Of a DNA stretch of 64,000 bases, positions 1 to 64,000 are shown one piece after another. The stretch comes from Candidatus Nomurabacteria bacterium. Lineage in GTDB: Bacteria; Patescibacteriota; Minisyncoccia; Phycocordibacterales; UBA918. The notes beneath the pieces were generated by a model. It saw nothing but the letters and a program-made list of their open reading frames with translations. It searched no databases and had not been told where the DNA came from. Location of the stretch: positions 893,932 through 957,931 of the forward strand of contig CP060227.1 of assembly GCA_023898525.1 (NCBI GenBank). The letters are read 5' to 3'. How positions within the stretch are numbered: the first letter of the stretch is position 1; every line of letters starts with the position of its first letter. Position numbers and translations under genes: made by a program.

Positions 1-1
1 G

Positions 2-301
2 GTGGGCGAGAGGCGGGCTGAATATGACGTTAGAGCCATGGTAGAAAAATTGTATGAGACGCTACCAAGGCAGCAGTTTGTAACGAAAATTCAGGCGAAG
101 GTCAAAGGTAAGATAATTGCTTCTAAAACACTCTCAGCGCTTAAGAAAGATGTGACAGGGCACCTGTATGGAGGTGACATTACGCGTAAGATGAAACTGC
201 GTGAAAACCAAAAACGTGGCAAGAAGAAAATGCTTGAACGTGGAAAAGGTAAAGTAAATATACCGCAGGAAGTCTTTATGAAGATGGTGAAGAGTGAGTA
301 G
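2..301 (+). CDS. lepA: Elongation factor 4 (LepA), C-terminal fragment; 5' end lies outside the window
   Basis: C-terminal motif ...[32 protein letters not shown] matches the conserved LepA C-terminus. Confidence 0.75.
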
Positions 302-453
302 GGACTGCGCTGCTGGTGAACATTTGACCGCTACCTGAAAAAACAAAGATCATACTAAGTATCAAAAGTACAGCGATGATTCCCCAGACCCACTTTATGA
401 CCCTCTTACCTCGTTTGGAAAAAAGTATACTCATAATGTTAGAATATTAGCAC

Positions 454-837
454 ATGTTTGATTTTCATCAAAAGCGAAAATTTAGAACGGTGCTAAACTC
501 TCGTGTTACTCAAGTGTTCATTTTTTTAGCGGCCATCCTTATTTTGTGGAGTGCCTATGACCGGTATTTGATTGCTAAGGAGATGTCGGAAAAGCGTCTA
601 GCGGTAGAAAAGGAATTATCTGACTTAAAAGATCGAAAGGATAATTTGGAGAAAGAAGTGGAGTATTTGTCCAGCGAGAGGGGGATCGAAGCGGAAATGC
701 GTCGCCAGTTTGATGTCGCTAGGGAAGGGGAACAGGTGGTGATAATTATGGATGACGATACTGCTACTACAGTCAGGCCTCTATCATCGACCAGTACCGA
801 TCAAGATAATAATCGACCTTGGTACAAATTTTGGTAA
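454..837 (+). CDS. Septum formation initiator (FtsB/DivIC-like) cell-division protein
   Basis: N-terminal single TM helix followed by a coiled-coil (EKELSDLKDRKDNLEKEVEYL); the size and layout are typical of FtsB/DivIC. Confidence 0.5.
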   Translation: MFDFHQKRKFRTVLNSRVTQVFIFLAAILILWSAYDRYLIAKEMSEKRLAVEKELSDLKDRKDNLEKEVEYLSSERGIEAEMRRQFDVAREGEQVVIIMDDDTATTVRPLSSTSTDQDNNRPWYKFW

Positions 838-896
838 TTTGATGGTATACTTAGCTTTACGTAGTTAAAAATAAGAAATAAAATAAAATATAAATT

Positions 897-1133
897 ATGG
901 ATAAAGCAGTAACTATATATACGACCCCGACTTGTCATTTTTGTCACGCCGCTAAAGATTTTTTTAAGGCTAATAATGTAGAATTTACCGAACATAATGT
1001 GGCTGCTGACCATGATAAAGCCAAAGAAATGGTGGATATGACTAATCAGATGGGAGTACCGGTAATAAAGATTGGTGATGATGTGGTTATTGGGTTTGAT
1101 GAAGGGAAAGTAAAGGAACTGCTTGGTCTGTAG
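897..1133 (+). CDS. Glutaredoxin/NrdH-like thiol-disulfide oxidoreductase
   Basis: 78 aa thioredoxin fold with a CHFC active-site motif near the N-terminus and a GVPVIKIGDD..IGF signature. Confidence 0.7.
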   Translation: MDKAVTIYTTPTCHFCHAAKDFFKANNVEFTEHNVAADHDKAKEMVDMTNQMGVPVIKIGDDVVIGFDEGKVKELLGL

Positions 1134-1177
1134 TAATTTATCTAAATTTAAGTAAGTGAACTTTGATAAAGTAGAAA

Positions 1178-1212
1178 GCAAAAGCCCCGCGCCGTAGGCG
1201 CGGGGCTTTTGC
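1178..1212. terminator. Rho-independent terminator, a perfect GC-core palindrome with a GTA loop
   Basis: gcaaaagccccgcgcc-gta-ggcgcggggcttttgc; the same core recurs at 45695, 47927 and (variant) 54763. Confidence 0.7.
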
Positions 1213-1265
1213 TTTCTTGACTGTTAAACAAAAAAAGAACCTACCTAAAAATGTTTTAGGTAGGG

Positions 1266-1694
1266 TTACCAGTTGAGTTTTTTTGTAACGAAGTCACGTA
1301 AATACATGAGGTTTCTAGCTCTTCTGTTACCTGAGTTTTCACTGTGCGTGATTTTTTTAATCAGAAGTTTTTTGCCGTATACTAAAAGTATATTTTGGTG
1401 TCTTAAAAGCCATTCTTTCACAACCATTTCGTCACATAATGTGTCACCCATTTGTATTTGATTTAATTCTCGAAATGCCTCTATTACATGAATAGTAGCT
1501 AATTCTGGAAATTTACTTTCTAAATCAGCAAGACACTCTTTTCTGGCTTGTGAAAAATTACTAAGATCTACTTTGTGTCCTGTCAAAAAAGTTAGTAATT
1601 CGTATGACTCTTGCAGGGCACGATCGTGAATTACGCCAAGTACTGCTACGTATGAAAATTCTCCTTCTTTATGCATAGAACTAACTCCTCCCAT
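1266..1694 (-). CDS. Hypothetical protein
   Basis: 142-aa ORF with no motif I recognise. Confidence 0.3.
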   Translation of the reverse strand: MGGVSSMHKEGEFSYVAVLGVIHDRALQESYELLTFLTGHKVDLSNFSQARKECLADLESKFPELATIHVIEAFRELNQIQMGDTLCDEMVVKEWLLRHQNILLVYGKKLLIKKITHSENSGNRRARNLMYLRDFVTKKLNW

Positions 1695-1826
1695 AAAGAA
1701 AATCTAATTTAAAAACAGTAAAACCCTGTAAATAATGACATAAATACCATTCAAAGTCAAATAGAAATTGGTTTGTAAATAAACGTAGACTGATTATTTC
1801 TAGCTGGTACAATATCCTCTAACAGC

Positions 1827-4214
1827 ATGACTAACTTCCTGCGTGACAACTTATATCTAATCGCTGTTTTTATCACAGGTGCCTGTGTGTTGGTGGTAGA
1901 AGTTGTAGCGGTTAGAGTATTGTCGCCTTACTATGGGAATACTATTTACACTGTCTCCAGCATTATCAGCGTTATTCTAGCGGCTTTGAGTATTGGTTAT
2001 TATGTGGGAGGAAAATTTGCCGACAAGCATCCATCACCATACTGGTTCTTTCGCATTATTCTAGTTAGTGGTGTGGCTATTTTGGCTTTGCATTTATTGG
2101 GTATGCTGCTACTTCCACTGTTGAGTATCGGTTTGTCGTTGGCTAGTGGACCTTTGGTATCATCTCTCTTACTATTTTTTCTGCCAGCACTTCTTTTAGG
2201 TACCCTTTCACCATATGCCATAAAGCTGCAGAGTCTTAGATTACCAGACCAGGGTATTGGTGGAGTATCGGGAAAAATATTTTTCTGGTCGACGCTGGGG
2301 AGTATTATCGGCAGTCTTCTGGCTGGATTTGTTTTAATTCCGAAATTTGGTATTGATCATATTTTTATTGGTACTGGTTTGGTTCTATTTTGTCTTGGTT
2401 TAATACCATTAATATCTTTGGGTTATGCCCGAGAAAAGGTGGCTGCAGTTTTATTGTCTGTATTTATTATTATCCCAGCTATTATTTTTGGTTCACAGCT
2501 GTTTAGCGACGGGTTTATATATCAAAAAGATGGTATTTATGAAAAAATTACGATCTATGACGGTGAATATGAAGGTCGTCAGACTAGGTTCTTTCTTCAA
2601 GATAGAAGTGCCTCCGGAGCTATGTTCTTAGATGAAGCTGACCCAACCGATTTAGTTTTTAACTACACAAAGTATTATGACTTATACAAATTATTTAAAC
2701 CGGAACTAAAAAACGCGTTAATTATTGGCGGTGGGGCTTATTCAATACCAAAAGCTTTACTTTATGAGGCTCCAGCGGTCAATGTTGATGTGGCTGAAAT
2801 TGAACCAGCTTTGTTTGAATTGGCTAAGGAATATTTTGGGCTGGACGACAACCCTCGCTTAACTACTTATAGTGAAGATGGTCGAAGACTTCTTTTTGAT
2901 AGTAATAAGAAATATGATTTGATTTTTAGTGACGTGTATTATTCACTATATTCAATTCCTGCCCACTTTACGACGCAGGAATTTTTTACAATTGCCAAAG
3001 ACCGTATGTCTGAAAATGGAGTATTTATGGCAAATTTGATTGGTAGCTTATCAAGACAACAGCCGTCGTTAATTTTCTCAGAAATTAGAACCTTTCAAAC
3101 TGTATTTCCTAATAGTTATTTTTTTGCAACTACTGACTCCGTAAGTATCGGGGTTCAAAATATTATAATGGTTGGTGTAAATGGTGATAAGAACTTGGAT
3201 TGGAAGCAGGAGGGTGTTGAGACTGTCTATAATTACAGCGACTTGTCAGATAAGATTATAAACCTAGACCGCTTTGATTTATCAAAGTATACGATTATGA
3301 CCGATAATTATGCGCCGGTCGAATACCTGACTACTGCAGTCCTGAAAAGAGCTGGAGACGAAGATGGTTTAGTCGACGGTGAGGAAGTATTAGCTTTGAT
3401 CAAAGAACAGCTAGACTACGGCCCTCGTTATATTGGGTCATCGGGACACGATGAAGTTGAGAAAATGATCCTGGCTGAGCTTGGTGAACACACTGACAAG
3501 ATTTTGGCTCAGACTTGGGATTACGTTGGTTCTGATCAGAAAGAATATGAGCTTAAGAATATTATTGGGCAACTTAATCCAGATTCGAAGAAACGTATCA
3601 TTTTAGGATCCCATTATGATAGTAAGCGTTTGGCTGATAAAGATCTGTTTCATCCTGAGGCTCCGGTACCTGGAGCTAATGACTCGGCTTCAGGGGTGGG
3701 GGTTTTGCTCGAGTTGGCAAGGTTGCTAAATAATGCTTCCACTACAGTCGGAATAGATTTTGTTTTGTTTGATGGGGAAGAGGGTGATCCTTGGCAGGAT
3801 GGTGATTACCAGGACTGGAAGCCTCTTGGCTCTACTTATTTTGCTGACAACCTTGAGGCTGTCTATGCTGAAGAGTCTTTACCAAAAATGTCTATCGTAC
3901 TGGATATGGTGTGTGATAGCGATCTTAATATACATAGAGAAGGGTTGTCTATGAAATACGCTCCGAAGGAGACTAATAAATTTTGGCAATTGGCTAATAA
4001 TCTAAGTCCTGGTGTATTTGTAGATAAGATGGAACTGGATGTCTATGATGACCACGTACCTTTAAATCTGGCTGGAATTCCAAGTGTTTTGTTGATTGAT
4101 TACCATTTTCCTTATCATCACACAACTAAAGATACTTTAGATAAATGTAGCGCTGGAAGTCTAGAAACGGTAACCGAAGCAGTGCTTACTTTTGTGCGGA
4201 GTTTGGAGGAGTAA
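1827..4214 (+). CDS. Fusion protein: N-terminal polytopic membrane domain plus spermidine-synthase-like domain, C-terminal M28 family (aminopeptidase) domain
   Basis: About 6 TM helices at the N-terminus, then a spermidine synthase-like Rossmann region (LIIGGGAYSIPKALLYE..VDVAEIEP). The C-terminal part carries M28 peptidase signatures (ILGSHYDS, GANDSASGVGVLLELAR, FVLFDGEEG). Confidence 0.6.
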   Translation: MTNFLRDNLYLIAVFITGACVLVVEVVAVRVLSPYYGNTIYTVSSIISVILAALSIGYYVGGKFADKHPSPYWFFRIILVSGVAILALHLLGMLLLPLLSIGLSLASGPLVSSLLLFFLPALLLGTLSPYAIKLQSLRLPDQGIGGVSGKIFFWSTLGSIIGSLLAGFVLIPKFGIDHIFIGTGLVLFCLGLIPLISLGYAREKVAAVLLSVFIIIPAIIFGSQLFSDGFIYQKDGIYEKITIYDGEYEGRQTRFFLQDRSASGAMFLDEADPTDLVFNYTKYYDLYKLFKPELKNALIIGGGAYSIPKALLYEAPAVNVDVAEIEPALFELAKEYFGLDDNPRLTTYSEDGRRLLFDSNKKYDLIFSDVYYSLYSIPAHFTTQEFFTIAKDRMSENGVFMANLIGSLSRQQPSLIFSEIRTFQTVFPNSYFFATTDSVSIGVQNIIMVGVNGDKNLDWKQEGVETVYNYSDLSDKIINLDRFDLSKYTIMTDNYAPVEYLTTAVLKRAGDEDGLVDGEEVLALIKEQLDYGPRYIGSSGHDEVEKMILAELGEHTDKILAQTWDYVGSDQKEYELKNIIGQLNPDSKKRIILGSHYDSKRLADKDLFHPEAPVPGANDSASGVGVLLELARLLNNASTTVGIDFVLFDGEEGDPWQDGDYQDWKPLGSTYFADNLEAVYAEESLPKMSIVLDMVCDSDLNIHREGLSMKYAPKETNKFWQLANNLSPGVFVDKMELDVYDDHVPLNLAGIPSVLLIDYHFPYHHTTKDTLDKCSAGSLETVTEAVLTFVRSLEE

Positions 4215-4587
4215 TTTTACAGACTTTGCGCCTGCCTCAGACACCAGAAACTAGCTAAACGCTAGTTTACTCTGGTGCCTTCGGCAGGAACCCTCTCCGA
4301 GCCGGGGAAACTGTCGTGCCGTCACACATTCAGTTTCCCTTCGATTCCTGACAAAAGCAAAACGGTTTGCTTTCTCCGAAGGCACATTTAAAAAGCGTTT
4401 TTTTGGCGCAGGTTACTAATTCGCTGACGCTCATAAGTACCTGCTGCCCCAGCTCGCCTAATTTTACGCTAGGAAAGGCGCAAAATGTATGGCTCCGCTT
4501 CACAAACAAGCACGAAAGCAAAGCAGTTTGCTTTCTAAAACAAAAAAGCTTATCCGTCCGAATAAGCTTTTTTGTTTTACTTGTTTG

Positions 4588-4660
4588 TGCCTTCGGCAGG
4601 AATCGAACCCACATTTCCTCCTTAGGACGGAGTAGTTCTATCCATTGAACTACGAAGGCA
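4588..4660 (-). tRNA. tRNA-Arg (anticodon CCT)
   Basis: Reverse complement TGCCTTCGTAGTTCAATGGATAGAACTACTCCGTCCTAAGGAGGAAATGTGGGTTCGATTCCTGCCGAAGGCA folds as a cloverleaf (7-bp acceptor, D arm AGTT/AACT, anticodon loop GTCCTAA, T arm GTGGG/TTCGATT/CCTGC). No CCA is encoded. Confidence 0.8.
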
Positions 4661-4742
4661 ATATAACAATATTAATTAGTGGCTATACTCTAACATAATT
4701 TGTGAAAATCAGTAGTCTCTTGGTATACTTTAAATATATTTT

Positions 4743-5033
4743 ATGTATCAAGATGATAATGGTGAAATAAAGGAATTGTTGAAAGAAAATCAGCGTCTAC
4801 TGATTGAAAATAATCAACTTCTTCACAAGATGCGGCGACATTCGATTATTGGAGCAGTTTTTCGATTGCTTTGGTTTGTATTTGTAATCGGTATTATTTT
4901 GTATGGATATTACCATTATGTAAAACCAAATTGGGAAAATCTAACTTCCAAGATCAGTGAATTAGAACAAGCTTCAAAAGAAGTGGGGGAAGCTAAAGAA
5001 TGGTTTAATTCCCTCAACTTACGAGCCAGGTAA
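4743..5033 (+). CDS. Hypothetical small membrane protein
   Basis: 96 aa with one strongly hydrophobic helix (IIGAVFRLLWFVFVIGIILYGYY) flanked by charged coiled segments. Confidence 0.35.
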   Translation: MYQDDNGEIKELLKENQRLLIENNQLLHKMRRHSIIGAVFRLLWFVFVIGIILYGYYHYVKPNWENLTSKISELEQASKEVGEAKEWFNSLNLRAR

Positions 5034-5116
5034 GTAAAAAGGTGCACAGGAAACCAGAAATTTAGACGGTTGAAATAAAGCTTCAAACAGGTTAGAATAC
5101 CCTCACCTAAATAAAT

Positions 5117-5189
5117 GCTTGGGTAGCTCAGTTGGTAGAGCGCTTCCCTGAAGAGGAAGATGTCGTCGGTTCGAGCCCGACCCCAAGCA
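5117..5189 (+). tRNA. tRNA-Phe (anticodon GAA)
   Basis: GCTTGGGTAGCTCAGTTGGTAGAGCGCTTCCCTGAAGAGGAAGATGTCGTCGGTTCGAGCCCGACCCCAAGCA forms a canonical cloverleaf with anticodon loop CTGAAGA. Confidence 0.9.
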
Positions 5190-5242
5190 CTGGTATATAA
5201 AAAGTCTCTATATAGAGACTTTTTATATACCAGTGCTTGGGG
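5181..5242. repeat. 62-nt perfect palindrome that incorporates the 3' acceptor strand of tRNA-Phe
   Basis: ccccaagcactggtatataaaaagtctctat | atagagactttttatataccagtgcttgggg; the arms are exact reverse complements. Confidence 0.85.
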
Positions 5243-5632
5243 AGGAAAGTGTTAATACACTTTCCGTTCGGGCTCGAAAAGCGCAGTCATGTCGCACGGA
5301 GCGGAGCGAGTACGACAGACGAGCTGGGGTCGAGAACACTTAGTAGATTTGGAGTCGAAGACGAACAAATATACTTAGTGATTCGTGACCGAGCCCGACC
5401 CCAAGCACACTTAAAAATCCCCGTTTAGGGGTTTTTGTGTACTTGGGGTAGTAAGGCACCTTCGTGCCTTACGTCGGGCTCGCACCACAAGAGTATTTCC
5501 ATTTTTATACCCAAAGGGCACAAGTATTCCTTTCAGTCATTAAAAATTAGGTCAACCAGCGGAACAATGTGAGGAGTTTACGACGAACGAGTGAGCTACA
5601 TTAATTTTTAGCGATTTTCTCAATTGTAGATT

Positions 5633-6163
5633 TTATTTCCCACCGTTTATATTACTCTTAACCCTCAACTGTGTACTTCGATGCTTATCAAGCTTAGGTA
5701 AACGAATTTCCAGCAAACCATGCTTTTCTTGAGCCTCTGATTCATCAATAATGACTTCTTCAGGTAATACTAGAGTTCTTGAAAAACTCCCCCAGAATAA
5801 CTCGCGGTGAAAGTAATTGTCGTCGTTGGTTTCTTGATATTCTTCACGGATGCCACGAATGGTTACCATGTCACGGGTTATAGAGATGTCTAAGTCGGAA
5901 GGACTGACTCCAGCTACTAATGCTCGAATAATGATTGCATCGTTAGTCTGGTACATATCTACCGGTAGTTCACCTTCTTGAGGGGTGTGGTCTTGGGTAT
6001 TTTCCTCTTGCCAATCGCTGTCTGTTTCATAAGGGGAATCGTCGTCGCTTTCGGTGTCTTCATCGCCAAAATGATGCTCTTCATCTAAAATACGATCATA
6101 ATCGCTATCATCATCTCTGGAGGTAGAGCCAGTTAGTCGTTCTAAAAAAGAAGGTTTTTTCAT
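5633..6163 (-). CDS. Hsp20/alpha-crystallin family small heat-shock protein with an acidic N-terminal extension
   Basis: ACD-like core (DMYQTNDAIIIRALVAGVSPSDLDISI..., GLLEIRLPK) and a D/E-rich N-terminal region. Confidence 0.7.
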   Translation of the reverse strand: MKKPSFLERLTGSTSRDDDSDYDRILDEEHHFGDEDTESDDDSPYETDSDWQEENTQDHTPQEGELPVDMYQTNDAIIIRALVAGVSPSDLDISITRDMVTIRGIREEYQETNDDNYFHRELFWGSFSRTLVLPEEVIIDESEAQEKHGLLEIRLPKLDKHRSTQLRVKSNINGGK

Positions 6164-6873
6164 ATACGTTTACGTGAAGATGGTTTTTTGGTTGATTCGA
6201 GTAATTTGATCTTTTCAAACAGCAGGAATAGCATGATTATGCCCATCCAGACAAAAAGGAAGATGATCAGTATTCCTTCGCCACTTGACTCCATTATAAA
6301 AAAGTTAAACAAGGCATGCAATAAGACAGCAATGAATAACCCAACTGTACCGTAGATGAGTTTTGTAGAAGCTGATTTGTAGAAAGCGAGGGCGAGAAGG
6401 ACTCCAATGGTGGCTGATGATAGAACGTGAAGTAGGGTAGAGCCAAGGAAGCGAAAAGAACCGGTGATGGCGGCAGTACTGTACTCACCATTAGTAAGAG
6501 GGTTTAGTATAAATAAAGTATTTTCCAAGGCAGCAAAACCAAGGGCAATTGTAATCATGTAGATGATTGGATCAATGGCTTCATCGACAGCCTTGTTCCA
6601 TAGTATGACAAATAATGCTGCTACATACTTAAGTACTTCTTCAATTATTACCCAAACAAACATAACGTTAGAGCCATCGTATAAGTCGATAGCCATTTTT
6701 TGGAGGGGTAAAACTAAGGGTACTACCGCCATACCGGCAATAAATGAGATAGCTATTAGCAGGTAAGGCTCAGGGTGTTTATTGTCTTCCCGTAACCAAA
6801 ACCAGAGCCAAAATAATGCTGGAATCAAGCCAAATAAGAAGGCAACAGCAAAATCAGTGGAACTTATATCCAT
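6160..6873 (-). CDS. PrsW-family intramembrane protease
   Basis: Polytopic membrane protein with IIEEVLKYV, GFAALEN and HxxF motifs characteristic of PrsW/CPBP-type proteases. Confidence 0.55.
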   Translation of the reverse strand: MDISSTDFAVAFLFGLIPALFWLWFWLREDNKHPEPYLLIAISFIAGMAVVPLVLPLQKMAIDLYDGSNVMFVWVIIEEVLKYVAALFVILWNKAVDEAIDPIIYMITIALGFAALENTLFILNPLTNGEYSTAAITGSFRFLGSTLLHVLSSATIGVLLALAFYKSASTKLIYGTVGLFIAVLLHALFNFFIMESSGEGILIIFLFVWMGIIMLFLLFEKIKLLESTKKPSSRKRI

Positions 6874-6949
6874 TTTAATATTGTACCAGTTTTAAAATCG
6901 GTAATTTTTATAGTAGGGGATTATTTTGTTGCAGGTACTGAATTCCGAC

Positions 6950-9900
6950 TTAGTAGTCTAGGTAAGCAGTGTGGCTTTGGTTAAACAATCTCAGCCAGTT
7001 ACCATAGCGGTCATAGACAGCCGCTTGTTCTATTGGTGGAAGGGTAAGGTTTAGAATTGAAGTTGGGTAAACTTTGGTGGCGATTGATTCGTTAACTGGA
7101 TTTTGTTCTGCTAAATCTTCTTCGGGGGTTGATACTGGTCCGGAAAATAGCCAGTCAGTAACATCAATTTGGTTTTTGTTAATACGGAAGAAGTCTATTT
7201 CTTGTTGTTGATCGGGGGTAAGAGGGAACTTGGTGATGTTACCACACATGATCTCGTTAATCGTCTTTTGGGTTGTAATATAAACGTAGCCTGAACTTCT
7301 TGTCATACCCCAAGGGATTAAGATATCTTCTTTATATTGTTGTTGAAACTCGGCAACAGCAACTCTGGTTGCATCATCAAAGACTCCTGTTATCAGTACA
7401 TTATCCGAAATATGACTTTTGAGGAATTGTTGGAGTTTGATGACTTCTTCGGTGTTATTTACTTTGTTCTGCCTTAAATAGGTTGTGATATACGGGTCGC
7501 AGGTTGATACTGTAGTGTTGAGACCAAGTAGTTCCGCCTCAGCTAAGCTGCCGATCATTAATTTATGCTCAACTGGAGTACTTTCATAGAGGGTTCGGTA
7601 CTTTGGTTGTTTGGTACCATGAACACCGATTAGTTGAGCGGTATTGGTAAATACTCCAGTTGCTCCTTCTGGGATTATAATAGAGTAGTCAATAGTTATT
7701 TCTTCACCATTTTTGATCGTGTCTAGAGGCCAAGATTGTTCGCTTAAGACATTTCCTTCTTCATCTCGTAGAACATCAACCAAAAGTGAGTCAAAGAGTG
7801 GTCCACCAAGACTGTGTAGCTTTACTGTGTAATTTACGGTATCACCAGGTGCGACAAAAGCTTTGTCAGCACTTTTGGCAACAGAGAACTTAGCTGCAAA
7901 GGTTTTGCTTGGACCTTCGTGTTGTTTTTGCTTCTCACCAACGTAAAGCAAGAGAGAGTCCTCATTGTCGGTATCGTTAGCGTCGGGTTGGTCGCCATAG
8001 ACCCTTGAACTTAGGGGTAATGGTAGACGGTCATTAAGGCCGAAAGTTTCATGGGTTCTGGTGTGGACTGTGAACTCTCGAGTCTCGCCTGGTTCTATAT
8101 CGCCAATTGCCCAATGTGTCTGGTTGTCGATATCGTCAGCATCTACTGGTGAGTCTGTAAAGTACAGGGAATTAAGGGGGAATTTGTTCTCTACAATCAC
8201 GTTCCTAGCTACTGTGTCACCTCCGTTAAAGATAGTATATTTGTAATCAATCTGGGAGCCGGGTTTTACCTGGCTCCGATAGCCAGTGTTGGCTTCTAGT
8301 CCGAGCCATAGATCGGGTTGACCAAAGGCTAGATTACCACTCCAATTTCCGTAGATATTAAAGATAAGATTGGCCCAGTTACTACCAATTACATTGGTGT
8401 TCGCAACATTGACGATCGTGCTGTTGGCGTATGCGTCTCCGGTTTCAATAGTACCAGTCTCACTATCGTTGATTTGATTGTCACCGGTTAGAGCGTAAAC
8501 ATGAACATTGTTGGCAATGGTGGCATTGTTGGTTATTTTTCCGGCTGATGAAGCCGCTCCGGGTTGGCTGTTTGGGGCGTAATATAACCTTATACCTTCA
8601 CCAGTGTTTTCCCACTGCATGCCTTCCGGTAAGCCAAATATTTCACCGCTCCAAGTACCATGTACGCGAATTAGCATACTGAAAGAATTAGTATTTAGAA
8701 GGTTTTGATTGATTAGGTTGTCGGTGTGTGAGATAGCTTGAGCATTACCGGTGGTTATGCTGGCCTCTTCGGTTGAGGAAGTGGTGTTGTCGCCGGTATT
8801 GGCTATAGTGGTTACATCATTAGTTACGCTGGCGGTGTTACTAATTTCGTATGAGCTAGCTCCACCTGTATTATTGGCAAATAAAGAAGTAAAGAAGTCA
8901 CTGTTTGGCAGAACCAAAGACCCGGCCAAGTCAGCAAAGTTATCAAAGGTAAGGAGTAGGTAGTTAGAATCAATAATATTAGTGTTAGCCAAGTTTACGA
9001 TATTAGCACTGGCATAAGCGGTACCAGTGTCTATGCTACCATTGTCTCCACTACTACTGTTGCCGCCAGTATTGGCGATGACGTCTATGTTGTTGTTTAT
9101 ATTAACGTCATTCATTATGTCTACCAATAAGGAGGCAGGGTCACATATGTCATAGGCACAGGAGGGTGAGCTTTCGGCTGTTTTAAATGACTTAAAGATA
9201 TCGTAGAAGTTACTGCGTAAATCAAAGTTCTGATAACCCAATACGTTACGAATAAAATCAATCAAGCCGGTTGAGTTGATGATATTGGTATTTACAACAT
9301 TAACTAAGTCTACGTACGAGACAGCATCACCAGTGTTGATTTCAAAGTTACCGCTTTCGGTAGTGTTACCGCCGGTATTGGCTGAGCTGGTGGCGGTGTT
9401 GCTGCTGGTGGCCGAGTTGGTCAAATCTACTTCTACCACAGTTTCGTCTGTATCGGTGTCTTCAGGATCTTCAATTACCGGATCAGATGAGGTTGAGGTA
9501 GTGCTAGCGGTAGGCGTAGCGGGTATTTCTACTTGATCAGTACTGGTTGCGTTTTGATGAACTTCCTCTCCTCCTTCTTCTGTAGTATTTTCTGTGGTTG
9601 TTGCTGCAAGGGTGGTTGAGGTGTTTATATCGACAGAGCTGGTAGCATTTTCGTTAGTTTTTTCTTCACTATCGGTGCTGTCTGTAGTGCTGGCGGTTTC
9701 AGTATCTTCTGCCACGTCTATAATAGTGTCTGTCTCGTCCATGGTGTCTTCTTGGTCAGAGGGTTCCTCTTCTGTGTTTGCTTCCACCACGTTGGTGTTT
9801 ATTTCTGATTCCAGCTTAAGACCTGACACGGCATCGCCGGTGTCAATTTGTGTTTCATCTACCGGTGTCGAAGTCTGTTCTTCTGCGACCGGTGCTGGCT

Positions 9901-10033
9901 CTGGTGTCTCTTCGGTATTAGCTAGCACCACTAAAGGTGAGTATATCTGTAGTATTAAAGCAAATATTATCGCCGAAGATGTTAGGTTAGTTAAGATTCT
10001 GCTTAATCTATTGTTTAGTCTGAAGTTTTTCAT
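6950..10033 (-). CDS. Giant secreted/cell-surface repeat protein with a C-terminal peptidoglycan-binding (PG_binding_1-like) domain
   Basis: N-terminal signal/TM segment; long S/T/E-rich low-complexity region; at least four copies of a ~60-aa motif (TGDA..N.VN.ANTN.I.S). The C-terminus has LQQFLKS..GVFDDATRVAVAEFQ, typical of PG-binding domains. Confidence 0.55.
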   Translation of the reverse strand: MKNFRLNNRLSRILTNLTSSAIIFALILQIYSPLVVLANTEETPEPAPVAEEQTSTPVDETQIDTGDAVSGLKLESEINTNVVEANTEEEPSDQEDTMDETDTIIDVAEDTETASTTDSTDSEEKTNENATSSVDINTSTTLAATTTENTTEEGGEEVHQNATSTDQVEIPATPTASTTSTSSDPVIEDPEDTDTDETVVEVDLTNSATSSNTATSSANTGGNTTESGNFEINTGDAVSYVDLVNVVNTNIINSTGLIDFIRNVLGYQNFDLRSNFYDIFKSFKTAESSPSCAYDICDPASLLVDIMNDVNINNNIDVIANTGGNSSSGDNGSIDTGTAYASANIVNLANTNIIDSNYLLLTFDNFADLAGSLVLPNSDFFTSLFANNTGGASSYEISNTASVTNDVTTIANTGDNTTSSTEEASITTGNAQAISHTDNLINQNLLNTNSFSMLIRVHGTWSGEIFGLPEGMQWENTGEGIRLYYAPNSQPGAASSAGKITNNATIANNVHVYALTGDNQINDSETGTIETGDAYANSTIVNVANTNVIGSNWANLIFNIYGNWSGNLAFGQPDLWLGLEANTGYRSQVKPGSQIDYKYTIFNGGDTVARNVIVENKFPLNSLYFTDSPVDADDIDNQTHWAIGDIEPGETREFTVHTRTHETFGLNDRLPLPLSSRVYGDQPDANDTDNEDSLLLYVGEKQKQHEGPSKTFAAKFSVAKSADKAFVAPGDTVNYTVKLHSLGGPLFDSLLVDVLRDEEGNVLSEQSWPLDTIKNGEEITIDYSIIIPEGATGVFTNTAQLIGVHGTKQPKYRTLYESTPVEHKLMIGSLAEAELLGLNTTVSTCDPYITTYLRQNKVNNTEEVIKLQQFLKSHISDNVLITGVFDDATRVAVAEFQQQYKEDILIPWGMTRSSGYVYITTQKTINEIMCGNITKFPLTPDQQQEIDFFRINKNQIDVTDWLFSGPVSTPEEDLAEQNPVNESIATKVYPTSILNLTLPPIEQAAVYDRYGNWLRLFNQSHTAYLDY

Positions 10034-10358
10034 AGTAAGACATGAGGGTTTGCAGCTTTGCGAGCAAGTCTAATAATCGGTTTAATTCGGTAAGTTTGTC
10101 ATTAATACTGGTGTCCACTTTGGTATGACTAAGTCCATCTTCTGAACTATAGCTTGATTTATATTGATACGGTGTAGTACTGGATATAGTCGTATCCTCC
10201 ACTACTTCACCGTTACTGATTGTTCTTACGTGAGTAGTACTAACTCCATTTGAAGCTGACACAGACACAGAATTACTAATAAACGTATCAGCCGATACTG
10301 AAATCGGGAAAAACACCACTAAAGATAATATTCCACCAATAATCTTCATAATAGACAT
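10008..10358 (-). CDS. Small secreted hypothetical protein
   Basis: Signal peptide (MSIMKIIGGILSLVVFFPISVSA) then an S/T-rich sequence and a C-terminal coiled segment. Confidence 0.35.
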   Translation of the reverse strand: MSIMKIIGGILSLVVFFPISVSADTFISNSVSVSASNGVSTTHVRTISNGEVVEDTTISSTTPYQYKSSYSSEDGLSHTKVDTSINDKLTELNRLLDLLAKLQTLMSYYEKLQTKQ

Positions 10359-10476
10359 AACTTATACCTCTCACCAAAATCTTGTCAACCTTGACCAGAT
10401 CTTGGTAGAAGTAGGGTCTTTGACCCATCTTCTACGGATAAAGAAAATTTATCCTACCAGTTTATTTTCGCTGAAT

Positions 10477-11199
10477 TTAGCGAGCTACACGTGTTACGTT
10501 ACGGTTTACAACGTTGATAACTAGACCATCTGCTACAGAAGGACCAGTCATGATGTCTCCACCATTGTTTGAAGCACCAGAGTTTCCACCATTTCCTGCG
10601 TTAGCTGCACCACCCTTGTGCATGTGCTTGAACCACATTGCGCGAGTGTATGAAGTAGCGTCACCACCGTTTCCGGCTGCACCTGAAGTACCACCAGCGA
10701 TCATGTTGTCACCAGTGTTGGCGTCTACACCAAGACCGTTAAGAAGAGTAGCGTTGTTTCCGCTCCAAACTGTGATGTCAGAACCACCTTTGCGGTTTTC
10801 ACAACCACAATCTGTAGTAACTACTGTTCGGTTGCTGTTTACAGTGTTGTCAACAGTTCCGATAGCTCCAGCGGCACCAGTGAAGATAGAGCCACCGTTG
10901 TTAGACTCGCCAGTATCACCACCATTGCCTCCGTTTGCTCGGTTGCCAGTAGCGTCACCACCGTTTCCAGCACGTCCGGTGTTTCCTCCAAGAATACCGT
11001 TGTACCCAGTGTTGGCACCAACCATAACTTCATTAACAACCGTAGCATTGTTCTCGCTACTTACGCTAATATCGTTGCTTGATGGCATATGATGATTGTA
11101 GTAAGCAGCTGCCGGATTTGTAAGTGCAAGCATTCCAAGAGTAACAATGCTTCCAACAATAAGCATTGATCTTGTGCTGTTATAAGTTGAGTGTGTCAT
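10477..11199 (-). CDS. Secreted Gly/Asn-rich repeat protein
   Basis: N-terminal signal/TM then degenerate GNGGDATG / ANTGDN repeats that share motifs with the giant neighbour. Confidence 0.4.
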   Translation of the reverse strand: MTHSTYNSTRSMLIVGSIVTLGMLALTNPAAAYYNHHMPSSNDISVSSENNATVVNEVMVGANTGYNGILGGNTGRAGNGGDATGNRANGGNGGDTGESNNGGSIFTGAAGAIGTVDNTVNSNRTVVTTDCGCENRKGGSDITVWSGNNATLLNGLGVDANTGDNMIAGGTSGAAGNGGDATSYTRAMWFKHMHKGGAANAGNGGNSGASNNGGDIMTGPSVADGLVINVVNRNVTRVAR

Positions 11200-11684
11200 A
11201 AATAAATTTATTTATTAATCTAGATAATAATTTTGTGAGTCACTTTTCTATATAGATCTATTACTGGTTGAATAAATTTATATATAAGAATAACTCGTGA
11301 ACAGGTACCAGGTACTGTCCACATAGAGATCTAAGTTTTGTTTACGGCACTCAGGCCTTTATGTGGAAAGGTCTTTAGTGAATTTACGGGTACAAAAAAA
11401 CTTGCACGACAAGGCAAGTTGAAAAAATAAATATTAATGAATATGGGTGTACTGTTTGTTCACGTAAAGACATACCGGTTTCGTGTACAAAACTGTCCCC
11501 CTCAGAATGTAACGTTACATAATTTTATACCCACCACCCCCGCTGTCAATTTTTATCTGTTCCTTTTTAGTAGTGCAGAACAGAGTTTTTTATTTGTCAA
11601 AGGATGTTAAAATAGAATTAATCACGGATTAAAAAAGCATAGTCTCAACAACGATTTAATTTGAGATAGTTTTAAATAGACAAA

Positions 11685-11763
11685 AGCAAATTCCCGTAAA
11701 GGGCAGGCGTACGGGGGAATTGACCAAAGGTCAAAAGTACACCAGCCCTTTACGGGAATTTGC
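11685..11763. repeat. Large imperfect-free inverted repeat (20-bp arms, ~39-nt structured spacer); candidate structured RNA or regulatory element
   Basis: agcaaattcccgtaaagggc ... gccctttacgggaatttgct; the spacer contains nested hairpins (ttgacc aaa ggtcaa). Confidence 0.5.
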
Positions 11764-11880
11764 TATAAAAAAGCAGGACCAATTAAGTCCTGAAACTGTG
11801 TGCTTTTATATAATGAAATGAAGAATAATGCAAATGTTATTCACGGCATCTATGCTAATTAAAATCAACCAAAACAAAGA

Positions 11881-11951
11881 AAATAACCAAGGGTAGACCT
11901 TAAAGAGGAGTGCCTAGCGACGGGGAAAGGTCTACCTTTGGTTATTTTCTA
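11881..11951. terminator. Hairpin with 22-bp perfect arms immediately downstream of the tsaD stop
   Basis: aaataaccaagggtagaccttt ... aaaggtctacctttggttattt. Confidence 0.6.
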
Positions 11952-11984
11952 GACAAATCTAGCGTATGCCTGTTCAAAGATTTT

Positions 11985-13154
11985 CTAAGACAAAGATAGA
12001 TTACCGTCTGCTTTTGCTTCTTTAGAAAAATCTTCTGGAGAAAGGGCGGATTTTTCTCTAGCGTGGCCGGAGAGAGCGATCATAATACTATTATCGGTGG
12101 ATAGGGCTGGGTCTGGTAGGTAAATGTTTAGTTCAGAAAAGTCTGTTTTTTTCTTTAAGTCTGTTATGGCTTGGCGAAGATGTTGGTTGGCAGATACACC
12201 TCCACCGACAATCAAGGACTTAACGGAATATTTTTCTATCGCTTGGGTTACTTTTTTTATCAGTACTTCTATTACCGCATCCTCAAAATCCCTGGCTAAA
12301 GCTTTCTTATTATCGTCTGTTAGTTCTCTGTCCTTAGTAGCGTAAAGTACAGCGGTCTTTAGACCAGAAAAAGAAAAATCCAAATCACCAGAATGAAGCA
12401 TCGGTCTTGGTAGGTCGGTAAACGGTGGTAGTTGTTCCTTGTGGGCTTCTTCGGCTAAACGACTGATGATCGGTCCGCCTGGGTAATCTAGTCCGAGTAG
12501 GCGAGCGACTTTGTCAAAAGCTTCACCGACCGCATCATCTCGAGTCTGCCCGATTTTTTCGTATTGACCCCAGTCTTGCATAAGGACGAGTTCGGTGTGT
12601 CCTCCTGACACTAGAAGAGATAGGCTAGGGAAGGTTAAAGGAGCTATTTTGTGTCCATCAAAAACTGAAGCTAAGATGTGTCCCTCCATATGGTCGACTG
12701 GTACCACAGGTGTATTCCATATATAAGCTAGAGCTTTAGCAAAATTAATACCAACCCAAAGTGCAGGCTCAAGTCCTGGGCCAGTCGTGACCGCGATAAG
12801 ATCAATTGGTGGTCGACCGTAAGAATTATAAAAGGTGATTACTTGGTCGGCTAAGCCATGTTCGCGCGAGAGTAAAGTATGGATGTGGTCTTTTTGATCT
12901 TCAGTTAAAGCGGGAGAAAAATTACTTTCAAGCTTAGCCTCCTTTAAGGCCTTCTCTAACATTGGTAACACGGTAGCGATGTGCTCGCGCTTAGCGAGGG
13001 CAGGGAAGACACCACCGTACTCACGGTGGGTGTCTATTTGGGAAAAGAGGGCATCGCCTAAAACTTCGTATTTAGAATTAGGAAAATCACCAACCGCTTC
13101 GATAATACTGACAGCGGTTTCATCACAGCTGGTTTCGATGGATAGGATTAGCAT
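11985..13154 (-). CDS. tsaD: tRNA N6-adenosine threonylcarbamoyltransferase TsaD (Kae1/Gcp family)
   Basis: MLILSIETSCDETAVSII N-terminus, metal-binding His region (HMEGHIL) and GGVSAN motif; longer than typical (389 aa) because of internal insertions. Confidence 0.85.
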   Translation of the reverse strand: MLILSIETSCDETAVSIIEAVGDFPNSKYEVLGDALFSQIDTHREYGGVFPALAKREHIATVLPMLEKALKEAKLESNFSPALTEDQKDHIHTLLSREHGLADQVITFYNSYGRPPIDLIAVTTGPGLEPALWVGINFAKALAYIWNTPVVPVDHMEGHILASVFDGHKIAPLTFPSLSLLVSGGHTELVLMQDWGQYEKIGQTRDDAVGEAFDKVARLLGLDYPGGPIISRLAEEAHKEQLPPFTDLPRPMLHSGDLDFSFSGLKTAVLYATKDRELTDDNKKALARDFEDAVIEVLIKKVTQAIEKYSVKSLIVGGGVSANQHLRQAITDLKKKTDFSELNIYLPDPALSTDNSIMIALSGHAREKSALSPEDFSKEAKADGNLSLS

Positions 13155-13311
13155 GAAGGTGTCCGATACAGGACTTGAACATTACATGTTCAGTACAGGT
13201 TGTCGATATTTTGGTCCAGGTATTCCCAAAATATCTGACTAACCTTTTCAAGTCCTGGGGCCAAAAGTAAAACTTTTCCTGGTAAAAAACCAGGAAATCT
13301 TTCACTTTGTG

Positions 13312-13384
13312 TCCGATACAGGACTTGAACCTGTGACCTCTACAATGTCAATGTAGCGCTCTACCAGCTGAGCTAACCGGACTT
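13312..13384 (-). tRNA. tRNA-Val (anticodon GAC)
   Basis: Reverse complement GTCCGGTTAGCTCAGCTGGTAGAGCGCTACATTGACATTGTAGAGGTCACAGGTTCAAGTCCTGTATCGGACA forms a cloverleaf with anticodon loop TTGACAT. Confidence 0.85.
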
Positions 13385-13468
13385 ATGTTGGAGATGAGTA
13401 TAACTTATTTGTGTTTATTTTAAAATAGTAAAGGCACCCTGTTGGGCGCCTTGTGGTTTTTGTTTTGT

Positions 13469-13678
13469 TTATTTTGGTATTCCTACGAAATATGTAGTAT
13501 CTTTATGTTCTATTGTTTTTATAGGAATCAAATCTGTTTCTGTTTTGGAAACTCTGATTTTTACATTATTCTCTGGTCCATTTAAATTAAAGTCCAAAAA
13601 AGTTACTTCATTAAAGTTACCCGCTTCTATAGAAGTAGTAATTCTGCTTTCCAGTTCTGTTGTTATGGTTATATGCAT
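13469..13678 (-). CDS. Hypothetical protein
   Basis: 69-aa ORF only. Confidence 0.2.
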   Translation of the reverse strand: MHITITTELESRITTSIEAGNFNEVTFLDFNLNGPENNVKIRVSKTETDLIPIKTIEHKDTTYFVGIPK

Positions 13679-13739
13679 TTCTATATCCTATTAAATCTCT
13701 CGCCAATGTAACACAGATATTTGATTTTGTAAAATAAGA

Positions 13740-14441
13740 TTATTTATTTTTTTCAAAATATTCAACAAATTTCTCGTAAGTCTCGTCATACAGTCTCCAG
13801 TCTTCATCAATTAGCTTCTCTTTTTCTTCGTCGTTTATACGAGACAAGTCTTTAGCTCTACCGTAATCGATTACTCTAGGTTCCCCAGTTTCTTTGTCTA
13901 TCATAATATTGCGTGCATATAAATCTGTATGAGCTATTTGATCAGTGGTGTGCATATGATCCAAAAAATCAGCTAAGTCGGAGAAAAAAGAATTAAGCGA
14001 AAAATTATCAGGAAGAGATTCTCTTCCGTTTATTACATGCTGCATGTTAACAGCACTTAATTCTTCCATTACTATGGCGTTTTTTTCTTCTCGTGATTCT
14101 GCAACAAAAACACTAAAAACGTAAGGTGATCTAGTCAATCCGTCATATTTAGTTCGTGACATTTTGTTTTGAAGATCAGACTCTTCTTTTGGTTCGTTAC
14201 CTAAGTCAAAAAGGTGTCTTTGTGGATGGTTATGCCTCTCGTCTAGTATTTTAATGCATAACCCGCCAGGAAGATGGTAGAGTTTCCCAACCCCGCCTTC
14301 ATCGATATAAAAGCGCTCTTGTTCATAAGATAATATTCTCTTTATACCTTCTTTTACAGCTTCAGCTGTTTCAGGATCAAGAGATTCCACTTTCTCTTTT
14401 AAATTAGGTTCAGCTGTGATAGATAAGTTTTCAAAACTCAT
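13740..14441 (-). CDS. Protein kinase-like / aminoglycoside-phosphotransferase-fold protein
   Basis: Catalytic-loop-like HTDLYARNIMID followed by IDYG (DFG-equivalent), consistent with an APH/eukaryotic-like kinase fold. Confidence 0.45.
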   Translation of the reverse strand: MSFENLSITAEPNLKEKVESLDPETAEAVKEGIKRILSYEQERFYIDEGGVGKLYHLPGGLCIKILDERHNHPQRHLFDLGNEPKEESDLQNKMSRTKYDGLTRSPYVFSVFVAESREEKNAIVMEELSAVNMQHVINGRESLPDNFSLNSFFSDLADFLDHMHTTDQIAHTDLYARNIMIDKETGEPRVIDYGRAKDLSRINDEEKEKLIDEDWRLYDETYEKFVEYFEKNK

Positions 14442-14479
14442 ATTGTTTACATATTATCATTTACCGTTACTATAATAAA

Positions 14480-15052
14480 GTGATGACAATTCTCTATCCC
14501 ACCGAAACCCTGTACGCCCTTGGGGTTAATGCTTTTGATCCGGCGGCTTTGGCGGCTTTGTATGAGATTAAGGAGAGGGAGGAGGGTAAAGCGGTGAGTG
14601 TGTTGGTGCGAAGTGTGGAGGACGTGGAGCGGTTTGCGCATATGCCGCCAAAAGCGAAGCTTTTGGCGGCTAAGTTCTTGCCTGGTCCGTTGACTTTGGT
14701 CCTTAAGGCGCGGGACGAAGTCCCGCGCCACCTCCTGGCTCCTGATGGTACTCTAGGTTTTCGTGTTTCTTCTGATGAGGTAGCAAAGCAAGTGATTAAT
14801 GATTTTATGAGTAAGTATGATGCTCCACTTACTTGCACCAGTGCCAATGTTAGCGGTTTTCCGACCTTGTCTACACCAAAAGAAATTTTAGAGCAATTAG
14901 GTGATAAGGCAGATTTGATTGATGAGATACATGATGGGGGCCCGCGAGTGGGAGCTGGCTCAACAGTGATCCGAGTGCTTGATGATAAAGTAGAAATTTT
15001 ACGCCTCGGGGCTGTTCCAGAGTCTGCTATAAAATCAGTCTTGCGGCAATAA
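14480..15052 (+). CDS. tsaC: L-threonylcarbamoyladenylate synthase (TsaC/YrdC domain)
   Basis: YrdC-type signatures PTETLYALG, LPGPLTLVLKAR, TSANVSG..P. Confidence 0.8.
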   Translation: MMTILYPTETLYALGVNAFDPAALAALYEIKEREEGKAVSVLVRSVEDVERFAHMPPKAKLLAAKFLPGPLTLVLKARDEVPRHLLAPDGTLGFRVSSDEVAKQVINDFMSKYDAPLTCTSANVSGFPTLSTPKEILEQLGDKADLIDEIHDGGPRVGAGSTVIRVLDDKVEILRLGAVPESAIKSVLRQ

Positions 15053-15264
15053 TGTTGGGGCTAAAGACCGGTTTCCAAAAGCGGTGAATTACTGATTTAT
15101 TGTAGAAAATAATATGCTAGCATTAATACATAGTTTTTATTCAAACTAATAATATTTATATAATTTCAATATGGATAAAATTTCGTTTAAAACAGCAGTT
15201 GTTGGTTTTGTAGTTTTAGCGTTTGTTTTTACTCTTGGTTACTACTGGGGTACGATAAACTAGA

Positions 15265-15321
15265 TTTAAAAAATATAAAAACAGCCGCCCTATTTTGGCG
15301 GCTGTTTTTATATTTTTTAAA
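15265..15321. terminator. Bidirectional terminator, a perfect palindrome with 25-bp arms
   Basis: tttaaaaaatataaaaacagccgcc-ctattttg-ggcggctgtttttatattttttaaa; it overlaps the stop codon of the downstream minus-strand gene. Confidence 0.7.
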
Positions 15322-15868
15322 TCTGCACAGTAAAGGGGATGCGGGTAAATTCTCTGGTATTCATGTTGGTGGTTCCAACTAATACAGAGATATAGGGAAT
15401 TAATTCAGGAACCTGTTCTTTTATTGTTTCGAGTGAAAACTCTGCTAATGATATAGCCTTTTCTGCAGCTAAGCGACTTTCCATACCAACGTTATCACGA
15501 TAAGCAGCTGAAGTCATAAGGAGAACGCCGTCTTTAGCTTCAATCCTGCCTAGTTTTATATTATCTAATAGTATACCAGCCGCTTTTTCAATTGGGTCTT
15601 TCAGATTGTAGCTATATGGTCCAATGATTAGGGCTTTGTTGTGAAAATGCAGCCAATCAAAACCTCTTCCGACGGCTAATACAAATTCTTTGTGATTTAT
15701 TTCAGTGATGGGCCTACTTTGTTCGCGGATTTCTTTTATGTGTTTGGCGTTACCAGCTAGAAGTGGTAAAAGATCACTGACTATTTCTGGTGACATATCT
15801 GGGAATAGGGTGTTTATTCTGTTTCGAATATCATTTGAGCCAGCCTCCGTCATTTCTGACATATCCAT
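15317..15868 (-). CDS. Hypothetical protein
   Basis: 183-aa ORF; no confident family assignment. Confidence 0.35.
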   Translation of the reverse strand: MDMSEMTEAGSNDIRNRINTLFPDMSPEIVSDLLPLLAGNAKHIKEIREQSRPITEINHKEFVLAVGRGFDWLHFHNKALIIGPYSYNLKDPIEKAAGILLDNIKLGRIEAKDGVLLMTSAAYRDNVGMESRLAAEKAISLAEFSLETIKEQVPELIPYISVLVGTTNMNTREFTRIPFTVQI

Positions 15869-15904
15869 TATTTCTCCATTTTCACCATGAATGATCAGGG
15901 TATC

Positions 15905-16468
15905 TTAGTCTGTTTCAATACCAACTAATATCGGATAGACAACTGAGTGGTGTAGACCAAACACTCTTTCAAACTGTTCTTTTAACTTCTTGGTTTCACT
16001 AAGGGCCAGGTCACAGTTATAACCGAAGCCTTTACAGCCAAGATGTTCATCGCTCTTTGAGTAGTGGTAGGTGGTAAGAACGATACTTTTTTTACCCTGA
16101 GATACCGCATAATCCACCCAGTCTTTCATGACTTGTCCAAAAAAGGGCCAACCAAGATCAAATTGACCACCTAAATTACGAAACGGTTGGATGATACCGA
16201 GCGGGGTTTTGGTTATGATTGGTAAGTGTAGTCTACCGTCCATACACTTCAAGACGGCTATTTCTGTTGGGTGTTTGGCACGGTATAGTCGACGTTCCAA
16301 GACGATGTCTGGGTTAGAGAAATTATCGCTACGTTTTTTATTGTGTTCCAAAAGCAAGTTTATCAGATTTTCATTTTGCATAAGTAAATATAATATTTTT
16401 ACAACAGTATAGTATGGCATAAGGATAGATAAAATTCTATGTGTTCCTTCCTTGTTCGTTATACTCAC
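15905..16468 (-). CDS. Beta-class carbonic anhydrase-like protein (tentative)
   Basis: CxDxR motif (KCMDGRL) and HxxC motif (HLGCKG) about 60 aa apart, as in beta-CA zinc ligands. Confidence 0.35.
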   Translation of the reverse strand: MSITNKEGTHRILSILMPYYTVVKILYLLMQNENLINLLLEHNKKRSDNFSNPDIVLERRLYRAKHPTEIAVLKCMDGRLHLPIITKTPLGIIQPFRNLGGQFDLGWPFFGQVMKDWVDYAVSQGKKSIVLTTYHYSKSDEHLGCKGFGYNCDLALSETKKLKEQFERVFGLHHSVVYPILVGIETD

Positions 16469-16670
16469 TGCGGAAGCGGAGGGATTCGTCCCAGAATCAC
16501 GGCTATTTTATTTCGCTTCACTCATAAAATAAGCTCGTGTTCTTGGACGGCTGCTCGCATGTTTACTCGTTTTTAAATACTCGTAAACATAAGCTGCGCA
16601 GCTTCGAATCCCTCACGTAAGCCAAGAAGTTGGCTTACTCGCTTCCGCAGTTTCCACTACGTTACAACTG

Positions 16671-16759
16671 CGGAAGCGGAGGGATTCGAACCCTCGATGC
16701 GGGGTTGCCGCATACGCGATTTCGAGTCGCGCGCCTTCAACCAACTCAGCCACGCTTCC
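16671..16759 (-). tRNA. tRNA-Ser (anticodon CGA), class II with long variable arm
   Basis: Reverse complement GGAAGCGTGGCTGAGTTGGTTGAAGGCGCGCGACTCGAAATCGCGTATGCGGCAACCCCGCATCGAGGGTTCGAATCCCTCCGCTTCCG; anticodon loop CTCGAAA, long variable stem-loop. Confidence 0.85.
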
Positions 16760-16892
16760 TATTTAAATTAGTCAGTATAGTATCATATAATTAATATCTA
16801 TTAATTAGCAAAGGAGACCAGAGCTATTGCTAATACCGATATAATGTGATATAGTTTTTTACTGTAATTCACCTAATAATTAATTTAAAATT

Positions 16893-17852
16893 ATGTTTTC
16901 GCATACAGTTACTAACCGAATTGTTTCCCAGCTTTTAGTTGTAATTTTGATTGTAGCTTTTATTAGTATTGGTCCTTGGACCAATACCGCTAAAGCTGAG
17001 ACCGTTACCTACAGTACGCCGATGAATAATCAGCAATATTTGGCGTTTCTTTATGGTCAATTGTTGCAGTTGCAAGTGCAGTTAGCTATTCTCATTAAAC
17101 TGCAGGCTGAACAGACCGCACTTTCACCAGTAGAAAAACGTCGCTACGCTAACCCTTTTTATATGCAGGTTACTACTGATGCGGCATCAGCCGTGGGTCG
17201 AACAACTGCTGAATTGCAAGCAGAGGCCAATAAGGGTAGTTCTGGAACAGCGTTGGTTTGGTTTGAATATGGTGTTGGTAATTCGTTAAATAAAGACTCA
17301 GATAAAGTTGAGGTAAATTATAACTATACTCGCCAAACAGCTTACAAAATCAGAATTTCTGATTTAAAGCCGGATACTAGATATAGCTATAGGGCGGTGA
17401 TAGAGGATGAAGATGGGAATATTGTTTTGGGGCAGATTAGAACTTTGACGACCGTAAAGCCAGCGGCAACGCTATCTTTTATCGGGCAGCCGGTAGTGGA
17501 AAGTGAAGGAGTGGAAAAGGTAACTAGAAGCAGTGCCGATGTTAAGGTGTTTGTGAGTATGAATGATTATGATAATGGTACAGTTTTTTATGTTTATTCT
17601 AAAGACCGTTCATCATTGACTGACTTAGAGGATGACTATGATAATTATGATGATATACCAACGGCAAGGGGTGCAAATTTAATTAAACAAAAAACCAGGG
17701 GAGAGGTAAATGAACGTACTACTGTGACTGGAAAAATTTCTCGTTTGACCCAGGCTACTAAATTTTACTACCGTGCCTGTGTGGAATACGAATATCGTAG
17801 TGACTTAGTCTTTAGGTGTAGTGATATTGAGTCATTTGTTACCGCAAACTAA
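16893..17852 (+). CDS. Secreted hypothetical protein
   Basis: N-terminal signal/TM then a beta-rich sequence. Confidence 0.4.
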   Translation: MFSHTVTNRIVSQLLVVILIVAFISIGPWTNTAKAETVTYSTPMNNQQYLAFLYGQLLQLQVQLAILIKLQAEQTALSPVEKRRYANPFYMQVTTDAASAVGRTTAELQAEANKGSSGTALVWFEYGVGNSLNKDSDKVEVNYNYTRQTAYKIRISDLKPDTRYSYRAVIEDEDGNIVLGQIRTLTTVKPAATLSFIGQPVVESEGVEKVTRSSADVKVFVSMNDYDNGTVFYVYSKDRSSLTDLEDDYDNYDDIPTARGANLIKQKTRGEVNERTTVTGKISRLTQATKFYYRACVEYEYRSDLVFRCSDIESFVTAN

Positions 17853-18213
17853 GACAGAAAACTATTGACGCACTACTGATTTAATGTTATTTTTAATGAA
17901 GGACTGCTGCTGGCAAAAAAAATAAATAAAGTCCAAACATCTCCCTCCAAAAGAGATTTTAGATCTTGGTTTCCTCCCCTTGAGCCAAGGTCTTTTATTT
18001 TTTTGGCTTGAAAATTTTCGTCTAAATTTAGTTGTGGATAACTTCTGCTTGCACTATATTTTGGTTTGGTTATAATTAGGGCTGTTCCACTCGTTCATTA
18101 TTGTTTCTTTTAGAATTTTTTTTAAAAATTCCATTTATTGTAAAAAATCTGGCCCCGGGCTGGATTTTTGTTTTTTTATATACTAGTTATTTTGTTTTTG
18201 ATGAGAAATTTGT

Positions 18214-19758
18214 GTGTACAGAAAGACATGCAATAGTATTTGGTTCTCGGTATCATTGATGTCAATGAATGACACTAAGACACATCCTCGTAAAATCTCT
18301 AAATTTAAAATATTTGTGCGTGTTGTTTTGGTGGTGGTCCTGGTAATCGGACTGTTTAATGTTTTTAAACCATTGCCAACCAATACAAATTTAACTGGTG
18401 GTGTATTTTCGGTTCCGGATGATAGTGTAACTTTTTTAAGAGATAAAACTTACCTAGACAGCAACGGTCAGATTCAGTCAGAGCAGGAGATATTTGACGA
18501 GGTAATAAAAATGATTGAAGGGGCAAACCACTACATATTAGTAGATATGTTTTTATATAATGATTTTTTGGGTACTGCCACTACTTCATATCGTAGTCTG
18601 AGCAAAGAGTTGACCGAAGTATTGCTAAAAAAGAAAAAAGAAAATCCTGATGTAGTAATTCAGGTTGTTTCCGACCCGATTAATACCTTGTACGGTGAAT
18701 ACGCTTCGCTACAGTTTCAGACTCTTCGTGGAGCGGGGGTGGAGGTAACGTTAACTGACCTAACTAAACTTCGAGATAGCAACCCAATATACAGTGCTTT
18801 TTGGCTAACCTTTTTACAGTGGGTGCCAGAAAAGGCTGATCAAGGCAGGCTGGCTAATATTTTGGATGCTAATAAGACCAAAGTCGATATTCAAGCTTAC
18901 TTAAACATACTTAATTTTAAGGCTAACCACCGCAAGGTTGTTTTGGCGGATTATGAAAGGGAAGGGAGACTTGGTGTTTCCACCCTCATAACCTCTGCCA
19001 ATCCACATGATGGTTCTAGTCGACACACCAATACTGCGATTAAGGTAGATGACTGGTTGTGGCTGGATGTTATAAAAAGCGAAGAGGCAGTAGTGCGCTT
19101 TTCTGGCGGTGATTTTACACCTTTACCGCCAGAGTTGAGTGGAAATGTTGTTGATCTAGTCGGTGATACTAAAGTTCAACTGCTAACAGAACAGGCGATT
19201 AAAGCAAAAATTTTGGAAAAGATAAACGAACTTGGAGTTGGTCATTCCTTGGACATTAGCATGTTTTACATCTCAGATCGTGATATAGTCGAGACCTTAA
19301 AACAAGCTGATCAGCGCGGAGTTAATATTCGGCTATTATTTGATCCAAACAAAGATGCTTTTGGGCGAGAAAAAAACGGTGTCCCCAATCGACAGGTAGC
19401 TTATGAGTTGATGAGTAGTTCAAAGGGTAATACACAAGTGCGTTGGTGTAATACTCACGGTGAACAGTGTCACACTAAACTATTGTTAGCCAAGACTCCA
19501 ATGCAAGTATCTTTGATTCAGGGCTCGGCTAATTATACGAGAAGAAATTTAGACAACTACAACCTAGAAACCAATGTCTTGGTGGAAGGTGAGGCCTCAA
19601 CTTCGGCTATTGCAGCTAGTCAAAAATTCTTTGACGAACAGTGGGGAAATGAAGGTGGAATTGAATACTCATTACCTTATGAAGCTTTCAAGGACAGTAA
19701 CCCTTTCCGAAAAATTCACTATCGTCTGTTTGAGTTTACCGGGTTTAGTAATTGGTAG
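18214..19758 (+). CDS. Phospholipase D-family protein (cardiolipin synthase-like) with two HKD motifs and an N-terminal TM anchor
   Basis: HRKVVLAD...SANPHD and HTKLLLAK...GSANYTRRN HKD motifs. Confidence 0.65.
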   Translation: MYRKTCNSIWFSVSLMSMNDTKTHPRKISKFKIFVRVVLVVVLVIGLFNVFKPLPTNTNLTGGVFSVPDDSVTFLRDKTYLDSNGQIQSEQEIFDEVIKMIEGANHYILVDMFLYNDFLGTATTSYRSLSKELTEVLLKKKKENPDVVIQVVSDPINTLYGEYASLQFQTLRGAGVEVTLTDLTKLRDSNPIYSAFWLTFLQWVPEKADQGRLANILDANKTKVDIQAYLNILNFKANHRKVVLADYEREGRLGVSTLITSANPHDGSSRHTNTAIKVDDWLWLDVIKSEEAVVRFSGGDFTPLPPELSGNVVDLVGDTKVQLLTEQAIKAKILEKINELGVGHSLDISMFYISDRDIVETLKQADQRGVNIRLLFDPNKDAFGREKNGVPNRQVAYELMSSSKGNTQVRWCNTHGEQCHTKLLLAKTPMQVSLIQGSANYTRRNLDNYNLETNVLVEGEASTSAIAASQKFFDEQWGNEGGIEYSLPYEAFKDSNPFRKIHYRLFEFTGFSNW

Positions 19759-19813
19759 TTTGGAGTTTGTGTGTATTACAATCGACTACAAGTGTCCAAG
19801 ACAACAACAGTCT

Positions 19814-21463
19814 TTATTTAGGTGTGACTTTCTTTACTGCGCTGGTGAGCAGGCTTATATCTGCATCCACTTTTTTGTGGGGATTAAAGATGCGGTGCGG
19901 GTCAAATATTTCTTTAATTTCCAAAAAAACATCTAACATTTTTGGGGTAAACATTTTGTTTAGATAAGGGGTGCGGATCAGACCATCATTGTGTTCGCCG
20001 GTAATTGAGCCATGGTATTCTCCTACCAGCGTGTAGACACGGTCTGAGAGCTCATTGATAATTTTGATGAAGTCAGGTCGAGAAAAATCCATCAGAGGAA
20101 TAATGTGAAAATTACCATCACCAACATGGCCGGCTACAGTATAGATAAGTTTGTATTCATCAAGAATCTTGTATAAACGAGGTAGAAACTCTGGAAGATG
20201 CTTTGGTTCAACCGACAGGTCGTCAATAAATGGTGCGGTATGCTTGCCTTTGACATTTTCACGTAATAATTTAAAACTTTCTCGGCGGATAAGCCAAAAT
20301 TTATTAGCCTCTTCCTTATTAGCTGTTACGTGAATTGGTATATCGTATTTGTTACCTACAATGTGCCCAACGGTGCGAGCTCGGTTGGCTACCTCTTTAT
20401 CATCGTCACCAACAAACTCAGCCATCAAGACTAATTTTGGTATACCGCCGGTAAGAATAAGTCTGGTCTCAGGCCAAAAATCACGAGCTAATTTAAAAAT
20501 ATTACCACCAAGGCGCTTAAATAACTTTGGAAATACGCGCAACATAACCCCAAAGGTTTTGTCGTCGTATGATTCAAAGCTTTCCGGTTTGTATTTTAAT
20601 ACAGTATTTATGATCTCACCTAGCTTAGGCCAGTGTTTTGGTCTTAAGAACATAACCAACATCCTGGACTCATTTTTTGGCTGGACAAGATCAAAAGTAA
20701 TTTCGCTAATGAATCCAAGAGTCCCTTGCGAGCCCACAAAAAGTTGAGTTAGATCAAAAGTGTCAGCTTCTTTATCCCAGACGTTCCAGATACCATAGCC
20801 AGCTGAATTTTTGTTGACGGTCGGACGATTGGCTTTAATGGTATCGGTGTTTTGATGAATCAAATCCTCAACTCGGCGATAAATCTCACCTTCATAATCA
20901 GATTGAGATTTCTTAGCTTCAAGTTCAGGTCGAGAAAGTTTTTTGAATTCATACTCCACACCATCTTGTAAGACAACTTTAAGTGAGTGTACATACCGTT
21001 CGGTTTTGCCGTAGGTTAGTGATTTTTCACCGGCGGAGTTGTTGGCGACCATCCCACCGACAGTATTCAGTTCACGACTAGCGGTATAGCTAGGTAAAAG
21101 TGCTCCGTATTTTAGTGTTTCTGGTTCAAAGTCACGGTAGAAAACCCCTGGTTCGGTGGTGGCGTGTTTTTCGTCTACTTGTTTAATTTTGTTGAAATAC
21201 CGCAAAAAGTCAACGACAATTGAAGTAGTCAGCGGTCCGCCAGACATGTCGGTGCCAGCACTTCGAGCGGTAAGGGACATTTGGCCACGATGGCGGTGCG
21301 TATAGTGAATTAGGGTGGCTAAGTCAGCCACGTCTTTAGGATAGACCACCACCTCTGGTTGTAAGTGGAAAATACTAGTATCTTCACTGTATTTTTCTAG
21401 TGTCCGAGGGGAATCATCCACATCACCTTTAAATTCTTTTATGAAATCTTCAGAGAATTGCAT
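19814..21463 (-). CDS. FAD-linked oxidase (GlcD / D-lactate dehydrogenase-like)
   Basis: PCMH-type FAD-binding region (LTARSAGTDMSGGPL) and C-terminal FAD-oxidase domain. Confidence 0.7.
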   Translation of the reverse strand: MQFSEDFIKEFKGDVDDSPRTLEKYSEDTSIFHLQPEVVVYPKDVADLATLIHYTHRHRGQMSLTARSAGTDMSGGPLTTSIVVDFLRYFNKIKQVDEKHATTEPGVFYRDFEPETLKYGALLPSYTASRELNTVGGMVANNSAGEKSLTYGKTERYVHSLKVVLQDGVEYEFKKLSRPELEAKKSQSDYEGEIYRRVEDLIHQNTDTIKANRPTVNKNSAGYGIWNVWDKEADTFDLTQLFVGSQGTLGFISEITFDLVQPKNESRMLVMFLRPKHWPKLGEIINTVLKYKPESFESYDDKTFGVMLRVFPKLFKRLGGNIFKLARDFWPETRLILTGGIPKLVLMAEFVGDDDKEVANRARTVGHIVGNKYDIPIHVTANKEEANKFWLIRRESFKLLRENVKGKHTAPFIDDLSVEPKHLPEFLPRLYKILDEYKLIYTVAGHVGDGNFHIIPLMDFSRPDFIKIINELSDRVYTLVGEYHGSITGEHNDGLIRTPYLNKMFTPKMLDVFLEIKEIFDPHRIFNPHKKVDADISLLTSAVKKVTPK

Positions 21464-21669
21464 AAGAAAGATCTCTATTTGAAAAGATTAACCATAAAAC
21501 TAGTATAGCTTAAAATCTAGTTGGAGATAAATCTGAAGAGTGTTTTGTGGGGATACTTTATATGATCGTTTAAAAGTTGTTTACTATATTTAGTAATACA
21601 CAGAAAGACAAAAATACCAAAAAACTCATTTTTCCCACTGCTATAATAATAAAATAACCCACATTATCT

Positions 21670-24600
21670 GTGCCCACCCTCCACCACCTCCTCCAAACCA
21701 CCCTCACCTTCCTCTTCACCCTCACCCTCTCTTTTGTCAGTGTATACATCCCTCAACCATACCACCAAGTCAACCACGCCGAAGCCGGAGTCGCCACCTT
21801 CAGTGGTCAGTTGATGGGTCTGGCCGAACAAGCCGTCAGTGCCGCCGCCAACGTGATGTCAGCGGCTATTGAGTCGGTCATCAGATTCAAGGAACTAGTC
21901 TGGGACCCCTTAGCCTGGAGTGTGGCCAAGGGCATGATCGCTGTCATGACTGCCAGTGTGGTCAGGTGGATCAACTCCGGTTTCCAAGGTTCCCCCGCCT
22001 TTGTCCAAGACCTGGAATACTACCTCTCCCGGGTTGGAGACCGAGTCTTTGGTGAATTCGTCAACGAACTCGGTATCGCCCCCTTTGTCTGCCGCCCCTT
22101 TAGACTTGACCTCCAAATCGCCCTCAACATCGGCTACCAAAGACACTACCGCGCCGGTTACCCAATTGGCGCCACCTACTGCAGCCTCGAAGGTGCTCTT
22201 GCCAACATCGACAACTTTGTTAACGGTAGCTTCAATGACGGTGGTTGGGACACTTGGTACACTGTCACCACCAGACCCAACACCTATACCCCCTATGGTA
22301 ACTTCCTCTCCGTCAGTGGTGAAGCGGCTCTCAGAATCAACAACCAACAAGTTAACGCCACCCGTTTCCTAAACTTCGGTGACGGTTTCATGTCCAAAGC
22401 CATCTGTTCCCAAATCCCCCTCATCACCGGCGGAGCGATCACCAGAGAACGTTGTGCTGTCTCCACTCCGGGACAAGTCATCAACCAAACTCTTAACCAC
22501 CACCTTGGGGCCGGTCTCGACAGTCTCATTGCCGCTGATGAGATCGGTGAGATCATTGGAGCTCTGGTGGGCCAACTGGCACAAAAGTCCCTGGAAGGCG
22601 CGGCCGGACTCCTTGGTCTCTCCGGTGGCACCGGCTACACCGACCCTAGCTACGGTACCTCCTACCTGGATGCTGCTATTACCCAGCAAGCCGCTAGCTC
22701 CTCTGAAGCGGTGGCCCAAGCTGACCAACTCTCCAACAACACCTACAACCAAGCCGCCAACCAAGCCGAACAACAAGGACAACAAAGAGCTGATAATGCA
22801 CAGGCGGGAGCGGATAGTACGACGAATACTGGTATTGATACTACTAATATAGACCAAGCTCTCCAGAATTTGATTGATATTCTTGGTGGGGGTGGTACCA
22901 TAATCACCCCAACTGACCCTAACACCACCACCCCACCAATTGGTCTTAGTGGTCCAATTGGACCGCAACCCGTCGCCGCTACTCCACTTTCCAGTGGTAC
23001 CATCTTCGCTGCCCCTAACGGTTCTGGTACCGCTTGTACCGAAGTGATACCGTGTACCATCCAAACCGCGATTGATAAAGCTAGAGCCGGGGATGTGGTG
23101 TTCTTATTTGGAGGAACGTATCAAGTATCTAAAAATATCGACTTCAACAACCAAGGTACCGCTGCTAATCCAGTGATCTATGAGAGTTATCCGGGGGAGA
23201 AGGCGGTGTTTGATGGGAGTACTTCACCTCAATCAAGTTGGGCTCAGATGCGCATCAGTGGTAATTTTATCTACATAAGAGGAATGGTTATTAGGGAGAT
23301 GCCGAAAAAAGGTTTAGAAGTCCTTGGAGCTGACAATCTAATTGAAGGTATGGAGGTTTATAACAATACTCTATCAGGTATTCAAATACAGGCTGGGGAT
23401 GGAGCTGGTACCACAGTAGCGTCACGAAACATCATTCGCAACAATATTGTTCGAGACAATTCAGCTGCTGGTTTGTTCGAGGCTGTATACAACGATGGTG
23501 GTAATACAGATGGTATTGCTATTAGTTATGGTTATGATAATAGAATAGAAAACAATCTGGTGTACAGGAACTCTGATGATGGTATAGACACATGGCGAGG
23601 TGTTCGAAGTTATGTAGGGTATAACATTTCTTACTCAAACGGCATAGCTAAGGGCGAAGGTAATGGTGTCAAAGCTGGCGGATCTTCTCCAAGTAAAGAT
23701 ACGGTAGTAGAGCGCAACTTGGTATATTCAAACAAGAGCAACGGTATTAATTATAATTCTGGAGTAAACGTAACAATGTCATACAACACCACATGGAATA
23801 ACGGATTAGTGGGTTACAAGGTTGGTTCAGATACTATTCTTACTAAGAATATTTCGTCTGGTGGAGTTGAGAAGAATGGTGCTGGTATCGAAAGCAACAA
23901 CTCCTGGCAACGCTCCGGTACCGTCCAGTTCATCAGTACCGACCCTAACTCACCTGACTTCTTAAGACCGACAGTTGGAGGAGGATTTGAGGATATTGGA
24001 GTATATGCTGGGACCACTGCAGTTAGTCCTAGTCAACCTTCTACTGTGCCGGTGGACGTGTATCTAATCGGTGATTCCACTGTGTCTAGTGGTTCAGGTT
24101 GGGGTGATTTCCTTAAGGATTACTTACGAACTGAGGCAACTGTAATTAACGCGGCAATTAGTGGCAGAAGTAGCAAGTCTTACTACGATGAGGGTAGTTT
24201 CAACTCAGTTCGTAGCTCTCTAGCCCCTGGTGATTATTTACTAATCCAATTTGGACATAATGATCAGCATCTTGATGATATTCATTACACAAATCCAGGC
24301 ACTGCACCGGCATACAACGGAACTTTTCGTGATTATCTCGAACTTTATATAAATGAGGCCCGTGCCAAAGGTGCAATACCGGTTTTAATTACTCCCGTCA
24401 GTCGCATGGTTTTTACCTCAACCGATCAACATATTCGATCACATGGAGAATACGCTCCAGCTGTTCGTAAGATTGCGGCTGATAACAATGTGATCCTTTT
24501 GGATCTAGAAGAACGTAGTCACCAGGTGTTCAATAATTTAGGAGAAACTCAAACATTACAACTATATGCCGGTTATGGTGGTACTTTTGATGACAGAACC

Positions 24601-24696
24601 CACTTCCCACCAGAAAAAGCATTCCGTGTTACTGAAATGGTAGTGACACTGTTGCGTAATTCGTCTAGTCTTCTGCGTGGATACCTGTTAAATTGA
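21670..24696 (+). CDS. Giant secreted protein with a right-handed parallel beta-helix (pectate-lyase-like) region and a C-terminal SGNH/GDSL hydrolase domain
   Basis: N-terminal TM/signal; beta-helix-like repeats (NNIVRDNSAAG, NNLVYRNSDDGIDTW, ERNLVYSNKSNGIN). The C-terminus has a GDS-type block (VYLIGDSTVSSGSGWG) and a GHND block. Confidence 0.55.
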   Translation: MPTLHHLLQTTLTFLFTLTLSFVSVYIPQPYHQVNHAEAGVATFSGQLMGLAEQAVSAAANVMSAAIESVIRFKELVWDPLAWSVAKGMIAVMTASVVRWINSGFQGSPAFVQDLEYYLSRVGDRVFGEFVNELGIAPFVCRPFRLDLQIALNIGYQRHYRAGYPIGATYCSLEGALANIDNFVNGSFNDGGWDTWYTVTTRPNTYTPYGNFLSVSGEAALRINNQQVNATRFLNFGDGFMSKAICSQIPLITGGAITRERCAVSTPGQVINQTLNHHLGAGLDSLIAADEIGEIIGALVGQLAQKSLEGAAGLLGLSGGTGYTDPSYGTSYLDAAITQQAASSSEAVAQADQLSNNTYNQAANQAEQQGQQRADNAQAGADSTTNTGIDTTNIDQALQNLIDILGGGGTIITPTDPNTTTPPIGLSGPIGPQPVAATPLSSGTIFAAPNGSGTACTEVIPCTIQTAIDKARAGDVVFLFGGTYQVSKNIDFNNQGTAANPVIYESYPGEKAVFDGSTSPQSSWAQMRISGNFIYIRGMVIREMPKKGLEVLGADNLIEGMEVYNNTLSGIQIQAGDGAGTTVASRNIIRNNIVRDNSAAGLFEAVYNDGGNTDGIAISYGYDNRIENNLVYRNSDDGIDTWRGVRSYVGYNISYSNGIAKGEGNGVKAGGSSPSKDTVVERNLVYSNKSNGINYNSGVNVTMSYNTTWNNGLVGYKVGSDTILTKNISSGGVEKNGAGIESNNSWQRSGTVQFISTDPNSPDFLRPTVGGGFEDIGVYAGTTAVSPSQPSTVPVDVYLIGDSTVSSGSGWGDFLKDYLRTEATVINAAISGRSSKSYYDEGSFNSVRSSLAPGDYLLIQFGHNDQHLDDIHYTNPGTAPAYNGTFRDYLELYINEARAKGAIPVLITPVSRMVFTSTDQHIRSHGEYAPAVRKIAADNNVILLDLEERSHQVFNNLGETQTLQLYAGYGGTFDDRTHFPPEKAFRVTEMVVTLLRNSSSLLRGYLLN

Positions 24697-24754
24697 TTGA
24701 GGTTCAGGGATGATAAAAACAACCACTCGCGTGCGAGCGGTTGTTTTTAGAATA

Positions 24755-26176
24755 TTACATCTTCTCTACCATCATCATATTAGTTGCCCCAGGCTTTCCA
24801 AATGGCACGCCGGCTCCGATTATGAATAGGTCGTCGGCTTCGGCTATGTGATAGTTACGTAAAACGCGCTTGGCGCTCTGGCGAGCGGCGACCAAACTCT
24901 TTACTCTTTCGATCAAGACCGGCTCACAGCCATAAATTATCAATGCCTGGTTGTAAGTGACTTGGTTTGGGGTACAAACCAAAATCGGCACACGTGGACG
25001 ATAACGGGCTACCATACGGCCTGTGTACCCACTCTCACTAAAGGCTACTATCGCTTTAGCTTTTACCGAGGCAGCGGTCTTCGCAATAGATTGACTAACG
25101 GCATCATAGACAGTTTTAGCTGAGAAATCCCAATCCGATTGATGTTGAATAAAAAACTGGTCAGCCTCCGTCTCGTGAGCAATTCTAGACATTATTTCTA
25201 TGGTGTGGGCCGGATGTTCACCGACAGCGGTTTCGTCAGATAACATTACAGCATCGGTGCCGTCCAATATAGCATTGGCTATGTCAGCTACTTCGGCTCG
25301 AGTAGGGGTAGTGGAAACGCGCATTGAATCCAGCATCTGGGTCGCTGTGATGACGGGCTTTCCAGCTTGGTTGGCTGTGTGGATGATGTGTTTTTGTAGC
25401 ATAGGTACATTTTCTAGTGGTGTCTCAATAGCCAAGTCTCCGCGGGCGACCATGATTACATCCGCTTCAGCGACAATCTCGTCAAGATTATCAATAGCAA
25501 ATTTTGTTTCAATCTTAGCCACTATGTTTACTTTTCTAGTTTTCTCTGCCAAGCGTCGTAGTTGACGAATGTCGGCAGCACTGCGGACGAATGATAGAGT
25601 AACAAAATCGACACCTTGTTCCAAACCAAAAGCCAGATCTTTTTTATCTTTTGGGGTTAGGGAAGAGATAGATAGATTTGCTTCAGGAATATTCACGCCA
25701 CGGCGACCACGGATTTGTCCCCCGACGATTACGGTAGTGTGAATTTCTGAGCCTTTAATTTTATCAACTAAGAGTTTTTGCTTACCATCGTTAAGATAAA
25801 TGTACATGCCAACTTCAACTTCAAGCGGTAATTTGGCGTAGTTAACAAAGACACGTGTAGCTGTTCCCACACACCTTTTTGTTGTTAAGATAAGTGATTC
25901 GCCAGGTATTAGAGTGACTTGTTCGGTTTCAAAATCACCGATCCGGATTTTTGGACCTGATAGGTCTTGCAAGATAGCTATTGGTCGTTTGGCACGTTTG
26001 GCCGCGAGACGGGCATTTTTTATCAGTTCGGCATGAGTATTATGATCGCCGTGACTCATGTTGATGCGAGCAACTGTTAATCCAGCTGTAAGCATATTCT
26101 GAATCACTGGCACCTTATTTGAATTGGGTCCCAAGGTCGCAACAATTTTGGTCTTTGAATTAAAAGGTTGACTCAT
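24755..26176 (-). CDS. pyk: Pyruvate kinase
   Basis: KIVATLGP, ARINMSHGD, MVARGDL and the C-terminal allosteric domain. Confidence 0.85.
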   Translation of the reverse strand: MSQPFNSKTKIVATLGPNSNKVPVIQNMLTAGLTVARINMSHGDHNTHAELIKNARLAAKRAKRPIAILQDLSGPKIRIGDFETEQVTLIPGESLILTTKRCVGTATRVFVNYAKLPLEVEVGMYIYLNDGKQKLLVDKIKGSEIHTTVIVGGQIRGRRGVNIPEANLSISSLTPKDKKDLAFGLEQGVDFVTLSFVRSAADIRQLRRLAEKTRKVNIVAKIETKFAIDNLDEIVAEADVIMVARGDLAIETPLENVPMLQKHIIHTANQAGKPVITATQMLDSMRVSTTPTRAEVADIANAILDGTDAVMLSDETAVGEHPAHTIEIMSRIAHETEADQFFIQHQSDWDFSAKTVYDAVSQSIAKTAASVKAKAIVAFSESGYTGRMVARYRPRVPILVCTPNQVTYNQALIIYGCEPVLIERVKSLVAARQSAKRVLRNYHIAEADDLFIIGAGVPFGKPGATNMMMVEKM

Positions 26177-26431
26177 ACAAAAGCGGTAATTAAAACGTAG
26201 TAAAGATTACCTAGTATAACATTTTGTGTGGAGACGTAGTCATGTTTTGTGACCCTAGACGACCTTGGATAGAACATTATTGAAAACTACGTTATATCCT
26301 GGCTATCGCAGATGGGGCTTGTCGTCTATATGCTAGAAGTTCAAGAATTAACAGTTTAAAAGTTATGTCTTTGATTGTAATTCATACCCTTATGTCTAGA
26401 GAATACTAAAGTAAATGACCAAAAACGTACC

Positions 26432-26626
26432 ACCATAAACAAAAAAGCCTTCCTCGCTAATTACAGCGACTGCTACCTCCGCATCAACCGCACCTGCAAA
26501 AAGAAAGGAATTGGCCGCCACACTTACTACGATTGGCTTAAAAATAATCCTGTGTTTAAGAGACAAATGGATGAGAACTGCCGTAGATCAGAGCTATACA
26601 AAGGCAATGTTAGCTGACGAATAGGC
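26432..26626 (+). pseudogene. Fragment of an HTH-domain gene (phage/IS-associated homeodomain-like HTH); no start codon in frame
   Basis: Translation KAFLANYSDCY..INRTCKKKGIGRHTYYDWLKNNPVFKRQMDE resembles terminase-small/transposase-helper HTH proteins. An in-frame stop lies just upstream, and a paralogous fragment follows. Confidence 0.3.
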
Positions 26627-26639
26627 ACGAAACGGAGTA

Positions 26640-26834
26640 TTGGGAGTCACTTTAGTTACCAAACTATTAGGTGTTAGTCGTTGGACGTACTATAACTGGA
26701 GGAATAATGACTTTCATTTTAATCAGCTAGTCGATAAGGAAATTAAGACTAAGAAAGGAAGTATTAGGAGGCTAAGACTATGTAAAAGAGTATCCACTCT
26801 ACAAAAAGATGTAAACAAACCGTATGTTTGCTAA
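26640..26834 (+). CDS. Small HTH-like protein, paralogous to the upstream fragment
   Basis: LLGVSRWTYYNWRNND shares the G(V/I)SRxTYYxW motif with the 26432-26626 fragment. Confidence 0.3.
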   Translation: MGVTLVTKLLGVSRWTYYNWRNNDFHFNQLVDKEIKTKKGSIRRLRLCKRVSTLQKDVNKPYVC

Positions 26835-26869
26835 CAGTTTTAAACATTTACGGGTTAAATTTAGACGGC

Positions 26870-27379
26870 CTAATCTTTACAGTTTGTACAATAGCCCGGA
26901 TGGCTTACTGGTCGATTTATGTGCGACCTGCATTCACCTTGCAAACAAAAATACACCGCACTGTTAATATCAAAGTCTTCCGCCCATTCGGTATTGGGAA
27001 ACTTACACTCGTCTGGCTTTCCTACGGGACAAAATCTAACGCTTATTTGTATAATTCTTTGACTCGAGTCATTAGGGTCTTCCCAGTTATCCCAGTCAAA
27101 AACACTGCCGGGCCAAGCTGCGTCAGGCCAATTATTATCTCCTGCCAAAAATTCTTCTAGTCCAGGAGGTAAGTCTCTATTAGTATCAGCTGGGTACTCA
27201 CCGTATTTATTTTGGTACATTTGGATTGCCTGATTAAAAGATCTGAATTCTTGTTCAGCACGAACTAAATAGGCTACTTCTCGAGCTTTATTTACTTGAG
27301 GAAATACTACACTTGCTAGCACACCGATAATGGCGATAGTGATAAGTAACTCAATAAGGGTAAATCCAGACTGTTTCAT
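26870..27379 (-). CDS. Type IV pilin / pseudopilin-like protein with a prepilin N-terminal methylation motif
   Basis: MKQSGFTLIELLITIAIIGVLASVV (G|FTLIEL class III signal) and a Cys-rich C-terminal domain. Confidence 0.65.
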   Translation of the reverse strand: MKQSGFTLIELLITIAIIGVLASVVFPQVNKAREVAYLVRAEQEFRSFNQAIQMYQNKYGEYPADTNRDLPPGLEEFLAGDNNWPDAAWPGSVFDWDNWEDPNDSSQRIIQISVRFCPVGKPDECKFPNTEWAEDFDINSAVYFCLQGECRSHINRPVSHPGYCTNCKD

Positions 27380-27639
27380 AATGTTATTTTAGCATGTTGC
27401 ATGTAAATACTATTCAAAGAATATTACCATCGCCTTTCAAGGCGGGGCTTTTTGTTACCATGTAGGTAATGTCACCAATTATAAAAAAGTCACACAGTGC
27501 CAGTGAACTGGTTTACCACTTTGTATTCCATATGAAATACAGAATCAAGGTTTATCAGAATACAAACAATTACACCACCAACTCTTCTTTGTTTTAACCC
27601 AAAAACTCTCTTCATGTGCCACTGATACCCCCCCCATGC

Positions 27640-27661
27640 CTTCAGGTCGGGGTAGTTCATT
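27640..27661. repeat. Solo copy of the IS200-like element end sequence
   Basis: cggggtagttcatt is identical to the right-end segment at 29851-29864. Confidence 0.4.
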
Positions 27662-27769
27662 AGAAGTAAATCTGGTGCTCATTACGGTACTTATCATTGT
27701 GGAGTCAGTAATAACCCTGCAAGAAATCACAAGTATCACAGAATCGCAAAGGAAACCTTTGAAGCTCAA

Positions 27770-28111
27770 GTGAAGAAATTTCTAACTAAAATTGAGTTTA
27801 CTGGAGAATACTTAGAAGCTTTTGAAAAGGTCTTGATAAATAAATATCGAGAAAGTGAGAAAGAGATAATACACACATCATCTTACGTGAACAGACACAT
27901 AGCTGATCTCCAAGCAGAGCAGGCAATGATTATTGATAAACTGCCACTTGTCGAAAGTGTTATTGCTAGTAAGAAATTGGAAGAAAAGATAGAAGCACTT
28001 CAAATTGAAATTGACGGTGCTAGAGAGCAAAGAGATGATTTAGAAATAAAAGAGCACGACATTAGGTCTTATATTCGTAATGCAAGGTATTTAATGGAAC
28101 ACCAAAACTAG
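27770..28111 (+). CDS. Hypothetical coiled-coil protein
   Basis: 113-aa ORF predicted to be mostly coiled-coil. Confidence 0.3.
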   Translation: MKKFLTKIEFTGEYLEAFEKVLINKYRESEKEIIHTSSYVNRHIADLQAEQAMIIDKLPLVESVIASKKLEEKIEALQIEIDGAREQRDDLEIKEHDIRSYIRNARYLMEHQN

Positions 28112-28679
28112 CCCTTACTTACAAGGTATCTGAAGAATTTAAACGAGATAAGTCTCAATTGGTGAACCATACCGCGCCACATCTCGAACTTTTGATACAA
28201 AACCGAATGATAGTTCAAAGAAAATATTCAAGTTGATACATGACAAAGAACCACCAGACAGGTCAGAACCAAAAGCGGCATAACCAAACTTTTTCATATC
28301 TATTATGTTATCAAGTTGAGTCTAATGTGATAAGAGGAGAAAAAAGTTGTTTCTGGTATAATTTAGATGGGCTAACGCTCATTTACTATTAATTTCATGT
28401 ATATGATATTCATAGAAAAATTTGAGCTAGTTCCTACAATATTCGGCTAGTCATCCACAAAAGTGTGGAATTTGATCATTGCTAATCAGTGAGCAAGAGA
28501 TCGTACACCATACTCTGACTTTTTTGTCTAGCGGTGAGTATGATACGACCGGGGCTAGAGCATGACGAATATCGTGATGTGGGAAGATGTATCATGTTGC
28601 ATAAGCCCAAAAAGCAGTATACGGAATACTGCGGAACATAGCTCCTAAAAACCACCATAAGGTGGTTTTTAGTTTCTGG

Positions 28680-28922
28680 CTATTTAGCCTCACCTCTACA
28701 TTCCAAACAATCACATTTAGGGAATGATTTGATTTCATCCAACCGACCCTCTTTTTCTAGTCTTAGAAAGATACGGTATAGAACAGCTAGGTAAGCTCTA
28801 AAATTCACCGTCGCTTTCTTTAATTCTTCGTCACTAGCGTCCGGCATGAAGTACCGTACAATTTCAGCGATTTCCGGTGGTGGTGGGTATTTTTTCATAT
28901 TAGCAAGTAAAGCAAAATACAA
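28680..28922 (-). CDS. Hypothetical protein
   Basis: 80-aa ORF followed by the hairpin aaaaaccaccataaggtggttttt at 28648. Confidence 0.25.
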   Translation of the reverse strand: MYFALLANMKKYPPPPEIAEIVRYFMPDASDEELKKATVNFRAYLAVLYRIFLRLEKEGRLDEIKSFPKCDCLECRGEAK

Positions 28923-29310
28923 AAGGGTAGGGAAGTTTTTAAAATACTTAAGTTGTGGTCATGCACTGCACATAAGTTATTGACTTTTATATTCAATCAG
29001 TGGTATATTATTGATACAAATTGACATTAGTCATCAATCCCTCCCTCAAAAGGGAAAGGGTTAAAAAATAAGAGCTCCCGTTGGGGAGTTTTTATTTTAG
29101 GTAATCCAATAAATCTCGTTTTATATTTGTAAACTCCCTTCCTCCTACTCTACCCATTAACTTAGTAATTCTATTGGCGTCCCATAACCTCATTTGCGTC
29201 AGCATGGCACATTGTTTGTTCCCTTTAAAAACAAAATGATGATAGTGTTTATTGTTTTTAATTTGAGTGGTTAAAGGTACTCCCCAAAATAAGCGGGTGT
29301 TAAATTCCAT

Positions 29311-29865
29311 CTTTACCCCGCATGCTTGTCATCGGGGGAAACACTGTCATACTAAACAGTAATGAAAGGTAAACCACAACATATCAAAAAACCACACAAC
29401 AAAACTCTGTTCATCTATCATCTGGTATGCCCAGTAAAATACAGAAGAGATGTATTTACACCACCAATATCAAAAACATTTAAAAACTTATGTTTGGAAT
29501 TTGGTCCAGCTTACGAGATATACTTTCTTGAAATAGGAATAGACGAAGATCATGTACACTTTTTAATACAAACAATTCCAAACATACGTTTCTCTGATAC
29601 GGTAAAGAAAATAAAAAGCATCACCTCCAATCATCTCTTTAAAATCCACCCTGAACTAAAAATAAAACTCTGGGGAGGAAAGTTCTGGACTGAAGGTTAT
29701 TATGCAAATACAGTGGGTAATGCCAGTATGGATATTATTACCAATTACGTTAAAAACCAAGGTTATCCCGAATACCAACAGCTACACTCCGCACCAGTTC
29801 AGACTTCACTGTTTACTACCTAGTCCAACGCCGATACCCCGCATGCTTGTCATCGGGGTAGTTCA
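29311..29865 (+). mobile_element. IS200/IS605-family (IS200-like, tnpA-only) insertion sequence with subterminal hairpins
   Basis: The same imperfect palindrome ccccgcatgcttgtcatcgggg occurs at both ends (29315-29338 and 29837-29858). The internal gene is a Y1 HUH transposase. Confidence 0.6.
29362..29823 (+). CDS. tnpA: IS200-like Y1 (HUH) transposase TnpA
   Basis: YHLVCPVKYRR, HVHFLIQ (HxH) and WGGKFWTEGYYANTVG signatures. Confidence 0.8.
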   Translation: MKGKPQHIKKPHNKTLFIYHLVCPVKYRRDVFTPPISKTFKNLCLEFGPAYEIYFLEIGIDEDHVHFLIQTIPNIRFSDTVKKIKSITSNHLFKIHPELKIKLWGGKFWTEGYYANTVGNASMDIITNYVKNQGYPEYQQLHSAPVQTSLFTT

Positions 29866-30060
29866 TTTTTTTACAACCAACACCGGACGATTAAATACAC
29901 CACCTTTTCCATTTTCTTCATGACCGACATTTACTCCTAAACTACACCACCATATATCACGCTCTTTGAAAGTTCTGTGGCTGGTTTTTGCATCTAATTT
30001 AGTTTTTATAATGTTCCACTTTTTGAAGTCCTTCATCCATATAGCATAAATAAAAGACAT
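29863..30060 (-). pseudogene. MazF/PemK-like mRNA-interferase toxin, C-terminally truncated by the IS200-like insertion
   Basis: ERDIWWCSLGVNVGHEENGKGGVFNRPVLVV matches the PemK/MazF N-terminal motif; the ORF stops at the IS end. Confidence 0.5.
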
Positions 30061-30499
30061 TAAAAGTCAAAGGTTTATTTCAATAGTTCGATTCCCGGTA
30101 GGGTTCAACCATTATTTTCAGTTGCTGCAACTTTTATACCCATAACCCAAAACACAACATCGCCCTTAAAATAAGGGCAATGTTGTGTTTTGGGTGACAA
30201 TTTGCACTGGTGGCAAGTTATCTAGTCGTTGTGAACCATACCGAGCCACATCTCGAACTTTTGTTGCAAAATCCAGTAATAGCTCGAAAAAGATATTTAA
30301 ACTTATACATGACAAGGAACCAGCTGGTAATGAATAGGAGAAACAAACTACTTAACACTATTTATGAATCTTTATACATACTCTCAAAAAATGTATAACC
30401 TGGATAGGATGGAGAAGATGCATCAATGGTAATTTCCATCACAACCTCATCGTCCTCTTGACTGCTATATTGTGTATGCTTTGATATACTGATGGTCGT

Positions 30500-31321
30500 A
30501 TGTCTATCTCCCTTACATCAACTGAAAAAGAAGTTATCTATCTTGTCGCAGTGATTGAATCTATTGATTCAGTGGTTAACAATGTTATTTTTGAACTTAT
30601 TGGAGATGATACTCAGTCACAAATCTTGTTTCGTGACGAAAATGCACAACGCTTGTTTAATATATATCTCGTAGACTTCCTGTCTACCACTGATAAACAT
30701 AAACATGCACCTGTTCCAAGAAAGTCTTATCTAAAAGCACTCCATGAAATTACTGAAAACCCAACTTTTTCGAATGACATGATTAAAAATCTTAAACTCT
30801 CCGTCAATTCGTTTAAAGAATGGTTGGATGCAGAGGTGTCCGTTAAAGTCTATTTTCCTTCAATTAATTATGATGGTGAGATACGATTATCTAGATCGTT
30901 ATTTATTAAAATGTGTGGAAATTTATCTAAACACAATATTCTGCGATCAGTGGGTATCGCGATAGATATTATGGATGTTTTAGAGAAGGAAGGTGTTCAG
31001 ATTACAAAGGAAGAATCAATGTTTGTATTGAATGAATTCTATGAGTGGTTTCATGACGATATCCTCAACTATCACGGAACCACAATCGTAGAATTTCTCA
31101 ACAATATTCGTTGGGATATTTACGAATACTTAAAGACTGAGCATCAAGGTAGTATTACTTGGGACTATAATTCTGACCCCAAGAGATATGCATACAACAT
31201 CCCACCAGGAATAGAAAGTGATTTTGGAAAAAAGTGGTATTGGAGTCTTATGAACAAGGTTAAACATCCACCGCACATTAGACAATTCATAGCAACGGAA
31301 TTTTCAAAAAATGGATTTTGA
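30500..31321 (+). CDS. Hypothetical protein that flanks the island on the left
   Basis: 273-aa ORF; no recognisable domain. Confidence 0.3.
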   Translation: MSISLTSTEKEVIYLVAVIESIDSVVNNVIFELIGDDTQSQILFRDENAQRLFNIYLVDFLSTTDKHKHAPVPRKSYLKALHEITENPTFSNDMIKNLKLSVNSFKEWLDAEVSVKVYFPSINYDGEIRLSRSLFIKMCGNLSKHNILRSVGIAIDIMDVLEKEGVQITKEESMFVLNEFYEWFHDDILNYHGTTIVEFLNNIRWDIYEYLKTEHQGSITWDYNSDPKRYAYNIPPGIESDFGKKWYWSLMNKVKHPPHIRQFIATEFSKNGF

Positions 31322-31510
31322 CATACTAATCAAATGTATAAAAACACTACTCCCTTTACTTTACTGACTCAATCAAGTCTGAATTAGAGTCATATGACTG
31401 GTTCGATTCCCCTTAAGGTATGAAATTTTGAATCAAAATTTGCACTTTTGGTAATCAAAATATGGCTTATTTTAATGTTGGATGGATAGAAATGTTACCA
31501 AAAATAACAT

Positions 31511-31754
31511 TCCTCTCTATGTGATGTATTAGCGCACCGCGCTCTAACTCACTACATCGCGAAGCGGTGAACCAACAACGCGCGGAGCGCGTGGTGATGC
31601 GGACGTGAAGCGTACGCATTCGGGAACCTCTGCGCGCCTCGCTGCCTCGCTCCACTCGGCCCCCAAAACCAAAGAAATTTCCTTACAATCATTTTTTCGG
31701 TGGAGGGGTCTGGGGAGGAGCCGACATAAAAAGGAAAGGATATTTCTTTGGTTT
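31511..31754. repeat. GC-rich long inverted repeat, copy A (about 244 bp), the left boundary of the R-M module
   Basis: Exact reverse complement of 36601-36845 on base-by-base comparison. Confidence 0.9.
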
Positions 31755-32100
31755 GGGATCGCCGCTTCGTCCTCCAAAAAGCTCCGTTTCAGTCTCCATT
31801 TATTTGAGAGTCTTCCACTTCGCTTTTCTCCGTACTCGCGGCGTGCGAGGCGCGCTCCCGTAGCGTACCCGCGTGGTAATTCTAGCGTTCGCTCACCACA
31901 CTCTAGCACCTCCGCACTGCTCGCTCGCTTCGCTCGCGCGAGCTGCTGCGGTGCTTCCGTGTGTGAGCTTGGTGGCTTCGGTTGGGTTCGTGGTTTTCAA
32001 AGTGGTTTGCGCTGACGCGCAAGCAAGTCTGTATGTGCTTGTCCCACCCTCCCAATACGCGCACAAACAACCCCGCCTAGCGTCGGGGTTGTTGCTCCCT

Positions 32101-33720
32101 CTAATTCTTTTTTAGGATTTTTTCCTTTCCGACCAAGTTTAGGATTTTCGGGGAAGCGTCTTTTAGAGAAATCAATGTCAATTTCTTTTTCGCCCGTGTT
32201 ATCCCGACTAAAAATTCACATATTTTATGATCAGTAAACTTCTTGGTGTCCTTATCTAAAATATGTTCATCATCTATTCCTACATAATACACAAAATCCG
32301 CAGAGAGTCCCTTGGAGCTCGTAACAGTAGTTAGCTCAACTTCTATAGCGTCTTTTTTATTTGACTCAAAACCTCTGACAATCTTTGTCAGGATATTTTT
32401 TAGATTAAAAATTTTACTAAATCGTTCTAACTCTGTCTTGCTCAGTTCTTTTTTGCCAGTTTTAACCTTTTTGAAAATATTGATATCTTCTTCTATTTTT
32501 CCTTTTATGCCATCATCTAGACAATTCCATATTTTCTTTTGTTTCTCATTACTTTCATTTATAACCTCCTTCCTTTTTGTCTCATCTAAATACAAGGGTA
32601 AAATCTTCCTAAGAGCCAAATTATCAGTCTTCCTTTTTAGAAGAATTTCGAATACTTCACATAGCTTCCTGTGTTTAATTTTATTTCGCTCCTCGTTAGA
32701 AAACAATTCAACACCAACAACGGTAAATCCTTTTTTCATCAAACCCTCATATACAGTTTGTTTTAGATATGATGGCGTTAAAATCAGTACTCTCTGTTTA
32801 TCTTTGTACTCCTCAAGATCTTCTTCAATCATTTTTGACAATCTGTACGCAAGTTGATTTCCGATTACCGAGGGTACAAAAGTTATTTGTGCATATTTCT
32901 TACTTTCTTCATCTTTGTGTCCCTCTGGATACAAGAACTCCTTTTCCAGTCTTTCGTCCAAACATCCATTTGTTTTTGCATTCCGTATCAAATCATTAGT
33001 AGTCTCTATGATAACTTTTGGACATCTATAACAATAATCCAGCGAAAATCCTTCAGTGTCACCGTCGTTGTATAAACTTCTTATTTGAGATGGCTTTGCC
33101 TGTTTAAAATGGTACAGAGACTGGTCGTCATCACCAACTAAGATCACAGTACTCTGTTTGTTGAGAAATTTTATCAGCTCATACTCCGATTTATTGAAGT
33201 CTTGGAATTCATCAACTAAAATCAGATCGTACGTTGGTATCTTTGACTCATTTTGTTGAAAAAGAAGATTTGCAGCGTAAACAACTGAATTAAATGAATA
33301 TAATTTTCCGTTTGAGCTGTAGAATTCCTTTCTCTGTTTGTAGAACTCTTTTTCGTTATCAGTCAAATCGTTATCATGAAACTTTTTCTCGTAGTTAATT
33401 TTACTGCCGTGAATAAAAGAGTAGTCTTCACTTATATACTTGTCTAAATCCTCATCTAAATCACAATCTTCTTCTTTGACGAGTATGCTTCTGGCGAAAG
33501 CATGTAATGTTGAGACATCAACGTTGGGAAAATCGTTAAACTCCTCAGATAAATCATCAATAAGTTTATTTATAAAAGATAATATAAGTATTTTCTTACC
33601 TTTATATTCCTCTGATTTAATTATAGTCCCAAATGTAAAACTTTTACCGGTTCCAGGTCCAGCTAATCCGACAAACAACTTTTTATCTGACTGTTTTATT
33701 TTTTCTAGAATATCAGTCAT
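32101..33720 (-). CDS. UvrD/Rep-like superfamily-1 helicase
   Basis: Walker A GLAGPGTGKS, Walker B/motif II LILVDEFQD, motif III VGDDDQSLY, and a C-terminal UvrD_C-like region. Confidence 0.7.
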   Translation of the reverse strand: MTDILEKIKQSDKKLFVGLAGPGTGKSFTFGTIIKSEEYKGKKILILSFINKLIDDLSEEFNDFPNVDVSTLHAFARSILVKEEDCDLDEDLDKYISEDYSFIHGSKINYEKKFHDNDLTDNEKEFYKQRKEFYSSNGKLYSFNSVVYAANLLFQQNESKIPTYDLILVDEFQDFNKSEYELIKFLNKQSTVILVGDDDQSLYHFKQAKPSQIRSLYNDGDTEGFSLDYCYRCPKVIIETTNDLIRNAKTNGCLDERLEKEFLYPEGHKDEESKKYAQITFVPSVIGNQLAYRLSKMIEEDLEEYKDKQRVLILTPSYLKQTVYEGLMKKGFTVVGVELFSNEERNKIKHRKLCEVFEILLKRKTDNLALRKILPLYLDETKRKEVINESNEKQKKIWNCLDDGIKGKIEEDINIFKKVKTGKKELSKTELERFSKIFNLKNILTKIVRGFESNKKDAIEVELTTVTSSKGLSADFVYYVGIDDEHILDKDTKKFTDHKICEFLVGITRAKKKLTLISLKDASPKILNLVGKEKILKKN

Positions 33721-33724
33721 GGAT

Positions 33725-34471
33725 TTATTTCTGAAACACGAACAAATGTTCGTGCATTATTAGCAAGAAATTGCTTTCTTTTGATTTGTTAACCCAAAAA
33801 CCAGTCGCTTTGCAGTTGTATTGTCGCTTGATGATGTCTTCCTTGAGATCAAAACCAGCGTTTAGAAAGCGATCCATAACACGATATGCAAGCGGTTGAT
33901 ACATTTTTTGTCGACGGGTGTCACCAATCAGAATCGCACAAAATTTTCCTGGTTTTAAGACGCGGTACAGTTCTTTTGCAACCTTTTCCATTTCGTCGGC
34001 AAATTCTTCAATTCCGTGGATGTTTGAAAGATCTTCGTTAATTTCTCCTTCACTGTATTTGATTATGTCAGCGTAGGGCGGGTGTGTGAGAATAAAATCA
34101 ATGCTCTCATTCTCGGCTTTGACGAGGTTGCGCGCGTCACGTTTTGCCACTTTTTGCCAAGCTTTGTTCTCAACGGGAAACTTCAAACTTTCTTTCGTTC
34201 GCTCCAAGGCAACATCGTTTACATCTGAACAAATGATATTGCGGTTGAGTATTTTTGCTTCAATCGCTGTCGTACCACCACCAATCATTGGATCAAGCAA
34301 AATATCACCCTCGTTGGAGTAACGGAGAATAAGATTGCGCGCGACTTCTGGTGACCAGTTGCCGCGCCAGTCTGACTTATGCGTTGCCCAATTCCCGCGA
34401 CGAGGAAAAGCCCACACCGTCGTGCATTCAAGATCAAATTCATCGGGGTGTAGTTTCATTTCCTTTGCCAT
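33725..34471 (-). CDS. Beta-class N6-adenine/N4-cytosine DNA methyltransferase (DpnA / M2.DpnII-like)
   Basis: Motif order is SAM-binding DPMIGGGTT and then the catalytic THPPY (DPPY-like), as in PF01555 methyltransferases. Confidence 0.75.
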   Translation of the reverse strand: MAKEMKLHPDEFDLECTTVWAFPRRGNWATHKSDWRGNWSPEVARNLILRYSNEGDILLDPMIGGGTTAIEAKILNRNIICSDVNDVALERTKESLKFPVENKAWQKVAKRDARNLVKAENESIDFILTHPPYADIIKYSEGEINEDLSNIHGIEEFADEMEKVAKELYRVLKPGKFCAILIGDTRRQKMYQPLAYRVMDRFLNAGFDLKEDIIKRQYNCKATGFWVNKSKESNFLLIMHEHLFVFQK

Positions 34472-34475
34472 TGTT

Positions 34476-35336
34476 TTACCAAGTTAGTTCATTGAGTACG
34501 TCGTCCTCAAGCATTTTGAGATTAAAAACTTGACCTTTGTTGTGTTCAAAAGTTTCTTCAAGTGGTCGCTTTGTGGTTTCCCAGCCGAGTCCGTCTGTAA
34601 CCCAAACAAAATCAATATCTTGTTTTGTTAGCTCGTCATATAAACTACGGAATTCGCCACACACCGCCTTTAGTTTTGAGCCACCTCCGTTATAGAAGTT
34701 TGTCTCAAACAATTTTAGTTTTTTGGTCTGTGGATTGTATACAGCGAAATCAAAGCTTCGTTCTGATTTATCGACATTTATTTCGTAGCTCCATTTGGCT
34801 TTGATGTCGGTTGCTCGTGCTTGGGCGATGTATTCAAAGCCACGTTTTTCTGAAAAATCTTTGACGTACGATTCCACAATTTCTTCCATGAGTGTTCCTC
34901 CACGGTTTTTTCGTCCGTTGCTATCCAACCCAACCTCGACTCCCATAACATAATCGACAAGATTTTTGATTCCATCTTTTTGGAAAAGGCGAGCAAGCCC
35001 AGATTTTTCGATAAACTCGAAATACTTTTCGGCACCATCTTCTCCGTTGGAGAAATCGAAAAACTCCGAATCTTTGGTGACCTTATCAAAAATCTCAAGT
35101 TTGTTTTCGCGTACTGCTAACAAGACAGGCAACGCTTTTACAATATCAGGATTTGATTCGTAGAGCTTTGCAAATTCTTCCGTTAGATTTTCCTTGCCGA
35201 GCAAGTAATTGAGTTTGTTTAGGGAAATCTCAAGATCAGTGGCGTTTGTGGTAACTTTGTCCCAATTTACAAAATAATCCCATGTTTTTATGGAGCTTTT
35301 GAAACCGTCCACCAGTTCTGTAAATGTTTTGTTCAT
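34476..35336 (-). CDS. DpnII/MboI-family type II restriction endonuclease (GATC-type)
   Basis: Blocks LNYLLGK, IKNLVDYVMGVEVGLDSNGRKNRGG, ETNFYNGGGSKL and FVWVTDGLGW are as I remember them from the DpnII family; the length is 286 aa. Confidence 0.65.
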   Translation of the reverse strand: MNKTFTELVDGFKSSIKTWDYFVNWDKVTTNATDLEISLNKLNYLLGKENLTEEFAKLYESNPDIVKALPVLLAVRENKLEIFDKVTKDSEFFDFSNGEDGAEKYFEFIEKSGLARLFQKDGIKNLVDYVMGVEVGLDSNGRKNRGGTLMEEIVESYVKDFSEKRGFEYIAQARATDIKAKWSYEINVDKSERSFDFAVYNPQTKKLKLFETNFYNGGGSKLKAVCGEFRSLYDELTKQDIDFVWVTDGLGWETTKRPLEETFEHNKGQVFNLKMLEDDVLNELTW

Positions 35337-35341
35337 ATCAT

Positions 35342-36298
35342 TCAGTAATTAGTTACTAATACCTCGCTAATCTTTCCGCGCTTTGCGGCGTTTGAGTTTA
35401 TTGCACGTCCTGCAGCGACTTTCGACACTTTTACGCCTTTGATTCCCGAGTAGAGTTTGTTAATGAAAGGAGTGTCAGAGTTAGAAAGCATGACGTAACA
35501 ACCGCGTTTGTGTAATTCGAAAAATGTATCTCTCAATTCCGCTTGCTCCTTGTCCAAGAATGAATCTGCAGTGTACGAAGTGAAAGACGCCGTCTTGCTC
35601 ACGGGATAGTATGGCGGATCAAAATATACAAAGTCTTCTTTCTTTGCTTTTTTAAGTACCGCTTTGTAGTCTTGGTTTTTAACGGTGACTTTTTGCAATG
35701 CTTTTGACACTTTGCGCAAGTTTTCCTCGTCGCAAATTATAGGGTTTGTATATTTACCAAACGGTACATTGAAACCGCCTTTGCTGTTGACTCGGTACAT
35801 TCCATTGAAACAAGTTCGGTTTAGGAAAATAAAACGTGACGCAACATCAATATCTGACAATGCTTTTGGATCCCTTGCGCGCACTTCAAGGTAATACTCT
35901 TTTTCGTATTTGTGTTTTTTGAGAGATTTAATCAGTGCATCAACGTCATTTTTAATGACGTTATAGGTTACTACAAGTTCGTTGTTTAGATCTGAAAGTT
36001 CTGCTTTTTTTGGGAGAAGATCGAAAAAGACAGCACCTCCACCAACAAACGGTTCAAAGTAAGTATTTGTGACAGGATCAAAATCATCTGGTGGGTATAA
36101 CCCCATATCGCGGAATTGTTGGAGGAGTTGTCTTTTCCCACCAACCCATTTCACAAACGGCTTCGGCTTCTCATTAACAATTCGAGTAGCGTCCTCAAAC
36201 AATCGTGTTTTGTCTGCATTATGGAAAACATGATGCGCGTAGATTTTGTTGATATTTAACTCATGTGCGAGTTTTGTGATTGTTTGTTGCGTAGTCAT
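35342..36298 (-). CDS. Dam-like (alpha-class, D12) N6-adenine DNA methyltransferase (DpnM-like)
   Basis: VKWVGGKRQLL, FEPFVGGGAVFF and DPPYYP motifs. Confidence 0.8.
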   Translation of the reverse strand: MTTQQTITKLAHELNINKIYAHHVFHNADKTRLFEDATRIVNEKPKPFVKWVGGKRQLLQQFRDMGLYPPDDFDPVTNTYFEPFVGGGAVFFDLLPKKAELSDLNNELVVTYNVIKNDVDALIKSLKKHKYEKEYYLEVRARDPKALSDIDVASRFIFLNRTCFNGMYRVNSKGGFNVPFGKYTNPIICDEENLRKVSKALQKVTVKNQDYKAVLKKAKKEDFVYFDPPYYPVSKTASFTSYTADSFLDKEQAELRDTFFELHKRGCYVMLSNSDTPFINKLYSGIKGVKVSKVAAGRAINSNAAKRGKISEVLVTNY

Positions 36299-36302
36299 AA
36301 CT

Positions 36303-36506
36303 TTATTTTAGCAGTTCTGTGGTGCTAACTCCGAGTACCTTAGCTAGTTTGGAAATTGTCTCAAGGGTGGGGTTTGTTTTTCCGTTTTCGATATTGCTGA
36401 CATAACTGCGACTACAACCCATACCGCGCATAACATCACCTTGAGACATCCTTTTCGCTTCGCGAATCCTTTTCAAATTATTGCCGAGTTTTGTGGAATC
36501 ATTCAT
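36303..36506 (-). CDS. XRE-family HTH regulator, probably the controller (C) protein of the R-M operon
   Basis: 67 aa; LKRIREAKRMSQGDVMRGMGCSRSYVSNIENG is a classic XRE HTH. It is the first gene of the co-oriented cluster. Confidence 0.65.
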   Translation of the reverse strand: MNDSTKLGNNLKRIREAKRMSQGDVMRGMGCSRSYVSNIENGKTNPTLETISKLAKVLGVSTTELLK

Positions 36507-36600
36507 TCACACAATTATACCCAACTCTTACATTATACACGACTATTATATTTTAGTATAATAGGGTAATGGTGGAGAAAATGATTTTTAGGGACTCATT

Positions 36601-36845
36601 GCGGCGATCCCAAACCAAAGAAATATCCTTTCCTTTTTATGTCGGCTCCTCCCCAGACCCCTCCACCGAAAAAATGATTGTAAGGAAATTTCTTTGGTTT
36701 TGGGGGCCGAGTGGAGCGAGGCAGCGAGGCGCGCAGAGGTTCCCGAATGCGTACGCTTCACGTCCGCATCACCACGCGCTCCGCGCGTTGTTGGTTCACC
36801 GCTTCGCGATGTAGTGAGTTAGAGCGCGGTGCGCTAATACATCAC
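36601..36845. repeat. GC-rich long inverted repeat, copy A' (the partner of 31511-31754)
   Basis: See copy A. Confidence 0.9.
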
Positions 36846-36954
36846 CAATCGAAACAAACTCGGGAGCAAGGCCGCCTGCGGCGGCTATGGGGGCAATATG
36901 GCGGCGGCGTGCCGCCGCGCCCTGGGCAAAAGCAGCCTTTGTTTCTGCCACGCA
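36842..36954. repeat. GC-rich inverted repeat, copy B (about 113 bp), immediately upstream of the recombinase start
   Basis: Exact reverse complement of 38424-38536. Confidence 0.9.
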
Positions 36955-36986
36955 CTGCGTAATCCCAAAGTGAAACCCAGTACATT

Positions 36987-38594
36987 ATGAAAGAACTCAA
37001 ACCAAAATATGTTCTCTACGCTCGCAAGAGTACGGAAGATGATGATAAACAAGTAATGAGTATTGAAGCTCAGTTAGTTGAGTTGCATGAGTTTGCGCGT
37101 AGAGAACAACTTGAAATCCTATCGGAGTTTCAAGAGTCAAAAAGCGCAAAGACGCCCGGGCGTGAGACGTTTGGTGAGATGATGGCGTTTATTGAAAATC
37201 ATAACGAGCCACTTGGTATTCTCGCGTGGCACCCCGATCGTCTCGCTCGCAATTCGATAGACGGTGGGCGTATCGTGTATGCAGTGGACACAGGGAGTAT
37301 CGCGTCTTTGCGCTTTCCGACCTTTTGGTTTGAGCCAACGCCGCAAGGAAAGTTCATGTTGCAAGTGGCGTTCGGTCAGTCGAAATATTTTTCGGATAAC
37401 TTAGTAGAAAACGTGAAGCGTGGAATGCGCCAAAAACTTCGCCGTGGTGAATGGTTGACCAAAGCCCCGTTTGGGTATGTGAACAATCCAAAGACTCGCA
37501 ATATCGAACCGCATCCTGTGTATTCAAAGATTGTGGTGCGGGGCTTTGAAGAATATGCCAAAGGCACATACACCATAGAATCATTGGCGAAGTTTTTGGC
37601 TGACCTCGGTTTGGAAACCAAGAACCGAACACCACTTGGCAAAGCTTCCATTGTGCGGATGCTTTCTAACCGAGCGTATATCGGATTTATCAAATACAAA
37701 GATGAATGGCACGAAGGAAGCTTTGCGCCGATTATCACTCCCACACTGTTTGAAGCAGTCCAAAAGGTGCTCGAAACAAAACGGCGGCCTCGGGTACAGA
37801 AAGAACCACATAATTTTCCACTCACGCAGTTTGCCGAGTGCGGTGAGTGTGGCGGCATGATAACTGCTCAGTACACTACTAACAGGCATGGTACGAAGTA
37901 TGCGTATTATCGCTGTACTCAAAAGAAAGGATCATGCCGCCAACCGTACGTGGCCACCGCTTTGTTGGAGACACAAGTGAATGACATGCTTCAAACAGTT
38001 GCACTGCCGTCAGTGGAGATAGACAAGATTGATGGGTGGATTGTACGCTGGGAGCGTGAACAAACCGCTGATGACGGCAGTGCTGCCCGAGACCTTAAAA
38101 ATGAGATTGCGAGCGTGCAAGAGAAGCTTGATCGCTTAGTTTCTCTGTACCTTGATGGCGATATAGAGCGCGATAGTTATCTCGACCGCAAAGACAAGCT
38201 GATGCGCGAAAAAACGACGCTCGCTGAGAAATTGAATGGTCTCGGGCGTGGGAGTGATAATCGGCTCCAACCCTTGCGGCGTTTCGTTTTGTCTTTAAGA
38301 GAAGCCGTGAATTTGATAGAGAGCGGTGAGATGCACGAAAAACGTGACTTTCTGAAAAAGCTCGGCTCTAACCCTTCTCTTAAAGACAAAACACTTTCAT
38401 TGCACTGGGATGCACTTTGGGATGGCGTGGCAGAAACAAAGGCTGCTTTTGCCCAGGGCGCGGCGGCACGCCGCCGCCATATTGCCCCCATAGCCGCCGC
38501 AGGCGGCCTTGCTCCCGAGTTTGTTTCGATTGGTGACCCTACGGGGAATCGAACCCCGATTTGCAGGATGAGAACCTGCTGTCCTAGCCGTTAG
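36987..38594 (+). CDS. Large serine recombinase (resolvase domain + recombinase domain + zinc ribbon + coiled coil). The C-terminal ~55 aa are encoded by repeat B' and the tRNA-Glu 3' region and are probably not native
   Basis: N-terminal YARKSTEDDD..S (catalytic Ser region), Cys-rich CGECGG...YYRC zinc ribbon, then a coiled-coil. The tail is Ala/Gly/Arg-rich and comes from GC-rich repeat DNA. Confidence 0.8.
   Translation: MKELKPKYVLYARKSTEDDDKQVMSIEAQLVELHEFARREQLEILSEFQESKSAKTPGRETFGEMMAFIENHNEPLGILAWHPDRLARNSIDGGRIVYAVDTGSIASLRFPTFWFEPTPQGKFMLQVAFGQSKYFSDNLVENVKRGMRQKLRRGEWLTKAPFGYVNNPKTRNIEPHPVYSKIVVRGFEEYAKGTYTIESLAKFLADLGLETKNRTPLGKASIVRMLSNRAYIGFIKYKDEWHEGSFAPIITPTLFEAVQKVLETKRRPRVQKEPHNFPLTQFAECGECGGMITAQYTTNRHGTKYAYYRCTQKKGSCRQPYVATALLETQVNDMLQTVALPSVEIDKIDGWIVRWEREQTADDGSAARDLKNEIASVQEKLDRLVSLYLDGDIERDSYLDRKDKLMREKTTLAEKLNGLGRGSDNRLQPLRRFVLSLREAVNLIESGEMHEKRDFLKKLGSNPSLKDKTLSLHWDALWDGVAETKAAFAQGAAARRRHIAPIAAAGGLAPEFVSIGDPTGNRTPICRMRTCCPSR
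38424..38536. repeat. GC-rich inverted repeat, copy B' (the partner of 36842-36954)
   Basis: See copy B; it ends within the CCA end of tRNA-Glu. Confidence 0.9.
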
Positions 38595-38605
38595 ACGATA
38601 GGGCC
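38531..38605 (-). tRNA. tRNA-Glu (anticodon CTC) with an encoded CCA
   Basis: Reverse complement GGCCCTATCGTCTAACGGCTAGGACAGCAGGTTCTCATCCTGCAAATCGGGGTTCGATTCCCCGTAGGGTCACCA forms a cloverleaf with anticodon loop TTCTCAT. Confidence 0.8.
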
Positions 38606-38770
38606 ATGTTGTTTAATTTTGCTTTTTTGGTCAATATTGGTTTTGTGGTAACCGGTTCTCATTGCTGAGAACTTCTCCTATCACCTCGTAAACATCGGTG
38701 ATTTCTTCCTGACGTCAGAACCGGATAAAAAGTTAATCACTTTTTATTATCCTAGCCGTTAGACTAAAAA

Positions 38771-38960
38771 TGTCTGGGAGACATTTTTAGTTGGGTGCAA
38801 TACTTAACTTGTAGTATCTACCAGGTGCTCTACTAATAATGGTAAAGAATACATCTGGGACACAATTTGGTTGAGTGAAATACTTAACCAAAATACCACA
38901 TGTATGATTTTCAGACTTACTGTCTGGGAGATATTTTTTTGGTTGAGTGCAGCTACTGAC
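38771..38960. repeat. Three degenerate ~40-nt direct repeats at 70-80 bp spacing
   Basis: tgtctgggagacatttttagttgggtgcaatacttaac / catctgggacacaatttggttgagtgaaatacttaacc / tgtctgggagatatttttttggttgagtgcagctactgac. Confidence 0.5.
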
Positions 38961-39342
38961 AAACTATTAAGTATTTATCAGCGCATACATAGTAGCAAAA
39001 AATATGAAAAAGACCAGTAAAAATTATTTTTTTGTGCAGAATTTATTTTGACAGGTTAAGCACTGGTTTTACCTGGTTTATACATAAGTTATAGACAGAC
39101 ATATCCAGTACTTTTACACAGCTTTATACACAGAAAGCCTATAAATAAGGCTATTAGTTGGTTATTGACACCAGGAATGAGTGTGAGAAGCTAGTATTAG
39201 GTTTGTGCGGTGGTGGTGTATCTCTATACAACGCTCGATAAACGAGCAAAGCGCACAGACCAAAACTCTACGTTGTACAAAGCAAAAAGCGTCTCTCTGA
39301 GACGCTTTTTGTGTGTATTGTGAAGTTTAGCAGGGAAGGTGG

Positions 39343-40269
39343 CTATTTAGCACGTAAGTTAACATAAATATCCTCTAAAGCGCGTACAGCGTCTCCAGCG
39401 GCGATATTGTTTTGGTGGTAGAGAATAGTGGTACAGTCACCAGCGGCCCAGATGCCAGGAGTCTTGGTTTGCTGAGTCCATGGGTCGATAATAACTCGCT
39501 TGAATTCATCAAGTTCTACCAGACCGTCTAAATAATCAGTGTTTGGTATCATTCCGATCTCAACAAAAATTCCAGCCACTTCTAGGTTTTTGCTCTCACC
39601 GGAAGTTTTGTCTTTGTAAGTTAATCCAGACACAAAGTTATCACCGTTTACTTTTTCAACCTCTACATTGGTAAGTCCGGTCATGTTGGGGTGGGAAAGA
39701 ACTTTTTCGACTGTCACCGGGTCAGCCTTATAGTTTTCGCTGCGTTGTAATAGGGTAACACTTTTGGCATAGGCTAGAAGTTGAGCTGCAGTTTCAAAAG
39801 CAGCATTACCACCACCAATCACAGCTACGTCTCGGCTGGAAAATAGCGGTCCGTCACAAGAGGCGCAGTAGGTTAGACCCTTGTGTTCAAATTTATCTGC
39901 ATCGAAAGCTGGTAGTTGTCTTCGCTTTGAGCCGGAGGCGATTAGTATAGCCTTGGTCTGGTGAGTCTCACCGTTATCAAGAGTAATAGAAAAGCTTCCA
40001 TCGTCAGGCTTGGTAATTTCTGTGACCAACGAACCGGCTTTGATGTCTACGTACTCGCCGGCGTATTTAGTGAGATGTTCTTTGAAATTTTGGGCTAAAT
40101 CTGCACCGCTTATAGAAGGAGTTCCTATCCAGTTTTGAATATCTTCTGAGACAATACTTTGACCTCCCCATTCTTTGGTAATAAATAAAGTCTTTAGTTG
40201 TTTGCGTGAAGCGTAGACGCCGGCAGCGATGCCGGCTGGTCCACCACCGATAATTGTAAGTTCGAACAT
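39343..40269 (-). CDS. trxB: Thioredoxin reductase
   Basis: GGGPAG FAD site, CASC redox-active pair (CASCDG), and an NAD(P)H-binding GGGNAA. Confidence 0.85.
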   Translation of the reverse strand: MFELTIIGGGPAGIAAGVYASRKQLKTLFITKEWGGQSIVSEDIQNWIGTPSISGADLAQNFKEHLTKYAGEYVDIKAGSLVTEITKPDDGSFSITLDNGETHQTKAILIASGSKRRQLPAFDADKFEHKGLTYCASCDGPLFSSRDVAVIGGGNAAFETAAQLLAYAKSVTLLQRSENYKADPVTVEKVLSHPNMTGLTNVEVEKVNGDNFVSGLTYKDKTSGESKNLEVAGIFVEIGMIPNTDYLDGLVELDEFKRVIIDPWTQQTKTPGIWAAGDCTTILYHQNNIAAGDAVRALEDIYVNLRAK

Positions 40270-40374
40270 ATCTGAAATTATTTTTGTAATGTAAAGGTTA
40301 GTTTACTATAGATAAGATAAAAATAAAACGCGCCGCTTTAGCGGCGCGTTTATAAGTCAATAGCTACATTTAGA

Positions 40375-41637
40375 CTATTTTAGCTTTGAACGACGGAGGA
40401 AAGCTGGGACAGCTCCCCAGTCACCGTCATCGTCTTCATCAATCGGGTCAACTGGTTTTGGATCACGCTTTGGAATTTCTACATTTTTGCTAGGGGCAGA
40501 GATTGGTGTTTCGTTGATACTATCATCTTCAGTCTTGCGCGGGACTGACAATGAGTTAAATATCCTACCTTTATTAGATTCAATCGGAGCGGCGGCTGGT
40601 TCTGGTTCGACTGGTTTTTCGGTGGCTACTGGCGCAGCAACTGGGGCTCGTCTAGAGATAGTGTTTGAAGGAGAAAGCATCTCTTCCGGGAAGCCGGTAG
40701 CGATTACTGTTACCTTGAGCTCATTTTTCTTTAGTTTATCGTCTTTGATTGCTCCAAAAATAACACGAGCTTGTGGGTCTATTGATTCAGTAATTACTCT
40801 GGCCGCATCCTGAATCTCAAGCATGGCTAGATCATCACCGCCGGCAATAGCAAAGAGTACACCCTTGGCTCCATTAATTGAGACTTCTAGAAGAGGAGAG
40901 TTGATAGCGGCGCGAGCAGCTTCCTCAGATCTCTTTTCACCGCTTGAGATACCAACTCCCATCAAGGCTGAACCGGCATTTTCCATAACACTGCGAATAT
41001 CGGCAAAGTCAACGTTAATAATACCCGGCATAGTGATAAGGTCAGAGATACCTTCAACCGCCTGTTTAAGAATGTTGTCACATTGCTCAAATGCGTTCCT
41101 TACCGTAGTCTCACGATCAACAATAGCAAGAAGACGATCATTAGGAATGGTGATAAGAGCGTCGACTTCTTTTTTGAGTTCTTCGATACCTTGAAGAGCC
41201 AAACGCATACGCTCCTGGCCTTCAAAGAGGAATGGTTTGGTCACGACACCAACAGTCAGTGCGCCACTTTCACGAGCAATTTTTGCTACTACCGGGGCGG
41301 CTCCGGTACCGGTACCACCACCCATACCACCAGTAATAAAGATCATGTCAGAGCCCTTGATAGCATTGGCAATCTCTTCCCGAGTTTCTTCAGCGGCTCG
41401 GCGTCCCATGTCAGGATTACCCCCAGCACCTAGACCACGAGTCAGGTTTTTCCCAATGTGAATCTTTTTCTTTGCGAGTGAGTGGTGAAGATCTTGAGCG
41501 TCACTATTGATGGCGATAAACTCAACTCCTTTTACTTTTGATGCCACCATGTGGTTTACGGCATTTTTACCAGAACCTCCAACACCGACTACGCGGATTC
41601 GTGCAAATGATTCTACGTCTGATTTAATTTGTTCCAT
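40375..41637 (-). CDS. ftsZ: Cell division protein FtsZ
   Basis: [10 protein letters not shown] and [14 protein letters not shown] tubulin signatures, with a long P/E/A-rich C-terminal linker. Confidence 0.9.
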
Positions 41638-41782
41638 AAAATTTTTTAATACGTTACCTCATACTCGTACCCACTCTAGAGCACACGAATAATATGATGT
41701 ATGTATCATACAGTGTACAATCGCATCTGTCACGATATTGACTAAACTGATATTTATGTGATTGACAATTTAAAAAAATATT

Positions 41783-42952
41783 TTATGGGAGGAATTGATT
41801 GAGCCAAGCAAACAAACTTTTCTTGGTCTGCTTCACGATACCAACGGTGCTATTGTCTGGTGTGTCACTAGCTCCCCACATGCAAAGGCCATAGGTTACC
41901 GCCCAAGAGGCATCTTTGACTTTTGTATGTTTACCGATTTCTAAGGTGGCAGTGCGGGCTGGTAAAGACAGGCTATTTTTGGCCACATCTACAATACCAG
42001 AAGTACTTGAGCCACCTCCAGTCAGAATCACACCGGCTGGCAGAAGGCCATCTCGTTTGATTTTCTTTAAATGGTTATCAATTAGAGCAAAAATATTTTG
42101 TAGTCTAGATTGAATGATTTCGTCCAATCTTTTTTTTGAGAAAGTGGCGTTGGTTAGATTGCCTCGTTTTATTTTTTCGGCTTCTTCAATCGGAACCTTC
42201 AGACCAAGAGCAATATCGTTGGTGATGTCAGTGGAGCCAACGGGGAATATTTTTAGCGAGATTGGGGTGGAGTCTTCAAAGACAACAAGAGAAGTGGTTT
42301 CAGAGCCGATATTGACTAAGATGCACCCGGCTCGTTTTTGGGTTTTGCTTAAGAGAACAAAACTGGTTGCTAGTGGTGAGGCGATGACATCTTCAACGTA
42401 GACTCCGATACTTTCGATTGCAGAGATTAAATCGTTTACATGTTGTTCGTAGGTAGTGATAAAAAGTGTATCAACCTCTAATTTGGTGCCACGCATACCT
42501 TGGGGTCTGCCCAAGACCTCTGTTCCATCAACAGTGTAGCGGAGAGGAATGTTGTGAAGGATCTTTCGGTTTGGAATATGGTCGCTAATACGGTCTTCGC
42601 TATCTTGCATGACTTTGTCTAAGTCGGTAGAGGTTATTTCGGAGTCGGCCCGAGCCGGTATGATTTCACCACGTGAATAGACCTCTTCCAAACCAATGCT
42701 GCCGATAGCTACGTGAGCTTTTTTGACAATCACTCCTGCCATTTTTTCAGCTTGAGAGATAGCGCTTTTGATACTTCTTGAAACATCATCCGGCTGCATG
42801 ATGTAGCCGCTTTTTAGTCCACGACTTTCGGCATAACCAGTACCAATGATCTCTGGAATCGGATTACTCTTGGTGTGTTTGGGTAGGCGAGCAATAGCCA
42901 CCTTTATGTGGTAGGTCCCTACATCTATACCTGTGATAATTTGCTCAGCCAT
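41783..42952 (-). CDS. ftsA: Cell division protein FtsA
   Basis: Actin-fold N-terminus GIDVGTYHIKVAIA and FtsA-like domain order. Confidence 0.8.
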   Translation of the reverse strand: MAEQIITGIDVGTYHIKVAIARLPKHTKSNPIPEIIGTGYAESRGLKSGYIMQPDDVSRSIKSAISQAEKMAGVIVKKAHVAIGSIGLEEVYSRGEIIPARADSEITSTDLDKVMQDSEDRISDHIPNRKILHNIPLRYTVDGTEVLGRPQGMRGTKLEVDTLFITTYEQHVNDLISAIESIGVYVEDVIASPLATSFVLLSKTQKRAGCILVNIGSETTSLVVFEDSTPISLKIFPVGSTDITNDIALGLKVPIEEAEKIKRGNLTNATFSKKRLDEIIQSRLQNIFALIDNHLKKIKRDGLLPAGVILTGGGSSTSGIVDVAKNSLSLPARTATLEIGKHTKVKDASWAVTYGLCMWGASDTPDNSTVGIVKQTKKSLFAWLNQFLP

Positions 42953-42964
42953 ACAAAATAATAA

Positions 42965-43351
42965 CTACACTATATCAAACCGCTTCATGTAGCGTTTTTC
43001 AAGTTGTTCCATTTTAACCCCATGGTCATATCCTTTCAAATGTAATAGACCGTGGATAAACAAAAAAGCAATATAGCCATCTTTGGTGAGATTGTACTGC
43101 CAAGCTTCTTTATTGGCTATTTTAGGACAAATGAATATTTCGCCATTATTTTCATCTAAAGGAAAAGATAAGACATTGGGAACATAGTCTTTTTTTCGAT
43201 AATTAATATTTAGTTGTTGCGCTCGTTTCTCACCAACAAAAGTAAGAGAAAGGGTGTATTTTTTGCCAAGAATGGCTTCTTTTATATTTTGATAAGGGAA
43301 CGAGGGGTAATGCTTGATAGTTGAGGTGATTGAATAAGTGTCAGTACTCAT
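42965..43351 (-). CDS. ybeY: Endoribonuclease YbeY
   Basis: HGLLHLKGYDH zinc-binding motif. Confidence 0.85.
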   Translation of the reverse strand: MSTDTYSITSTIKHYPSFPYQNIKEAILGKKYTLSLTFVGEKRAQQLNINYRKKDYVPNVLSFPLDENNGEIFICPKIANKEAWQYNLTKDGYIAFLFIHGLLHLKGYDHGVKMEQLEKRYMKRFDIV

Positions 43352-43428
43352 AACCTATAGTATCGCATAGTAAACGGCAAACAAAAAGCCTCCTCTGGTA
43401 GAGAAAGCTTTTTGTTTGTGGGTTGGAC

Positions 43429-43674
43429 TTAGCGACGGTATGACTTTTGCTCTGGAATCTTTCCAAGCTTAAGTAGACTTTCGTAAGTTTCCTTCTTTAT
43501 CAATTTTTTCAACTTAGCCATGCGCTGCACGTTTCGACTCTTGATGCGGCTGTAATAACGGCCAGAGCGTACTTTTGGTACTATACCAGCCCCTTGTACT
43601 CGCTTGGTAAAGCGGCGAATAACATTTGCGCTGCTTTCGTTGTTATTTTTTTCAACTTGAACGTTTGTTGCCAT
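43429..43674 (-). CDS. rpsU: 30S ribosomal protein S21 (the likely start is Met-8 of the listed ORF)
   Basis: ANVIRRFTKRVQGAGIV..RSGRYY..KSR pattern typical of bS21. Confidence 0.5.
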   Translation of the reverse strand: MATNVQVEKNNNESSANVIRRFTKRVQGAGIVPKVRSGRYYSRIKSRNVQRMAKLKKLIKKETYESLLKLGKIPEQKSYRR

Positions 43675-43831
43675 ATGTGGGAAAGAGCATAACATTTAGC
43701 TGAGGAAACCGCAAGTTGTTAACTCGCACCTCAAATTTGCTCTGTTTTTCGTTAGAATTTCGGGTGAAAAACATATTTTCGTTACAAAAGCAGGGGTTCG
43801 CGAAGCGAACCCCTGCTTTTGTATATTTAAA

Positions 43832-45001
43832 CTAACTAGTAACCAGTTGACGCTTAAGTTTCCTAATCATTTGGTCGGTAGAGATATTCTCTTGATTACG
43901 ATCTTGCATGTTGCGTAGAATCACGGTTTGTTCTATAAATTCCTTTTGGCCGATTATAATTGAATATTTTACACCACGCGCCTCCGCTTCGCGTAGTTGG
44001 GTAGATAGAGAGTCGCTGGACAAATCATGTTGAACCGGTATACCGGCGCGACGTAATTCGTCAATTATCATCAAGCTGCGTACCTTGGGTCCAAATCCAA
44101 GTTGAACCACATAAACATCAGGACTGGTTTTTTTGCTCTTAGGTAGACGGGAAGGGGTCTTGGTCGGGCTTTTGAGGGTAATAATAGTACCTACTGCTGG
44201 TATACGATTTTTTAGCTTACGAAAGACAAATTCATCATAACGTCCGCCGTGTACGGATAGTTTTTGTGATTCGTTGTCTGCATTTTCGACATCTCCTATA
44301 GCAAAAAGGGCATCTGAATAATATTCGTGGTCACTAAGCATCATTGGGTCAATTTCGTAAGGAGTTTCGGTCATGTCTAGGTATTCAATGATCTCACGGA
44401 AGTGTTTGCGGCTCTGGTCACTCAGAAACTCAAGTGGTTTTGGTGATTTATAAGCCAATTCGTGATCTTCTTCAATTAGTTGAACTAGTGATTTAAAAGG
44501 GTGGACTTTCATTAGTTCGCGGGCGGTGGCCGGCATGACATCAAGGCGTTTTTTTAGGAAATTAGTTAGTTCACGGTTGTATCTAGTGATTGATTCGTTG
44601 TCGCCGAGTGAATTAATACGGACGGTTGCATCTCCATGGCCCAGTTCTTGCATTAGTGAACGGCTGGTTTGAATCAGTATTGCTTCAGCGATGCTCTTGG
44701 GTACATTAAATATGTTAAAAGAGACAGTTGTGTCTTCTGAGTTAAAGGGTTGGTCTAAAGAGTAGAGTAGGACAGGAGCATCAAGTGCGTAGAGATTTTT
44801 TTCGCAAAAAGTAGCGATAGAATTAGTTAACAAGCCGTTGCTAGCATCTGAATATCTTTCGTCATCGGATATGTTGTGGGACAATGAAGTATTGCAGTTT
44901 TTACACAAAGGATTATTTTTGAAGCTATCAGCCGTACGGAAACCAAAATGTTCAGCTGTGTTGGTGGCAACTTTTAGGAATTCTGTAGGTGAATACTTCA
45001 T
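43832..45001 (-). CDS. Histidyl-tRNA synthetase-like protein (class II aaRS paralog, HisZ-like; the catalytic motifs appear degenerate)
   Basis: GGRYDE motif and a C-terminal class II anticodon-binding domain (VYVVQLGFGPK...IIIGQKE), but no clear motif 2/3. Confidence 0.45.
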   Translation of the reverse strand: MKYSPTEFLKVATNTAEHFGFRTADSFKNNPLCKNCNTSLSHNISDDERYSDASNGLLTNSIATFCEKNLYALDAPVLLYSLDQPFNSEDTTVSFNIFNVPKSIAEAILIQTSRSLMQELGHGDATVRINSLGDNESITRYNRELTNFLKKRLDVMPATARELMKVHPFKSLVQLIEEDHELAYKSPKPLEFLSDQSRKHFREIIEYLDMTETPYEIDPMMLSDHEYYSDALFAIGDVENADNESQKLSVHGGRYDEFVFRKLKNRIPAVGTIITLKSPTKTPSRLPKSKKTSPDVYVVQLGFGPKVRSLMIIDELRRAGIPVQHDLSSDSLSTQLREAEARGVKYSIIIGQKEFIEQTVILRNMQDRNQENISTDQMIRKLKRQLVTS

Positions 45002-45010
45002 AAGAGAGTT

Positions 45011-45643
45011 TTAATGGGAATTATTAATTACATCATCATCAACTGCGCCTGGGAAAATACTAGCTGTGCTAGGTGGAAAAAGTCTGAGAAAGGCTTTACC
45101 AATAATCCTTTCTTCCTGCAGGACACCCCACATTCTTGAATCAGAGCTTTCGTCACGGTTGTCTCCCATAACAAAATACTCTCTTGGTCCCAATTCTTCT
45201 GTTAGAGAGTTTGGATCACGCATAGACTTGATATAAGGTTCATTTAGGACAAAGCCTTCAGGGTAGTCTTTGTTTTTTATGGTTACCGTTGAACCGTCAA
45301 TTACTACTGTTTCACCTGGTAACCCGATCACTCTTTTGATAAAGAATTTTGATGGGTCCCTAGGGTAACGAAAGACGATTACGTCACCGCGGTCTGGTTC
45401 GTGTAGGTAGTAGCTGACTTGGTCAATTATTAAGTATTCTCCAGTATGAAAAGTTTGTTCCATCGAGGCACCGGAAACTATGAAAGGCTGAGCAATAAAC
45501 ATTCTGATTGGGATGACGATCAGTAGGGCAATTACGGAAAATCTGACAATTTCAACAAATGGATTTTCCTTATGTACAATTTCGGTGGTTTGGTTATTAG
45601 ATTCAGGATTTTTGTTAGTTTCGTTTTGTGGTGATGGGTTCAT
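45011..45643 (-). CDS. lepB: Signal peptidase I
   Basis: SGASMEQTF (catalytic Ser box), RVIGLPGETV, GDNRDESSDSR. Confidence 0.8.
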   Translation of the reverse strand: MNPSPQNETNKNPESNNQTTEIVHKENPFVEIVRFSVIALLIVIPIRMFIAQPFIVSGASMEQTFHTGEYLIIDQVSYYLHEPDRGDVIVFRYPRDPSKFFIKRVIGLPGETVVIDGSTVTIKNKDYPEGFVLNEPYIKSMRDPNSLTEELGPREYFVMGDNRDESSDSRMWGVLQEERIIGKAFLRLFPPSTASIFPGAVDDDVINNSH

Positions 45644-45694
45644 ACGCGAAATTTTTTACTATTATACTTTAATGAAAAATTAAAAACAAATTTT

Positions 45695-45747
45695 TCATGA
45701 TTTTAAAAAGCCCCGCGCCGTAGGCGCGGGGCTTTTTAAAATCATGA
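45695..45747. terminator. Bidirectional terminator, a 53-nt perfect palindrome with a GC core
   Basis: tcatgattttaaaaagccccgcgcc-gta-ggcgcggggctttttaaaatcatga; the right arm contains the stop codon of the ABC permease gene. Confidence 0.75.
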
Positions 45748-46509
45748 CCTAATTTTCCAACCTCTTTTAAAGAGTTGAGTAACCAAAATTCCAAGTCCAA
45801 GAACTAATCCAGCGATTATAACGATACCAATATTGGTGTTAGCTTCGCTAACACCAATCATGCTATAGCGCACTGCGTCGGCAAAATAAAAGAAGGGATT
45901 TAGTTCGGTCATGGTAGCGGCGGTTTCTGGCAGAAATGTAATAGAGTAGAAAATTCCCCCGAGATAAGTAAGGGGAGTGATAACGAAAGTATTAAGAACT
46001 TGTAGTTGCTCAAAGTTTTCAGCCCAGAGCGCCACAATGATACCGAGCATAGCAAAAATAGCGGCAATGGCACTGACATATAAAATAAATAAGACAGGAT
46101 GAAGAAGGGTAACGGCACCAAAAATAAAGCCAACTGCAAGAATAAGAAACGATACTAAAATAGCACGAGTAATGGCACTACCAACAAAACCAATTAGCAT
46201 TTCGAGGTATGAAAAAGGGGTGATTAGAATCTCTTCAATGCCGCGAGTAAAGCGCATAAAGTAAAGTGAGGAAGAAGAGCTAGCAAAAGCGGAGTTAATG
46301 ACAGACAGCATCAAAATACCAGGAAATACAAAAGCAATGTACGAAACTCCGGCAATTTCAGTAATCTGTGAACCGATCACGAGGCCAAAGATGAATATAT
46401 ATAAGGCAGCGGAAATCACTGGTGCAGCTAGGGTTTGGATAGCTACCCGAAAAGTACGCTTTACCTCGCGCTCAAACATAGTGAAAAGACCAATCCAATT
46501 TGTTTTCAT
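45742..46509 (-). CDS. ABC-2 type transporter permease
   Basis: Six predicted TM helices; co-oriented with and abutting the ATPase gene. Confidence 0.65.
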   Translation of the reverse strand: MKTNWIGLFTMFEREVKRTFRVAIQTLAAPVISAALYIFIFGLVIGSQITEIAGVSYIAFVFPGILMLSVINSAFASSSSSLYFMRFTRGIEEILITPFSYLEMLIGFVGSAITRAILVSFLILAVGFIFGAVTLLHPVLFILYVSAIAAIFAMLGIIVALWAENFEQLQVLNTFVITPLTYLGGIFYSITFLPETAATMTELNPFFYFADAVRYSMIGVSEANTNIGIVIIAGLVLGLGILVTQLFKRGWKIRS

Positions 46510-46511
46510 AA

Positions 46512-47246
46512 TTATTCTTTAGTGATTTTTAAATAAGCGTCTTCCAGCTTTTGTCCGTTTTTGATGAAGTTTTCTTTAGTGTCGTGAGCGACTATCTTTC
46601 CGTGATTGATGATAGCGATGTCGTTACAAAGGTACTCTATTTCTTCTAGGTAGTGTGAAGTTAAGATGATAGTGGTACCTTTTTCGTTTATTTCTTTCAG
46701 GTACGCCCAGAGGTCGTGACGCTGCTTGATGTCGACACCAGCGGTTGGTTCGTCGAGTATCAAGAGTTGTGGTAAGTGAACTAAGGCCCGTCCGAGCATA
46801 GTGCGACGCTTTAATCCGCCCGATAACTTCTGAAAGCGTACGTTGCGGTGTTCTTCAAGGTCGAATTGTTTGATAAGTTCGTCGATTCGTGCTTGTCTGG
46901 TGCTTTTATCTATACCGTAGTAGCCACCCATAAAGTCCATTAGTTCGGCAGGGGTGGAGAAGATGTCGACATTGAACTCTTGAGGTGAAAGTCCGACTTT
47001 GGTACGCGCTAGTTTGTATTCTTTTACCACATCGGTACCGTCAACAAATATTTGCCCGGAAGTAGGTTGAGAGATGCCGGTGATACAGTGAATGGTGGTA
47101 CTTTTGCCGGCGCCATTTGGCCCCAAAAGACCAAAAAAACTACCTTTTGGGATACTAAGGGAGATATTATCTACCGCCAGCTTGGCTTTGTCACCTTGGC
47201 CGTAGGTTTTGACTAAGTTTTCTATTTTGAGAATAGGTTCTGACAT
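46512..47246 (-). CDS. ABC transporter ATP-binding protein
   Basis: Walker A GLLGPNGAGKST, signature LSGGLKRR, Walker B ILDEPT. Confidence 0.85.
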   Translation of the reverse strand: MSEPILKIENLVKTYGQGDKAKLAVDNISLSIPKGSFFGLLGPNGAGKSTTIHCITGISQPTSGQIFVDGTDVVKEYKLARTKVGLSPQEFNVDIFSTPAELMDFMGGYYGIDKSTRQARIDELIKQFDLEEHRNVRFQKLSGGLKRRTMLGRALVHLPQLLILDEPTAGVDIKQRHDLWAYLKEINEKGTTIILTSHYLEEIEYLCNDIAIINHGKIVAHDTKENFIKNGQKLEDAYLKITKE

Positions 47247-47308
47247 AATATTGATAAGAATAACATAACTTAATATGAATAAATAATCATGGCTTTAACT
47301 CTGGTTTC

Positions 47309-47911
47309 ATGTACAATAATTCAAATATGCACTACATCGTTGGTTTAGGAAATCCAGGAGAAAAGTATGAAATGACCCGTCATAATGTCGGGTGGTTGGT
47401 ATTGGATTACTTTATTACCAAGACAGGTCTATCAAGTCCTGTTTCTAATTCTGCGGTGGCGGGACGAATTTCAAACGGGTTTATAGGCGGTAAGGAGGTA
47501 ACACTTTTGTACCCAGAAACCTTTATGAATAATTCTGGTACAGCAGTCAAAAAGCTGGTGTCGAAAGCAGAAATAGACAAGCTGGTGGTTGTTTATGATG
47601 ATATTGATTTAGCAGTTGGAGAGGTAAAGGTTTCAGTTGGGAAGGGCGACGGTGGGCATAATGGAATAAAATCGATAATCGGTTTGCTTGGGAGTAAGGA
47701 TTTTGTGAGGGTGAGGGTTGGTATTGCTCCGGTTAGCTTCTGGACTGGTAAACCAAAACGTCCTACCGGTGGAGCTTTGCCAAAGTTTGTGTTGAAGGAG
47801 TTTAGTAAAAAGGAAGCTGAAAAAATAGAAGGAGTGAAGGAAAAAGCTTACACTGCTTTGAAAATAATTATAGAAAGCGGGGTAGAAAAGGCGATGAATG
47901 AGGTTAATTGA
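47309..47911 (+). CDS. pth: Peptidyl-tRNA hydrolase
   Basis: VGLGNPGEKYEMTRHNVGW N-terminal signature, GHNGIKS. Confidence 0.85.
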   Translation: MYNNSNMHYIVGLGNPGEKYEMTRHNVGWLVLDYFITKTGLSSPVSNSAVAGRISNGFIGGKEVTLLYPETFMNNSGTAVKKLVSKAEIDKLVVVYDDIDLAVGEVKVSVGKGDGGHNGIKSIIGLLGSKDFVRVRVGIAPVSFWTGKPKRPTGGALPKFVLKEFSKKEAEKIEGVKEKAYTALKIIIESGVEKAMNEVN

Positions 47912-47926
47912 TGTAAGGATATATGG

Positions 47927-47967
47927 AACAAAACACCCTGCGCCGTAGGCGCGGGGTGTTTTGTTAC
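47927..47967. terminator. Rho-independent terminator from the same GC-core/GTA-loop family
   Basis: aacaaaacaccctgcgcc-gta-ggcgcggggtgttttgtt. Confidence 0.7.
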
Positions 47968-47984
47968 TCTGATTACTGCATTTA

Positions 47985-49097
47985 CTACGCAGTCTCGTCA
48001 GTATTAGCTTCCTTGTATGACAAAGTCATCTTTTGTTCATTTGGTTCAAACAAAGTGATCTTGAATTTGTACACGTTACCAAGTGATAGAGCGCTTTTTA
48101 GAGCGGCTTCGTTTTCAAACTCTGATACGTGTACCAAGCCAGCCACACCTTCTTCGATAGAAGCCAGAGCACCGTGTTTGTTGTATTTGATAACAACCGC
48201 CTCGACAACCTGGTCTTTTTTGAACTTCTTGCTAGCTTCTGCCCATGGGTTTTCGCGTAGTTGCTTGATGGAAAGTGAAATCTTGTCATCCTTTACCTCT
48301 ATTACTTTCACTTTTACCTTGTCTCCGACTTTGTATAGGGTGCGAGTGTCTTCAACTAAGCCCCAATCTAGCTCAGAGATGTGTACTAGACCTTCAAGGC
48401 CCTGCTCAACTTTCACAAAGATACCGAAGTCTACGGCTCCTGTTACTTCACCGGTTAGGACATCTCCCACTTCATATTTACCAACTTTTTCTTCCTTCTC
48501 TTCTTTTTCTTGCAGACCTTTTTCTGAGAAGATTAGCTTGTGTTCCTTTTGGTCAGCAGTGATCATTACTACGCTCAAATGCTTACCAACTAGATTGTTA
48601 AGTGAACTTAGGATTTTGTCCTTGTCACCGTCAGATACTCGTGGATAGTTGTCGGCTGAAAGCTGTGAGGCAGGTAAAAAGCCTTGGATACCTTGCCAGT
48701 CGATGATAAGGCCACCTTTGTTTGCTTCTTTTACCTCAAGACTCATAACGGTACCGCGCTTAACTGCTTCTTCGGCGTCAGCCCAGATTAGGGCTTGACG
48801 AGCCTCCTTAAGTGATAGTTCGATGTATCCATCCTCGTTTTCTGGAGTTACCACCTTAGCTGCTATAGTGTCGCCGATTGATACTTTGCGTAGTACGTCT
48901 CGGGCGTTCATGTACTCGCGACCGAAGATAAGACCGGTACCGAAAGGTGGCAAGTCAACATAAACCCTGGCGCGACCAATCGCTGAAACTGTTCCTTCAA
49001 CTAGCTGCCCTTCTTTTGGAGCGGTAGGAATATTGCTAATAAGTGACTGCATTACACCGGTGTCGGTGCTGGTAGCAGTGATTGTGCTATCTGACAT
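47985..49097 (-). CDS. rpsA: 30S ribosomal protein S1 (four S1 domains)
   Basis: Repeated S1 OB-fold blocks (GxV..I..FGAFV-like: GEVTGAVDFGIFVKV, GTVSAIGRARVYVDL) along 370 aa. Confidence 0.7.
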   Translation of the reverse strand: MSDSTITATSTDTGVMQSLISNIPTAPKEGQLVEGTVSAIGRARVYVDLPPFGTGLIFGREYMNARDVLRKVSIGDTIAAKVVTPENEDGYIELSLKEARQALIWADAEEAVKRGTVMSLEVKEANKGGLIIDWQGIQGFLPASQLSADNYPRVSDGDKDKILSSLNNLVGKHLSVVMITADQKEHKLIFSEKGLQEKEEKEEKVGKYEVGDVLTGEVTGAVDFGIFVKVEQGLEGLVHISELDWGLVEDTRTLYKVGDKVKVKVIEVKDDKISLSIKQLRENPWAEASKKFKKDQVVEAVVIKYNKHGALASIEEGVAGLVHVSEFENEAALKSALSLGNVYKFKITLFEPNEQKMTLSYKEANTDETA

Positions 49098-49152
49098 TTT
49101 AATTTTTTAAATTATTCCGACGACGCGCGTCTGTACAACCGGTTCTCGAGAG

Positions 49153-49217
49153 GGCATAGGCACGAAAAATCTTTGATTTTTCGTGCCTATGCCCATGCCG
49201 TGTTCTTGAGTACAGGG
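49153..49217. terminator. Long hairpin (about 20-bp arms)
   Basis: gggcataggcacgaaaaatc ttt gatttttcgtgcctatgccc; downstream of the 49371-49799 gene and upstream of rpsA. Confidence 0.55.
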
Positions 49218-49370
49218 TTAAACGTGTGCCGTTAGACACTAATAATTACCTCAAAAAGGTTCGACTAATATAGTATGAAAAGTGTTTTATGTCTAGCTTA
49301 AATATATAAAGATAAAAGAGACTTTTGCAATTACTACTGCAAAAGTCTCTGATAAATGTCTTGGGTAAAA

Positions 49371-49799
49371 TTACGTCAGACTAGTCACGTCATCTGTGAT
49401 ACTCCAGTATTTGACTCCATTAGGGATTCCGTCTGCGTAGCGTCTATCCTGATCTGTACCAAGACTTCTGCGTAACAAGCTCAGTATGTTATTAACCCAA
49501 TCTTGAAATTGATCATTCGAAAGATGTGGTAATTCTTCTGTAGTGTTAAAAAATCCTAGTGAAATTCTACGTTTGTGTGGAACTAGGTAGGATAAGACAA
49601 TTCTGTAATTTCCCTGATCACCAGCCTTTTGAACCTCAAGGTTCTGTTTTGAGCCACTGAGGTGATTATTTAACAATTGAGCCATTTGAATTACTAATTC
49701 TTTACTTATTTGTTTTTCGAAAACAATTTCGCCAGCAACTAGGGTAGAAAAAACATCTATTTTACTCATGGTAATCTCCTGTAATGTGGAGGTAGGCAT
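49371..49799 (-). CDS. Hypothetical protein
   Basis: 142-aa ORF. Confidence 0.3.
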   Translation of the reverse strand: MPTSTLQEITMSKIDVFSTLVAGEIVFEKQISKELVIQMAQLLNNHLSGSKQNLEVQKAGDQGNYRIVLSYLVPHKRRISLGFFNTTEELPHLSNDQFQDWVNNILSLLRRSLGTDQDRRYADGIPNGVKYWSITDDVTSLT

Positions 49800-49857
49800 G
49801 CCGGATGGTCATGCTTTTGCATTATACATATAATGATTATATATGTCAAGATAATGT

Positions 49858-50930
49858 ACGATCTCACCACCTTTGAGACTCTATCTCATAATGTTCTCTA
49901 TAATACTCCATGGGCGACAAAAGACCCAGTCCTTCATGCGGTCTCTCATGGTTATACCAATACAACCATTCATTCAGTGAATCATTGAAGTCAGGAATAC
50001 TATCTCGAAGCAGGGATCGGTGATAAATAATGTGTTCTTCTTGAACGGTACGATTGAATCGCTCTATATAGGCATTCATCTTAGGACAACGTGGATAAGT
50101 GTGATAATGGTTGATGTTAAGAGTTAAACAAGCTTCGTGGAAGTATTTAGCGAATTCTGAACCATTATCAGTCTGTATCTCATCTATACTAAAAGGGGTA
50201 TAGTGTATAAGTTGTTTTAGAAAGTCTCGAGCACTATTTGAAGAATGACTGGTATAAGTACGAGCGTAAGCAAACCGTCTTTCTATGTCTATGGCGGTGA
50301 GTATGTACCGTTTAGTGCCATCTATGTGTCTCACGATAGTGTCTATCTCCAAACCTTGTTTTTGTGGTCTTCTTTGTTTTTTAACCTTGGTTTTTCTTTG
50401 TTCTTTGTGTGTACCACTCTTAGCGTACCAAGAGAGCTTAACTGGATTCGGTAGTCTACCTAGTTCTTTAAGATCACTGATACAGCGATTAACATAGGAA
50501 ACTGACACCTTGAATCCTTCCTTCTTCAATAGCGGTACCAGCTTTTTCCCACCAATCCGTGGTCGCTTAGTACGCCAGTTGATAATAGCTTGCTCTAGTG
50601 GTGGTGATATCTGTCTCACTCTTCGTTTCTTAGGAGCAGTACTCTTGGGGTCTAGGGCTTGGATATTACCATTACTATCATTTAGTTCTTTTTGCCATCT
50701 AAATAAAGTTGGTCTAGATACGCCAAAAGCATCTTTGGTGGTATTAGTACCATGTTTTTGCCAAAACGTGAGTATTTTAACTCTTCTTTCGACCTCCTGT
50801 TTGTTTTTCATTGTCTGCCACTTTAGAGCACTATCAGCCGCTTTGGCAAACCCTCTGGTGTTCCTTAAAATGTTATGTATTCTCATTACTCCTTATTTAA
50901 GGAGTCTCATATGTATGTGAGATTATTCAG
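49858..50930 (-). mobile_element. IS element (IS481-like, single-ORF DDE transposase) with imperfect terminal inverted repeats
   Basis: The ends carry AGTCTCA-(7-8 nt)-TGAGAT in inverted orientation (49861-49881 and 50904-50926). The left IR overlaps the transposase stop codon. Confidence 0.5.
49864..50886 (-). CDS. DDE transposase with rve (integrase core) domain and N-terminal HTH
   Basis: D..D..E core: TDNGSEF, HPQTNG-like CPKMNAYIERFNRT, and an HTH in the first 60 aa. Confidence 0.8.
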   Translation of the reverse strand: MRIHNILRNTRGFAKAADSALKWQTMKNKQEVERRVKILTFWQKHGTNTTKDAFGVSRPTLFRWQKELNDSNGNIQALDPKSTAPKKRRVRQISPPLEQAIINWRTKRPRIGGKKLVPLLKKEGFKVSVSYVNRCISDLKELGRLPNPVKLSWYAKSGTHKEQRKTKVKKQRRPQKQGLEIDTIVRHIDGTKRYILTAIDIERRFAYARTYTSHSSNSARDFLKQLIHYTPFSIDEIQTDNGSEFAKYFHEACLTLNINHYHTYPRCPKMNAYIERFNRTVQEEHIIYHRSLLRDSIPDFNDSLNEWLYWYNHERPHEGLGLLSPMEYYREHYEIESQRW

Positions 50931-51007
50931 ATAAAAATATCTTTATCTGACTAATTTTTATTATATTTCTTTGCCAAAATTCACTAGTCTAGTATGATAG
51001 TGGCACT

Positions 51008-51628
51008 ATGGTAATTACACATCACGGAGGGCAGTGCTTTAAAGTTTCGTTTGGCGATACAACTTTAGCTTTTGACCCAATATCCAAGAAATCCAAATTA
51101 TCGCCGGTTAAGTTTGGTTCAGATATAGCCTTTGTTTCTCTTAACCATCCAAATTTTAACGGCGTTGACCAAGTTACTCATGGTAGCAAAGAACCATTTG
51201 TCGTAAATGGTCCAGGTGAATACGAGTTTGGTAATGTAACTGCAAGAGGTTTTGGTACCAAGACTGTTTATGAAAAAGTGGATAGATACAACGTTATTTA
51301 TCAGGTGCGGTTGGAGGATATAAATATTGTTTTTCTGGGAGCCTTGAGTGTAGCTGAAATTGATCCGAAAATTCTCGGCGAACTAGGTGATGTTGATGTC
51401 TTATTTGTACCGATTGGTGGCGGTGATGTTTTGGATGTGCCGCAGGCGTCAAAGTTGGCGGTTAAGCTCGAGGCAAAGCTCATAATACCGATGCATTATG
51501 ATCAGACCGCTCTCAAAGCCTTTTTGAAAGAAATTGGTGCCGAAGGAGTCAAGCCGGTCGAAAAACTCACGATTAAGAAAAAGGATGTTTCGGCGATGGA
51601 AGGGGAAGTTGTGACTTTTAAGATTTAA
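51008..51628 (+). CDS. MBL-fold metal-dependent hydrolase (UPF0173/YtkL-like)
   Basis: ITHHGGQCF N-terminus, metallo-beta-lactamase His/Asp pattern, 206 aa. Confidence 0.65.
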   Translation: MVITHHGGQCFKVSFGDTTLAFDPISKKSKLSPVKFGSDIAFVSLNHPNFNGVDQVTHGSKEPFVVNGPGEYEFGNVTARGFGTKTVYEKVDRYNVIYQVRLEDINIVFLGALSVAEIDPKILGELGDVDVLFVPIGGGDVLDVPQASKLAVKLEAKLIIPMHYDQTALKAFLKEIGAEGVKPVEKLTIKKKDVSAMEGEVVTFKI

Positions 51629-51670
51629 GGTCTATAGAATTGTTGTTTAGCGTGGTATAAATATTAGATT

Positions 51671-52219
51671 ATGTCTATCTTGGCTCGTTTTTTTCGTTAT
51701 ATGCGCAGGCAGCCTAAGCATGTTAGGAGTAACTACGCCTTAGCGATTGCTACAAGCTTTACCGGTGTGGTAGCTCTGGTGTGGTTTGTGACCTCGATCA
51801 ACCAAGGAATGGTAAGTAGCGCTGAATATGCTAAAAGTGAAGGTAATTCACCGTTTCATAATCTACTTGAGCAGTCAAAAGAGCAATTTGCGAATGTTAA
51901 AGAAGCTTTTAAGACTAGTGAAGCCAAGGAAGAGGTTGTGGCAGAACGGTCTACTGCTGAGTCAGGTGACAATCAGCTCGATATAACCCTAAATCAGGAA
52001 GACTTGGACATCGCTCGATCCAAAACAGAACAAGCCGACGAATATGCAGCTAGTGCTACAAATACTTCAAGCATGACTGGGATAGCTTCCAGTTCGGGAA
52101 CTGTGAAAAATGAGTCAGTAAATCAGCCGGCCTATCGGGAAGTGCAGATTATGACCACTTCTGGTAATCAAAATCAGAAGACTCCAAACTCTACTACTCC
52201 AGCCGAAGGTTCGTTTTAG
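51671..52219 (+). CDS. Hypothetical membrane-anchored protein
   Basis: One N-terminal TM helix, then an S/T/E-rich tail. Confidence 0.3.
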   Translation: MSILARFFRYMRRQPKHVRSNYALAIATSFTGVVALVWFVTSINQGMVSSAEYAKSEGNSPFHNLLEQSKEQFANVKEAFKTSEAKEEVVAERSTAESGDNQLDITLNQEDLDIARSKTEQADEYAASATNTSSMTGIASSSGTVKNESVNQPAYREVQIMTTSGNQNQKTPNSTTPAEGSF

Positions 52220-52282
52220 AGTAGAAAAAGATATGTTATACTCTCTTATTGTTTAATATTCCTGCTATAATTTAGTTAACTT

Positions 52283-54751
52283 ATGCCGAAAAAGACAATT
52301 GCTGCTGAAACACCAGAATCGCCACGAGGGATTGTGACACAAAACATCACCAGTGAAATGGAGAATGCGTACCTCGATTACGCTATGTCGGTGATCACGC
52401 AGAGAGCACTACCTGATGTGCGTGACGGTCTTAAGCCGGTACATCGTCGCATTCTCTACTCAATGCGTCTCAATGGTCTTACGGCTAGCGCTAAATTCAA
52501 AAAATCAGCTACGGTAGTGGGAGATGTGCTTGGTAGTTTTCATCCGCATGGTGACTCTTCAGTGTACGAAGCAATGGTTAAGTTGGCTCAGGATTTTGCT
52601 ACCCGATATCCGCTGGTTTTGGGACAGGGAAACTTTGGTTCAATTGATGGTGATTCTCCAGCAGCCTATCGTTATACGGAGGCTAAAATGTCCAAGTTGG
52701 CTGAGGAGATGCTTCGTGATTTAGAAAAAGATACTGTCGATTGGCGACCCAACTTTGATGGTACTAAAAAAGAACCAATAGTTTTGCCGGCTGCGGTACC
52801 AAACCTGCTTTTGATGGGATCGCTTGGTATTGCGGTGGGTATGGCGACTAATATTCCGCCGCACAATCTCCGTGAAGTGGCAAGTGCGGTAGCTCATCTG
52901 ATTGATGATCCTGAAGCTTCAACTGATGATCTTTTGAAGCATATTAAGGGTCCTGATTTCCCGGTTGGAGCGGTAGCCTTTAATCAAAAGGATATTGCGC
53001 ACGCTTATGCCAATGGTAAAGGGGGTGTGACGGTGCGGGGAGAGGCGGAGATTGTCGAAGATAAGCGTGGTGCCTTTTCAATCGTGATTACTTCTATCCC
53101 GTATCGTGTAAATAAGGCTGATTTGCAGGTTAAAATTGCTGATTTGGTGCGTGATAAGAAGATTGATGGTATTCGCGATATGCGCGATGAGTCGACTTCT
53201 GACATTAGAATAGTGATTGATTTAAAGACGGGAGCACAGCCGCAAACTGTTCTAAACAAACTCTACAAACACACTCAGCTTGAAGACACTTTCCACTACA
53301 ATATGGTGGCCTTGGTTGATGGTATTCCACAGACCCTATCATTAAAAGCAATTCTTCAAGAATATGTTAAGCATCGAGCTGAAGTAATTCGCCGTCGTAC
53401 CGCCTATGATCTTGGTAAGGCTCGGGATCGTGAGCATATTTTGCTTGGTTTAAAGAAGGCTTTGGATCATATTGATAAGATCATTAAATTGATACGGGCG
53501 GCTAAAGATGTGCCGACTGCCCACGCAGCTTTGATGAAAGAGTTTAAGTTTTCCGCTATTCAGGCACAGGCTATTTTGGATATGCGACTCCAAAAGTTGG
53601 CTGGACTGGAGCGTAAGAAGATTGAGGATGAACTAAAAGCTATTCAGAAACTAATTAAGGAGCTTGAGGCAATCCTAAAAAGTAAGGCTAGGATGATGAA
53701 GATAGTCAAAGACGAATTGATGGAAATTTCGGACAAATACGGGGATGATAGGCGAACCAAGATTATTAAAGGCGGGGTAAAACAATTATCACAGGAAGAT
53801 CTGGTTCCGGATGATGAGAGTGTATTGGTTTTGACTGCGGGTGGGTATGTAAAACGCACTAATCCTGATGAATATCGTACGCAAAAGCGTGGCGGGGTTG
53901 GGGTGGTAGATTTAAATACCAAAGAAGAGGATGTTGTTACGACACTACTCACCACTTCAACTCATAGTGATTTGTTGTTCTTTACTGATAAAGGTAAGGT
54001 CTATCAGAGCAAAATGTACGAAATTCCTGAAGGTCGCAGGGCTACTAAAGGTAAGTCAATAATGAACTTTCTATCCATGGCAGCTGATGAACGCATCACT
54101 TCTGTTTTGCCGGTACGTAAAGACGAGTGGGCTGGTGAATGGAATCTAATTATGGCGACGAAAAACGGCGTGGTAAAGAAAAGTGACGCCGGTGCCTTTA
54201 AAGATGTGAGACGAAGTGGCTTGATTGCGATTACTCTCAAGGACGATGATTCATTGATTGCAACAAAATTTGTTGGTAAGGGTGATGAATTATCGTTGGT
54301 TACACTTAAGGGGCAATCAATTCGCTTTAAAGAATCTGATGTTCGTCAGATGGGGCGAACCGCTGCTGGTGTAACAGCAATGAAGCTCGGCAAAGGTGAT
54401 ATTATCGTGTCAGCTGATGTGATAAAGAAAGGGGAGAAGGATTCAGAGATTTTAATGGTGACTGAGCATGGTTACGGTAAGACTACACCTACTAAAGAAT
54501 ATAAAGTTCAAAAGCGTGGCGGGTCCGGTATCAAGACAGCTAAGGTGACCGACAAGACAGGCCTTATCGTGGCTGGAATTGTTTTGCGTAAAGAAGAAAG
54601 AGTGGAAGGTGAATTGGTGATTATGAGCCGAAAAGGACAGGTTATAAAATTGCCTCTCAAAGACGTGCCAACTCTAGGACGCCAGACACAAGGGGTACGG
54701 GTAATGAAGATGCGCGAGGGTGACGCGATTGCTAGTGTGGTGTTTGTTTAG
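52283..54751 (+). CDS. gyrA: DNA gyrase subunit A
   Basis: N-terminal [22 protein letters not shown], catalytic Tyr region [10 protein letters not shown], and C-terminal beta-pinwheel repeats. Confidence 0.9.
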
Positions 54752-54762
54752 ATAGAGCACTG

Positions 54763-54807
54763 TTGAGTAAAAAGGGCGGCACCGTAGGTGCCGCCCTTTT
54801 TACTCAA
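54763..54807. terminator. Terminator, a 45-nt perfect palindrome with a GTA loop
   Basis: ttgagtaaaaagggcggcacc-gta-ggtgccgccctttttactcaa. Confidence 0.75.
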
Positions 54808-55402
54808 CAACCAGCTATTTCCCTATGTCTCTATATGTATTACAATAATCACAAGTATGAATTTTGTTACACTAGGACGTTTTGTAGTGCCAGAGGTAGT
54901 GGCTACTCATTTCAATATTAAGCCCGGTGATAATGTGGCTGACTTTGGGGCCGGTAGTGGTTTTTATCTTAAGATTTTGTCCAACAGTGTTGATGACGGA
55001 AAGGTCTATGCTATTGATATTCAAAAACAATTAGTTGAAAAATTAGGCGAATACATCAGAATAAACAATCTACCCAATGTCCATCCTTTGTGGTGTGATC
55101 TGGAAGAAGAGGGGGGAATTAAGTTACCGGACGATGCTCTGGACGCTGGTATTCTAGTAAATACGTTATTTCAATTTGAGCAAAAAGAAGCAGCAATAGC
55201 CGAAATAAGTCGAGTCATAAAGCGTGGCGGACTTTTACATATTATTGATTGGTCGGAATCGTTTGGCGGGTTGGGTCCACAGCCAAATGATGTGATTACC
55301 AAAGATGATACGGTCGCTCTCTTAGAAGCCAATGGTTTTTTGTTGGAATCAGAATTTCCAGCCGGAGACCATCACTATGGTGTCACTTTTAGAAAATTAT
55401 GA
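54788..55402 (+). CDS. Class I SAM-dependent methyltransferase (the likely true start is near 54853, MNFVTLG, after the terminator)
   Basis: Motif I VADFGAGSGFY, motif II-like VYAIDI. Confidence 0.6.
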   Translation: MPPFLLNNQLFPYVSICITIITSMNFVTLGRFVVPEVVATHFNIKPGDNVADFGAGSGFYLKILSNSVDDGKVYAIDIQKQLVEKLGEYIRINNLPNVHPLWCDLEEEGGIKLPDDALDAGILVNTLFQFEQKEAAIAEISRVIKRGGLLHIIDWSESFGGLGPQPNDVITKDDTVALLEANGFLLESEFPAGDHHYGVTFRKL

Positions 55403-56700
55403 AATTACGTCCTTTTGAATTAGGTTTGATTATAGTGTTTGCAGTTTTGTTATTGGGTTCAATAGTTTTGTTGCGAACGTATGATATTGGTGACGAACCA
55501 ACGGATCCAGCCTTAACCACCGGAGTAACGGTCTGGGGTACTTTACCGGCAGACACATTTGAGAGGATATTACTTGACCTGGCTGGACAGAATGATGTTT
55601 ATCGGAACGTTACATATCGTTATGTACGTGAAGAGGATTTTGATAATGAGTTGTTGAACGCCTTAGCTGACCAACAGTCACCCGATATGGTGCTTATGTC
55701 TAGCGAAAAATTGGTTGAGCATAGAAACCGCTTATTCCCTATATCTTATGAAACTTTTCCTGAGCGTGATTTTAGGAACCTATATGTTGATGGAGCCTCA
55801 GTCTTTGCACTAGATAATGGTATATACGGTTTTCCGATTGCGGTTGATCCACTGGTTATGTATTGGAATCGAGATATATTTTCCAGTAATGGGTTTCTTA
55901 CCCCACCTACTACATGGGAGGATTTGGTAAATAATATAGCTCCAGTTATAACTGAGAGAGATTTCAATCGCAACATTGACCGAGCGACCGTCGCTATGGG
56001 TGATTTTAATAACGTCAAAAATGCTTTTCCAGTCATATCTATGCTTTTGGCTCAGGCTGGTAGCAAGTTTGCCATACCGAAAGGTAATTTGTATACATTA
56101 GATTTAAATATTCGTTTAGATGGTTCAACCGGAGCGTTTACCAACACCCTTACTTTTTATAGTAATTTTAGCAATATAAATAATACCCTGTATAGTTGGA
56201 ACCGCTCCTTACCACTTGATCGCGATATGTTTTTAAGCGAGGATCTAGCTCTGTATTTTGGTTACGGCAGTGAAGCTCGTGATCTGGAGGCAAAGAACCC
56301 TAACCTAAGTTTCGATATAGCTGAAGTTCCCCAGGCGCAAGACGCAAGTAACAAGCGAACTTATGGTAAATATTACGGCTTCTTTATACTAAAGGCAGCG
56401 CCAAACAAGGCTGGAGCTTACTCAGTAATACAAACTTTAAGTCAGCCTGCTTTTGCCAAACGCATAGCTGACACTAATAACTTGGCGCCTGTACACCGTA
56501 GTTTACTGCAACAAGGTAGTAACGATGTCTATGGTCGGGTTATTTATAGTTCTGCATTTAACACCAAAGCTTGGCTTAACCCCGATCTTGATCGTTTAGA
56601 TGATGTGTTTACAAAAGCTTTGGAGGATATTAGTGCAAATCGCCGTGATATAAACAGTGTGGTGGGGGATACTAATATTCGTCTGCGGCAGATTTATTAA
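55399..56700 (+). CDS. Extracellular solute-binding protein (ABC-type, family 1-like), membrane anchored
   Basis: N-terminal TM/signal, about 430 aa, periplasmic-binding-protein-like composition; translationally coupled to the upstream gene (overlap ATGA). Confidence 0.45.
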   Translation: MKLRPFELGLIIVFAVLLLGSIVLLRTYDIGDEPTDPALTTGVTVWGTLPADTFERILLDLAGQNDVYRNVTYRYVREEDFDNELLNALADQQSPDMVLMSSEKLVEHRNRLFPISYETFPERDFRNLYVDGASVFALDNGIYGFPIAVDPLVMYWNRDIFSSNGFLTPPTTWEDLVNNIAPVITERDFNRNIDRATVAMGDFNNVKNAFPVISMLLAQAGSKFAIPKGNLYTLDLNIRLDGSTGAFTNTLTFYSNFSNINNTLYSWNRSLPLDRDMFLSEDLALYFGYGSEARDLEAKNPNLSFDIAEVPQAQDASNKRTYGKYYGFFILKAAPNKAGAYSVIQTLSQPAFAKRIADTNNLAPVHRSLLQQGSNDVYGRVIYSSAFNTKAWLNPDLDRLDDVFTKALEDISANRRDINSVVGDTNIRLRQIY

Positions 56701-56709
56701 TTTTGTATT

Positions 56710-57087
56710 ATGTCAACAATAATCAGTCTAAATAGAATAAAATTTACTGCATTGTTATTTGTTTCTTCCTTCCTGGAGGTTACTTATGTTCAGGCGGCTG
56801 CGCCTGGTGTCGGTGCTACACAAGTTACCTTAGAAAATCCTCTAAATGTAGATTCTATTGAAGAGTTATTACAACTGATATTACAAATAGTTATAACTAT
56901 TGCCACCCCGATAGTTATATTCTTTATCATCTACGCTGGCTTTCTATATGTAACGGCTAAGGGTAATGCAGAGCAGACTCAAAAAGCGACCAGAGCCCTC
57001 ACTTACGCCATAATCGGTGGGGTTTTGATAATCGGTGCGGTAGTGATTGCGGGTATAATTAAAAACCTAGTCCTGTCATTCCAATAG
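56710..57087 (+). CDS. Small 2-TM protein, paralog 1 of a tandem family (VirB2/TrbC-pilin-like topology)
   Basis: Signal/TM, then TM-loop(GNAEQTQKATRA)-TM. Confidence 0.45.
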   Translation: MSTIISLNRIKFTALLFVSSFLEVTYVQAAAPGVGATQVTLENPLNVDSIEELLQLILQIVITIATPIVIFFIIYAGFLYVTAKGNAEQTQKATRALTYAIIGGVLIIGAVVIAGIIKNLVLSFQ

Positions 57088-57107
57088 TTAATTTATTTTC
57101 ATAGCCT

Positions 57108-57371
57108 ATGCCAACAACCCCTCCGTCCACTTTTAGTGAATTAGTAAATATATTTATAGGCCTAATAAACATATTAATTCCCACTATATTAGCAATTATT
57201 TTTCTTTTTTTAGTTTGGAAGATAATTGATGCTTGGGTAATTAACGCTGGTGATGAGAAGAAGCGAGAGGAAGGTAAAACTTTAGCCGTTATAGCAGTAA
57301 TTGTGTTCGTCTTGATATTGACTACTTGGGGTATTGTGGCGATGTTAAGACAATCTCTTTTTGGCATCTAA
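57108..57371 (+). CDS. Small 2-TM protein, paralog 2
   Basis: TM-loop(AGDEKKREEGKTL)-TM; shares the F..L..I....IP.....FL.FVW...... pattern. Confidence 0.45.
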   Translation: MPTTPPSTFSELVNIFIGLINILIPTILAIIFLFLVWKIIDAWVINAGDEKKREEGKTLAVIAVIVFVLILTTWGIVAMLRQSLFGI

Positions 57372-57485
57372 TTTAGTGCTTATAGTTTTATACACAGTTT
57401 ACGAAATTGACCTAGTAATATTAGTAAAAAAGGTTATAATTTTTCCAGGTCTTATTAGTTTTAGATAATATTAATAATTATATAT

Positions 57486-57872
57486 ATGCAACGTTTTAAA
57501 TTATTCGCGAGTTCTGCAGCTATGTTTGCATTGCCATTAGCTTTTGCGTCAGCGCAGGGTGGTTTAGCAACAGATGGTACAGGCGGTCCGTTTGAGCTTC
57601 TATTGGCTAACATTCTAACTTTCACGAACGCTGTTCTTATCCCATTCATCATTGGTATTGGGTTCTTAGTCTTTGTCTGGGGAATGTTCCAATACTTTAT
57701 TGCTGGTGGTGCTAATGATGAATCTAAGGAAAAGGGTAAGAGTCTTATGATTTGGGCCACTCTAGGCTTTGTTCTTATCATCATCTTCTGGGGTGTTGTT
57801 AACTTGCTTACACAAAGTACAGGTTTGCAGGACAACGACATTCTGTCTGTACCAACTGTTCTAGAGTTGTAA
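57486..57872 (+). CDS. Small 2-TM protein, paralog 3
   Basis: Signal peptide, then TM-loop(GGANDESKEKGKSL)-TM. Confidence 0.45.
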   Translation: MQRFKLFASSAAMFALPLAFASAQGGLATDGTGGPFELLLANILTFTNAVLIPFIIGIGFLVFVWGMFQYFIAGGANDESKEKGKSLMIWATLGFVLIIIFWGVVNLLTQSTGLQDNDILSVPTVLEL

Positions 57873-57978
57873 GAGTTGGTTTAGTGTTTGCATTACACAC
57901 AACAAAAGGGCCCTTAGGGCCTTTTGTTGTGTGTAACTGTCTAAAACCAGAGGGATTTGTAGTACAATAATTTAGTCT

Positions 57979-58314
57979 ATGTCACCTCAACAAAAAGTAG
58001 CCGAAGAGACAGGAGATTTCGTCAATAAACTCAATGACATAATACTTTTTCCTTTAATTGCTCTTTTGTCAGCTATTGCCTTTTTGGTTTTTATTTATGG
58101 CTTGGCTGTTTATGTATTTAATAGCAACAACGAAACTGCCAGATCAGAAGGGAAGAAGCATATCATGTATGGCATTATAGGGTTGGTTGTTATGATTTCT
58201 GCCTACACACTTCTGTCGATAGCTTCTAATACCTTTGGCATGAATAGGCAGCTCGACTGCGCTGATAACTTCCAACCTGGTTGTGAAGAGGTGTTTAAGG
58301 TTAAGACTGAGTAA
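57979..58314 (+). CDS. Small 2-TM protein, paralog 4
   Basis: TM-loop(NNETARSEGKKHI)-TM. Confidence 0.45.
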   Translation: MSPQQKVAEETGDFVNKLNDIILFPLIALLSAIAFLVFIYGLAVYVFNSNNETARSEGKKHIMYGIIGLVVMISAYTLLSIASNTFGMNRQLDCADNFQPGCEEVFKVKTE

Positions 58315-58373
58315 TGTATTTGTATAAAAAAGGACCACCTTCCTGATGCTTGATCTGGTTGGTGGTCCGTTTG

Positions 58374-59216
58374 CTAAGAACATGGATTTTTGTGTAGGCT
58401 TCCCAAACGCAGGGTTACCTGTAGTCTTACCCACATCGTTCCGTTGTCGGTTAATTTCCTAAACGAGTCTGGAGCGATGCGCCATTGTATAACTGGGCTT
58501 CGAGGCGTGTTTATTTGTTCAAACATAACTTCAAAGGGCAATTTTTTAGGCTCCAATACCTTATCGCATGCCCAAAAAGCCAAGACCTCATTAGGTCGTC
58601 TTTTCATGTGCTCTGGTCCTGGAGTTGGTACACGAACTTCCACTATTTTGTTGATAGGTACTGCGTAAGTTTCTGTGTCGCCATCTTTTCCGTTGATAAA
58701 CTTAAAAACAACTGGCTCAGTATCAATTGAGACGGTTTCTTTGTTATCACCGCTGTCTTTGTAATAAATGGAGTAAGCTATACTAAGTATAATTCCACAT
58801 AGTACAAGTACGATAACCCAGAACAAAGCCCAACTCACCGAAAGAGAACCTTTGTTTTTCCACCATCCGTAGATGATGGAAATAACCCACAGAGCAACGA
58901 CAATTTTCAGTATCCATAGTACAGTACCTGTCCATTCACCTAAGTATGTGCTTAGGTATGCACCTGGTTGTGAAGTGGTAAAGTCACCAAAAAAAGATAA
59001 TAAAGAAGAAATATTTATGTCGTCATAAAAAATCCACACTACGATTAATAAAAGTGCCAAAAACTCTGGTAGAAGATAGGGTTTATTTTTTGTCCAAACC
59101 CCAACGTTCTTAGTTGAGTTACTTACGGCACTTGTGTTATTGGGTTGTGTGTAGATAATATATATGACTATTATTGTGAGAACAATAACAGCTGCTATCT
59201 CTGGCCAATAGCCCAT
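58374..59216 (-). CDS. Hypothetical polytopic membrane protein
   Basis: About 5 TM helices plus a C-terminal soluble domain. Confidence 0.35.
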   Translation of the reverse strand: MGYWPEIAAVIVLTIIVIYIIYTQPNNTSAVSNSTKNVGVWTKNKPYLLPEFLALLLIVVWIFYDDINISSLLSFFGDFTTSQPGAYLSTYLGEWTGTVLWILKIVVALWVISIIYGWWKNKGSLSVSWALFWVIVLVLCGIILSIAYSIYYKDSGDNKETVSIDTEPVVFKFINGKDGDTETYAVPINKIVEVRVPTPGPEHMKRRPNEVLAFWACDKVLEPKKLPFEVMFEQINTPRSPVIQWRIAPDSFRKLTDNGTMWVRLQVTLRLGSLHKNPCS

Positions 59217-59346
59217 TTCTTACCTCCAATTGATTAAAATATTATTAAACAACAATTTATTAAAATTATACATAAAAATATATAAATGTCAAATAAAAGA
59301 ACCGCTTTGACACTAAATGTCAAAGCGGTCAAATAGCAGATTGAAT

Positions 59347-60606
59347 CTATCCACTTTTATTTCTATTTTTTGTTTCCAGCAAAATTGCTTTTCGTATAGT
59401 ATCTGCTTCTTCATCTTTATTATCTTTACCAGATGTATTGATACTAACGATAGCACCTTCTGGAGCAGCTTGTACTGTACGAATTGTAGACTCTCTTTGG
59501 TATACCATCTTACCTTCTTCCGTTTTTATGGCTTCTGTAATCCTTTTTGTTGCTTCAGCTTCAGCTTCAGCTTGAGTTGTACGGCTTTTAGCATCTGCTT
59601 CTGCTTTAGCTACGGCAGATAAAGCTTCAGCAAGTTTTGGGTCTAGTATATCTTGGTCATATATGGCTGCATATTCTAAATACATGCCTATTTCCCTAAG
59701 TATTGGAACTCCACTTTCACTTTTGAAGTTTAAGCTTTCGGCACCTCTTGCTAGACTTTCTTTGAGCTTTTCTTGGTCACCTAAGGCTATTAACGCATCG
59801 CTAAGTTCAGTTTTATGTTCTGACATTAGTGTTTCTTGGTATGTTTTGCTCATGTAAAAATTTCTAGCAATACCTTGTGTTAAACTAGAGATTCTTGTAT
59901 ACCAACTTTCGCCTGGTGATACTGCAAAGGCTGCTAACCATGGGTTTGTAACTTTTGCTATGATGTGTATAGTTACTTTCATTTTAACATTATCCCGCGT
60001 CTCTACAATAGGAACTATCACAAAGACATCAAATGGCATAACTCTTAAATGATTACTGTAGCCACTAGATTGAACTATTTCACCTTTTTCTAACTTCAAA
60101 TAGTCTAGTTTATAGATCCTGGGAGCCCTCCATGGAGGGGGTCCTGCGAAAATCATGCTGTTTGTTTTAAATACTATAACCTTACTAAGCCACCATAGAT
60201 ATCTCACTGTGAAAAAGGGGATCATGTATATATCCCATTTAGGAAGTGGAAATATGGAAGTGATACCATAATTATCCTCTGGAATTACGTTATACTCTTT
60301 ACCTGCCTTAAGTGTGTCAGGTAGATCGCTAACATCCTCCTTTGGAACACCCAATGTGTGGCCTTGGTAGTTCATTATAAACATCACAGGCCTATCATCT
60401 TTGACTAAGATTACGGCTAGTCCGGGTGTAAAACCTATATACCAGCCCTTTTTCTCGTTGGGTATTATTCTACCATCTTCCCCTTTAGTATAAGGTTCAG
60501 CTTTTAGGTATGGAGCAAAAATCATTGCTAATACAGTGATGCCACCGATTACATAAATAGGTAGTTTTATATACCAAATAATCAGGAATTCAATTATCCA
60601 TTCCAT
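59347..60606 (-). CDS. SPFH/band-7 (stomatin/flotillin-like) membrane protein
   Basis: N-terminal TM, SPFH-like core and a C-terminal A/E-rich coiled coil (AEAEAEATKRITEA). Confidence 0.5.
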   Translation of the reverse strand: MEWIIEFLIIWYIKLPIYVIGGITVLAMIFAPYLKAEPYTKGEDGRIIPNEKKGWYIGFTPGLAVILVKDDRPVMFIMNYQGHTLGVPKEDVSDLPDTLKAGKEYNVIPEDNYGITSIFPLPKWDIYMIPFFTVRYLWWLSKVIVFKTNSMIFAGPPPWRAPRIYKLDYLKLEKGEIVQSSGYSNHLRVMPFDVFVIVPIVETRDNVKMKVTIHIIAKVTNPWLAAFAVSPGESWYTRISSLTQGIARNFYMSKTYQETLMSEHKTELSDALIALGDQEKLKESLARGAESLNFKSESGVPILREIGMYLEYAAIYDQDILDPKLAEALSAVAKAEADAKSRTTQAEAEAEATKRITEAIKTEEGKMVYQRESTIRTVQAAPEGAIVSINTSGKDNKDEEADTIRKAILLETKNRNKSG

Positions 60607-61047
60607 GACAAACTCCTTTTTAAAGATCTGAAAACGTGAATATTCTGATAAAAAATCAGTTTAATCACACAAAATTTTGCGACTTATACAATACCACAAA
60701 ATACATGAAAAATCAAGGATTTGCGTGCGGAGGTGGTTTGGTGTGAGGTGTGGGAGGTGTAAGGGGGTGCAAAACCGTAGGTTTTGCACCGTATATTCAT
60801 TTTCTCTTAACCTAATCTCCCTATGGTTTTTTTTGGCCTTGGCTGACTTTATTAGGTCAACTGTGCTAACTAAAATCAAGAAAAGTAAAGACAATAACGG
60901 AGTGGCGACCTTAAAGAGGAGCGATGAGCGACGGGAAAAGGTCGTTCCTCGGTTATTTTCTATAGAGATAAATTAGTCATGTGTGTCAGTTGCTAAGTTG
61001 CGCTTGGTTGGTCTCTCTGGTACCATTTTGCTACTTAAATTGAAACT

Positions 61048-62088
61048 ATGAAAAAGACATCTATCAAACGTGATTTACGCTCGAGAGAAGAAAAGCGTCA
61101 GGCGGTGTTGGCTGATAAGCGACCGCGTACCACCGTCTCTTTTTACCGCTATGTAAAAATTGCTGACCCTGAAGCCTTTCGTGAACGATTGCTCGAAAAA
61201 TGGTCAGAATTGGATTGTTTGGGGCGTGTTTATGTGGCTTACGAGGGTATCAATGCGCAGATGAATGTACCGACCGAAAATTGGTACAAGTTTGATAAAT
61301 GGGTACAAGATCAACCCGAGCTGACTGGAGTGCCATATAAGATAGCTGTAGAAGAGGGAAAGAGTTCTTCTTTCTATAAACTCACTATTAAAGTACGACC
61401 AAAAATTGTGGCAGATGGTCTCGATGATGGAACTTTTGATGTAACCAACACTGGAGAATATTTGACCGCCAAAGAGATGAATGAATACATAGAAGATCCA
61501 GATGCGGTAATTATTGATATGCGCAATGCTTATGAAAGTGAGATTGGTCACTTTGACCGCGCAATTACACCAGACGTTGATACTTTCCGTGAAGAATTGG
61601 CGGTTACGCCAGAGCTCCTGGCTGAGCATAAGGATAAAAAAGTGGCTCTGTACTGTACTGGAGGGATTCGCTGTGAGAAGGCAAGTGCCTGGCTAAAACA
61701 CAAAGGTTTCAAGAATGTAAAGCATCTAAAGGGAGGAGTTATTGACTACAAGCACCAGGTAGAAGAGGAAGGTTTGGAAAATAAATTCCGAGGTAAAAAC
61801 TTTGTGTTTGACGAGCGTCTCGGAGAGCGGATAGGTGACGAAGTTATTTCACATTGTCATCTCTGTCAAAAGAATAAAAGTGATACTCACTATCACTGCC
61901 AGAATCAGATTTGTCACGTACTCTACTTGGGCTGTGATGATTGTATGGAAAAGTACGACGGTTATTGCTCTCGTTGGTGTCAGGTTACCGACAAACTACC
62001 AGCTGGTTTCAAAAAAACCTTTGCTCGCTACTACAACCAATACTTCCGCGGTAAGCAATTCAAAAAAGCCCGCCTACGCTCAGTTTAA
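61048..62088 (+). CDS. trhO: Rhodanese-domain tRNA uridine(34) hydroxylase TrhO (YceA/UPF0176) with a C-terminal Cys-rich extension
   Basis: Rhodanese active-site loop CTGGIRCEKAS and the UPF0176 N-terminal domain. Confidence 0.7.
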   Translation: MKKTSIKRDLRSREEKRQAVLADKRPRTTVSFYRYVKIADPEAFRERLLEKWSELDCLGRVYVAYEGINAQMNVPTENWYKFDKWVQDQPELTGVPYKIAVEEGKSSSFYKLTIKVRPKIVADGLDDGTFDVTNTGEYLTAKEMNEYIEDPDAVIIDMRNAYESEIGHFDRAITPDVDTFREELAVTPELLAEHKDKKVALYCTGGIRCEKASAWLKHKGFKNVKHLKGGVIDYKHQVEEEGLENKFRGKNFVFDERLGERIGDEVISHCHLCQKNKSDTHYHCQNQICHVLYLGCDDCMEKYDGYCSRWCQVTDKLPAGFKKTFARYYNQYFRGKQFKKARLRSV

Positions 62089-62142
62089 AATTTTTATTCA
62101 TACACCACCCCCGAGGTCTTTCCTCGGGGGGTGGTGTATTTT

Positions 62143-62962
62143 TATAATGCGTTATAATGAGCGAATGAATAATTTAAGTACAGATACAGAAAAGTGGGCT
62201 AAAGAATTAGAAGTGGCAAAAGGGATTGCATATGAGGCTGGTGAGATAATGCGAAAGTATTTTGATGGAGATCAACAGCTAGAGAAAAAAGAGGACGGAT
62301 CTCCGGTGACTATTGCGGATAAAGAGATAAATTCAATGGTAATTAAAAGTTTGTCTGAGAAATTTCCAGAGGATGGAGTGGTTGGTGAGGAAGAGAGTAC
62401 CGCTGAGTACGGTGAGGGGCGCAGATGGATTTGTGACCCAATAGACGGAACATGGGCTTTTATTACTGGAGTCCCTACCTGTATGTTTTCGCTGGCTTTA
62501 GTAGAAGACGGTGTGCCTGTGGTGGGTGTGGCGTATGATCCTTTTTTGGATAGGTTGTATTATGCCACTATACATAGCGGTGCTTACTGCAATGATACGA
62601 AGATATATGTTTCGGATAGAAAGCTTGAAGACGGGGTTATTGCCATAGCTGACAGTTTGAGTAAAATCAGGAAGAGCAAGTTTTCCTACTTGGATAATAT
62701 ATTATCTAGAAATTTAAAGACTGTTCCTCTAAATGGAGCTGTTTATAAGGGTTGCCTGGTTGCTACAGGGAGGTTAGTTGGTTATCTTAGTGAATACATA
62801 AATACTCACGATGTTGCAGCGGCACACTTGATTACTGAGGAGGCTGGTGGGAAGGTAACTTCTTTTTCTGGTGACAAGTTGGACTATAAAAAGTCATTTA
62901 AAGGAGCGGTGTTTTCAAATAAAGTAACGCACCAAGATATATTAGATCTCCTTAAAGACTGA
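62143..62962 (+). CDS. Inositol monophosphatase family protein (SuhB/CysQ-like)
   Basis: IMPase motifs EEE (GEEEST), WICDPIDGT, and C-terminal GG..D..A. The listed ORF begins earlier, but the domain starts near 62143. Confidence 0.7.
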
Positions 62963-62978
62963 TTTCCATCTCTTGCTT

Positions 62979-64000
62979 ATCTTGTATAATGAAAACAATG
63001 AAGACCAAATATAAAAAATATCTTGACTATATTGAGGAAAACCAAAAAGACTTAACTTTTTATTTACCGGAGGATAAGGGTATACACCTTGGTTTACCAA
63101 ATCCTTTTATTGCTCCCTCGGCCGCTTCTGGAATTTATGAAAATGATCAGTTCTATTGGGATAGTTATTTTATAATTCTTGGTCTTTTAGAAACCGACCA
63201 AGTGGAAATGGCAAAGGGTATGACTAATAACTTAGTATATTTATGCAATCGTTTTGGAATTGTGCCGTCACGTAATCGCTACTACAACCTTGGTACCTCG
63301 CAACCACCTTTTTTGAGCTCTATGATTATGGCAGTGTACGAGAAGACCAAAGACAAAGCTTGGTTAGAATATGTAGCTAAAGTGGCGGAAAAAGAATTGA
63401 AATATTGGGTTGATGGAAAAAGAGTGCACAAGGTGCATAAAGGCTTGTCTCGTTATTGTGATCACTTACATACTGATGATACTGCGGAGCACGAGTCCGG
63501 TTGGGATATGACTTCACGTTTTGAAAAACGGTGTTTAGACTTTTTGCCGGTAGATTTAAATAGTCTTCTCTACAAATATGAAAATGATTTATCGCAAATG
63601 TACAAAATACTAAAAGATAAGGATAAAGCGGTTAAGTACAAAGAGAAAGCGAAAAATAGAAAAGAGACTGTAGATAAGCTAATGTGGAATAATGAAAAGG
63701 GCTTTTTCTTTGATTATGATTATGTAAACAAGAGGCAAAGTGATTTTTGGGCTATCTCTGGCTTTTATCCTTTGTGGACAGGTTTGGCTAGTAAAGCTCA
63801 GGCGAAGAAGATGTTGGAAAATATTAAAGTATTTGAATGTGAAGGGGGGTTAGCCAGTACGCAAAGAGAAAACTTGGCTGGGGATTATAAGCAGTGGGAT
63901 TATCCCAACGGCTGGGCTAACCAACAATGGATTGTGATTAAAGGTCTTTTAAACTATGGTTTTAAGGATGAGGCTAAAAGACTGACCGATAAATGGCTTG
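62979..64000 (+). CDS. Trehalase (GH37), 5' portion; it continues beyond the window
   Basis: Manual translation from the ATG at 62979 gives FYWDSYF...QWDYPNGWANQQW trehalase signatures; there is no stop before the window end. Confidence 0.7.

Follow-up and report, generated by a model that had tools for sequence, protein, structure and literature searches.

What is a UvrD-like helicase doing at the end of a DpnII-type restriction-modification (R-M) operon? The question is raised by a window (the whole stretch of DNA analyzed here) of 64,000 nt from Candidatus Nomurabacteria bacterium (GCA_023898525.1, CP060227.1 positions 893,932-957,931, forward strand), in which five minus-strand ORFs, with intergenic gaps of 4, 5, 4, and 4 nt, occupy positions 32101-36506:

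36303..36506 (-): controller-like protein of the XRE/HTH_3 type, 67 aa, heading the operon (Pfam HTH_3, PADLOC Control_protein)
35342..36298 (-): Dam-family (D12 class) N6-adenine methyltransferase, 318 aa (Pfam, NCBIfam TIGR00571)
34476..35336 (-): DpnII/MboI-family type II restriction endonuclease, 286 aa (Pfam PF04556, PADLOC REase_II)
33725..34471 (-): second DNA methyltransferase, N6_N4 family, 248 aa, circularly permuted (Pfam, PADLOC MTase_II)
32101..33720 (-): compact UvrD-like SF1A helicase, 539 aa, fifth gene of the operon, in a variable accessory slot

Profile matches from Pfam, NCBIfam, and PADLOC confirm the three DpnII-type enzymes and the XRE gene proposed in a first-pass annotation. 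The endonuclease passes the profile check for the DpnII family, matching Pfam DpnII (PF04556) at 1.9e-91 over profile positions 2-278 of 278 (277 covered) and PADLOC REase_II at 4.6e-96. The first methyltransferase matches Pfam MethyltransfD12 (PF02086) at 7.6e-66 and the NCBIfam "dam" model TIGR00571 at 1.4e-89 (300 bits; cutoff, 115), and the second matches Pfam N6_N4_Mtase (PF01555) at 6e-26 (92 bits) and, over its full length, PADLOC MTase_II PDLC03376 at 8e-90. Chance would be no explanation for the library scores of the five ORFs, which lie far beyond it, and the matches bear out the prediction of three R-M enzymes of DpnII/MboI type together with an XRE controller. The coordinates agree with the earlier placement of the 539-aa helicase 4 nt past the second methyltransferase on the same strand. 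To judge solely by the 4-5 nt spacing and the common orientation, the helicase and the R-M genes are probably cotranscribed, as had been suggested. Recognition of GATC with m6A protection may be predicted from family membership; the observed/expected ratio of GATC in the window, 0.75, is the second lowest among the 16 4-nt palindromes, a mild depletion that is weakly supportive. The XRE protein matches Pfam HTH_3 (8e-19) and PADLOC Control_protein (1.6e-13), and upstream of its gene lies a putative regulatory site:

36543..36564: candidate C-box operator, CTATTATA-N6-TATAATAG, with a predicted function

Both half-sites, CTATTATA and TATAATAG, are kept in one of the sister cassettes described below (L173), with a different spacer between them.

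Like DpnII, MboI, and LlaDCHI, the cassette combines a DpnII-family endonuclease with a Dam-like and an N6_N4-family methyltransferase, but it adds an XRE controller gene and a helicase, and its second methyltransferase is permuted relative to the DpnA type. The DpnII locus of S. pneumoniae is composed of dpnM-dpnA-dpnB (PMC4471560). The order in the window, XRE-Dam-R-MTase2 (C-M-R-M), does differ from this pneumococcal M-M-R order, as had been noted. The further claim that it is unusual finds no support: M-R-M, found in all eight of the close CPR relatives sampled, is the usual order for such a cassette among CPR bacteria. MboI, after Ueno et al. 1993, is said to be mboA-mboB-mboC, i.e., M-R-M. 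The second methyltransferase had been assigned to the DpnA type (beta class, motif IV and then motif I). It belongs to the PF01555 family but is not of that type, because its topology is circularly permuted, with motif I (DPMIGGGTT, residues 60-68) N-terminal to motif IV (HPPY, residues 130-133). Compared with canonical beta-class enzymes, residues 111-216 match the N-terminal part and residues 39-78 the C-terminal part; in the alignment with 2zie these segments map to residues 27-137 and 220-259, respectively, and residues 45-96 align with residues 178-229 of 5hek, a "DpnA" by its annotation.

In CPR metagenomes, endonucleases 75-92% identical to that of the window fall into more than 100 clusters, and eight cassette contexts were sampled from CPR relatives whose endonuclease is 77-92% identical to it. 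The Dam (318-320 aa), DpnII (285-286 aa), and N6_N4 (248-254 aa) genes are kept in all eight and are contiguous in seven; a small XRE/HTH_3 gene is also present in six, and the gene lengths and spacing of the core match those of the window in most. What follows the second methyltransferase is variable: a 732-aa PDC-S46 protein in L169-172, a 561-aa GmrSD protein (HEC-06/GmrSD) in L173, no fifth gene in L174/175, a 678-aa SF2 helicase in L176-179, a 666-aa DUF87 (HerA-like) ATPase in L183-185, and a 720-aa relative of PDC-S46 in L186-188. L189/190 have nothing at the 3' end and carry an AAA_15/21 ATPase between Dam and DpnII. PDC-S46 and HEC-06/GmrSD, both PADLOC candidates, thus share the position of the helicase after the four-gene cassette, but the proteins are unrelated to it. 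Nearly all the alternative occupants of the slot are large NTPases, from which it might be argued that the cassette needs a motor partner and does not merely tolerate a neighbor.

The exchange is sharpest in the nearest cassette, L169, which has PDC-S46 exactly where the window has the helicase. In blastn comparisons the two are 86.6% identical at the nucleotide level from 36791 to exactly 33724, gene 5 is unrelated and has sharp breakpoints, and identity resumes, at 89.4%, from 32065 to 31575. Conversely, a second locus, L003, has in common with the window only the helicase ORF (75% nt and 77% aa identity), the recombinase described below, and the tRNA; its R-M genes are others, and a Shedu gene follows the helicase.

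The helicase belongs to a family of about 540 aa, with relatives at 45-77% identity across CPR, Bacteroidota, and DPANN archaea in varied contexts, which we surveyed in 76 species-level loci. Its commonest operon partners are components of type I and type IIG R-M systems; GajA is outside its commonest neighbors, and the family is nearly missing from IMG/VR viral contigs. The contexts include HsdM-HsdS-HEL-HsdR with overlapping stop and start codons (L011, L014), HsdM-HEL-...-HsdS-HsdR (L010), AbiLi-AbiLii-HEL-PDDEXK (L009), AbiH-HEL (L006), SMODS-SLATT followed by the helicase (L012), and HTH-Fic followed by the helicase (L015). Hence, a helicase "dedicated" to the DpnII system, as the first-pass annotation had it, is not what these comparisons indicate, because gene 5 is precisely replaced by another gene in an 87%-identical sister and the family travels with unrelated defense systems.

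The same comparisons bear on the possibility that the helicase is a true subunit of the system, which would then be an ATP-dependent translocating variant of type II R-M. The 4-nt gap and common orientation suggest translational coupling, nearly all the sister cassettes have a large NTPase beside or within them, and family members are embedded in type I R-M operons whose stop and start codons overlap. However, the closest cassettes, with endonucleases 85-92% identical, lack the helicase, and L174/175 lack any fifth gene; gene 5 alone is exchanged, with sharp breakpoints; the L003 helicase accompanies a different R-M pair; and the family also adjoins the non-R-M systems AbiH, SMODS/SLATT, and Fic. 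DpnII-family enzymes, moreover, are known to need no motor, which also counts against a subunit. We regard it as unlikely.

The slot has to be seen in the context of the DNA that carries it. The R-M operon forms the cargo of a large-serine-recombinase element of 7,016 bp, 31521-38536, lodged in the 3' end of a tRNA-Glu gene, a setting that the first-pass annotation missed:

31521..31765: P arm, left end of the element, a perfect inverted copy (245 nt, 100%) of 36601-36845
31766..32100: GC-rich noncoding spacer from the P arm to the 3' end of the helicase gene, with a hairpin at ~32068-32095
36601..36953: internal P'Q' block, an inverted P copy (36601-36845) abutting an inverted Q copy (36842-36953)
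36987..38594 (+): large serine recombinase ORF, 535 aa as read (Pfam Resolvase, Recombinase, Zn_ribbon_recom)
38425..38536: Q arm, right end of the element, a perfect inverted copy (112 nt, 100%) of 36842-36953
38531..38605 (-): tRNA-Glu(CTC), the integration target, with the junction ...GGGTCA/C and the CCA supplied by the element

The core GTGA opens the P arm (31521-31524), which has a homologous arm in L169, and closes the Q arm (38533-38536), where it abuts the tRNA; in the window, as in L003, L169, and dozens of loci, the core TCA(C) is found at the 3' end of tRNA-Glu and at each end of the element. The spacer at 31766..32100 has no match in Rfam and is 89% conserved at the nucleotide level in L169, where it lies 3' of another fifth gene. 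The halves of the P'Q' block overlap in the core TCAC (36842-36845), and together they amount to an attP-like site that is inverted but intact. Flanked by the XRE operon and the divergently oriented recombinase gene, the block ends 34 nt 5' of the recombinase ATG. The last ~56 codons of the recombinase cross the Q arm and then run antisense into the tRNA-Glu gene. The protein matches the NCBIfam CcrB-like model (2e-27) and the phrog_95 integrase, and its catalytic R13 and S15 are invariant in a sequence alignment. The architecture is shared by L169, by L003 with diverged arms, and by 70 of 80 related metagenome recombinase loci, 55 of which abut tRNA-Glu; one scan of CPR metagenomes confirmed 255 relatives of the carrier element. 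L147 and L155 are arranged oddly, in ways explicable as assembly walks through the repeats. The cargo of 17 related elements consists mostly of HTH genes together with type II R-M, TIR, or toxin genes.

In this setting another role is conceivable: the helicase might serve the element itself, e.g., by helping to replicate or process the circle formed on excision. PcrA-type helicases serve some integrative elements and plasmids, and tycheposon-type tRNA elements often carry helicases. The two close copies, in the window and L003, are both carried by tRNA-Glu elements whose recombinases belong to one family, and the L014 member lies in another recombinase island, at tRNA-Lys. However, the helicase is missing from all 17 other related elements whose cargo could be delimited, a serine-recombinase-like ORF lies within 5 kb in few of the 80 helicase genome loci, the gene closes the R-M operon and is not grouped with the recombinase, and no Rep or relaxase gene is present. 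We accordingly give a helper of the element a low probability.

A third possibility is that the helicase moderates or alleviates restriction, by protecting the host when methylation lags or by repairing self-inflicted cuts, and thereby stabilizes a selfish cassette. UvrD-type helicases act in repair, which counts in its favor, as does the repeated presence of the family inside R-M operons. This role would, however, leave unexplained both the linkage to AbiH, Shedu, AbiL, and SMODS/SLATT and the exchange of the slot with overtly offensive genes such as GmrSD, and we consider it quite unlikely.

The sequence and fold of the helicase bear on the remaining candidates. It matches Pfam UvrD-helicase (5e-22), AAA_19, and UvrD_C, and all the SF1 motifs (GPGTGK, DEFQD, GDDDQSLY, and R509 of VGITRAK) are invariant among 38 homologs; the protein is intact. 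The AF2 model (pLDDT 90) matches the UvrD-like 1A/1B/2A/2B fold. UvrD, PcrA, and Rep are its best matches in both sequence and structure, with all motifs in common, but these enzymes have ~650-750 aa and a conserved chromosomal locus, unlike the ~540-aa helicase on mobile or defense DNA. PADLOC has no model specific to the family, and its best matches are GajB models (7.8e-28, 95 bits). GajB, too, is a small UvrD-like helicase of defense contexts, and the first-pass annotation had raised the possibility of an orphan GajB, i.e., a Gabija helicase without its former GajA nuclease partner. In L009, where the family member comes after genes for an AAA_21 ATPase and an RloB/AbiLii-like protein, the arrangement recalls a split OLD-type nuclease. 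Yet the GajB models are generic UvrD-like profiles that score modestly here. Foldseek places UvrD/Rep/PcrA at a TM of ~0.72 (E 1e-26) and GajB at 0.39, in rank 35, and a PDB profile search recovers UvrD, PcrA, and Rep with GajB absent at E<=1e-3. No GajA/OLD gene was found in the window in the ORF list, Pfam, or PADLOC, and the family's usual neighbors are type I and IIG R-M genes. The Gabija remnant is thus poorly borne out, and we think it very improbable. As for the organism's own PcrA/Rep/UvrD standing by chance beside an R-M cassette, the Pfam UvrD-helicase domains agree with it, but scores of 70-83 bits against NCBIfam equivalog cutoffs of 911-1168, the size of 539 aa, the mobile-element location, and unconserved synteny, with relatives in scattered phyla and contexts, reject it, in keeping with the earlier expectation, and leave it a negligible chance.

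Taken as a whole, we favor, at somewhat better than even confidence, an R-M operon carried as element cargo, with the helicase in a swappable 3' slot of a conserved four-gene cassette and not a subunit of the R-M system. The large serine recombinase would mobilize the 7,016-bp element at tRNA-Glu, and the C-protein-like XRE regulator would autoregulate the operon from the candidate palindromic operator. The Dam-family and permuted N6_N4 methyltransferases would protect host DNA, at GATC by family membership, and the endonuclease would cut sites left unmodified. With the anatomy, family assignments, modular swapping, and mobile-element context established, we infer the biochemical role of the helicase by analogy: most likely, it would be a self-contained ATP-driven DNA translocase that gives restriction a second layer. 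Foremost is the idea that it may unwind restriction-cut or nicked foreign DNA, leading to destruction rather than repair. This fits the pairing of the family elsewhere with Cas4-like PD-(D/E)XK, Shedu, or SNase nucleases; in the window, the endonuclease is the sole nuclease partner seen.

The carrier resembles tycheposons and SCC (CcrB) in its site-specific recombinase, tRNA 3' end, variable defense cargo, and tandem accretion. It differs in that recombinase and cargo each lie within long, mostly perfect inverted repeats, with an intact inverted attP-like copy between them, a layout for which our literature search found no description. By analogy, it may be likened to the yeast 2-micron plasmid, which is built on two inverted repeats, and the internal site between divergent genes would recall res in Tn3. 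A broader reading is offered tentatively, being in our estimate rather doubtful in its entirety. In it, the ~540-aa family would be an unrecognized defense helicase acting as an exchangeable postcleavage motor for restriction enzymes and other defense nucleases. The carrier, with long inverted repeats on either side of both recombinase and cargo and an inverted attP inside, would be an undescribed class of CPR mobile element that shuttles R-M cassettes and hot-swaps their 3' gene.

The R-M core is ordinary, and near-identical cassettes differing solely in one 3' gene constitute a clean natural experiment. The comparison of the slot nominates a widespread, uncharacterized helicase family for defense testing, and the sister cassettes are matched material for asking if type II restriction gains from an added NTPase. 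Within serine-recombinase biology the internal inverted attP is a puzzle, and the carrier family, abundant in CPR metagenomes, shows how bacteria with small genomes exchange defense genes.

The five minus-strand open reading frames of the cassette (32101-36506) run head to tail with gaps of 4, 5, 4 and 4 nt, and their coordinates, layout and assignments by Pfam, NCBIfam and PADLOC bear out the five-gene cassette seen in the first-pass annotation. From head to tail, they are as follows.

36303-36506, minus strand: XRE protein, 67 aa (Pfam HTH_3, 8e-19)
35342-36298, minus strand: methyltransferase, 318 aa (Pfam MethyltransfD12, 7.6e-66)
34476-35336, minus strand: endonuclease, 286 aa (Pfam DpnII, 1.9e-91)
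33725-34471, minus strand: second methyltransferase, 248 aa (Pfam N6_N4_Mtase, 6e-26)
32101-33720, minus strand: helicase, 539 aa (Pfam UvrD-helicase, 5e-22; AAA_19; UvrD_C)

The endonuclease, as first proposed, belongs to the DpnII family, which it matches over the full Pfam profile, and the first methyltransferase is of the Dam family by NCBIfam, scoring 300 bits where the cutoff is 115. PADLOC recognizes the XRE protein as an R-M control protein (1.6e-13) and the three enzymes as a type II methyltransferase, endonuclease and methyltransferase, all by full-length matches. Upstream of the XRE gene lies a candidate operator, CTATTATA-N6-TATAATAG (36543-36564), the half-sites of which are kept in L173, a comparison locus with a related cassette; a promoter and terminator scan was uninformative, as match counts equaled the shuffle level. 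The gene order, earlier considered unusual, does differ from the pneumococcal dpnM-dpnA-dpnB (PMC4471560), being M-R-M instead. Among relatives, it is not unusual at all: database clusters 75-92% identical to the endonuclease number more than 100, nearly all of them from CPR bacteria where named, and in all eight of those in which gene order was compared, the arrangement is Dam (318-320 aa)-DpnII (285-286 aa)-N6_N4 (248-254 aa). This block is contiguous in seven of the eight, the exception (L189/190) having an AAA_15/21 ATPase gene between Dam and DpnII. The head gene is a small HTH gene of XRE type (67-74 aa) in six and an HTH_17 gene in L176-179, and L189 has none. The MboI genes likewise follow the M-R-M order. 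The window is part of a Candidatus Nomurabacteria MAG (GCA_020632175.1), and for bacteria of this lineage its R-M core, an R-M system of a known kind, is nothing out of the ordinary.

The second methyltransferase had been called DpnA-like, a label that its topology contradicts. Its motif I (DPMIGGGTT, residues 60-68) lies ahead of motif IV (HPPY, residues 130-133), and on alignment its two halves match opposite ends of canonical beta-class enzymes. Judged by this motif order, it belongs to the N6_N4 family but is circularly permuted, which sets it apart from DpnA and the rest of the beta class; therefore, the ssDNA activity of DpnA cannot be assumed for it. Family membership suggests that the cassette would be specific for GATC, a palindrome that is mildly depleted in the window (observed/expected ratio of 0.75, the second lowest among 16 palindromes).

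It is at the fifth position that the related cassettes diverge, as listed below with the identity of their endonucleases to that of the window.

Fifth gene in the window and in comparison loci with related cassettes
Window: SF1 helicase
L169-172 (92%): 732-aa PDC-S46 (PADLOC, 2.5e-229)
L173 (91%): GmrSD/HEC-06
L183-185 (90%): DUF87/HerA-like ATPase
L174/175 (85%): none
L186-188 (78%): 720-aa PDC-S46 relative (41% identical)
L176-179 (78%): HTH_17-SF2 helicase
L189/190 (77%): none at the 3' end; AAA_15/21 ATPase between Dam and DpnII

The DNA of L169 is 86.6% identical to the window from 36791 to exactly 33724, unalignable across gene 5, and again 89.4% identical beyond it, from 32065 to 31575; the exchange of gene 5 between the two is precise. 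Conversely, the comparison locus L003 has only the helicase ORF (75% identical in nucleotides, 77% in amino acids), the recombinase and the tRNA in common with the window; it carries other R-M genes, and its helicase is followed by a Shedu SduA gene (1.4e-109). With other genes or none in its place in sister cassettes, and with different R-M genes beside it in L003, the helicase can no longer be described as dedicated to this system.

The Walker A, DEFQD and GDDDQSLY motifs and R509 of VGITRAK are invariant across 38 homologues of the helicase, and its AlphaFold model is confident (pLDDT 90); by sequence and model, it is thus intact. A housekeeping helicase is ruled out by scores of 70-83 bits against NCBIfam cutoffs of 911-1168 for Rep, UvrD and PcrA. 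A phage origin is rejected because viral contigs in IMG/VR almost lack the family, with one lone full-length distant relative. The suggestion of a GajB-like helicase of the Gabija system finds some support in PADLOC matches to GajB, which are modest (95 bits). Against it as a specific assignment, a PDB profile search recovered UvrD, PcrA and Rep and did not find GajB, Foldseek placed the model nearer to UvrD (TM of ~0.72, versus 0.39 to GajB), and R-M genes are the commonest neighbors of the family; on these grounds it is rejected. The family is large: when 8,000 candidates were scored, 1,711 proteins passed an E value of <=1e-5, and the nearest 100 of these are ~540 aa long and come from CPR bacteria, Bacteroidota and DPANN archaea. 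Literature searches returned no description of an R-M-embedded UvrD-like helicase family, weak negative evidence by which this appended family appears to be undescribed.

In 80 species-level genome loci with a helicase-family gene (HEL), the neighbors are highly variable yet rich in defense genes. Among 59 immediate same-strand neighbors, the commonest families are type I and type IIG R-M components. Representative arrangements are as follows.

L011, L014: HsdM-HsdS-HEL-HsdR, with overlapping stop and start codons
L010: HsdM-HEL-...-HsdS-HsdR
L017, L026, L028, L087: arrangements similar to these HsdM/HsdS/HsdR-HEL loci
L009: AbiLi-AbiLii-HEL-Cas4-like PD-(D/E)XK
L052: HEL-PD-(D/E)XK
L006: AbiH-HEL-...-SNase
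L012: SMODS-SLATT, then HEL
L015: HTH-Fic, then HEL
L072: a distant family member beside another DpnII system

The L014 genes lie in an island of ~12 kb at a tRNA-Lys (3996-16022), in which the 3' half of the tRNA is directly repeated and the cargo is HsdM-HsdS-helicase-HsdR-PD-(D/E)XK; it is bounded by a different serine recombinase (23% identical), the ORF of which also extends antisense into its tRNA.

The cassette is cargo of an element built from two pairs of perfect inverted repeats, with a large serine recombinase and a tRNA-Glu(CTC) whose 3' end adjoins Q.

31521-31765 and 36601-36845: P and P', 245-nt repeats enclosing the cassette
36842-36953 and 38425-38536: Q' and Q, 112-nt repeats around the recombinase
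36987-38594: large serine recombinase, 535 aa
31521: junction of flank and P
36842: junction of P' and Q'
38536: junction of Q and tRNA

All three junctions share the core TCAC/GTGA and, the internal copy excepted, would be the expected product of an attP (P.Q) integrating into an attB (tRNA.flank). The NCBI gene list of the same genome has no gene at the 535-aa recombinase ORF (L001, 4378-7215, equivalent to the window recombinase region), perhaps because its overlap with the tRNA led to its being listed as a pseudogene.

Among 80 metagenome loci whose recombinase is 54-67% identical to that of the window, the Q'/Q repeat is present in 70 (median arm of 117 nt; arms 100% identical in 33), and a second pair in 17, around 1.5-8 kb of cargo. 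Where the contig includes the 3' end of the recombinase, as in 71 loci, a tRNA is adjacent in 59 (tRNA-Glu in 55 of the 59). L003 has the same architecture as the window element, with arms 85-97% identical, and L169 has it enclosing the PDC-S46 version of the cassette; because these L003 arms are imperfect and other, independently assembled loci show the architecture too, an assembly artifact is rejected as the source of the inverted repeats. An alternative in which the recombinase unit and the cargo unit would each be a transposon of its own, bounded by TIRs and forming palindromic circle junctions, is disfavored: a conserved P' end, GTTCGnGCAAAGGnTAnnATTnnnTCAC, lies just outside Q' in every locus, and P mimics the tRNA half-site and Q the flank near the core, as expected for a single attP (P.Q) recombining with attB (tRNA.flank). 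Q begins at TCAC, the final tRNA bases, in every locus, and the GTTCG of the P' end and that of the tRNA T-arm are equidistant from the core. At flank-P junctions, the core is variable in its fourth base, which places the crossover inside TCA.

The internal copy that departs from this integration product is an intact, inverted attP (P'Q'); it separates the recombinase gene from the divergent XRE gene and ends 34 nt from the recombinase ATG. By analogy, one idea is that it might be a res-like operator for self-regulation of the recombinase; others are that it might allow a 2-micron-like flip or offer a second docking site. L147 and L155, considered as evidence of inversion, are both explicable by assembler walks through repeats. 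The idea that the arms or the GC-rich spacer encode a structured RNA was rejected, since Rfam gave no match at an E value of <=1 apart from the tRNA, and an alignment of 25 P' arms yielded no consensus structure with RNAalifold. The cargo of other elements consists mostly of HTH and type II R-M genes (EcoRI methylase, TdeIII, MvaI/BcnI), along with ThsB-TIR, PemK, DUF4411 and LexA-like genes; the helicase was not found in any of the 17 other delimited cargoes. L173 holds a decayed copy, in which the entire recombinase unit has given way to a nested palindrome of 44 nt, set between TCAC and GTGA (5454-5500), that resembles a miniature leftover of the Q arms. L160 (1-13228) and L161 show chains of six consecutive segments, each in its own inverted repeats and including two recombinases, which suggests tandem accretion of such elements. 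Literature searches yielded no description of this type of serine-recombinase element; on such weak negative evidence, an element with an internal inverted attP appears undescribed.

The region to the left shows further features. An inverted tRNA-Glu T-arm/acceptor 3' fragment, GGTTCGATTCCCCTTAAGGT, lies at 31400-31419, ~100 nt outside the element, and L169 has a better one (11441-11462; 1 mismatch in 21); as a general feature it was discarded, being seen only in these two, weakly in L146, and at a non-tRNA junction in L161. Just outside the element, a 273-aa ORF (30500-31321, plus strand) matches nothing in Pfam, NCBIfam, PADLOC or PHROG. A PemK/MazF-like toxin gene (29092-30060; a weak PemK match, E value of 8e-4, by the C-terminal piece only) is apparently split by an IS200-type Y1 transposase insertion (29362-29823) into N-terminal (29863-30060) and C-terminal (29092-29310) fragments. 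Identical 24-nt direct repeats (29314-29337 and 29835-29858) flank the insertion, and the IS200/toxin region as a whole is flanked by a direct repeat of 92 nt with 83% identity between its copies (28162-28253 and 30231-30322). Farther left, 22001-23000 has a local GC content of 0.54, against about 0.40 elsewhere in the window, and no Rfam match at the gathering threshold.

Building on the anatomy, family assignments, modularity and carrier element established here, we propose that the operon would be transcribed from a promoter/operator at about 36510-36600 and autoregulated by the XRE protein. Both methyltransferases would protect GATC, the endonuclease would cut unmodified GATC, and the helicase would act as an autonomous ATP-driven module. 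The role that we tentatively prefer for the latter, as a possibility, is that it might unwind cut or nicked foreign DNA and thereby promote its destruction, because in other loci it is found time and again together with nucleases, and its slot in sister cassettes is occupied by other NTPase or defense genes. Taking these findings together, we lean toward reading the helicase as a swappable modular accessory of the cassette.

Follow-up and report, generated by a model that had tools for sequence, protein, structure and literature searches.

The window, the whole 64,000-nucleotide stretch of DNA that was analysed, contains what is probably an integrative island of about 7 kb (31521-38536), driven by a large serine recombinase (LSR) and inserted at the 3' end of a tRNA-Glu gene, a reading to which we assign a probability of roughly 75%. 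The island's attachment region, A'.TCAC.B, would measure about 350 bp and be present twice in inverted orientation (Table 1). One copy (36601-36953) would be intact and internal, lying between the leftward-transcribed cargo and the rightward-transcribed recombinase gene. The other would have been split by integration, with its A half joined to the former downstream flank of the tRNA at an attR-type junction (31521) and its B half adjoining the tRNA at an attL-type junction (38536). Because the internal copy is intact and the other copy is split, B/B' and A/A' are read as one attP-type sequence whose two arms appear in three sites.

An inverted-repeat search of the window shows that B and B' are 100% complementary over 112 nt and separated by 1471 nt. 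The exact inverted repeat claimed in the original prediction is therefore real but one base pair shorter than the 113 bp given, as the pair 36954 (a) and 38424 (g) is mismatched. A perfect inverted repeat of 112 nt cannot occur by chance within 64 kb. With mismatches allowed, the B/B' repeat is prolonged to 36993 and 38394 (152 nt, 91%), past the recombinase start codon at 36987; arm B, which holds two GC-rich hairpins, is thus perfect up to 36953 and imperfect up to 36993, and the imperfect part on the B' side begins at 38394 (codon 470). A second inverted pair, A and A', is 245 nt long and also 100% complementary, and A' overlaps B by the four bases TCAC, in agreement with the predicted nesting of the two pairs. 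Several further elements of the prediction hold as well: the recombinase open reading frame enters B' at codon 480, its tail is translated from repeat DNA (codons 480-516) and, over the 19 codons that end it, from antisense tRNA sequence, the motif CACCAATCGAAAC can be read off the sequence in both B and B', and the repeat stops at the CCA end of tRNA-Glu. Given the position of the tRNA on the minus strand (ARAGORN, Rfam), B' includes its final six bases, TCACCA. To the left of arm A lies the native downstream region of the tRNA.

Alignment of the three junctions reads GGG-TCAC-CAATCG at the tRNA (site 3), ACA-TCAC-CAATCG at A' in site 2 and ACA-TCAC-ATAGAG at A' in site 1. TCAC is the sole sequence common to all three, and the crossover must therefore fall there. 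The hybrid junctions surround this shared core and leave the target tRNA-Glu intact (59.5 bits, Rfam RF00005), its last bases (..CA) being supplied by the island; the same junction logic is found in about 60 relatives. The predicted empty site would read tRNA-Glu ..GGGTCAC followed by ATAGAGAGG, and the free form would be a circle carrying two inverted attP copies. We infer excision and this two-attP circle rather than observe them, because neither an empty attB nor another copy of the junction was found for this element: exact-match scans of metagenome contigs gave 0 matches to the predicted empty tRNA-Glu site and to the A'/B junction. The exact recombinase protein has no record elsewhere.

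Table 1. Features of the proposed island and its target, with roles as read under the island interpretation.
Feature	Position	Strand	Role or basis
Arm A	31521..31765		outer cargo-side attP arm copy, attR-type junction with the chromosome; core GTGA 31521-31524
GC-rich (about 60%) non-coding stretch	31766..32100		cargo 3' end; no repeat of it elsewhere in the window
UvrD-like superfamily-1 helicase	32101..33720	-	Pfam PF00580, PF13245, PF13361
N4/N6 DNA methyltransferase	33725..34471	-	Pfam PF01555
DpnII-type restriction endonuclease	34476..35336	-	Pfam PF04556, E = 1.9e-91
D12-class (Dam-like) N6-adenine methyltransferase	35342..36298	-	Pfam PF02086
Small helix-turn-helix protein	36303..36506	-	Pfam PF01381; position of a restriction-modification controller (C) protein
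Arm A'	36601..36845		inner cargo-side attP arm copy, left half of the intact internal attP-type site
Core TCAC, internal attP-type site	36842..36845	+	three-junction alignment
Arm B	36842..36953		recombinase-side attP arm, entire 5' leader of the recombinase gene
Large serine recombinase	36987..38594	+	Pfam Resolvase, Recombinase and Zn_ribbon_recom domains
Arm B'	38425..38536		recombinase-side arm in the attL-type junction with the tRNA; core GTGA 38533-38536
tRNA-Glu(CTC)	38531..38605	-	integration target, attB left arm; ARAGORN, Rfam RF00005

The recombinase comprises 535 aa in the integrated state and a predicted 531 aa in the attP form. The enzyme carries the full set of integrase-class domains, as shown by a catalytic domain at residues 9-156 (PF00239, E = 5e-20) with R13 and S15 invariant among 34 sequences, a C-terminal recombinase domain and zinc ribbon (PF07508, PF13408), and, in the AlphaFold model, long helices at residues 342-420 between the zinc-ribbon strands that correspond to the inserted coiled coil. 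Solved integrases resemble it only weakly in sequence (E about 1e-8); the alignment to the A118 integrase spans residues 224-396, and homology extends also to the SPbeta integrase. The AlphaFold model is folded up to about residue 480, and residues 491-535 have pLDDT values below 50.

The tail encoded by B' accounts for residues 480-516, the frame crossing the core at codon 516. The original prediction held that the true C-terminus had probably been replaced or the frame artificially extended, and proposed the end of homology as the deciding observation. Homology to solved integrases is detectable only to about residue 396, but relatives keep the tail in frame, which amounts in substance to the native tail that the prediction had named as its own refutation. 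The frame is open in 69/70 loci, with stops in the other two frames in 37/70 and 63/70; the tail length is always 2 mod 3, with indels in threes; and the same tail occurs in relatives at 56-91% identity, its sequence barely constrained and predicted to be disordered. Judged by this conservation of frame, the repeat-encoded tail of about 37 codons is native, neither a replacement nor an annotation artefact. The claim of replacement survives for the last 19 codons: only these codons past the core are exchanged by integration. The un-integrated form of the recombinase would end ...VSIGDVLAHRALTHYIAKR, and alternative endings match the translation of the A arm.

The inverted repeat around an LSR gene beside a tRNA marks a whole island family, for which at least 561 related recombinase loci were matched when one genome per species was sampled, the layout being verified in the best 80. 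Among 81 related recombinase genes from Patescibacteria assemblies, an inverted repeat of 105-155 nt (82-100% identity) brackets the recombinase gene in 77, and an antisense tRNA lies just past the gene, with the distal arm stopping at the tRNA 3' end, in 70. The tRNAs are Glu, Ala, Leu, Val, Phe or Arg, and among the assemblies are the closed chromosome CP060229.1 (L044, 995 kb) and scaffold L084 of 714 kb. In about 24 of the 45 loci with enough flank, B is adjoined by a second arm whose partner lies 1.5-9 kb upstream. Past this outer partner arm relatives usually carry an intrinsic-terminator hairpin, which fits the expectation for a region downstream of a tRNA gene. Modules that are 87-96% identical occur at tRNA-Ala(TGC), tRNA-Ala(GGC) and tRNA-Leu(CAG) in different genomes, which is indirect evidence of mobility. 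The arms show concerted evolution, being mostly 100% identical within a locus and 75-98% identical between related loci.

Across the family the core is xCAC, corresponding to tRNA positions 71-74. In A' the T-loop motif of the tRNA, GTTCG, stands off from the core by six bases more than in the tRNA arm: its distance is 24 nt in 41/51 A' arms, and that of GTTCRA is exactly 18 nt in 53/55 tRNA arms. This half-site offset agrees with that established between P-type and B-type sites of serine integrases.

The cargo is a DpnII-type restriction-modification set (Table 1). Comparison with locus L084 separates the parts of the attachment arm. At L084 the DpnII cargo of the window recurs (86.6% over 3.1 kb) beside a recombinase that is just 57% identical, and similarity between the window and L084 breaks about 45-50 nt from the core, the last ~45 nt of A' varying with the recombinase and the rest of A' with the cargo. 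The GC-rich stretch at the cargo's 3' end has no credible ORF and no Rfam match, and is 89% identical to L084:4188-4488, which adjoins the A arm of the L084 element. Only tRNAs exceed the Rfam gathering score in the whole window, and nothing reaches E <= 1 in 31300-32200. A prophage identity was considered and rejected: megablast of the island gave no match in phage records, and no relatives were present among IMG/VR contigs.

Under the island reading, integration would normally proceed through the attP copy located at the gene's 3' end, rewriting the last ~15-19 residues and leaving the other copy in place. The binding site would span about 45 nt per side, and the long perfect identity of the arms would reflect gene conversion between close inverted repeats rather than the size of the binding site. 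Instead of a single attP, the island holds an intact inverted second copy, a condition that recurs across the recombinase family. This internal attP may remain reactive, which would account for relatives with a flipped module (L014 and L045) or with a module between two complete convergent tRNA genes (L018 and L040). Locus L001 contains three modules with inverted outer cores, which a single simple integration cannot yield. With two identical attP copies on the circle, both orientations should be about equally frequent, yet about 9 of 10 loci have the gene 3' end at the tRNA. To explain this bias something more must be assumed, be it selection or a step that is specific to strand or site. The ratio of about 9:1 is a genome-level comparison only, both orientations being found among different genomes (L012 versus L014; L045). 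Where the same protein occurs on many contigs (P0103, P0015), these are all in one orientation or cut at the repeat, and the flipped L014 carries a cargo unrelated to those of its relatives.

The remaining attP copy, which in most relatives bears a -10-like box toward the recombinase gene, may also serve as a promoter or operator. In the family consensus a promoter-like element sits in the A' arm, directed across the core. A -10-like box is present in 37/51 A' arms, the window having only GCTAAT, a 4/6 match. The original prediction had pointed to possible promoter elements within B/B', and a consensus scan of both copies found no sigma-70-like promoter; the consensus promoter scan of this window's arms in general found nothing. 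A structured RNA in the GC-rich block was also rejected as a candidate, the A'B region folding, on either strand, only about 2 standard deviations better than shuffles.

An invertase-type switch, whose geometry was raised by the original prediction, would have the recombinase invert its gene across B and B', either switching its expression or altering the C-terminus, with the inverted repeats existing for that purpose; inversion is geometrically possible. The borders of the segment are strictly inverted cores inside perfect inverted arms (TCAC 36842-36845, GTGA 38533-38536), so that recombination there can only invert; flipped relatives exist (L014, L045 and, in L001, the first of its recombinases), the arms evolve in concert, and the same tail is obtainable from either arm. 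As an account of the locus, however, a switch is unlikely, and the repeats are best read as shared attachment-site arms. The orientation is about 9:1, not mixed, and the outer junctions and native tRNA flanks show an insertion that a switch alone leaves unexplained. A switch would not need identical arms, because flipping at the cores carries both arms along, and its two sites would be of attP-type and attL-type, a combination that canonical serine integrases are not known to synapse. The gene also lies within the segment and encodes an integrase-class enzyme, not one of the Hin/Gin class. Less probable still is that B-gene-B' forms a 1.7-kb IS-like serine transposon with terminal inverted repeats that inserts on its own by tRNA ends, with the cargo as a separate passenger carrying the repeats A/A'. 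Modules standing alone between two complete convergent tRNA genes, the many database contigs of 1.8-2.0 kb that contain the module only, and the pairing of the same cargo with different modules would all suit such a unit, but short module-only contigs are what assemblers make at inverted repeats, no direct target duplication is present, and the recombinase-specific unit takes in about 45 nt of A on each side. Because the 4-nt end cores are inverted, the module on its own is not excisable by a conservative serine recombinase: none of the left-core dinucleotides (TC, CA, AC) matches a right-core one (GT, TG, GA), which makes a directly repeated crossover dinucleotide impossible. A B'-to-B circle would hold two back-to-back cores, and the palindromic junction with central AT that this implies predicts an integration junction, ..TCAC-AT-CACC.., different from the one observed.

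Control at the RNA level was likewise weighed. In such a scheme leader B would pair with the coding tail B' over about 150 nt, mask the start codon and keep the recombinase low, the pairing would create a double-stranded RNA target, and the repeat would be selected for pairing. The repeat does reach the start codon or slightly beyond in most loci (inner end-to-start offset -6 to 0), the B' frame is open despite very little constraint on the amino acids it encodes, as though the passage of ribosomes were important, and each arm has two hairpins whose sequences differ between subfamilies. Folds of the arms alone, on the other hand, are mostly no better than shuffled controls, and A/A' and the shared cores are left unexplained. 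Covariation cannot separate RNA pairing from concerted evolution at the DNA level, since the latter gives the same pattern, and we regard RNA control as highly improbable. There is a negligible chance that a metagenome assembler created the perfect inverted repeats through chimeric joining. Both repeats are 100% identical and many related contigs end 100-500 bp upstream of the gene, as such joins might produce, but the DNA between the arms is unique and the layout, with differing sequences and imperfect arms (82-99%), appears in more than 70 independent assemblies, among them the closed chromosome and the 714-kb scaffold. This recurrence in independent assemblies rules out a local assembly artefact.

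The island shares its domain set (catalytic, recombinase, zinc ribbon, coiled coil) with the A118/LI Int, SPbeta SprA, phiC31 and Bxb1 enzymes, and shares with phage and element LSRs a short core, the reaction of attP with attB to form hybrid attL and attR, and an element-side arm motif further from the centre than the host-side motif. Unlike phage LSRs, the island targets the T-arm and acceptor end of tRNA genes, its attP region is duplicated and inverted on either side of the gene, and its ORF crosses the core. No directionality factor was identified for the island. The Hin/Gin/Pin switches likewise have inverted recombination sites bounding a segment, so that recombination inverts it, but their enzymes are small, have a C-terminal helix-turn-helix, lie outside the segment, use 26-34 bp sites with an enhancer and do not serve integration; the island's enzyme is a 535-aa integrase-class protein encoded inside the segment, and the orientation is strongly biased. 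Inverted sites flanking the gene of such an integrase-class enzyme are indeed unusual, as had been predicted. TnpX and TndX (Tn4451, Tn5397) are also LSRs that move a cargo element through a circular intermediate with imperfect inverted repeats as ends, but those elements have direct GA dinucleotide flanks and loosely defined targets, whereas the module cores here are inverted and the target is a tRNA 3' end.

An attP within the integrase gene, with integration altering the protein end, is known from Mx8 intP/intX and the SSV1-type integrases, and Mx8, like this island, targets a tRNA gene. Those systems use tyrosine recombinases and a single attP, whereas here the enzyme is a serine recombinase, the change is confined to about 15-19 terminal residues, and the element has a second, inverted attP. 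The proposed free circle would resemble the yeast 2-micron plasmid (FLP), in which two unique segments are split by long inverted repeats with recombinase sites. Unlike 2-micron, the island integrates into the chromosome, and it does not qualify as an autonomous replicon, no replication gene being found in this cargo or among 20 scanned cargo proteins of 15 relatives, the cargos being very diverse. The Tycheposons are site-specific cargo islands at tRNA genes as well, with tyrosine recombinases in 910/937 elements and LSRs in a minority; in the searched text of that report no attachment region duplicated in inverted orientation is described (bioRxiv 10.1101/2020.12.28.424599). A full-text literature search, of incomplete coverage, likewise found no published description of the mirrored layout.

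CTXphi offers a further parallel. In its attP(+) two inverted sites in single-stranded DNA fold into one double-stranded site, and the inverted copies here would pair perfectly when single-stranded. By analogy, the duplicated inverted attP might be a working part of the life cycle rather than a by-product, a single-stranded copy, arriving by DNA uptake or a conjugation-like route, folding on itself into a ready double-stranded attP, as in CTXphi for XerCD. Transfer of one specific strand would explain the same orientation in about 9/10 insertions. We nevertheless consider this improbable. XerCD are tyrosine recombinases that exchange one strand pair, whereas a serine recombinase cuts both strands, and a CTXphi-like route would leave a hairpin-capped chromosome. 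In a related and likewise improbable reading, the integration-dependent rewriting of the last 15-19 residues would be a built-in state sensor replacing a separate directionality factor.

The hosts are ultra-small bacteria with tiny genomes, in which few mobile elements have been characterised. The family provides dozens of natural, precisely bounded attP/attB/attL/attR sets for one enzyme clade, and its half-site offset (18 versus 24 nt), readable from sequence, helps both in understanding site recognition and in the search for new integrases acting on a universally conserved tRNA motif. It also poses the questions of why two inverted attP copies are kept, why orientation is biased, and what role a frame-conserved, sequence-free tail plays across a crossover. 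Short-read assemblies are interrupted by the arms a short way upstream of the gene, and these islands and their defence cargo are therefore probably under-counted in such genomes. The arms themselves measure 112-400 nt, though a binding site needs just tens of bases.

The recombinase gene in the window is bracketed by one pair of inverted arms, B and B', while a second pair, A and A', lies around the cargo. Repeat search bore out the inverted repeat of the original prediction at a slightly shorter length than the 113 bp claimed, the 113th pair being a mismatch. An imperfect inward extension of B/B' to 36993 and 38394 (152 nt, 91%) passes over the recombinase ATG at 36987. A' and B overlap in the four bases TCAC (36842-36845), and the final six bases of tRNA-Glu fall within B' owing to the position and strand of the tRNA gene. 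The enzyme is a large serine recombinase with every defining domain present; its reading frame runs into the perfect arm from codon 480, crosses the TCAC core at codon 516, and stops after a further 19 codons, inside the antisense tRNA.

Features of the recombinase locus and its surroundings (window coordinates)
Feature	Coordinates	Strand or orientation	Details
Arms B / B'	36842-36953 / 38425-38536	inverted	112 nt, 100% complementary, spacing 1471 nt (repeat search)
Arms A / A'	31521-31765 / 36601-36845	inverted	second perfect pair, 245 nt (repeat search)
Large serine recombinase ORF	36987-38594		all three Pfam domains of that class present
tRNA-Glu(CTC)	38531-38605	minus	
A-arm inner end, stem and loop	36609-36703 (mirror 31663-31757)		22-nt AT-rich stem, 51-nt C-rich loop
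GC-rich stretch	31766-32100		non-coding, ~60% GC
tRNA-Glu-like fragments	30077-30104 and 31392-31419	plus	AGTTCGATTCCCGGTAGGGT and GGTTCGATTCCCCTTAAGGT
ORF between the fragments	30500-31321		273 aa
Terminator-like hairpin	30145-30195		24 nt near-perfect (96% complementary), 3-nt loop

Written in a common orientation, the three junctions read tRNA..GTAGGG/TCAC/CAATCGAAAC, A'..AATACA/TCAC/CAATCGAAAC, and A'..AATACA/TCAC/ATAGAGAGG. This pattern points to an element site, A'.TCAC.B, having recombined with a host site, tRNA.TCAC.flank. The two outer junctions are the hybrid products, with crossover limited to TCAC, and the internal A'.TCAC.B, in opposite orientation, is an intact, unreacted attP-type site. 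The hybrid outer junctions and the intact internal site together place the island at 31521-38536, and it behaves as a serine-integrase island. Its cargo, entirely on the minus strand, comprises a DpnII-type restriction-modification operon, which includes two methyltransferases and a small HTH protein, and a UvrD-like helicase (Pfam). To the right of the island are chromosomal genes, for a pyridine nucleotide-disulphide oxidoreductase (Pyr_redox_2) and ftsZ.

Protein search recovered thousands of recombinase relatives, the 120 best showing 55-91% identity, lengths of ~520-535 aa, and 90-100% query coverage including the tail. Scanning a single genome per species yielded at least 561 related loci, the best 80 of them all in Patescibacteria-type assemblies. 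A bracketing inverted repeat of 105-155 nt (82-100% identity) was present in 77 of the 81 recombinase copies with enough flank, and in 70 of the 81 an antisense tRNA (Glu, Ala, Leu, Val, Phe, or Arg) follows just past the gene, with the distal arm stopping at the tRNA 3' end. Of the 45 loci whose upstream flank is long, about 24 have a further arm of 160-400 nt adjoining B, its inverted partner lying 1.5-9 kb upstream. The closed chromosome CP060229.1 (locus L044) shows the layout, as does L084, a scaffold of 714 kb with arms of 254 and 131 nt that are each 100% identical. An assembly artefact is ruled out. Many contigs (e.g. L002-L004, L008, L010, L013) stop 100-500 bp upstream of the recombinase gene, within the A' arm or slightly past it, and numerous database contigs of 1.8-2.0 kb hold the module (gene and bracketing arms) only. 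The repeats evidently break short-read assemblies, and the islands are therefore probably under-represented in genome bins.

All junctions share an xCAC core (TCAC at Glu, CCAC at Ala, GCAC at Leu and Phe) corresponding to tRNA positions 71-74. The flank past the distal junction usually opens with an intrinsic-terminator hairpin, as expected for native DNA downstream of a tRNA gene. The A' arm follows a strong consensus, ..GAAAAAAGTTCG.GCAAAg..TAtaATtAca/xCAC, with a spacing of exactly 24 nt between GTTCG and the core in 41 of 51 distinct arms; in 53 of 55 tRNA arms the T-loop GTTCRA is spaced exactly 18 nt from it. Serine integrases place the zinc-ribbon-domain motif ~5 bp further out in element-side than in host-side half-sites, and the 6-nt offset would agree with A' being a P-type arm and the tRNA a B-type arm. 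In 37 of 51 A' arms, the interval from GTTCG to the core holds a -10-like box (at least 5/6 match to TATAAT, often with TG before it) directed across the core toward B and the recombinase gene; the window's own box reads only GCTAAT, and a promoter scan of its arms found none. Certain B arms (L024, L045, L009), followed inward from the core, show a stem and then a T-run, e.g. GCGATTTTG..CAAAATCGC then GCTTTGATTTT, which could stop tRNA read-through once the island parts the tRNA from its own terminator; this is not evident in the B arm of the window.

The C-terminus of the recombinase had been thought replaced, or the ORF artificially extended. Up to the core this view fails, the recombinase frame being stop-free from residue 480 to the core in 69 of 70 loci, while stops occur in the remaining two forward frames in 37 and 63 loci and in the reverse frames in 18, 47, and 29. 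The stretch measures 89-113 nt, always 2 mod 3, and frame and length together argue that the repeat-encoded tail is translated and native to the family. Replacement applies only past the core, where integration substitutes 19 antisense-tRNA residues for 15 from arm A (535 vs 531 aa). Tails of relatives run ..VS[LIF]G and then antisense-tRNA translation such as DPTGNRT, with a minority ending in ..(I/L)(I/L)xFARTxFE, matching the translation of B' joined to A. Similarity to the solved integrases A118 and SPbeta could be detected only as far as about residue 396. The AlphaFold model is confidently folded up to about residue 480 and has pLDDT values under 50 at residues 491-535. The tail sequence is almost free of constraint, its substitutions being spread nearly evenly across codon positions (321/259/403; synonymous to non-synonymous 203:526), against 2112/1446/5000 and 3641:2882 in the preceding 100 codons. 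A third recurring ending, ..VSIVPNSHLFPKQ.., occurs in the related proteins P0019, P0053, P0073, P0076, P0092, and P0101; back-translation by eye suggests a further type of A arm, one carrying a TGnTACAAT box. The protein P0092 additionally ends in VSYTHLTLPTKA, which appears to be translated Nextera adapter, a contamination at the contig end.

Over their outer 100 nt, the two arms of a locus are mostly 100% identical to each other, against 75-98% between loci with recombinase bodies 88-96% identical, showing that the arms of one locus evolve in concert; in a few loci (L005, L014, L081) the arms are mismatched, each resembling a different relative. Modules 87-96% identical occupy tRNA-Ala(TGC), tRNA-Ala(GGC), and tRNA-Leu(CAG) in different genomes, which points to mobility. 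Cargos are unrelated between loci (NUDIX, MazF, ADP-ribosyltransferase, symporter, surface proteins, RhuM, AAA_15, methylases), mostly lie on the strand opposite the recombinase, and yielded no gene conserved across loci. L084 (3935-11589) and the window (31521-38605) share the DpnII operon, comprising HTH (67 aa), Dam-like methylase (318 aa), DpnII (286 aa), and methylase (248 aa), at 86.6% over 3.1 kb. Their recombinases are only 57% identical, an unrelated 732-aa protein takes the place of the helicase in L084, and similarity ends inside A', about 45-50 nt before the core. The same cargo beside so divergent a recombinase, with the break inside A', indicates that cargo and inner A arms were swapped by homologous recombination. 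The recombinase-specific unit is (~45 nt A'.core.B)-gene-(B'.core.~45 nt A), in which a pair of complete attP-type sites in inverted orientation encloses the gene.

Since inverted cores surround each module, a conservative serine recombinase acting on one module could do no more than invert it. The directly oriented outer sites allow the whole island to exit as a circle. The circle, carrying two inverted attP copies, would be the simplest free form; none was observed when the empty tRNA-Glu site and the A'/B junction were sought by exact match in metagenome contigs. Flipped modules occur in L014 and L045, in the order sense tRNA, B, gene. In L018 (183-2000) and L040 (9786-11610), a lone arm-gene-arm module has a complete tRNA gene on either side, the two being convergent (Ala/Ala and Leu-CAA/Leu-GAG, respectively). 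Such an arrangement would result if the internal attP recombined with another tRNA target that lies inverted on that chromosome, and it suggests that the internal attP drives chromosomal inversions. Locus L001 (5059-15294) has three modules, one cargo (ResIII, methylase, AAA_15, HTH) lying between two recombinase modules that differ from each other and have distinct B arms, with TCAC at 4/4 junctions; its far end adjoins a degenerate tRNA-Glu-like arm similar to the fragments in the window.

The long perfect arms may arise by gene conversion between close inverted repeats, extending as far as coding constraints permit, with the start codon on one side and the last folded zinc-ribbon strands on the other as probable limits; we think that this, rather than binding-site size, sets arm length. 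The model gives no account of the second attP copy or of the orientation bias, the gene's 3' end lying at the tRNA in about 9/10 insertions. Candidate reasons include the internal copy holding promoter and operator on the gene after integration, and selection against sense-oriented insertions, in which strong read-through from the tRNA would enter the recombinase gene. A strand-specific step is another candidate, in which a single-stranded element might fold its two copies into one double-stranded attP, as the single-stranded copy of CTXphi does. The recombinase tail might also act as a state sensor, with Mx8 IntP/IntX as a precedent.

Compared with other described islands, this one targets a tRNA 3' end with a P arm mimicking the T-loop, carries its attP region duplicated in inverted orientation and bracketing both gene and cargo, has a recombinase ORF that crosses the crossover point, and exchanges cargo modularly within the arms. 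We know of no description that combines these four linked features. Full-text search and individual papers, an incomplete coverage of the literature, gave no description of this layout.

The stem and loop at the inner end of the A arm are conserved, and the loop is reverse-complemented in L062 and L050, indicating a small inversion polymorphism bounded by the hairpin. The GC-rich stretch, inside AT-rich cargo, is single copy in the window and matches no Rfam family; a stretch adjoining the L084 A arm shares 89% identity with it, and patches of it also adjoin the A arms of L022, L031, L062, and L065. Immediately left of the island, on the strand opposite tRNA-Glu, are two fragments similar to that tRNA in its T-arm and acceptor 3' end, which may be scars of past recombinase events. 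The ORF between them is without Pfam match, and the terminator-like hairpin lies downstream of the first fragment.

Follow-up and report, generated by a model that had tools for sequence, protein, structure and literature searches.

A probable T4SS pilin-family array of four ancient, conserved paralogs downstream of gyrA in a Candidatus Nomurabacteria genome

Background

Patescibacteria (CPR) are ultrasmall, obligate epibionts. Tandem arrays of small pilin-like genes have already been described in this phylum: Quiñonero-Coronel et al. (2025, PMC12102498) reported 441 arrays of 2-11 VirB2-like genes in 383 Patescibacteria assemblies, with a mean identity of 25%. An array was defined there as 2-11 genes matching PF18895 (T4SS_pilin) or PF04956 (TrbC/VirB2) with i-E <0.001 and >50% profile coverage, lying in tandem or with one non-pilin gene between them. 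Proximity to virB4, seen in ~58% of pilin-bearing assemblies, was not obligatory, and the monoderm-type MPF-FATA class was the closest to the Patescibacteria type IV secretion system (T4SS) (PMC12102498). In Paceibacteria, the usual site of virB4 is near dnaA/dnaN. By analogy with the VirB2 paralogs of Bartonella and Anaplasma, the same survey suggests a role in variation for such arrays. In the one system tested genetically, that of Ca. Southlakia epibionticum ML1, an unusual monoderm Patescibacteria T4SS and its pilin array were found to be essential: six PF18895 genes (SEML1_0014-0019), all of them essential, lie beside VirB4, PrgI and VirB6 (Wang et al. 2023, PMC10633639). No mention of a filament of PF18895 proteins was found in the literature examined, nor was any mention of T4SS or pili found in a published activated-sludge study of CPR bacteria.

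Gene content and architecture of the array

The array described here comes from a Candidatus Nomurabacteria MAG, in a 64-kb stretch of DNA that was analysed as a whole and is referred to below as the window. Four plus-strand ORFs are listed between 56710 and 58314 (P1-P4, Table 1), with limits identical to those given in an earlier sequence-only reading of this DNA, and the four loop sequences quoted in that reading are all found in their products. A Kyte-Doolittle scan bears out the architecture it described, with each protein having two hydrophobic segments and a short polar loop rich in K/E/G. Pairwise identity among the four is 18-26%, as low as had been claimed; the proposed shared motif, F..L..I.....IP......FL.FVW, holds as a loose fit, with five columns invariant across P1-P4. 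A profile HMM built from 248 pilins detected no further pilin genes in the window.

Table 1. Positions of the array genes, their neighbours and the associated expression elements in the window
Feature	Position	Strand	Description
Hairpin after gyrA	54762..54809	+	Strong, terminator-like, intrinsic type; 23-bp stem, then U-run
Methyltransferase	54857..55402	+	Class I SAM-dependent; 181 aa (start as in NCBI record; L001 gene call); Pfam Methyltransf_11/25/31
MalE-like (SBP_bac_1) protein	55399..56700	+	Membrane-anchored binding protein; PF01547 46.5 bits
P1	56710..57087	+	125 aa; PF18895 pilin-like, predicted Sec signal peptide
P2	57108..57371	+	87 aa; pilin-like, no signal peptide; 20 nt after P1
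Promoter-like region before P3	57388..57440	+	From P2-P3 spacer alignment of 24 loci
P3	57486..57872	+	128 aa; pilin-like, predicted signal peptide
Hairpin after P3	57893..57936	+	Long, perfect; GC core, U-rich tail; bidirectional terminator-like
P4	57979..58314	+	111 aa; pilin-like, no signal peptide
Hairpin between convergent P4 and M280	58332..58368	+	-23 kcal/mol, z -4.6
M280	58374..59216	-	Polytopic membrane protein, 280 aa; C-terminal soluble domain
SPFH/Band_7-like protein	59347..60606	-	Membrane protein, 419 aa; Band_7 20.6 bits

The two signal peptides noted earlier are those of P1 and P3, which were predicted by eye from the sequence and are kept in the orthologs. Cleavage is predicted after residue 29 in P1 (between …TYVQA and AAPG), and between …AFASA and QGG in P3, where the mature protein would start at Q24. 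P2 and P4 have no signal peptide, and neither ORF can be extended upstream. The AlphaFold2 model of P3 is a helical hairpin (helices 34-73 and 78-111) preceded by a signal helix at residues 3-24. P3 is the most conserved of the four, with an invariant core, VLIPFIIGIGFLVFVWGMF, in the ortholog alignments; P1 is the fastest evolving and the most TrbC-like. P4 has a conserved Cys-x8-Cys pair in its C-terminal tail: of 81 orthologs, 60 carry C-x(5-12)-C, and in 53 of these the spacing is 8.

Assignment to the T4SS pilin family

All four proteins match PF18895, at 39.1, 23.7, 33.0 and 34.3 bits for P1 to P4, respectively; the gathering score of the family (26.6 bits) is exceeded by P1, P3 and P4, and P2 falls short of it (E 5e-5). 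P1 also matches PF04956, marginally (28.1 bits; cut-off 27.9), and no match to this family was found for P2-P4 in the Pfam scan. The sequence-only reading had guessed a pilin-like family and had set a profile search against PF04956 and pilin families as the test of that guess, which these matches support. On the published definition, P1-P4 form an array, being four consecutive genes with E-values of 7.7e-10 to 5.1e-5, the shortest PF18895 profile stretch among them covering positions 20-71 of 71 (PMC12102498). The Mbov_0395 family model (NF045849) is matched by all four over nearly its full length at 27-36 bits, against a curated cut-off of 40 bits. PF18895 was present in nearly all of the 1855 relatives retrieved. 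The type IV prepilin (T4P) methylation motif PF07963 had no Pfam match in P1-P4. A true N_methyl protein is encoded elsewhere in the window, at 26870-27379.

Pairwise comparisons link the members unevenly. P2 and P3 are connected by phmmer at 42 bits and P3 and P4 at 25 bits, and hhalign of the ortholog profiles pairs P4 with P3 at 97.6% probability (E 3e-12). P1 is the outlier (hhalign 55% against P3 and 7% against P2), and it is chiefly the family profile that links it to P2-P4. By these sequence comparisons, the relatedness of P1-P4 is beyond chance. A direct tie to characterised VirB2 was sought and not demonstrated. In hhalign comparisons with eight Agrobacterium-type VirB2/TrbC proteins, which used shallow profiles (Neff 1.6-3), P1 gave 0.3%, P3 16% and P4 0.8% probability, none of them significant, and tblastn found no counterpart of P1 among 72,556 plasmids. 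Nothing specific came from PDB sequence searches or from Foldseek against the PDB, a comparison that is uninformative for a helical hairpin.

The reading that we prefer, at a rough probability of 0.6, is that P1-P4 belong to the Patescibacteria T4SS pilin family (PF18895), are distantly VirB2/TrbC-like and are probably non-redundant parts of one structure. The array adds one more case to the tandem pilin arrays published for Patescibacteria, and in most respects an ordinary one; what is new is its age, its orthogroups, the selection acting on it, its fixed neighbours and its expression layout.

Neighbouring genes and assembly machinery

The neighbours named in the sequence-only reading are present: an SBP_bac_1 protein (SBP), a polytopic membrane protein and a weakly matching SPFH/Band_7 protein. 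Upstream, the stop codon of the methyltransferase gene overlaps the SBP start codon (ATGA), and the methyltransferase lies directly upstream of SBP in 43 of 44 genome loci and 46 of 54 metagenome loci. The SBP has a conserved N terminus (MKLRPFEL) and a single TM helix. In its AlphaFold2 model (pLDDT 90.6) a helix spans residues 5-27, and the top Foldseek matches (E about 1e-20, TM 0.66-0.80) are to oligosaccharide-binding proteins, namely 5ysf, 2ghb and 2zyo, which places the modelled fold in the MalE cluster of the type 2 periplasmic-binding proteins. None of the ORFs of the window that were scanned with Pfam encodes a cognate ABC permease or ATPase for the SBP, nor was one seen among the checked ORFs of related loci, of which a subset was scanned.

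On the other side of the array, M280 has no Pfam, NCBIfam or PHROGs family and shares 19-29% identity with its positional counterparts in the related loci L003 and L005, its BLAST cluster taking in 31 of 52 loci. Its position is kept, but it is diverging very fast in sequence, and it is treated as context to the pilin system. The SPFH-like protein likewise evolves fast (20-27% identity to its positional counterparts) and is context only; its Band_7 score is below the cut-off of 23.6 bits, and its counterpart in L032 scores 43.8 bits.

As had been remarked earlier, the scanned ORFs of the window include no secretion ATPase of the T4SS or T4P type. VirB4, VirD4, VirB6, PrgI and TrsD were all absent from the 64 kb, and none of them was found within ~10 kb of the array in ~50 related species. 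In the available part of the survey's Table S1, the syntenic relative L020 (GCA_001781415.1) is VirB4-positive; OLB19, the closest relative among those listed in the available part of the survey, is VirB4-negative and is a draft assembly (PMC12102498).

This layout could be read in another way, as a T4SS-independent envelope module in which the PF18895 proteins and the MalE-like protein, perhaps with the methyltransferase, act in host-oligosaccharide capture or adhesion and are not pilus subunits. We consider this unlikely, though it accounts for several observations. A pilin gene directly follows the SBP gene almost without exception (48 of 49 and 64 of 66 testable loci), down to an SBP identity of 32%, and the methyltransferase-SBP-pilin block is retained in one locus (L060) where the gyrA flank has changed. 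No examined locus has a T4SS gene near the array, neither a permease nor an ATPase gene adjoins that of the SBP, the nearest folds to the SBP are those of oligosaccharide binders, and the VirB4-negative entry for OLB19 points the same way. Against this, the whole neighbourhood is syntenic, including gyrA and a rhodanese gene, so that gene adjacency by itself says little about a common function; the Southlakia family members lie inside a T4SS cluster that has no SBP; ~40% of Patescibacteria pilin genes lie away from virB4 regardless (PMC12102498); and the draft status of OLB19 is to be set beside the VirB4 recorded for another syntenic relative in the available part of the survey.

A more far-reaching version, which we hold to be doubtful, is that PF18895 proteins have been uncoupled from the T4SS in this Paceibacteria clade and form a new surface apparatus with the MalE-like protein (and the translationally coupled methyltransferase). 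If so, it might be, for example, a conduit or filament built of pilins, on which an oligosaccharide-binding protein is presented or by which it is fed, for scavenging from the host envelope, and it would be an SBP-dependent system without an ABC permease. The constant link of the array to an orphan sugar-binding-like surface protein, at a site apart from the ATPase genes, is a lead on the interaction partner of the apparatus.

Expression layout

A strong terminator-like hairpin separates gyrA from the methyltransferase-SBP-pilin unit, the fold of 54749-54860 having a free energy of -46.7 kcal/mol (z -8.4). Within the unit, the gaps between SBP, P1 and P2 are at most 20 nt. The conserved promoter-like region in the P2-P3 spacer contains a box, TTATACACA, at 57388-57396, which occurs only twice in the window, and a -10 element, which is GTTATAAT at 57433-57440 in the window and has the extended -10 consensus TGTATAAT. 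The hairpin that follows P3 (-38.3 kcal/mol, z -4.1) includes a terminator-scan match at 57905-57925. Structure downstream of the last P3 copy is conserved: across 48 loci the median MFE there is -28 kcal/mol per 80 nt, compared with about -8 in the regions that follow SBP and P1 and -10 in that which follows P2; after P4 the median in related loci is -23.5. Searches for known RNA elements around the array gave hairpin-type chance matches only, all below gathering scores. Because P3 is the most conserved member and has a promoter-like element and a strong terminator of its own, it is likely to be the major subunit. Roles for P3, P4 and the SBP are proposed here from conservation and gene layout alone.

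Orthology, age and selection

The order P1-P4 is kept in ~130 related loci (L003 and L005, 54 species-level genome loci and 80 metagenome loci), with one ortholog of each paralog in the same position. The paralogs fall into four orthogroups, with 54-58% identity within and 23-32% between them. Ortholog identities of 51-69% compare with 50-60% for the adjacent binding protein; P2 orthologs, of 82-110 aa, are found in nearly all related loci. In closely related pairs, dN/dS was 0.16 for P1, 0.04 for P2, 0.04 for P3 and 0.08 for P4, and 0.05 for the binding protein; these pairs were used because the comparison of the window with L003 and L005 was mostly saturated in dS, and thus mostly unusable. 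This orthology, a conservation like that of the binding protein and the low dN/dS together indicate that the divergence of P1-P4 is ancient and is maintained under purifying selection, and is not ongoing. The description of these genes as rapidly diversifying, given in the sequence-only reading, is therefore refuted by dN/dS values of 0.04-0.16, with orthologs in place throughout. The locus is a vertically inherited chromosomal block, gyrA / methyltransferase-SBP-P1-P2 / P3 / P4.

The same data bear on the proposal that these genes serve antigenic or host-range variation as a diversifying repertoire, the role that the 2025 survey suggests for such arrays. Such a repertoire would fit the low identity among the paralogs, a copy number that ranges from 4 to 7 across related loci through extra P1-like and P3-like copies, and the evolution of P1 at about four times the rate of P2 and P3. 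It is at odds with one-to-one orthologs in fixed order, with dN/dS values in the range of those of housekeeping neighbours, with the invariant core of P3, and with a promoter and terminator layout that differs among the members, which indicates different roles. The proposal is largely refuted for this clade, and we regard it as very improbable; paralogs that are fixed and non-redundant across a large Paceibacteria clade argue for a heteromeric structure, not a variation repertoire. Least credible of all, and refuted by the profile results, is the notion that P1-P4 are small membrane proteins of a generic kind or with no relation to one another (such as holins, bacteriocin-immunity proteins or transporter accessory subunits), alike in hydrophobic composition only: weak Pfam matches to DctQ, 7tm_1 and DUF families do show that compositional noise is present, and P1-P2 similarity is barely detectable, but three of the four proteins exceed the curated PF18895 threshold, P2, P3 and P4 are significantly related, and the genes lie in a chromosomal housekeeping region conserved across species. 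A phage or holin origin was also rejected, there being no PHROGs match.

Proposed mechanism

Under the T4SS pilin-family reading, P1 and P3 would be Sec substrates that signal peptidase I cleaves behind an AxA site, and P2 and P4 would be inserted into the membrane through their first helix. All four would fold as N-out/C-out hairpins whose short K/E/G-rich loop faces the cytoplasm, and the Cys-x8-Cys tail of P4 would be exposed outside. The subunits may then be extracted from the membrane and polymerised by a putative MPF-FATA-like T4SS encoded elsewhere in the genome, in Paceibacteria usually near dnaA, giving a short heteromeric pilus or conduit for host-cell contact. P3 would be the likely major subunit of this structure and P1, P2 and P4 likely specialised minor subunits. 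At the cell surface, the array probably has a partner in the membrane-anchored MalE-like protein, which would be co-transcribed with it and might, for example, bind glycans or oligosaccharides.

Comparison with known systems

The closest counterparts of P1-P4 are the other Patescibacteria arrays, of which that of Southlakia is the prototype. These belong to the same phylum and share with P1-P4 PF18895 matches with or without weak PF04956 matches, a size of ~90-185 aa, two helices, a tandem same-strand arrangement and a paralog identity of ~25%. The Southlakia array lies inside a T4SS cluster near the origin, whereas P1-P4 have no T4SS gene in the window or within ~10 kb in relatives and, unlike the Southlakia genes, stand behind gyrA in a fixed linkage with the genes of a methyltransferase and a MalE-like protein. 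The published survey did not address the division into four orthogroups with distinct features or the purifying selection on them (PMC12102498).

P1-P4 resemble the VirB2/TrbC pilins (PF04956; Agrobacterium VirB2, RP4 TrbC) in small size, signal peptide (in P1 and P3), two hydrophobic helices and short charged loop, and P1 reaches the gathering score of that family. They differ in that the P1, P3 and P4 profiles have no significant profile-profile similarity to Agrobacterium-type VirB2, in that the host is monoderm and the array has no adjacent virB1, virB3 or virB4, in contrast to the Gram-negative systems, and in that four distinct paralogs stand in place of one major pilin. The Mbov_0395 family (NCBIfam NF045849) comprises pilin-like conjugal transfer proteins of mycoplasma ICEs and belongs to a monoderm-type MPF-FATA system; P1-P4 match it below its cut-off and are not on an ICE. 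The VirB2 paralogs of Bartonella and Anaplasma are likewise several divergent VirB2-like genes in tandem; a role in antigenic or host-cell variation is attributed to those paralogs, whereas P1-P4 are conserved orthogroups under purifying selection.

The pilin-like array and its family assignment

The genes P1–P4 come from a member of the Parcubacteria group of the Patescibacteria, and the database entries for the proteins (H6779_04685, H6779_04695 and H6779_04700; Candidatus Nomurabacteria MAG, GCA_020632175.1) call them hypothetical. The sequence-only reading had described four same-strand genes sharing a two-helix architecture and low overall identity, two of them with signal peptides. This description holds: the ORF listing gives exactly the limits claimed, the quoted loop sequences are present, each protein shows two hydrophobic segments flanking a short K/E/G-rich loop, and identities among the four are 18–26%. 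The signal peptides, in P1 (VQA/AAPG) and P3 (ASA/QGG), are of the typical Sec type ending in AxA. P2 and P4 have no signal peptide at the N terminus, and no upstream extension of their ORFs is possible because the longest ORF is already listed. An AlphaFold2 model of P3 (pLDDT 77.6) places a helical hairpin after a signal helix, and a C-terminal Cys-x8-Cys pair of P4 is found in 60 of 81 orthologs.

All four proteins match Pfam PF18895 (T4SS_pilin), with scores of 39.1 (P1), 23.7 (P2), 33.0 (P3) and 34.3 bits (P4) against a gathering score of 26.6 bits, below which P2 falls. P1 also just reaches the cut-off of PF04956 (TrbC/VirB2; 28.1 vs 27.9 bits). Near-full-length but sub-threshold matches of all four (27–36 bits, cut-off 40) to NF045849, the NCBIfam family that covers pilin-like proteins for conjugal transfer in mycoplasma ICEs, hint that VirB2-like proteins also occur outside diderm T4SSs. 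Sequence comparison shows that P2, P3 and P4 are related (P2–P3, 42 bits by phmmer; P4–P3, 97.6% by hhalign), with P1 more distant (hhalign 55% to P3 and 7% to P2); no further family member was found in the 64-kb window. PDB sequence searches returned nothing relevant, Foldseek was uninformative, tblastn of P1 against plasmids gave no match, and hhalign comparisons with eight annotated VirB2/TrbC proteins did not exceed 16% probability. The proposal of VirB2/TrbC-like pilins stands at the family level; direct similarity to an experimentally characterised VirB2 was not detected. What supports the pilin label are the Pfam models and published work that places such genes with T4SS clusters in the genomes of other Patescibacteria.

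Features of the window. dN/dS values are from closely related pairs with unsaturated dS, some of which are not independent.
Feature	Position	Strand	Length	dN/dS
Predicted surface protein, DUF11 and peptidoglycan-binding domain	6950-10033	-	1027 aa	
Predicted surface protein, right-handed beta-helix and GDSL lipase domain	21670-24696	+	1008 aa	
T4P-type prepilin/pseudopilin	26870-27379	-	169 aa	
IS200-type transposase	29362-29823			
UvrD-like helicase	32101-33720			
DpnII-type restriction-modification system, two methylases	33725-36298			
Large serine recombinase	36987-38594			
tRNA-Glu, opposite strand to recombinase	38531-38605			
rve-family integrase (IS element) and 142-aa ORF	49371-50886			
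gyrA				0.02
Methyltransferase (MT)	54857-55402	+		0.05
MalE-like binding protein (SBP)	55399-56700	+		0.05
P1	56710-57087	+	125 aa	0.16
P2	57108-57371	+	87 aa	0.04
Box and -10-like element	57388-57440			
P3	57486-57872	+	128 aa	0.04
P4	57979-58314	+	111 aa	0.08
Membrane protein and SPFH-like genes	58374-60606	-		
Promoter between these two genes	59292-59265			
Terminator between these two genes	59330-59300			
Rhodanese				0.03

Conservation and selection

In two related MAGs (L003 and L005) the gene order is that of the window: Lactamase_B_3, a 152–182-aa protein, gyrA, MT, SBP, four pilins, two minus-strand genes and rhodanese. Scanning species-representative genomes with a P3 alignment yielded 54 loci, and an SBP alignment found more than 560 relatives in JGI metagenomes, of which 80 were kept; practically all of these 54 and 80 loci show the same block. 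Four orthogroups account for the pilins, with median identities of 54–58% within and 23–32% between groups, and arrays in relatives contain 4–7 genes, the additional copies being P1-like and P3-like. Between the window and the two MAGs, identities are 51–69% for the P1–P4 orthologs, 50–60% for SBP and 87–91% for GyrA. The array had been thought to diversify rapidly; dN/dS is only 0.04–0.16 for its genes and the P3 core VLIPFIIGIGFLVFVWGMF is invariant among nine orthologs, and this idea is therefore wrong. The divergence of the four paralogs is ancient and each one is maintained. On one contig (CAXRCZ010000007.1, 126,716 bp; loci L046 and L049) the whole gyrA-SBP-pilin block occurs twice, near both ends in opposite orientation and with identical gene lengths, which probably reflects either misassembly or a large inverted duplication.

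The neighbours named earlier, a substrate-binding protein, a polytopic membrane protein and an SPFH protein, were all recovered. The SBP has a conserved MKLRPFEL N terminus, one TM helix and a confidently modelled MalE-type fold (pLDDT 90.6), its nearest solved structures being β-1,2-glucooligosaccharide, maltotriose and cyclodextrin binding proteins; no accompanying permease or ATPase gene was found. A pilin gene lies directly 3' of SBP in 48 of 49 genome and 64 of 66 metagenome loci, even where SBP identity is as low as 32%, and a distant locus (L060) keeps the MT-SBP-pilin block with its gyrA flank replaced. The block suggests, without proving, a functional module. The SAM-dependent MT and the SBP precede the pilins almost invariably (window 54857-57371; loci L007-L141).

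Of the two genes following P4, one encodes a 280-aa polytopic membrane protein whose C-terminal domain is soluble and the other an SPFH/Band_7-like protein; both are conserved in position and extremely divergent (19–29% identity vs 87–91% for GyrA); if anything in the locus evolves fast, it is these. The P4-rhodanese interval (~2.4 kb) is always filled by two convergent genes (52 loci), and between the window's pair lie a perfect TTGACA-16-TATAAT promoter and a 14-bp terminator.

Transcriptional organization

A very strong terminator hairpin follows gyrA. The MT stop overlaps the SBP start (ATGA), and MT is translationally coupled to this orphan MalE-like binding protein; SBP, P1 and P2 are spaced by 9–20 nt. 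The ~100-nt P2-P3 spacer contains a conserved TTATACACA box, of which the 64-kb window has only two occurrences, and an extended -10-like TGTATAAT element (24 aligned loci). The box lies ~37 nt upstream of the TGTATAAT-type -10, and the pair is partly reverse-complementary (TTATACA / TGTATAA); it could be a regulator site. Folding of the 80 nt past the last P3 copy gave a median of -28 kcal/mol (48 loci); the corresponding value is about -8 for the sequence following SBP or P1 and -10 kcal/mol for that following P2. In the window this structure takes the form of a perfect 44-nt hairpin, which a U-rich tail follows, and a further hairpin lies after P4. From this layout we infer three putative transcription units, [MT-SBP-P1-P2], [P3] and [P4]; on this view P3 would be expressed abundantly and serve as the major subunit.

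Secretion machinery and proposed function

As the sequence-only reading had noted, no secretion ATPase is visible in the window: VirB4, T4CP, VirB6 and T4P ATPase were not found among Pfam-scanned ORFs of at least 120 aa, a scan that left aside a few 200–255-aa ORFs between 45 and 48.6 kb. The only other pilus-related gene in the window is a T4P-type prepilin with a methylation motif (PF07963), which is unrelated to the PF18895 array. No VirB4-like ORF was found within ~10 kb of the array in related genome loci. The virB4 of Paceibacteria usually lies near dnaA/dnaN (PMC12102498), and a closed relative (CP060229.1) has its array ~37 kb away from position 1. In Table S1 of the same survey, VirB4 is scored as present in a syntenic relative (GCA_001781415.1) and as absent from the draft OLB19 (PMC12102498).

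The main rival explanation, a T4SS-independent envelope module of SBP and pilins, is considered unlikely. The best explanation, to which we assign a probability of about 0.6, is that P1–P4 are four non-redundant VirB2-like subunits that would be assembled by a T4SS encoded elsewhere, with P3 as the presumed major subunit, and that may act at the surface jointly with the MalE-like protein.

Other features of the window

A low-GC region at ~29300-38600 (0.35 at 32–34 kb) is a probable mobile island, carrying the transposase, helicase, restriction-modification system and serine recombinase, the 3' end of which overlaps tRNA-Glu. The rve-family integrase insertion, between an S1-domain gene and the Lactamase_B_3 gene, is missing from that site in L003 and L005. 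Two very large surface proteins are predicted, and the stretch around the beta-helix gene has a GC content of 0.48 vs about 0.40.

Comparison with known systems

Tandem VirB2-like arrays are already known. A PF18895 and PF04956 search of 3,035 Patescibacteria genomes found 441 arrays in 383 assemblies; each has 2–11 VirB2-like genes, and identity within an array averages 25% (Quiñonero-Coronel et al. 2025, PMC12102498). Six PF18895 genes (SEML1_0014-0019) lie inside the T4SS cluster of Southlakia epibionticum, and all six are essential by Tn-seq (Wang et al. 2023, PMC10633639). According to a 2025 review, pilins make Patescibacteria T4SSs unique among monoderm systems. Given the Pfam matches and these published arrays, the initial family guess is therefore right and the present array is one more case of an established type; its orthogroup structure and invariant SBP linkage are what is added here.
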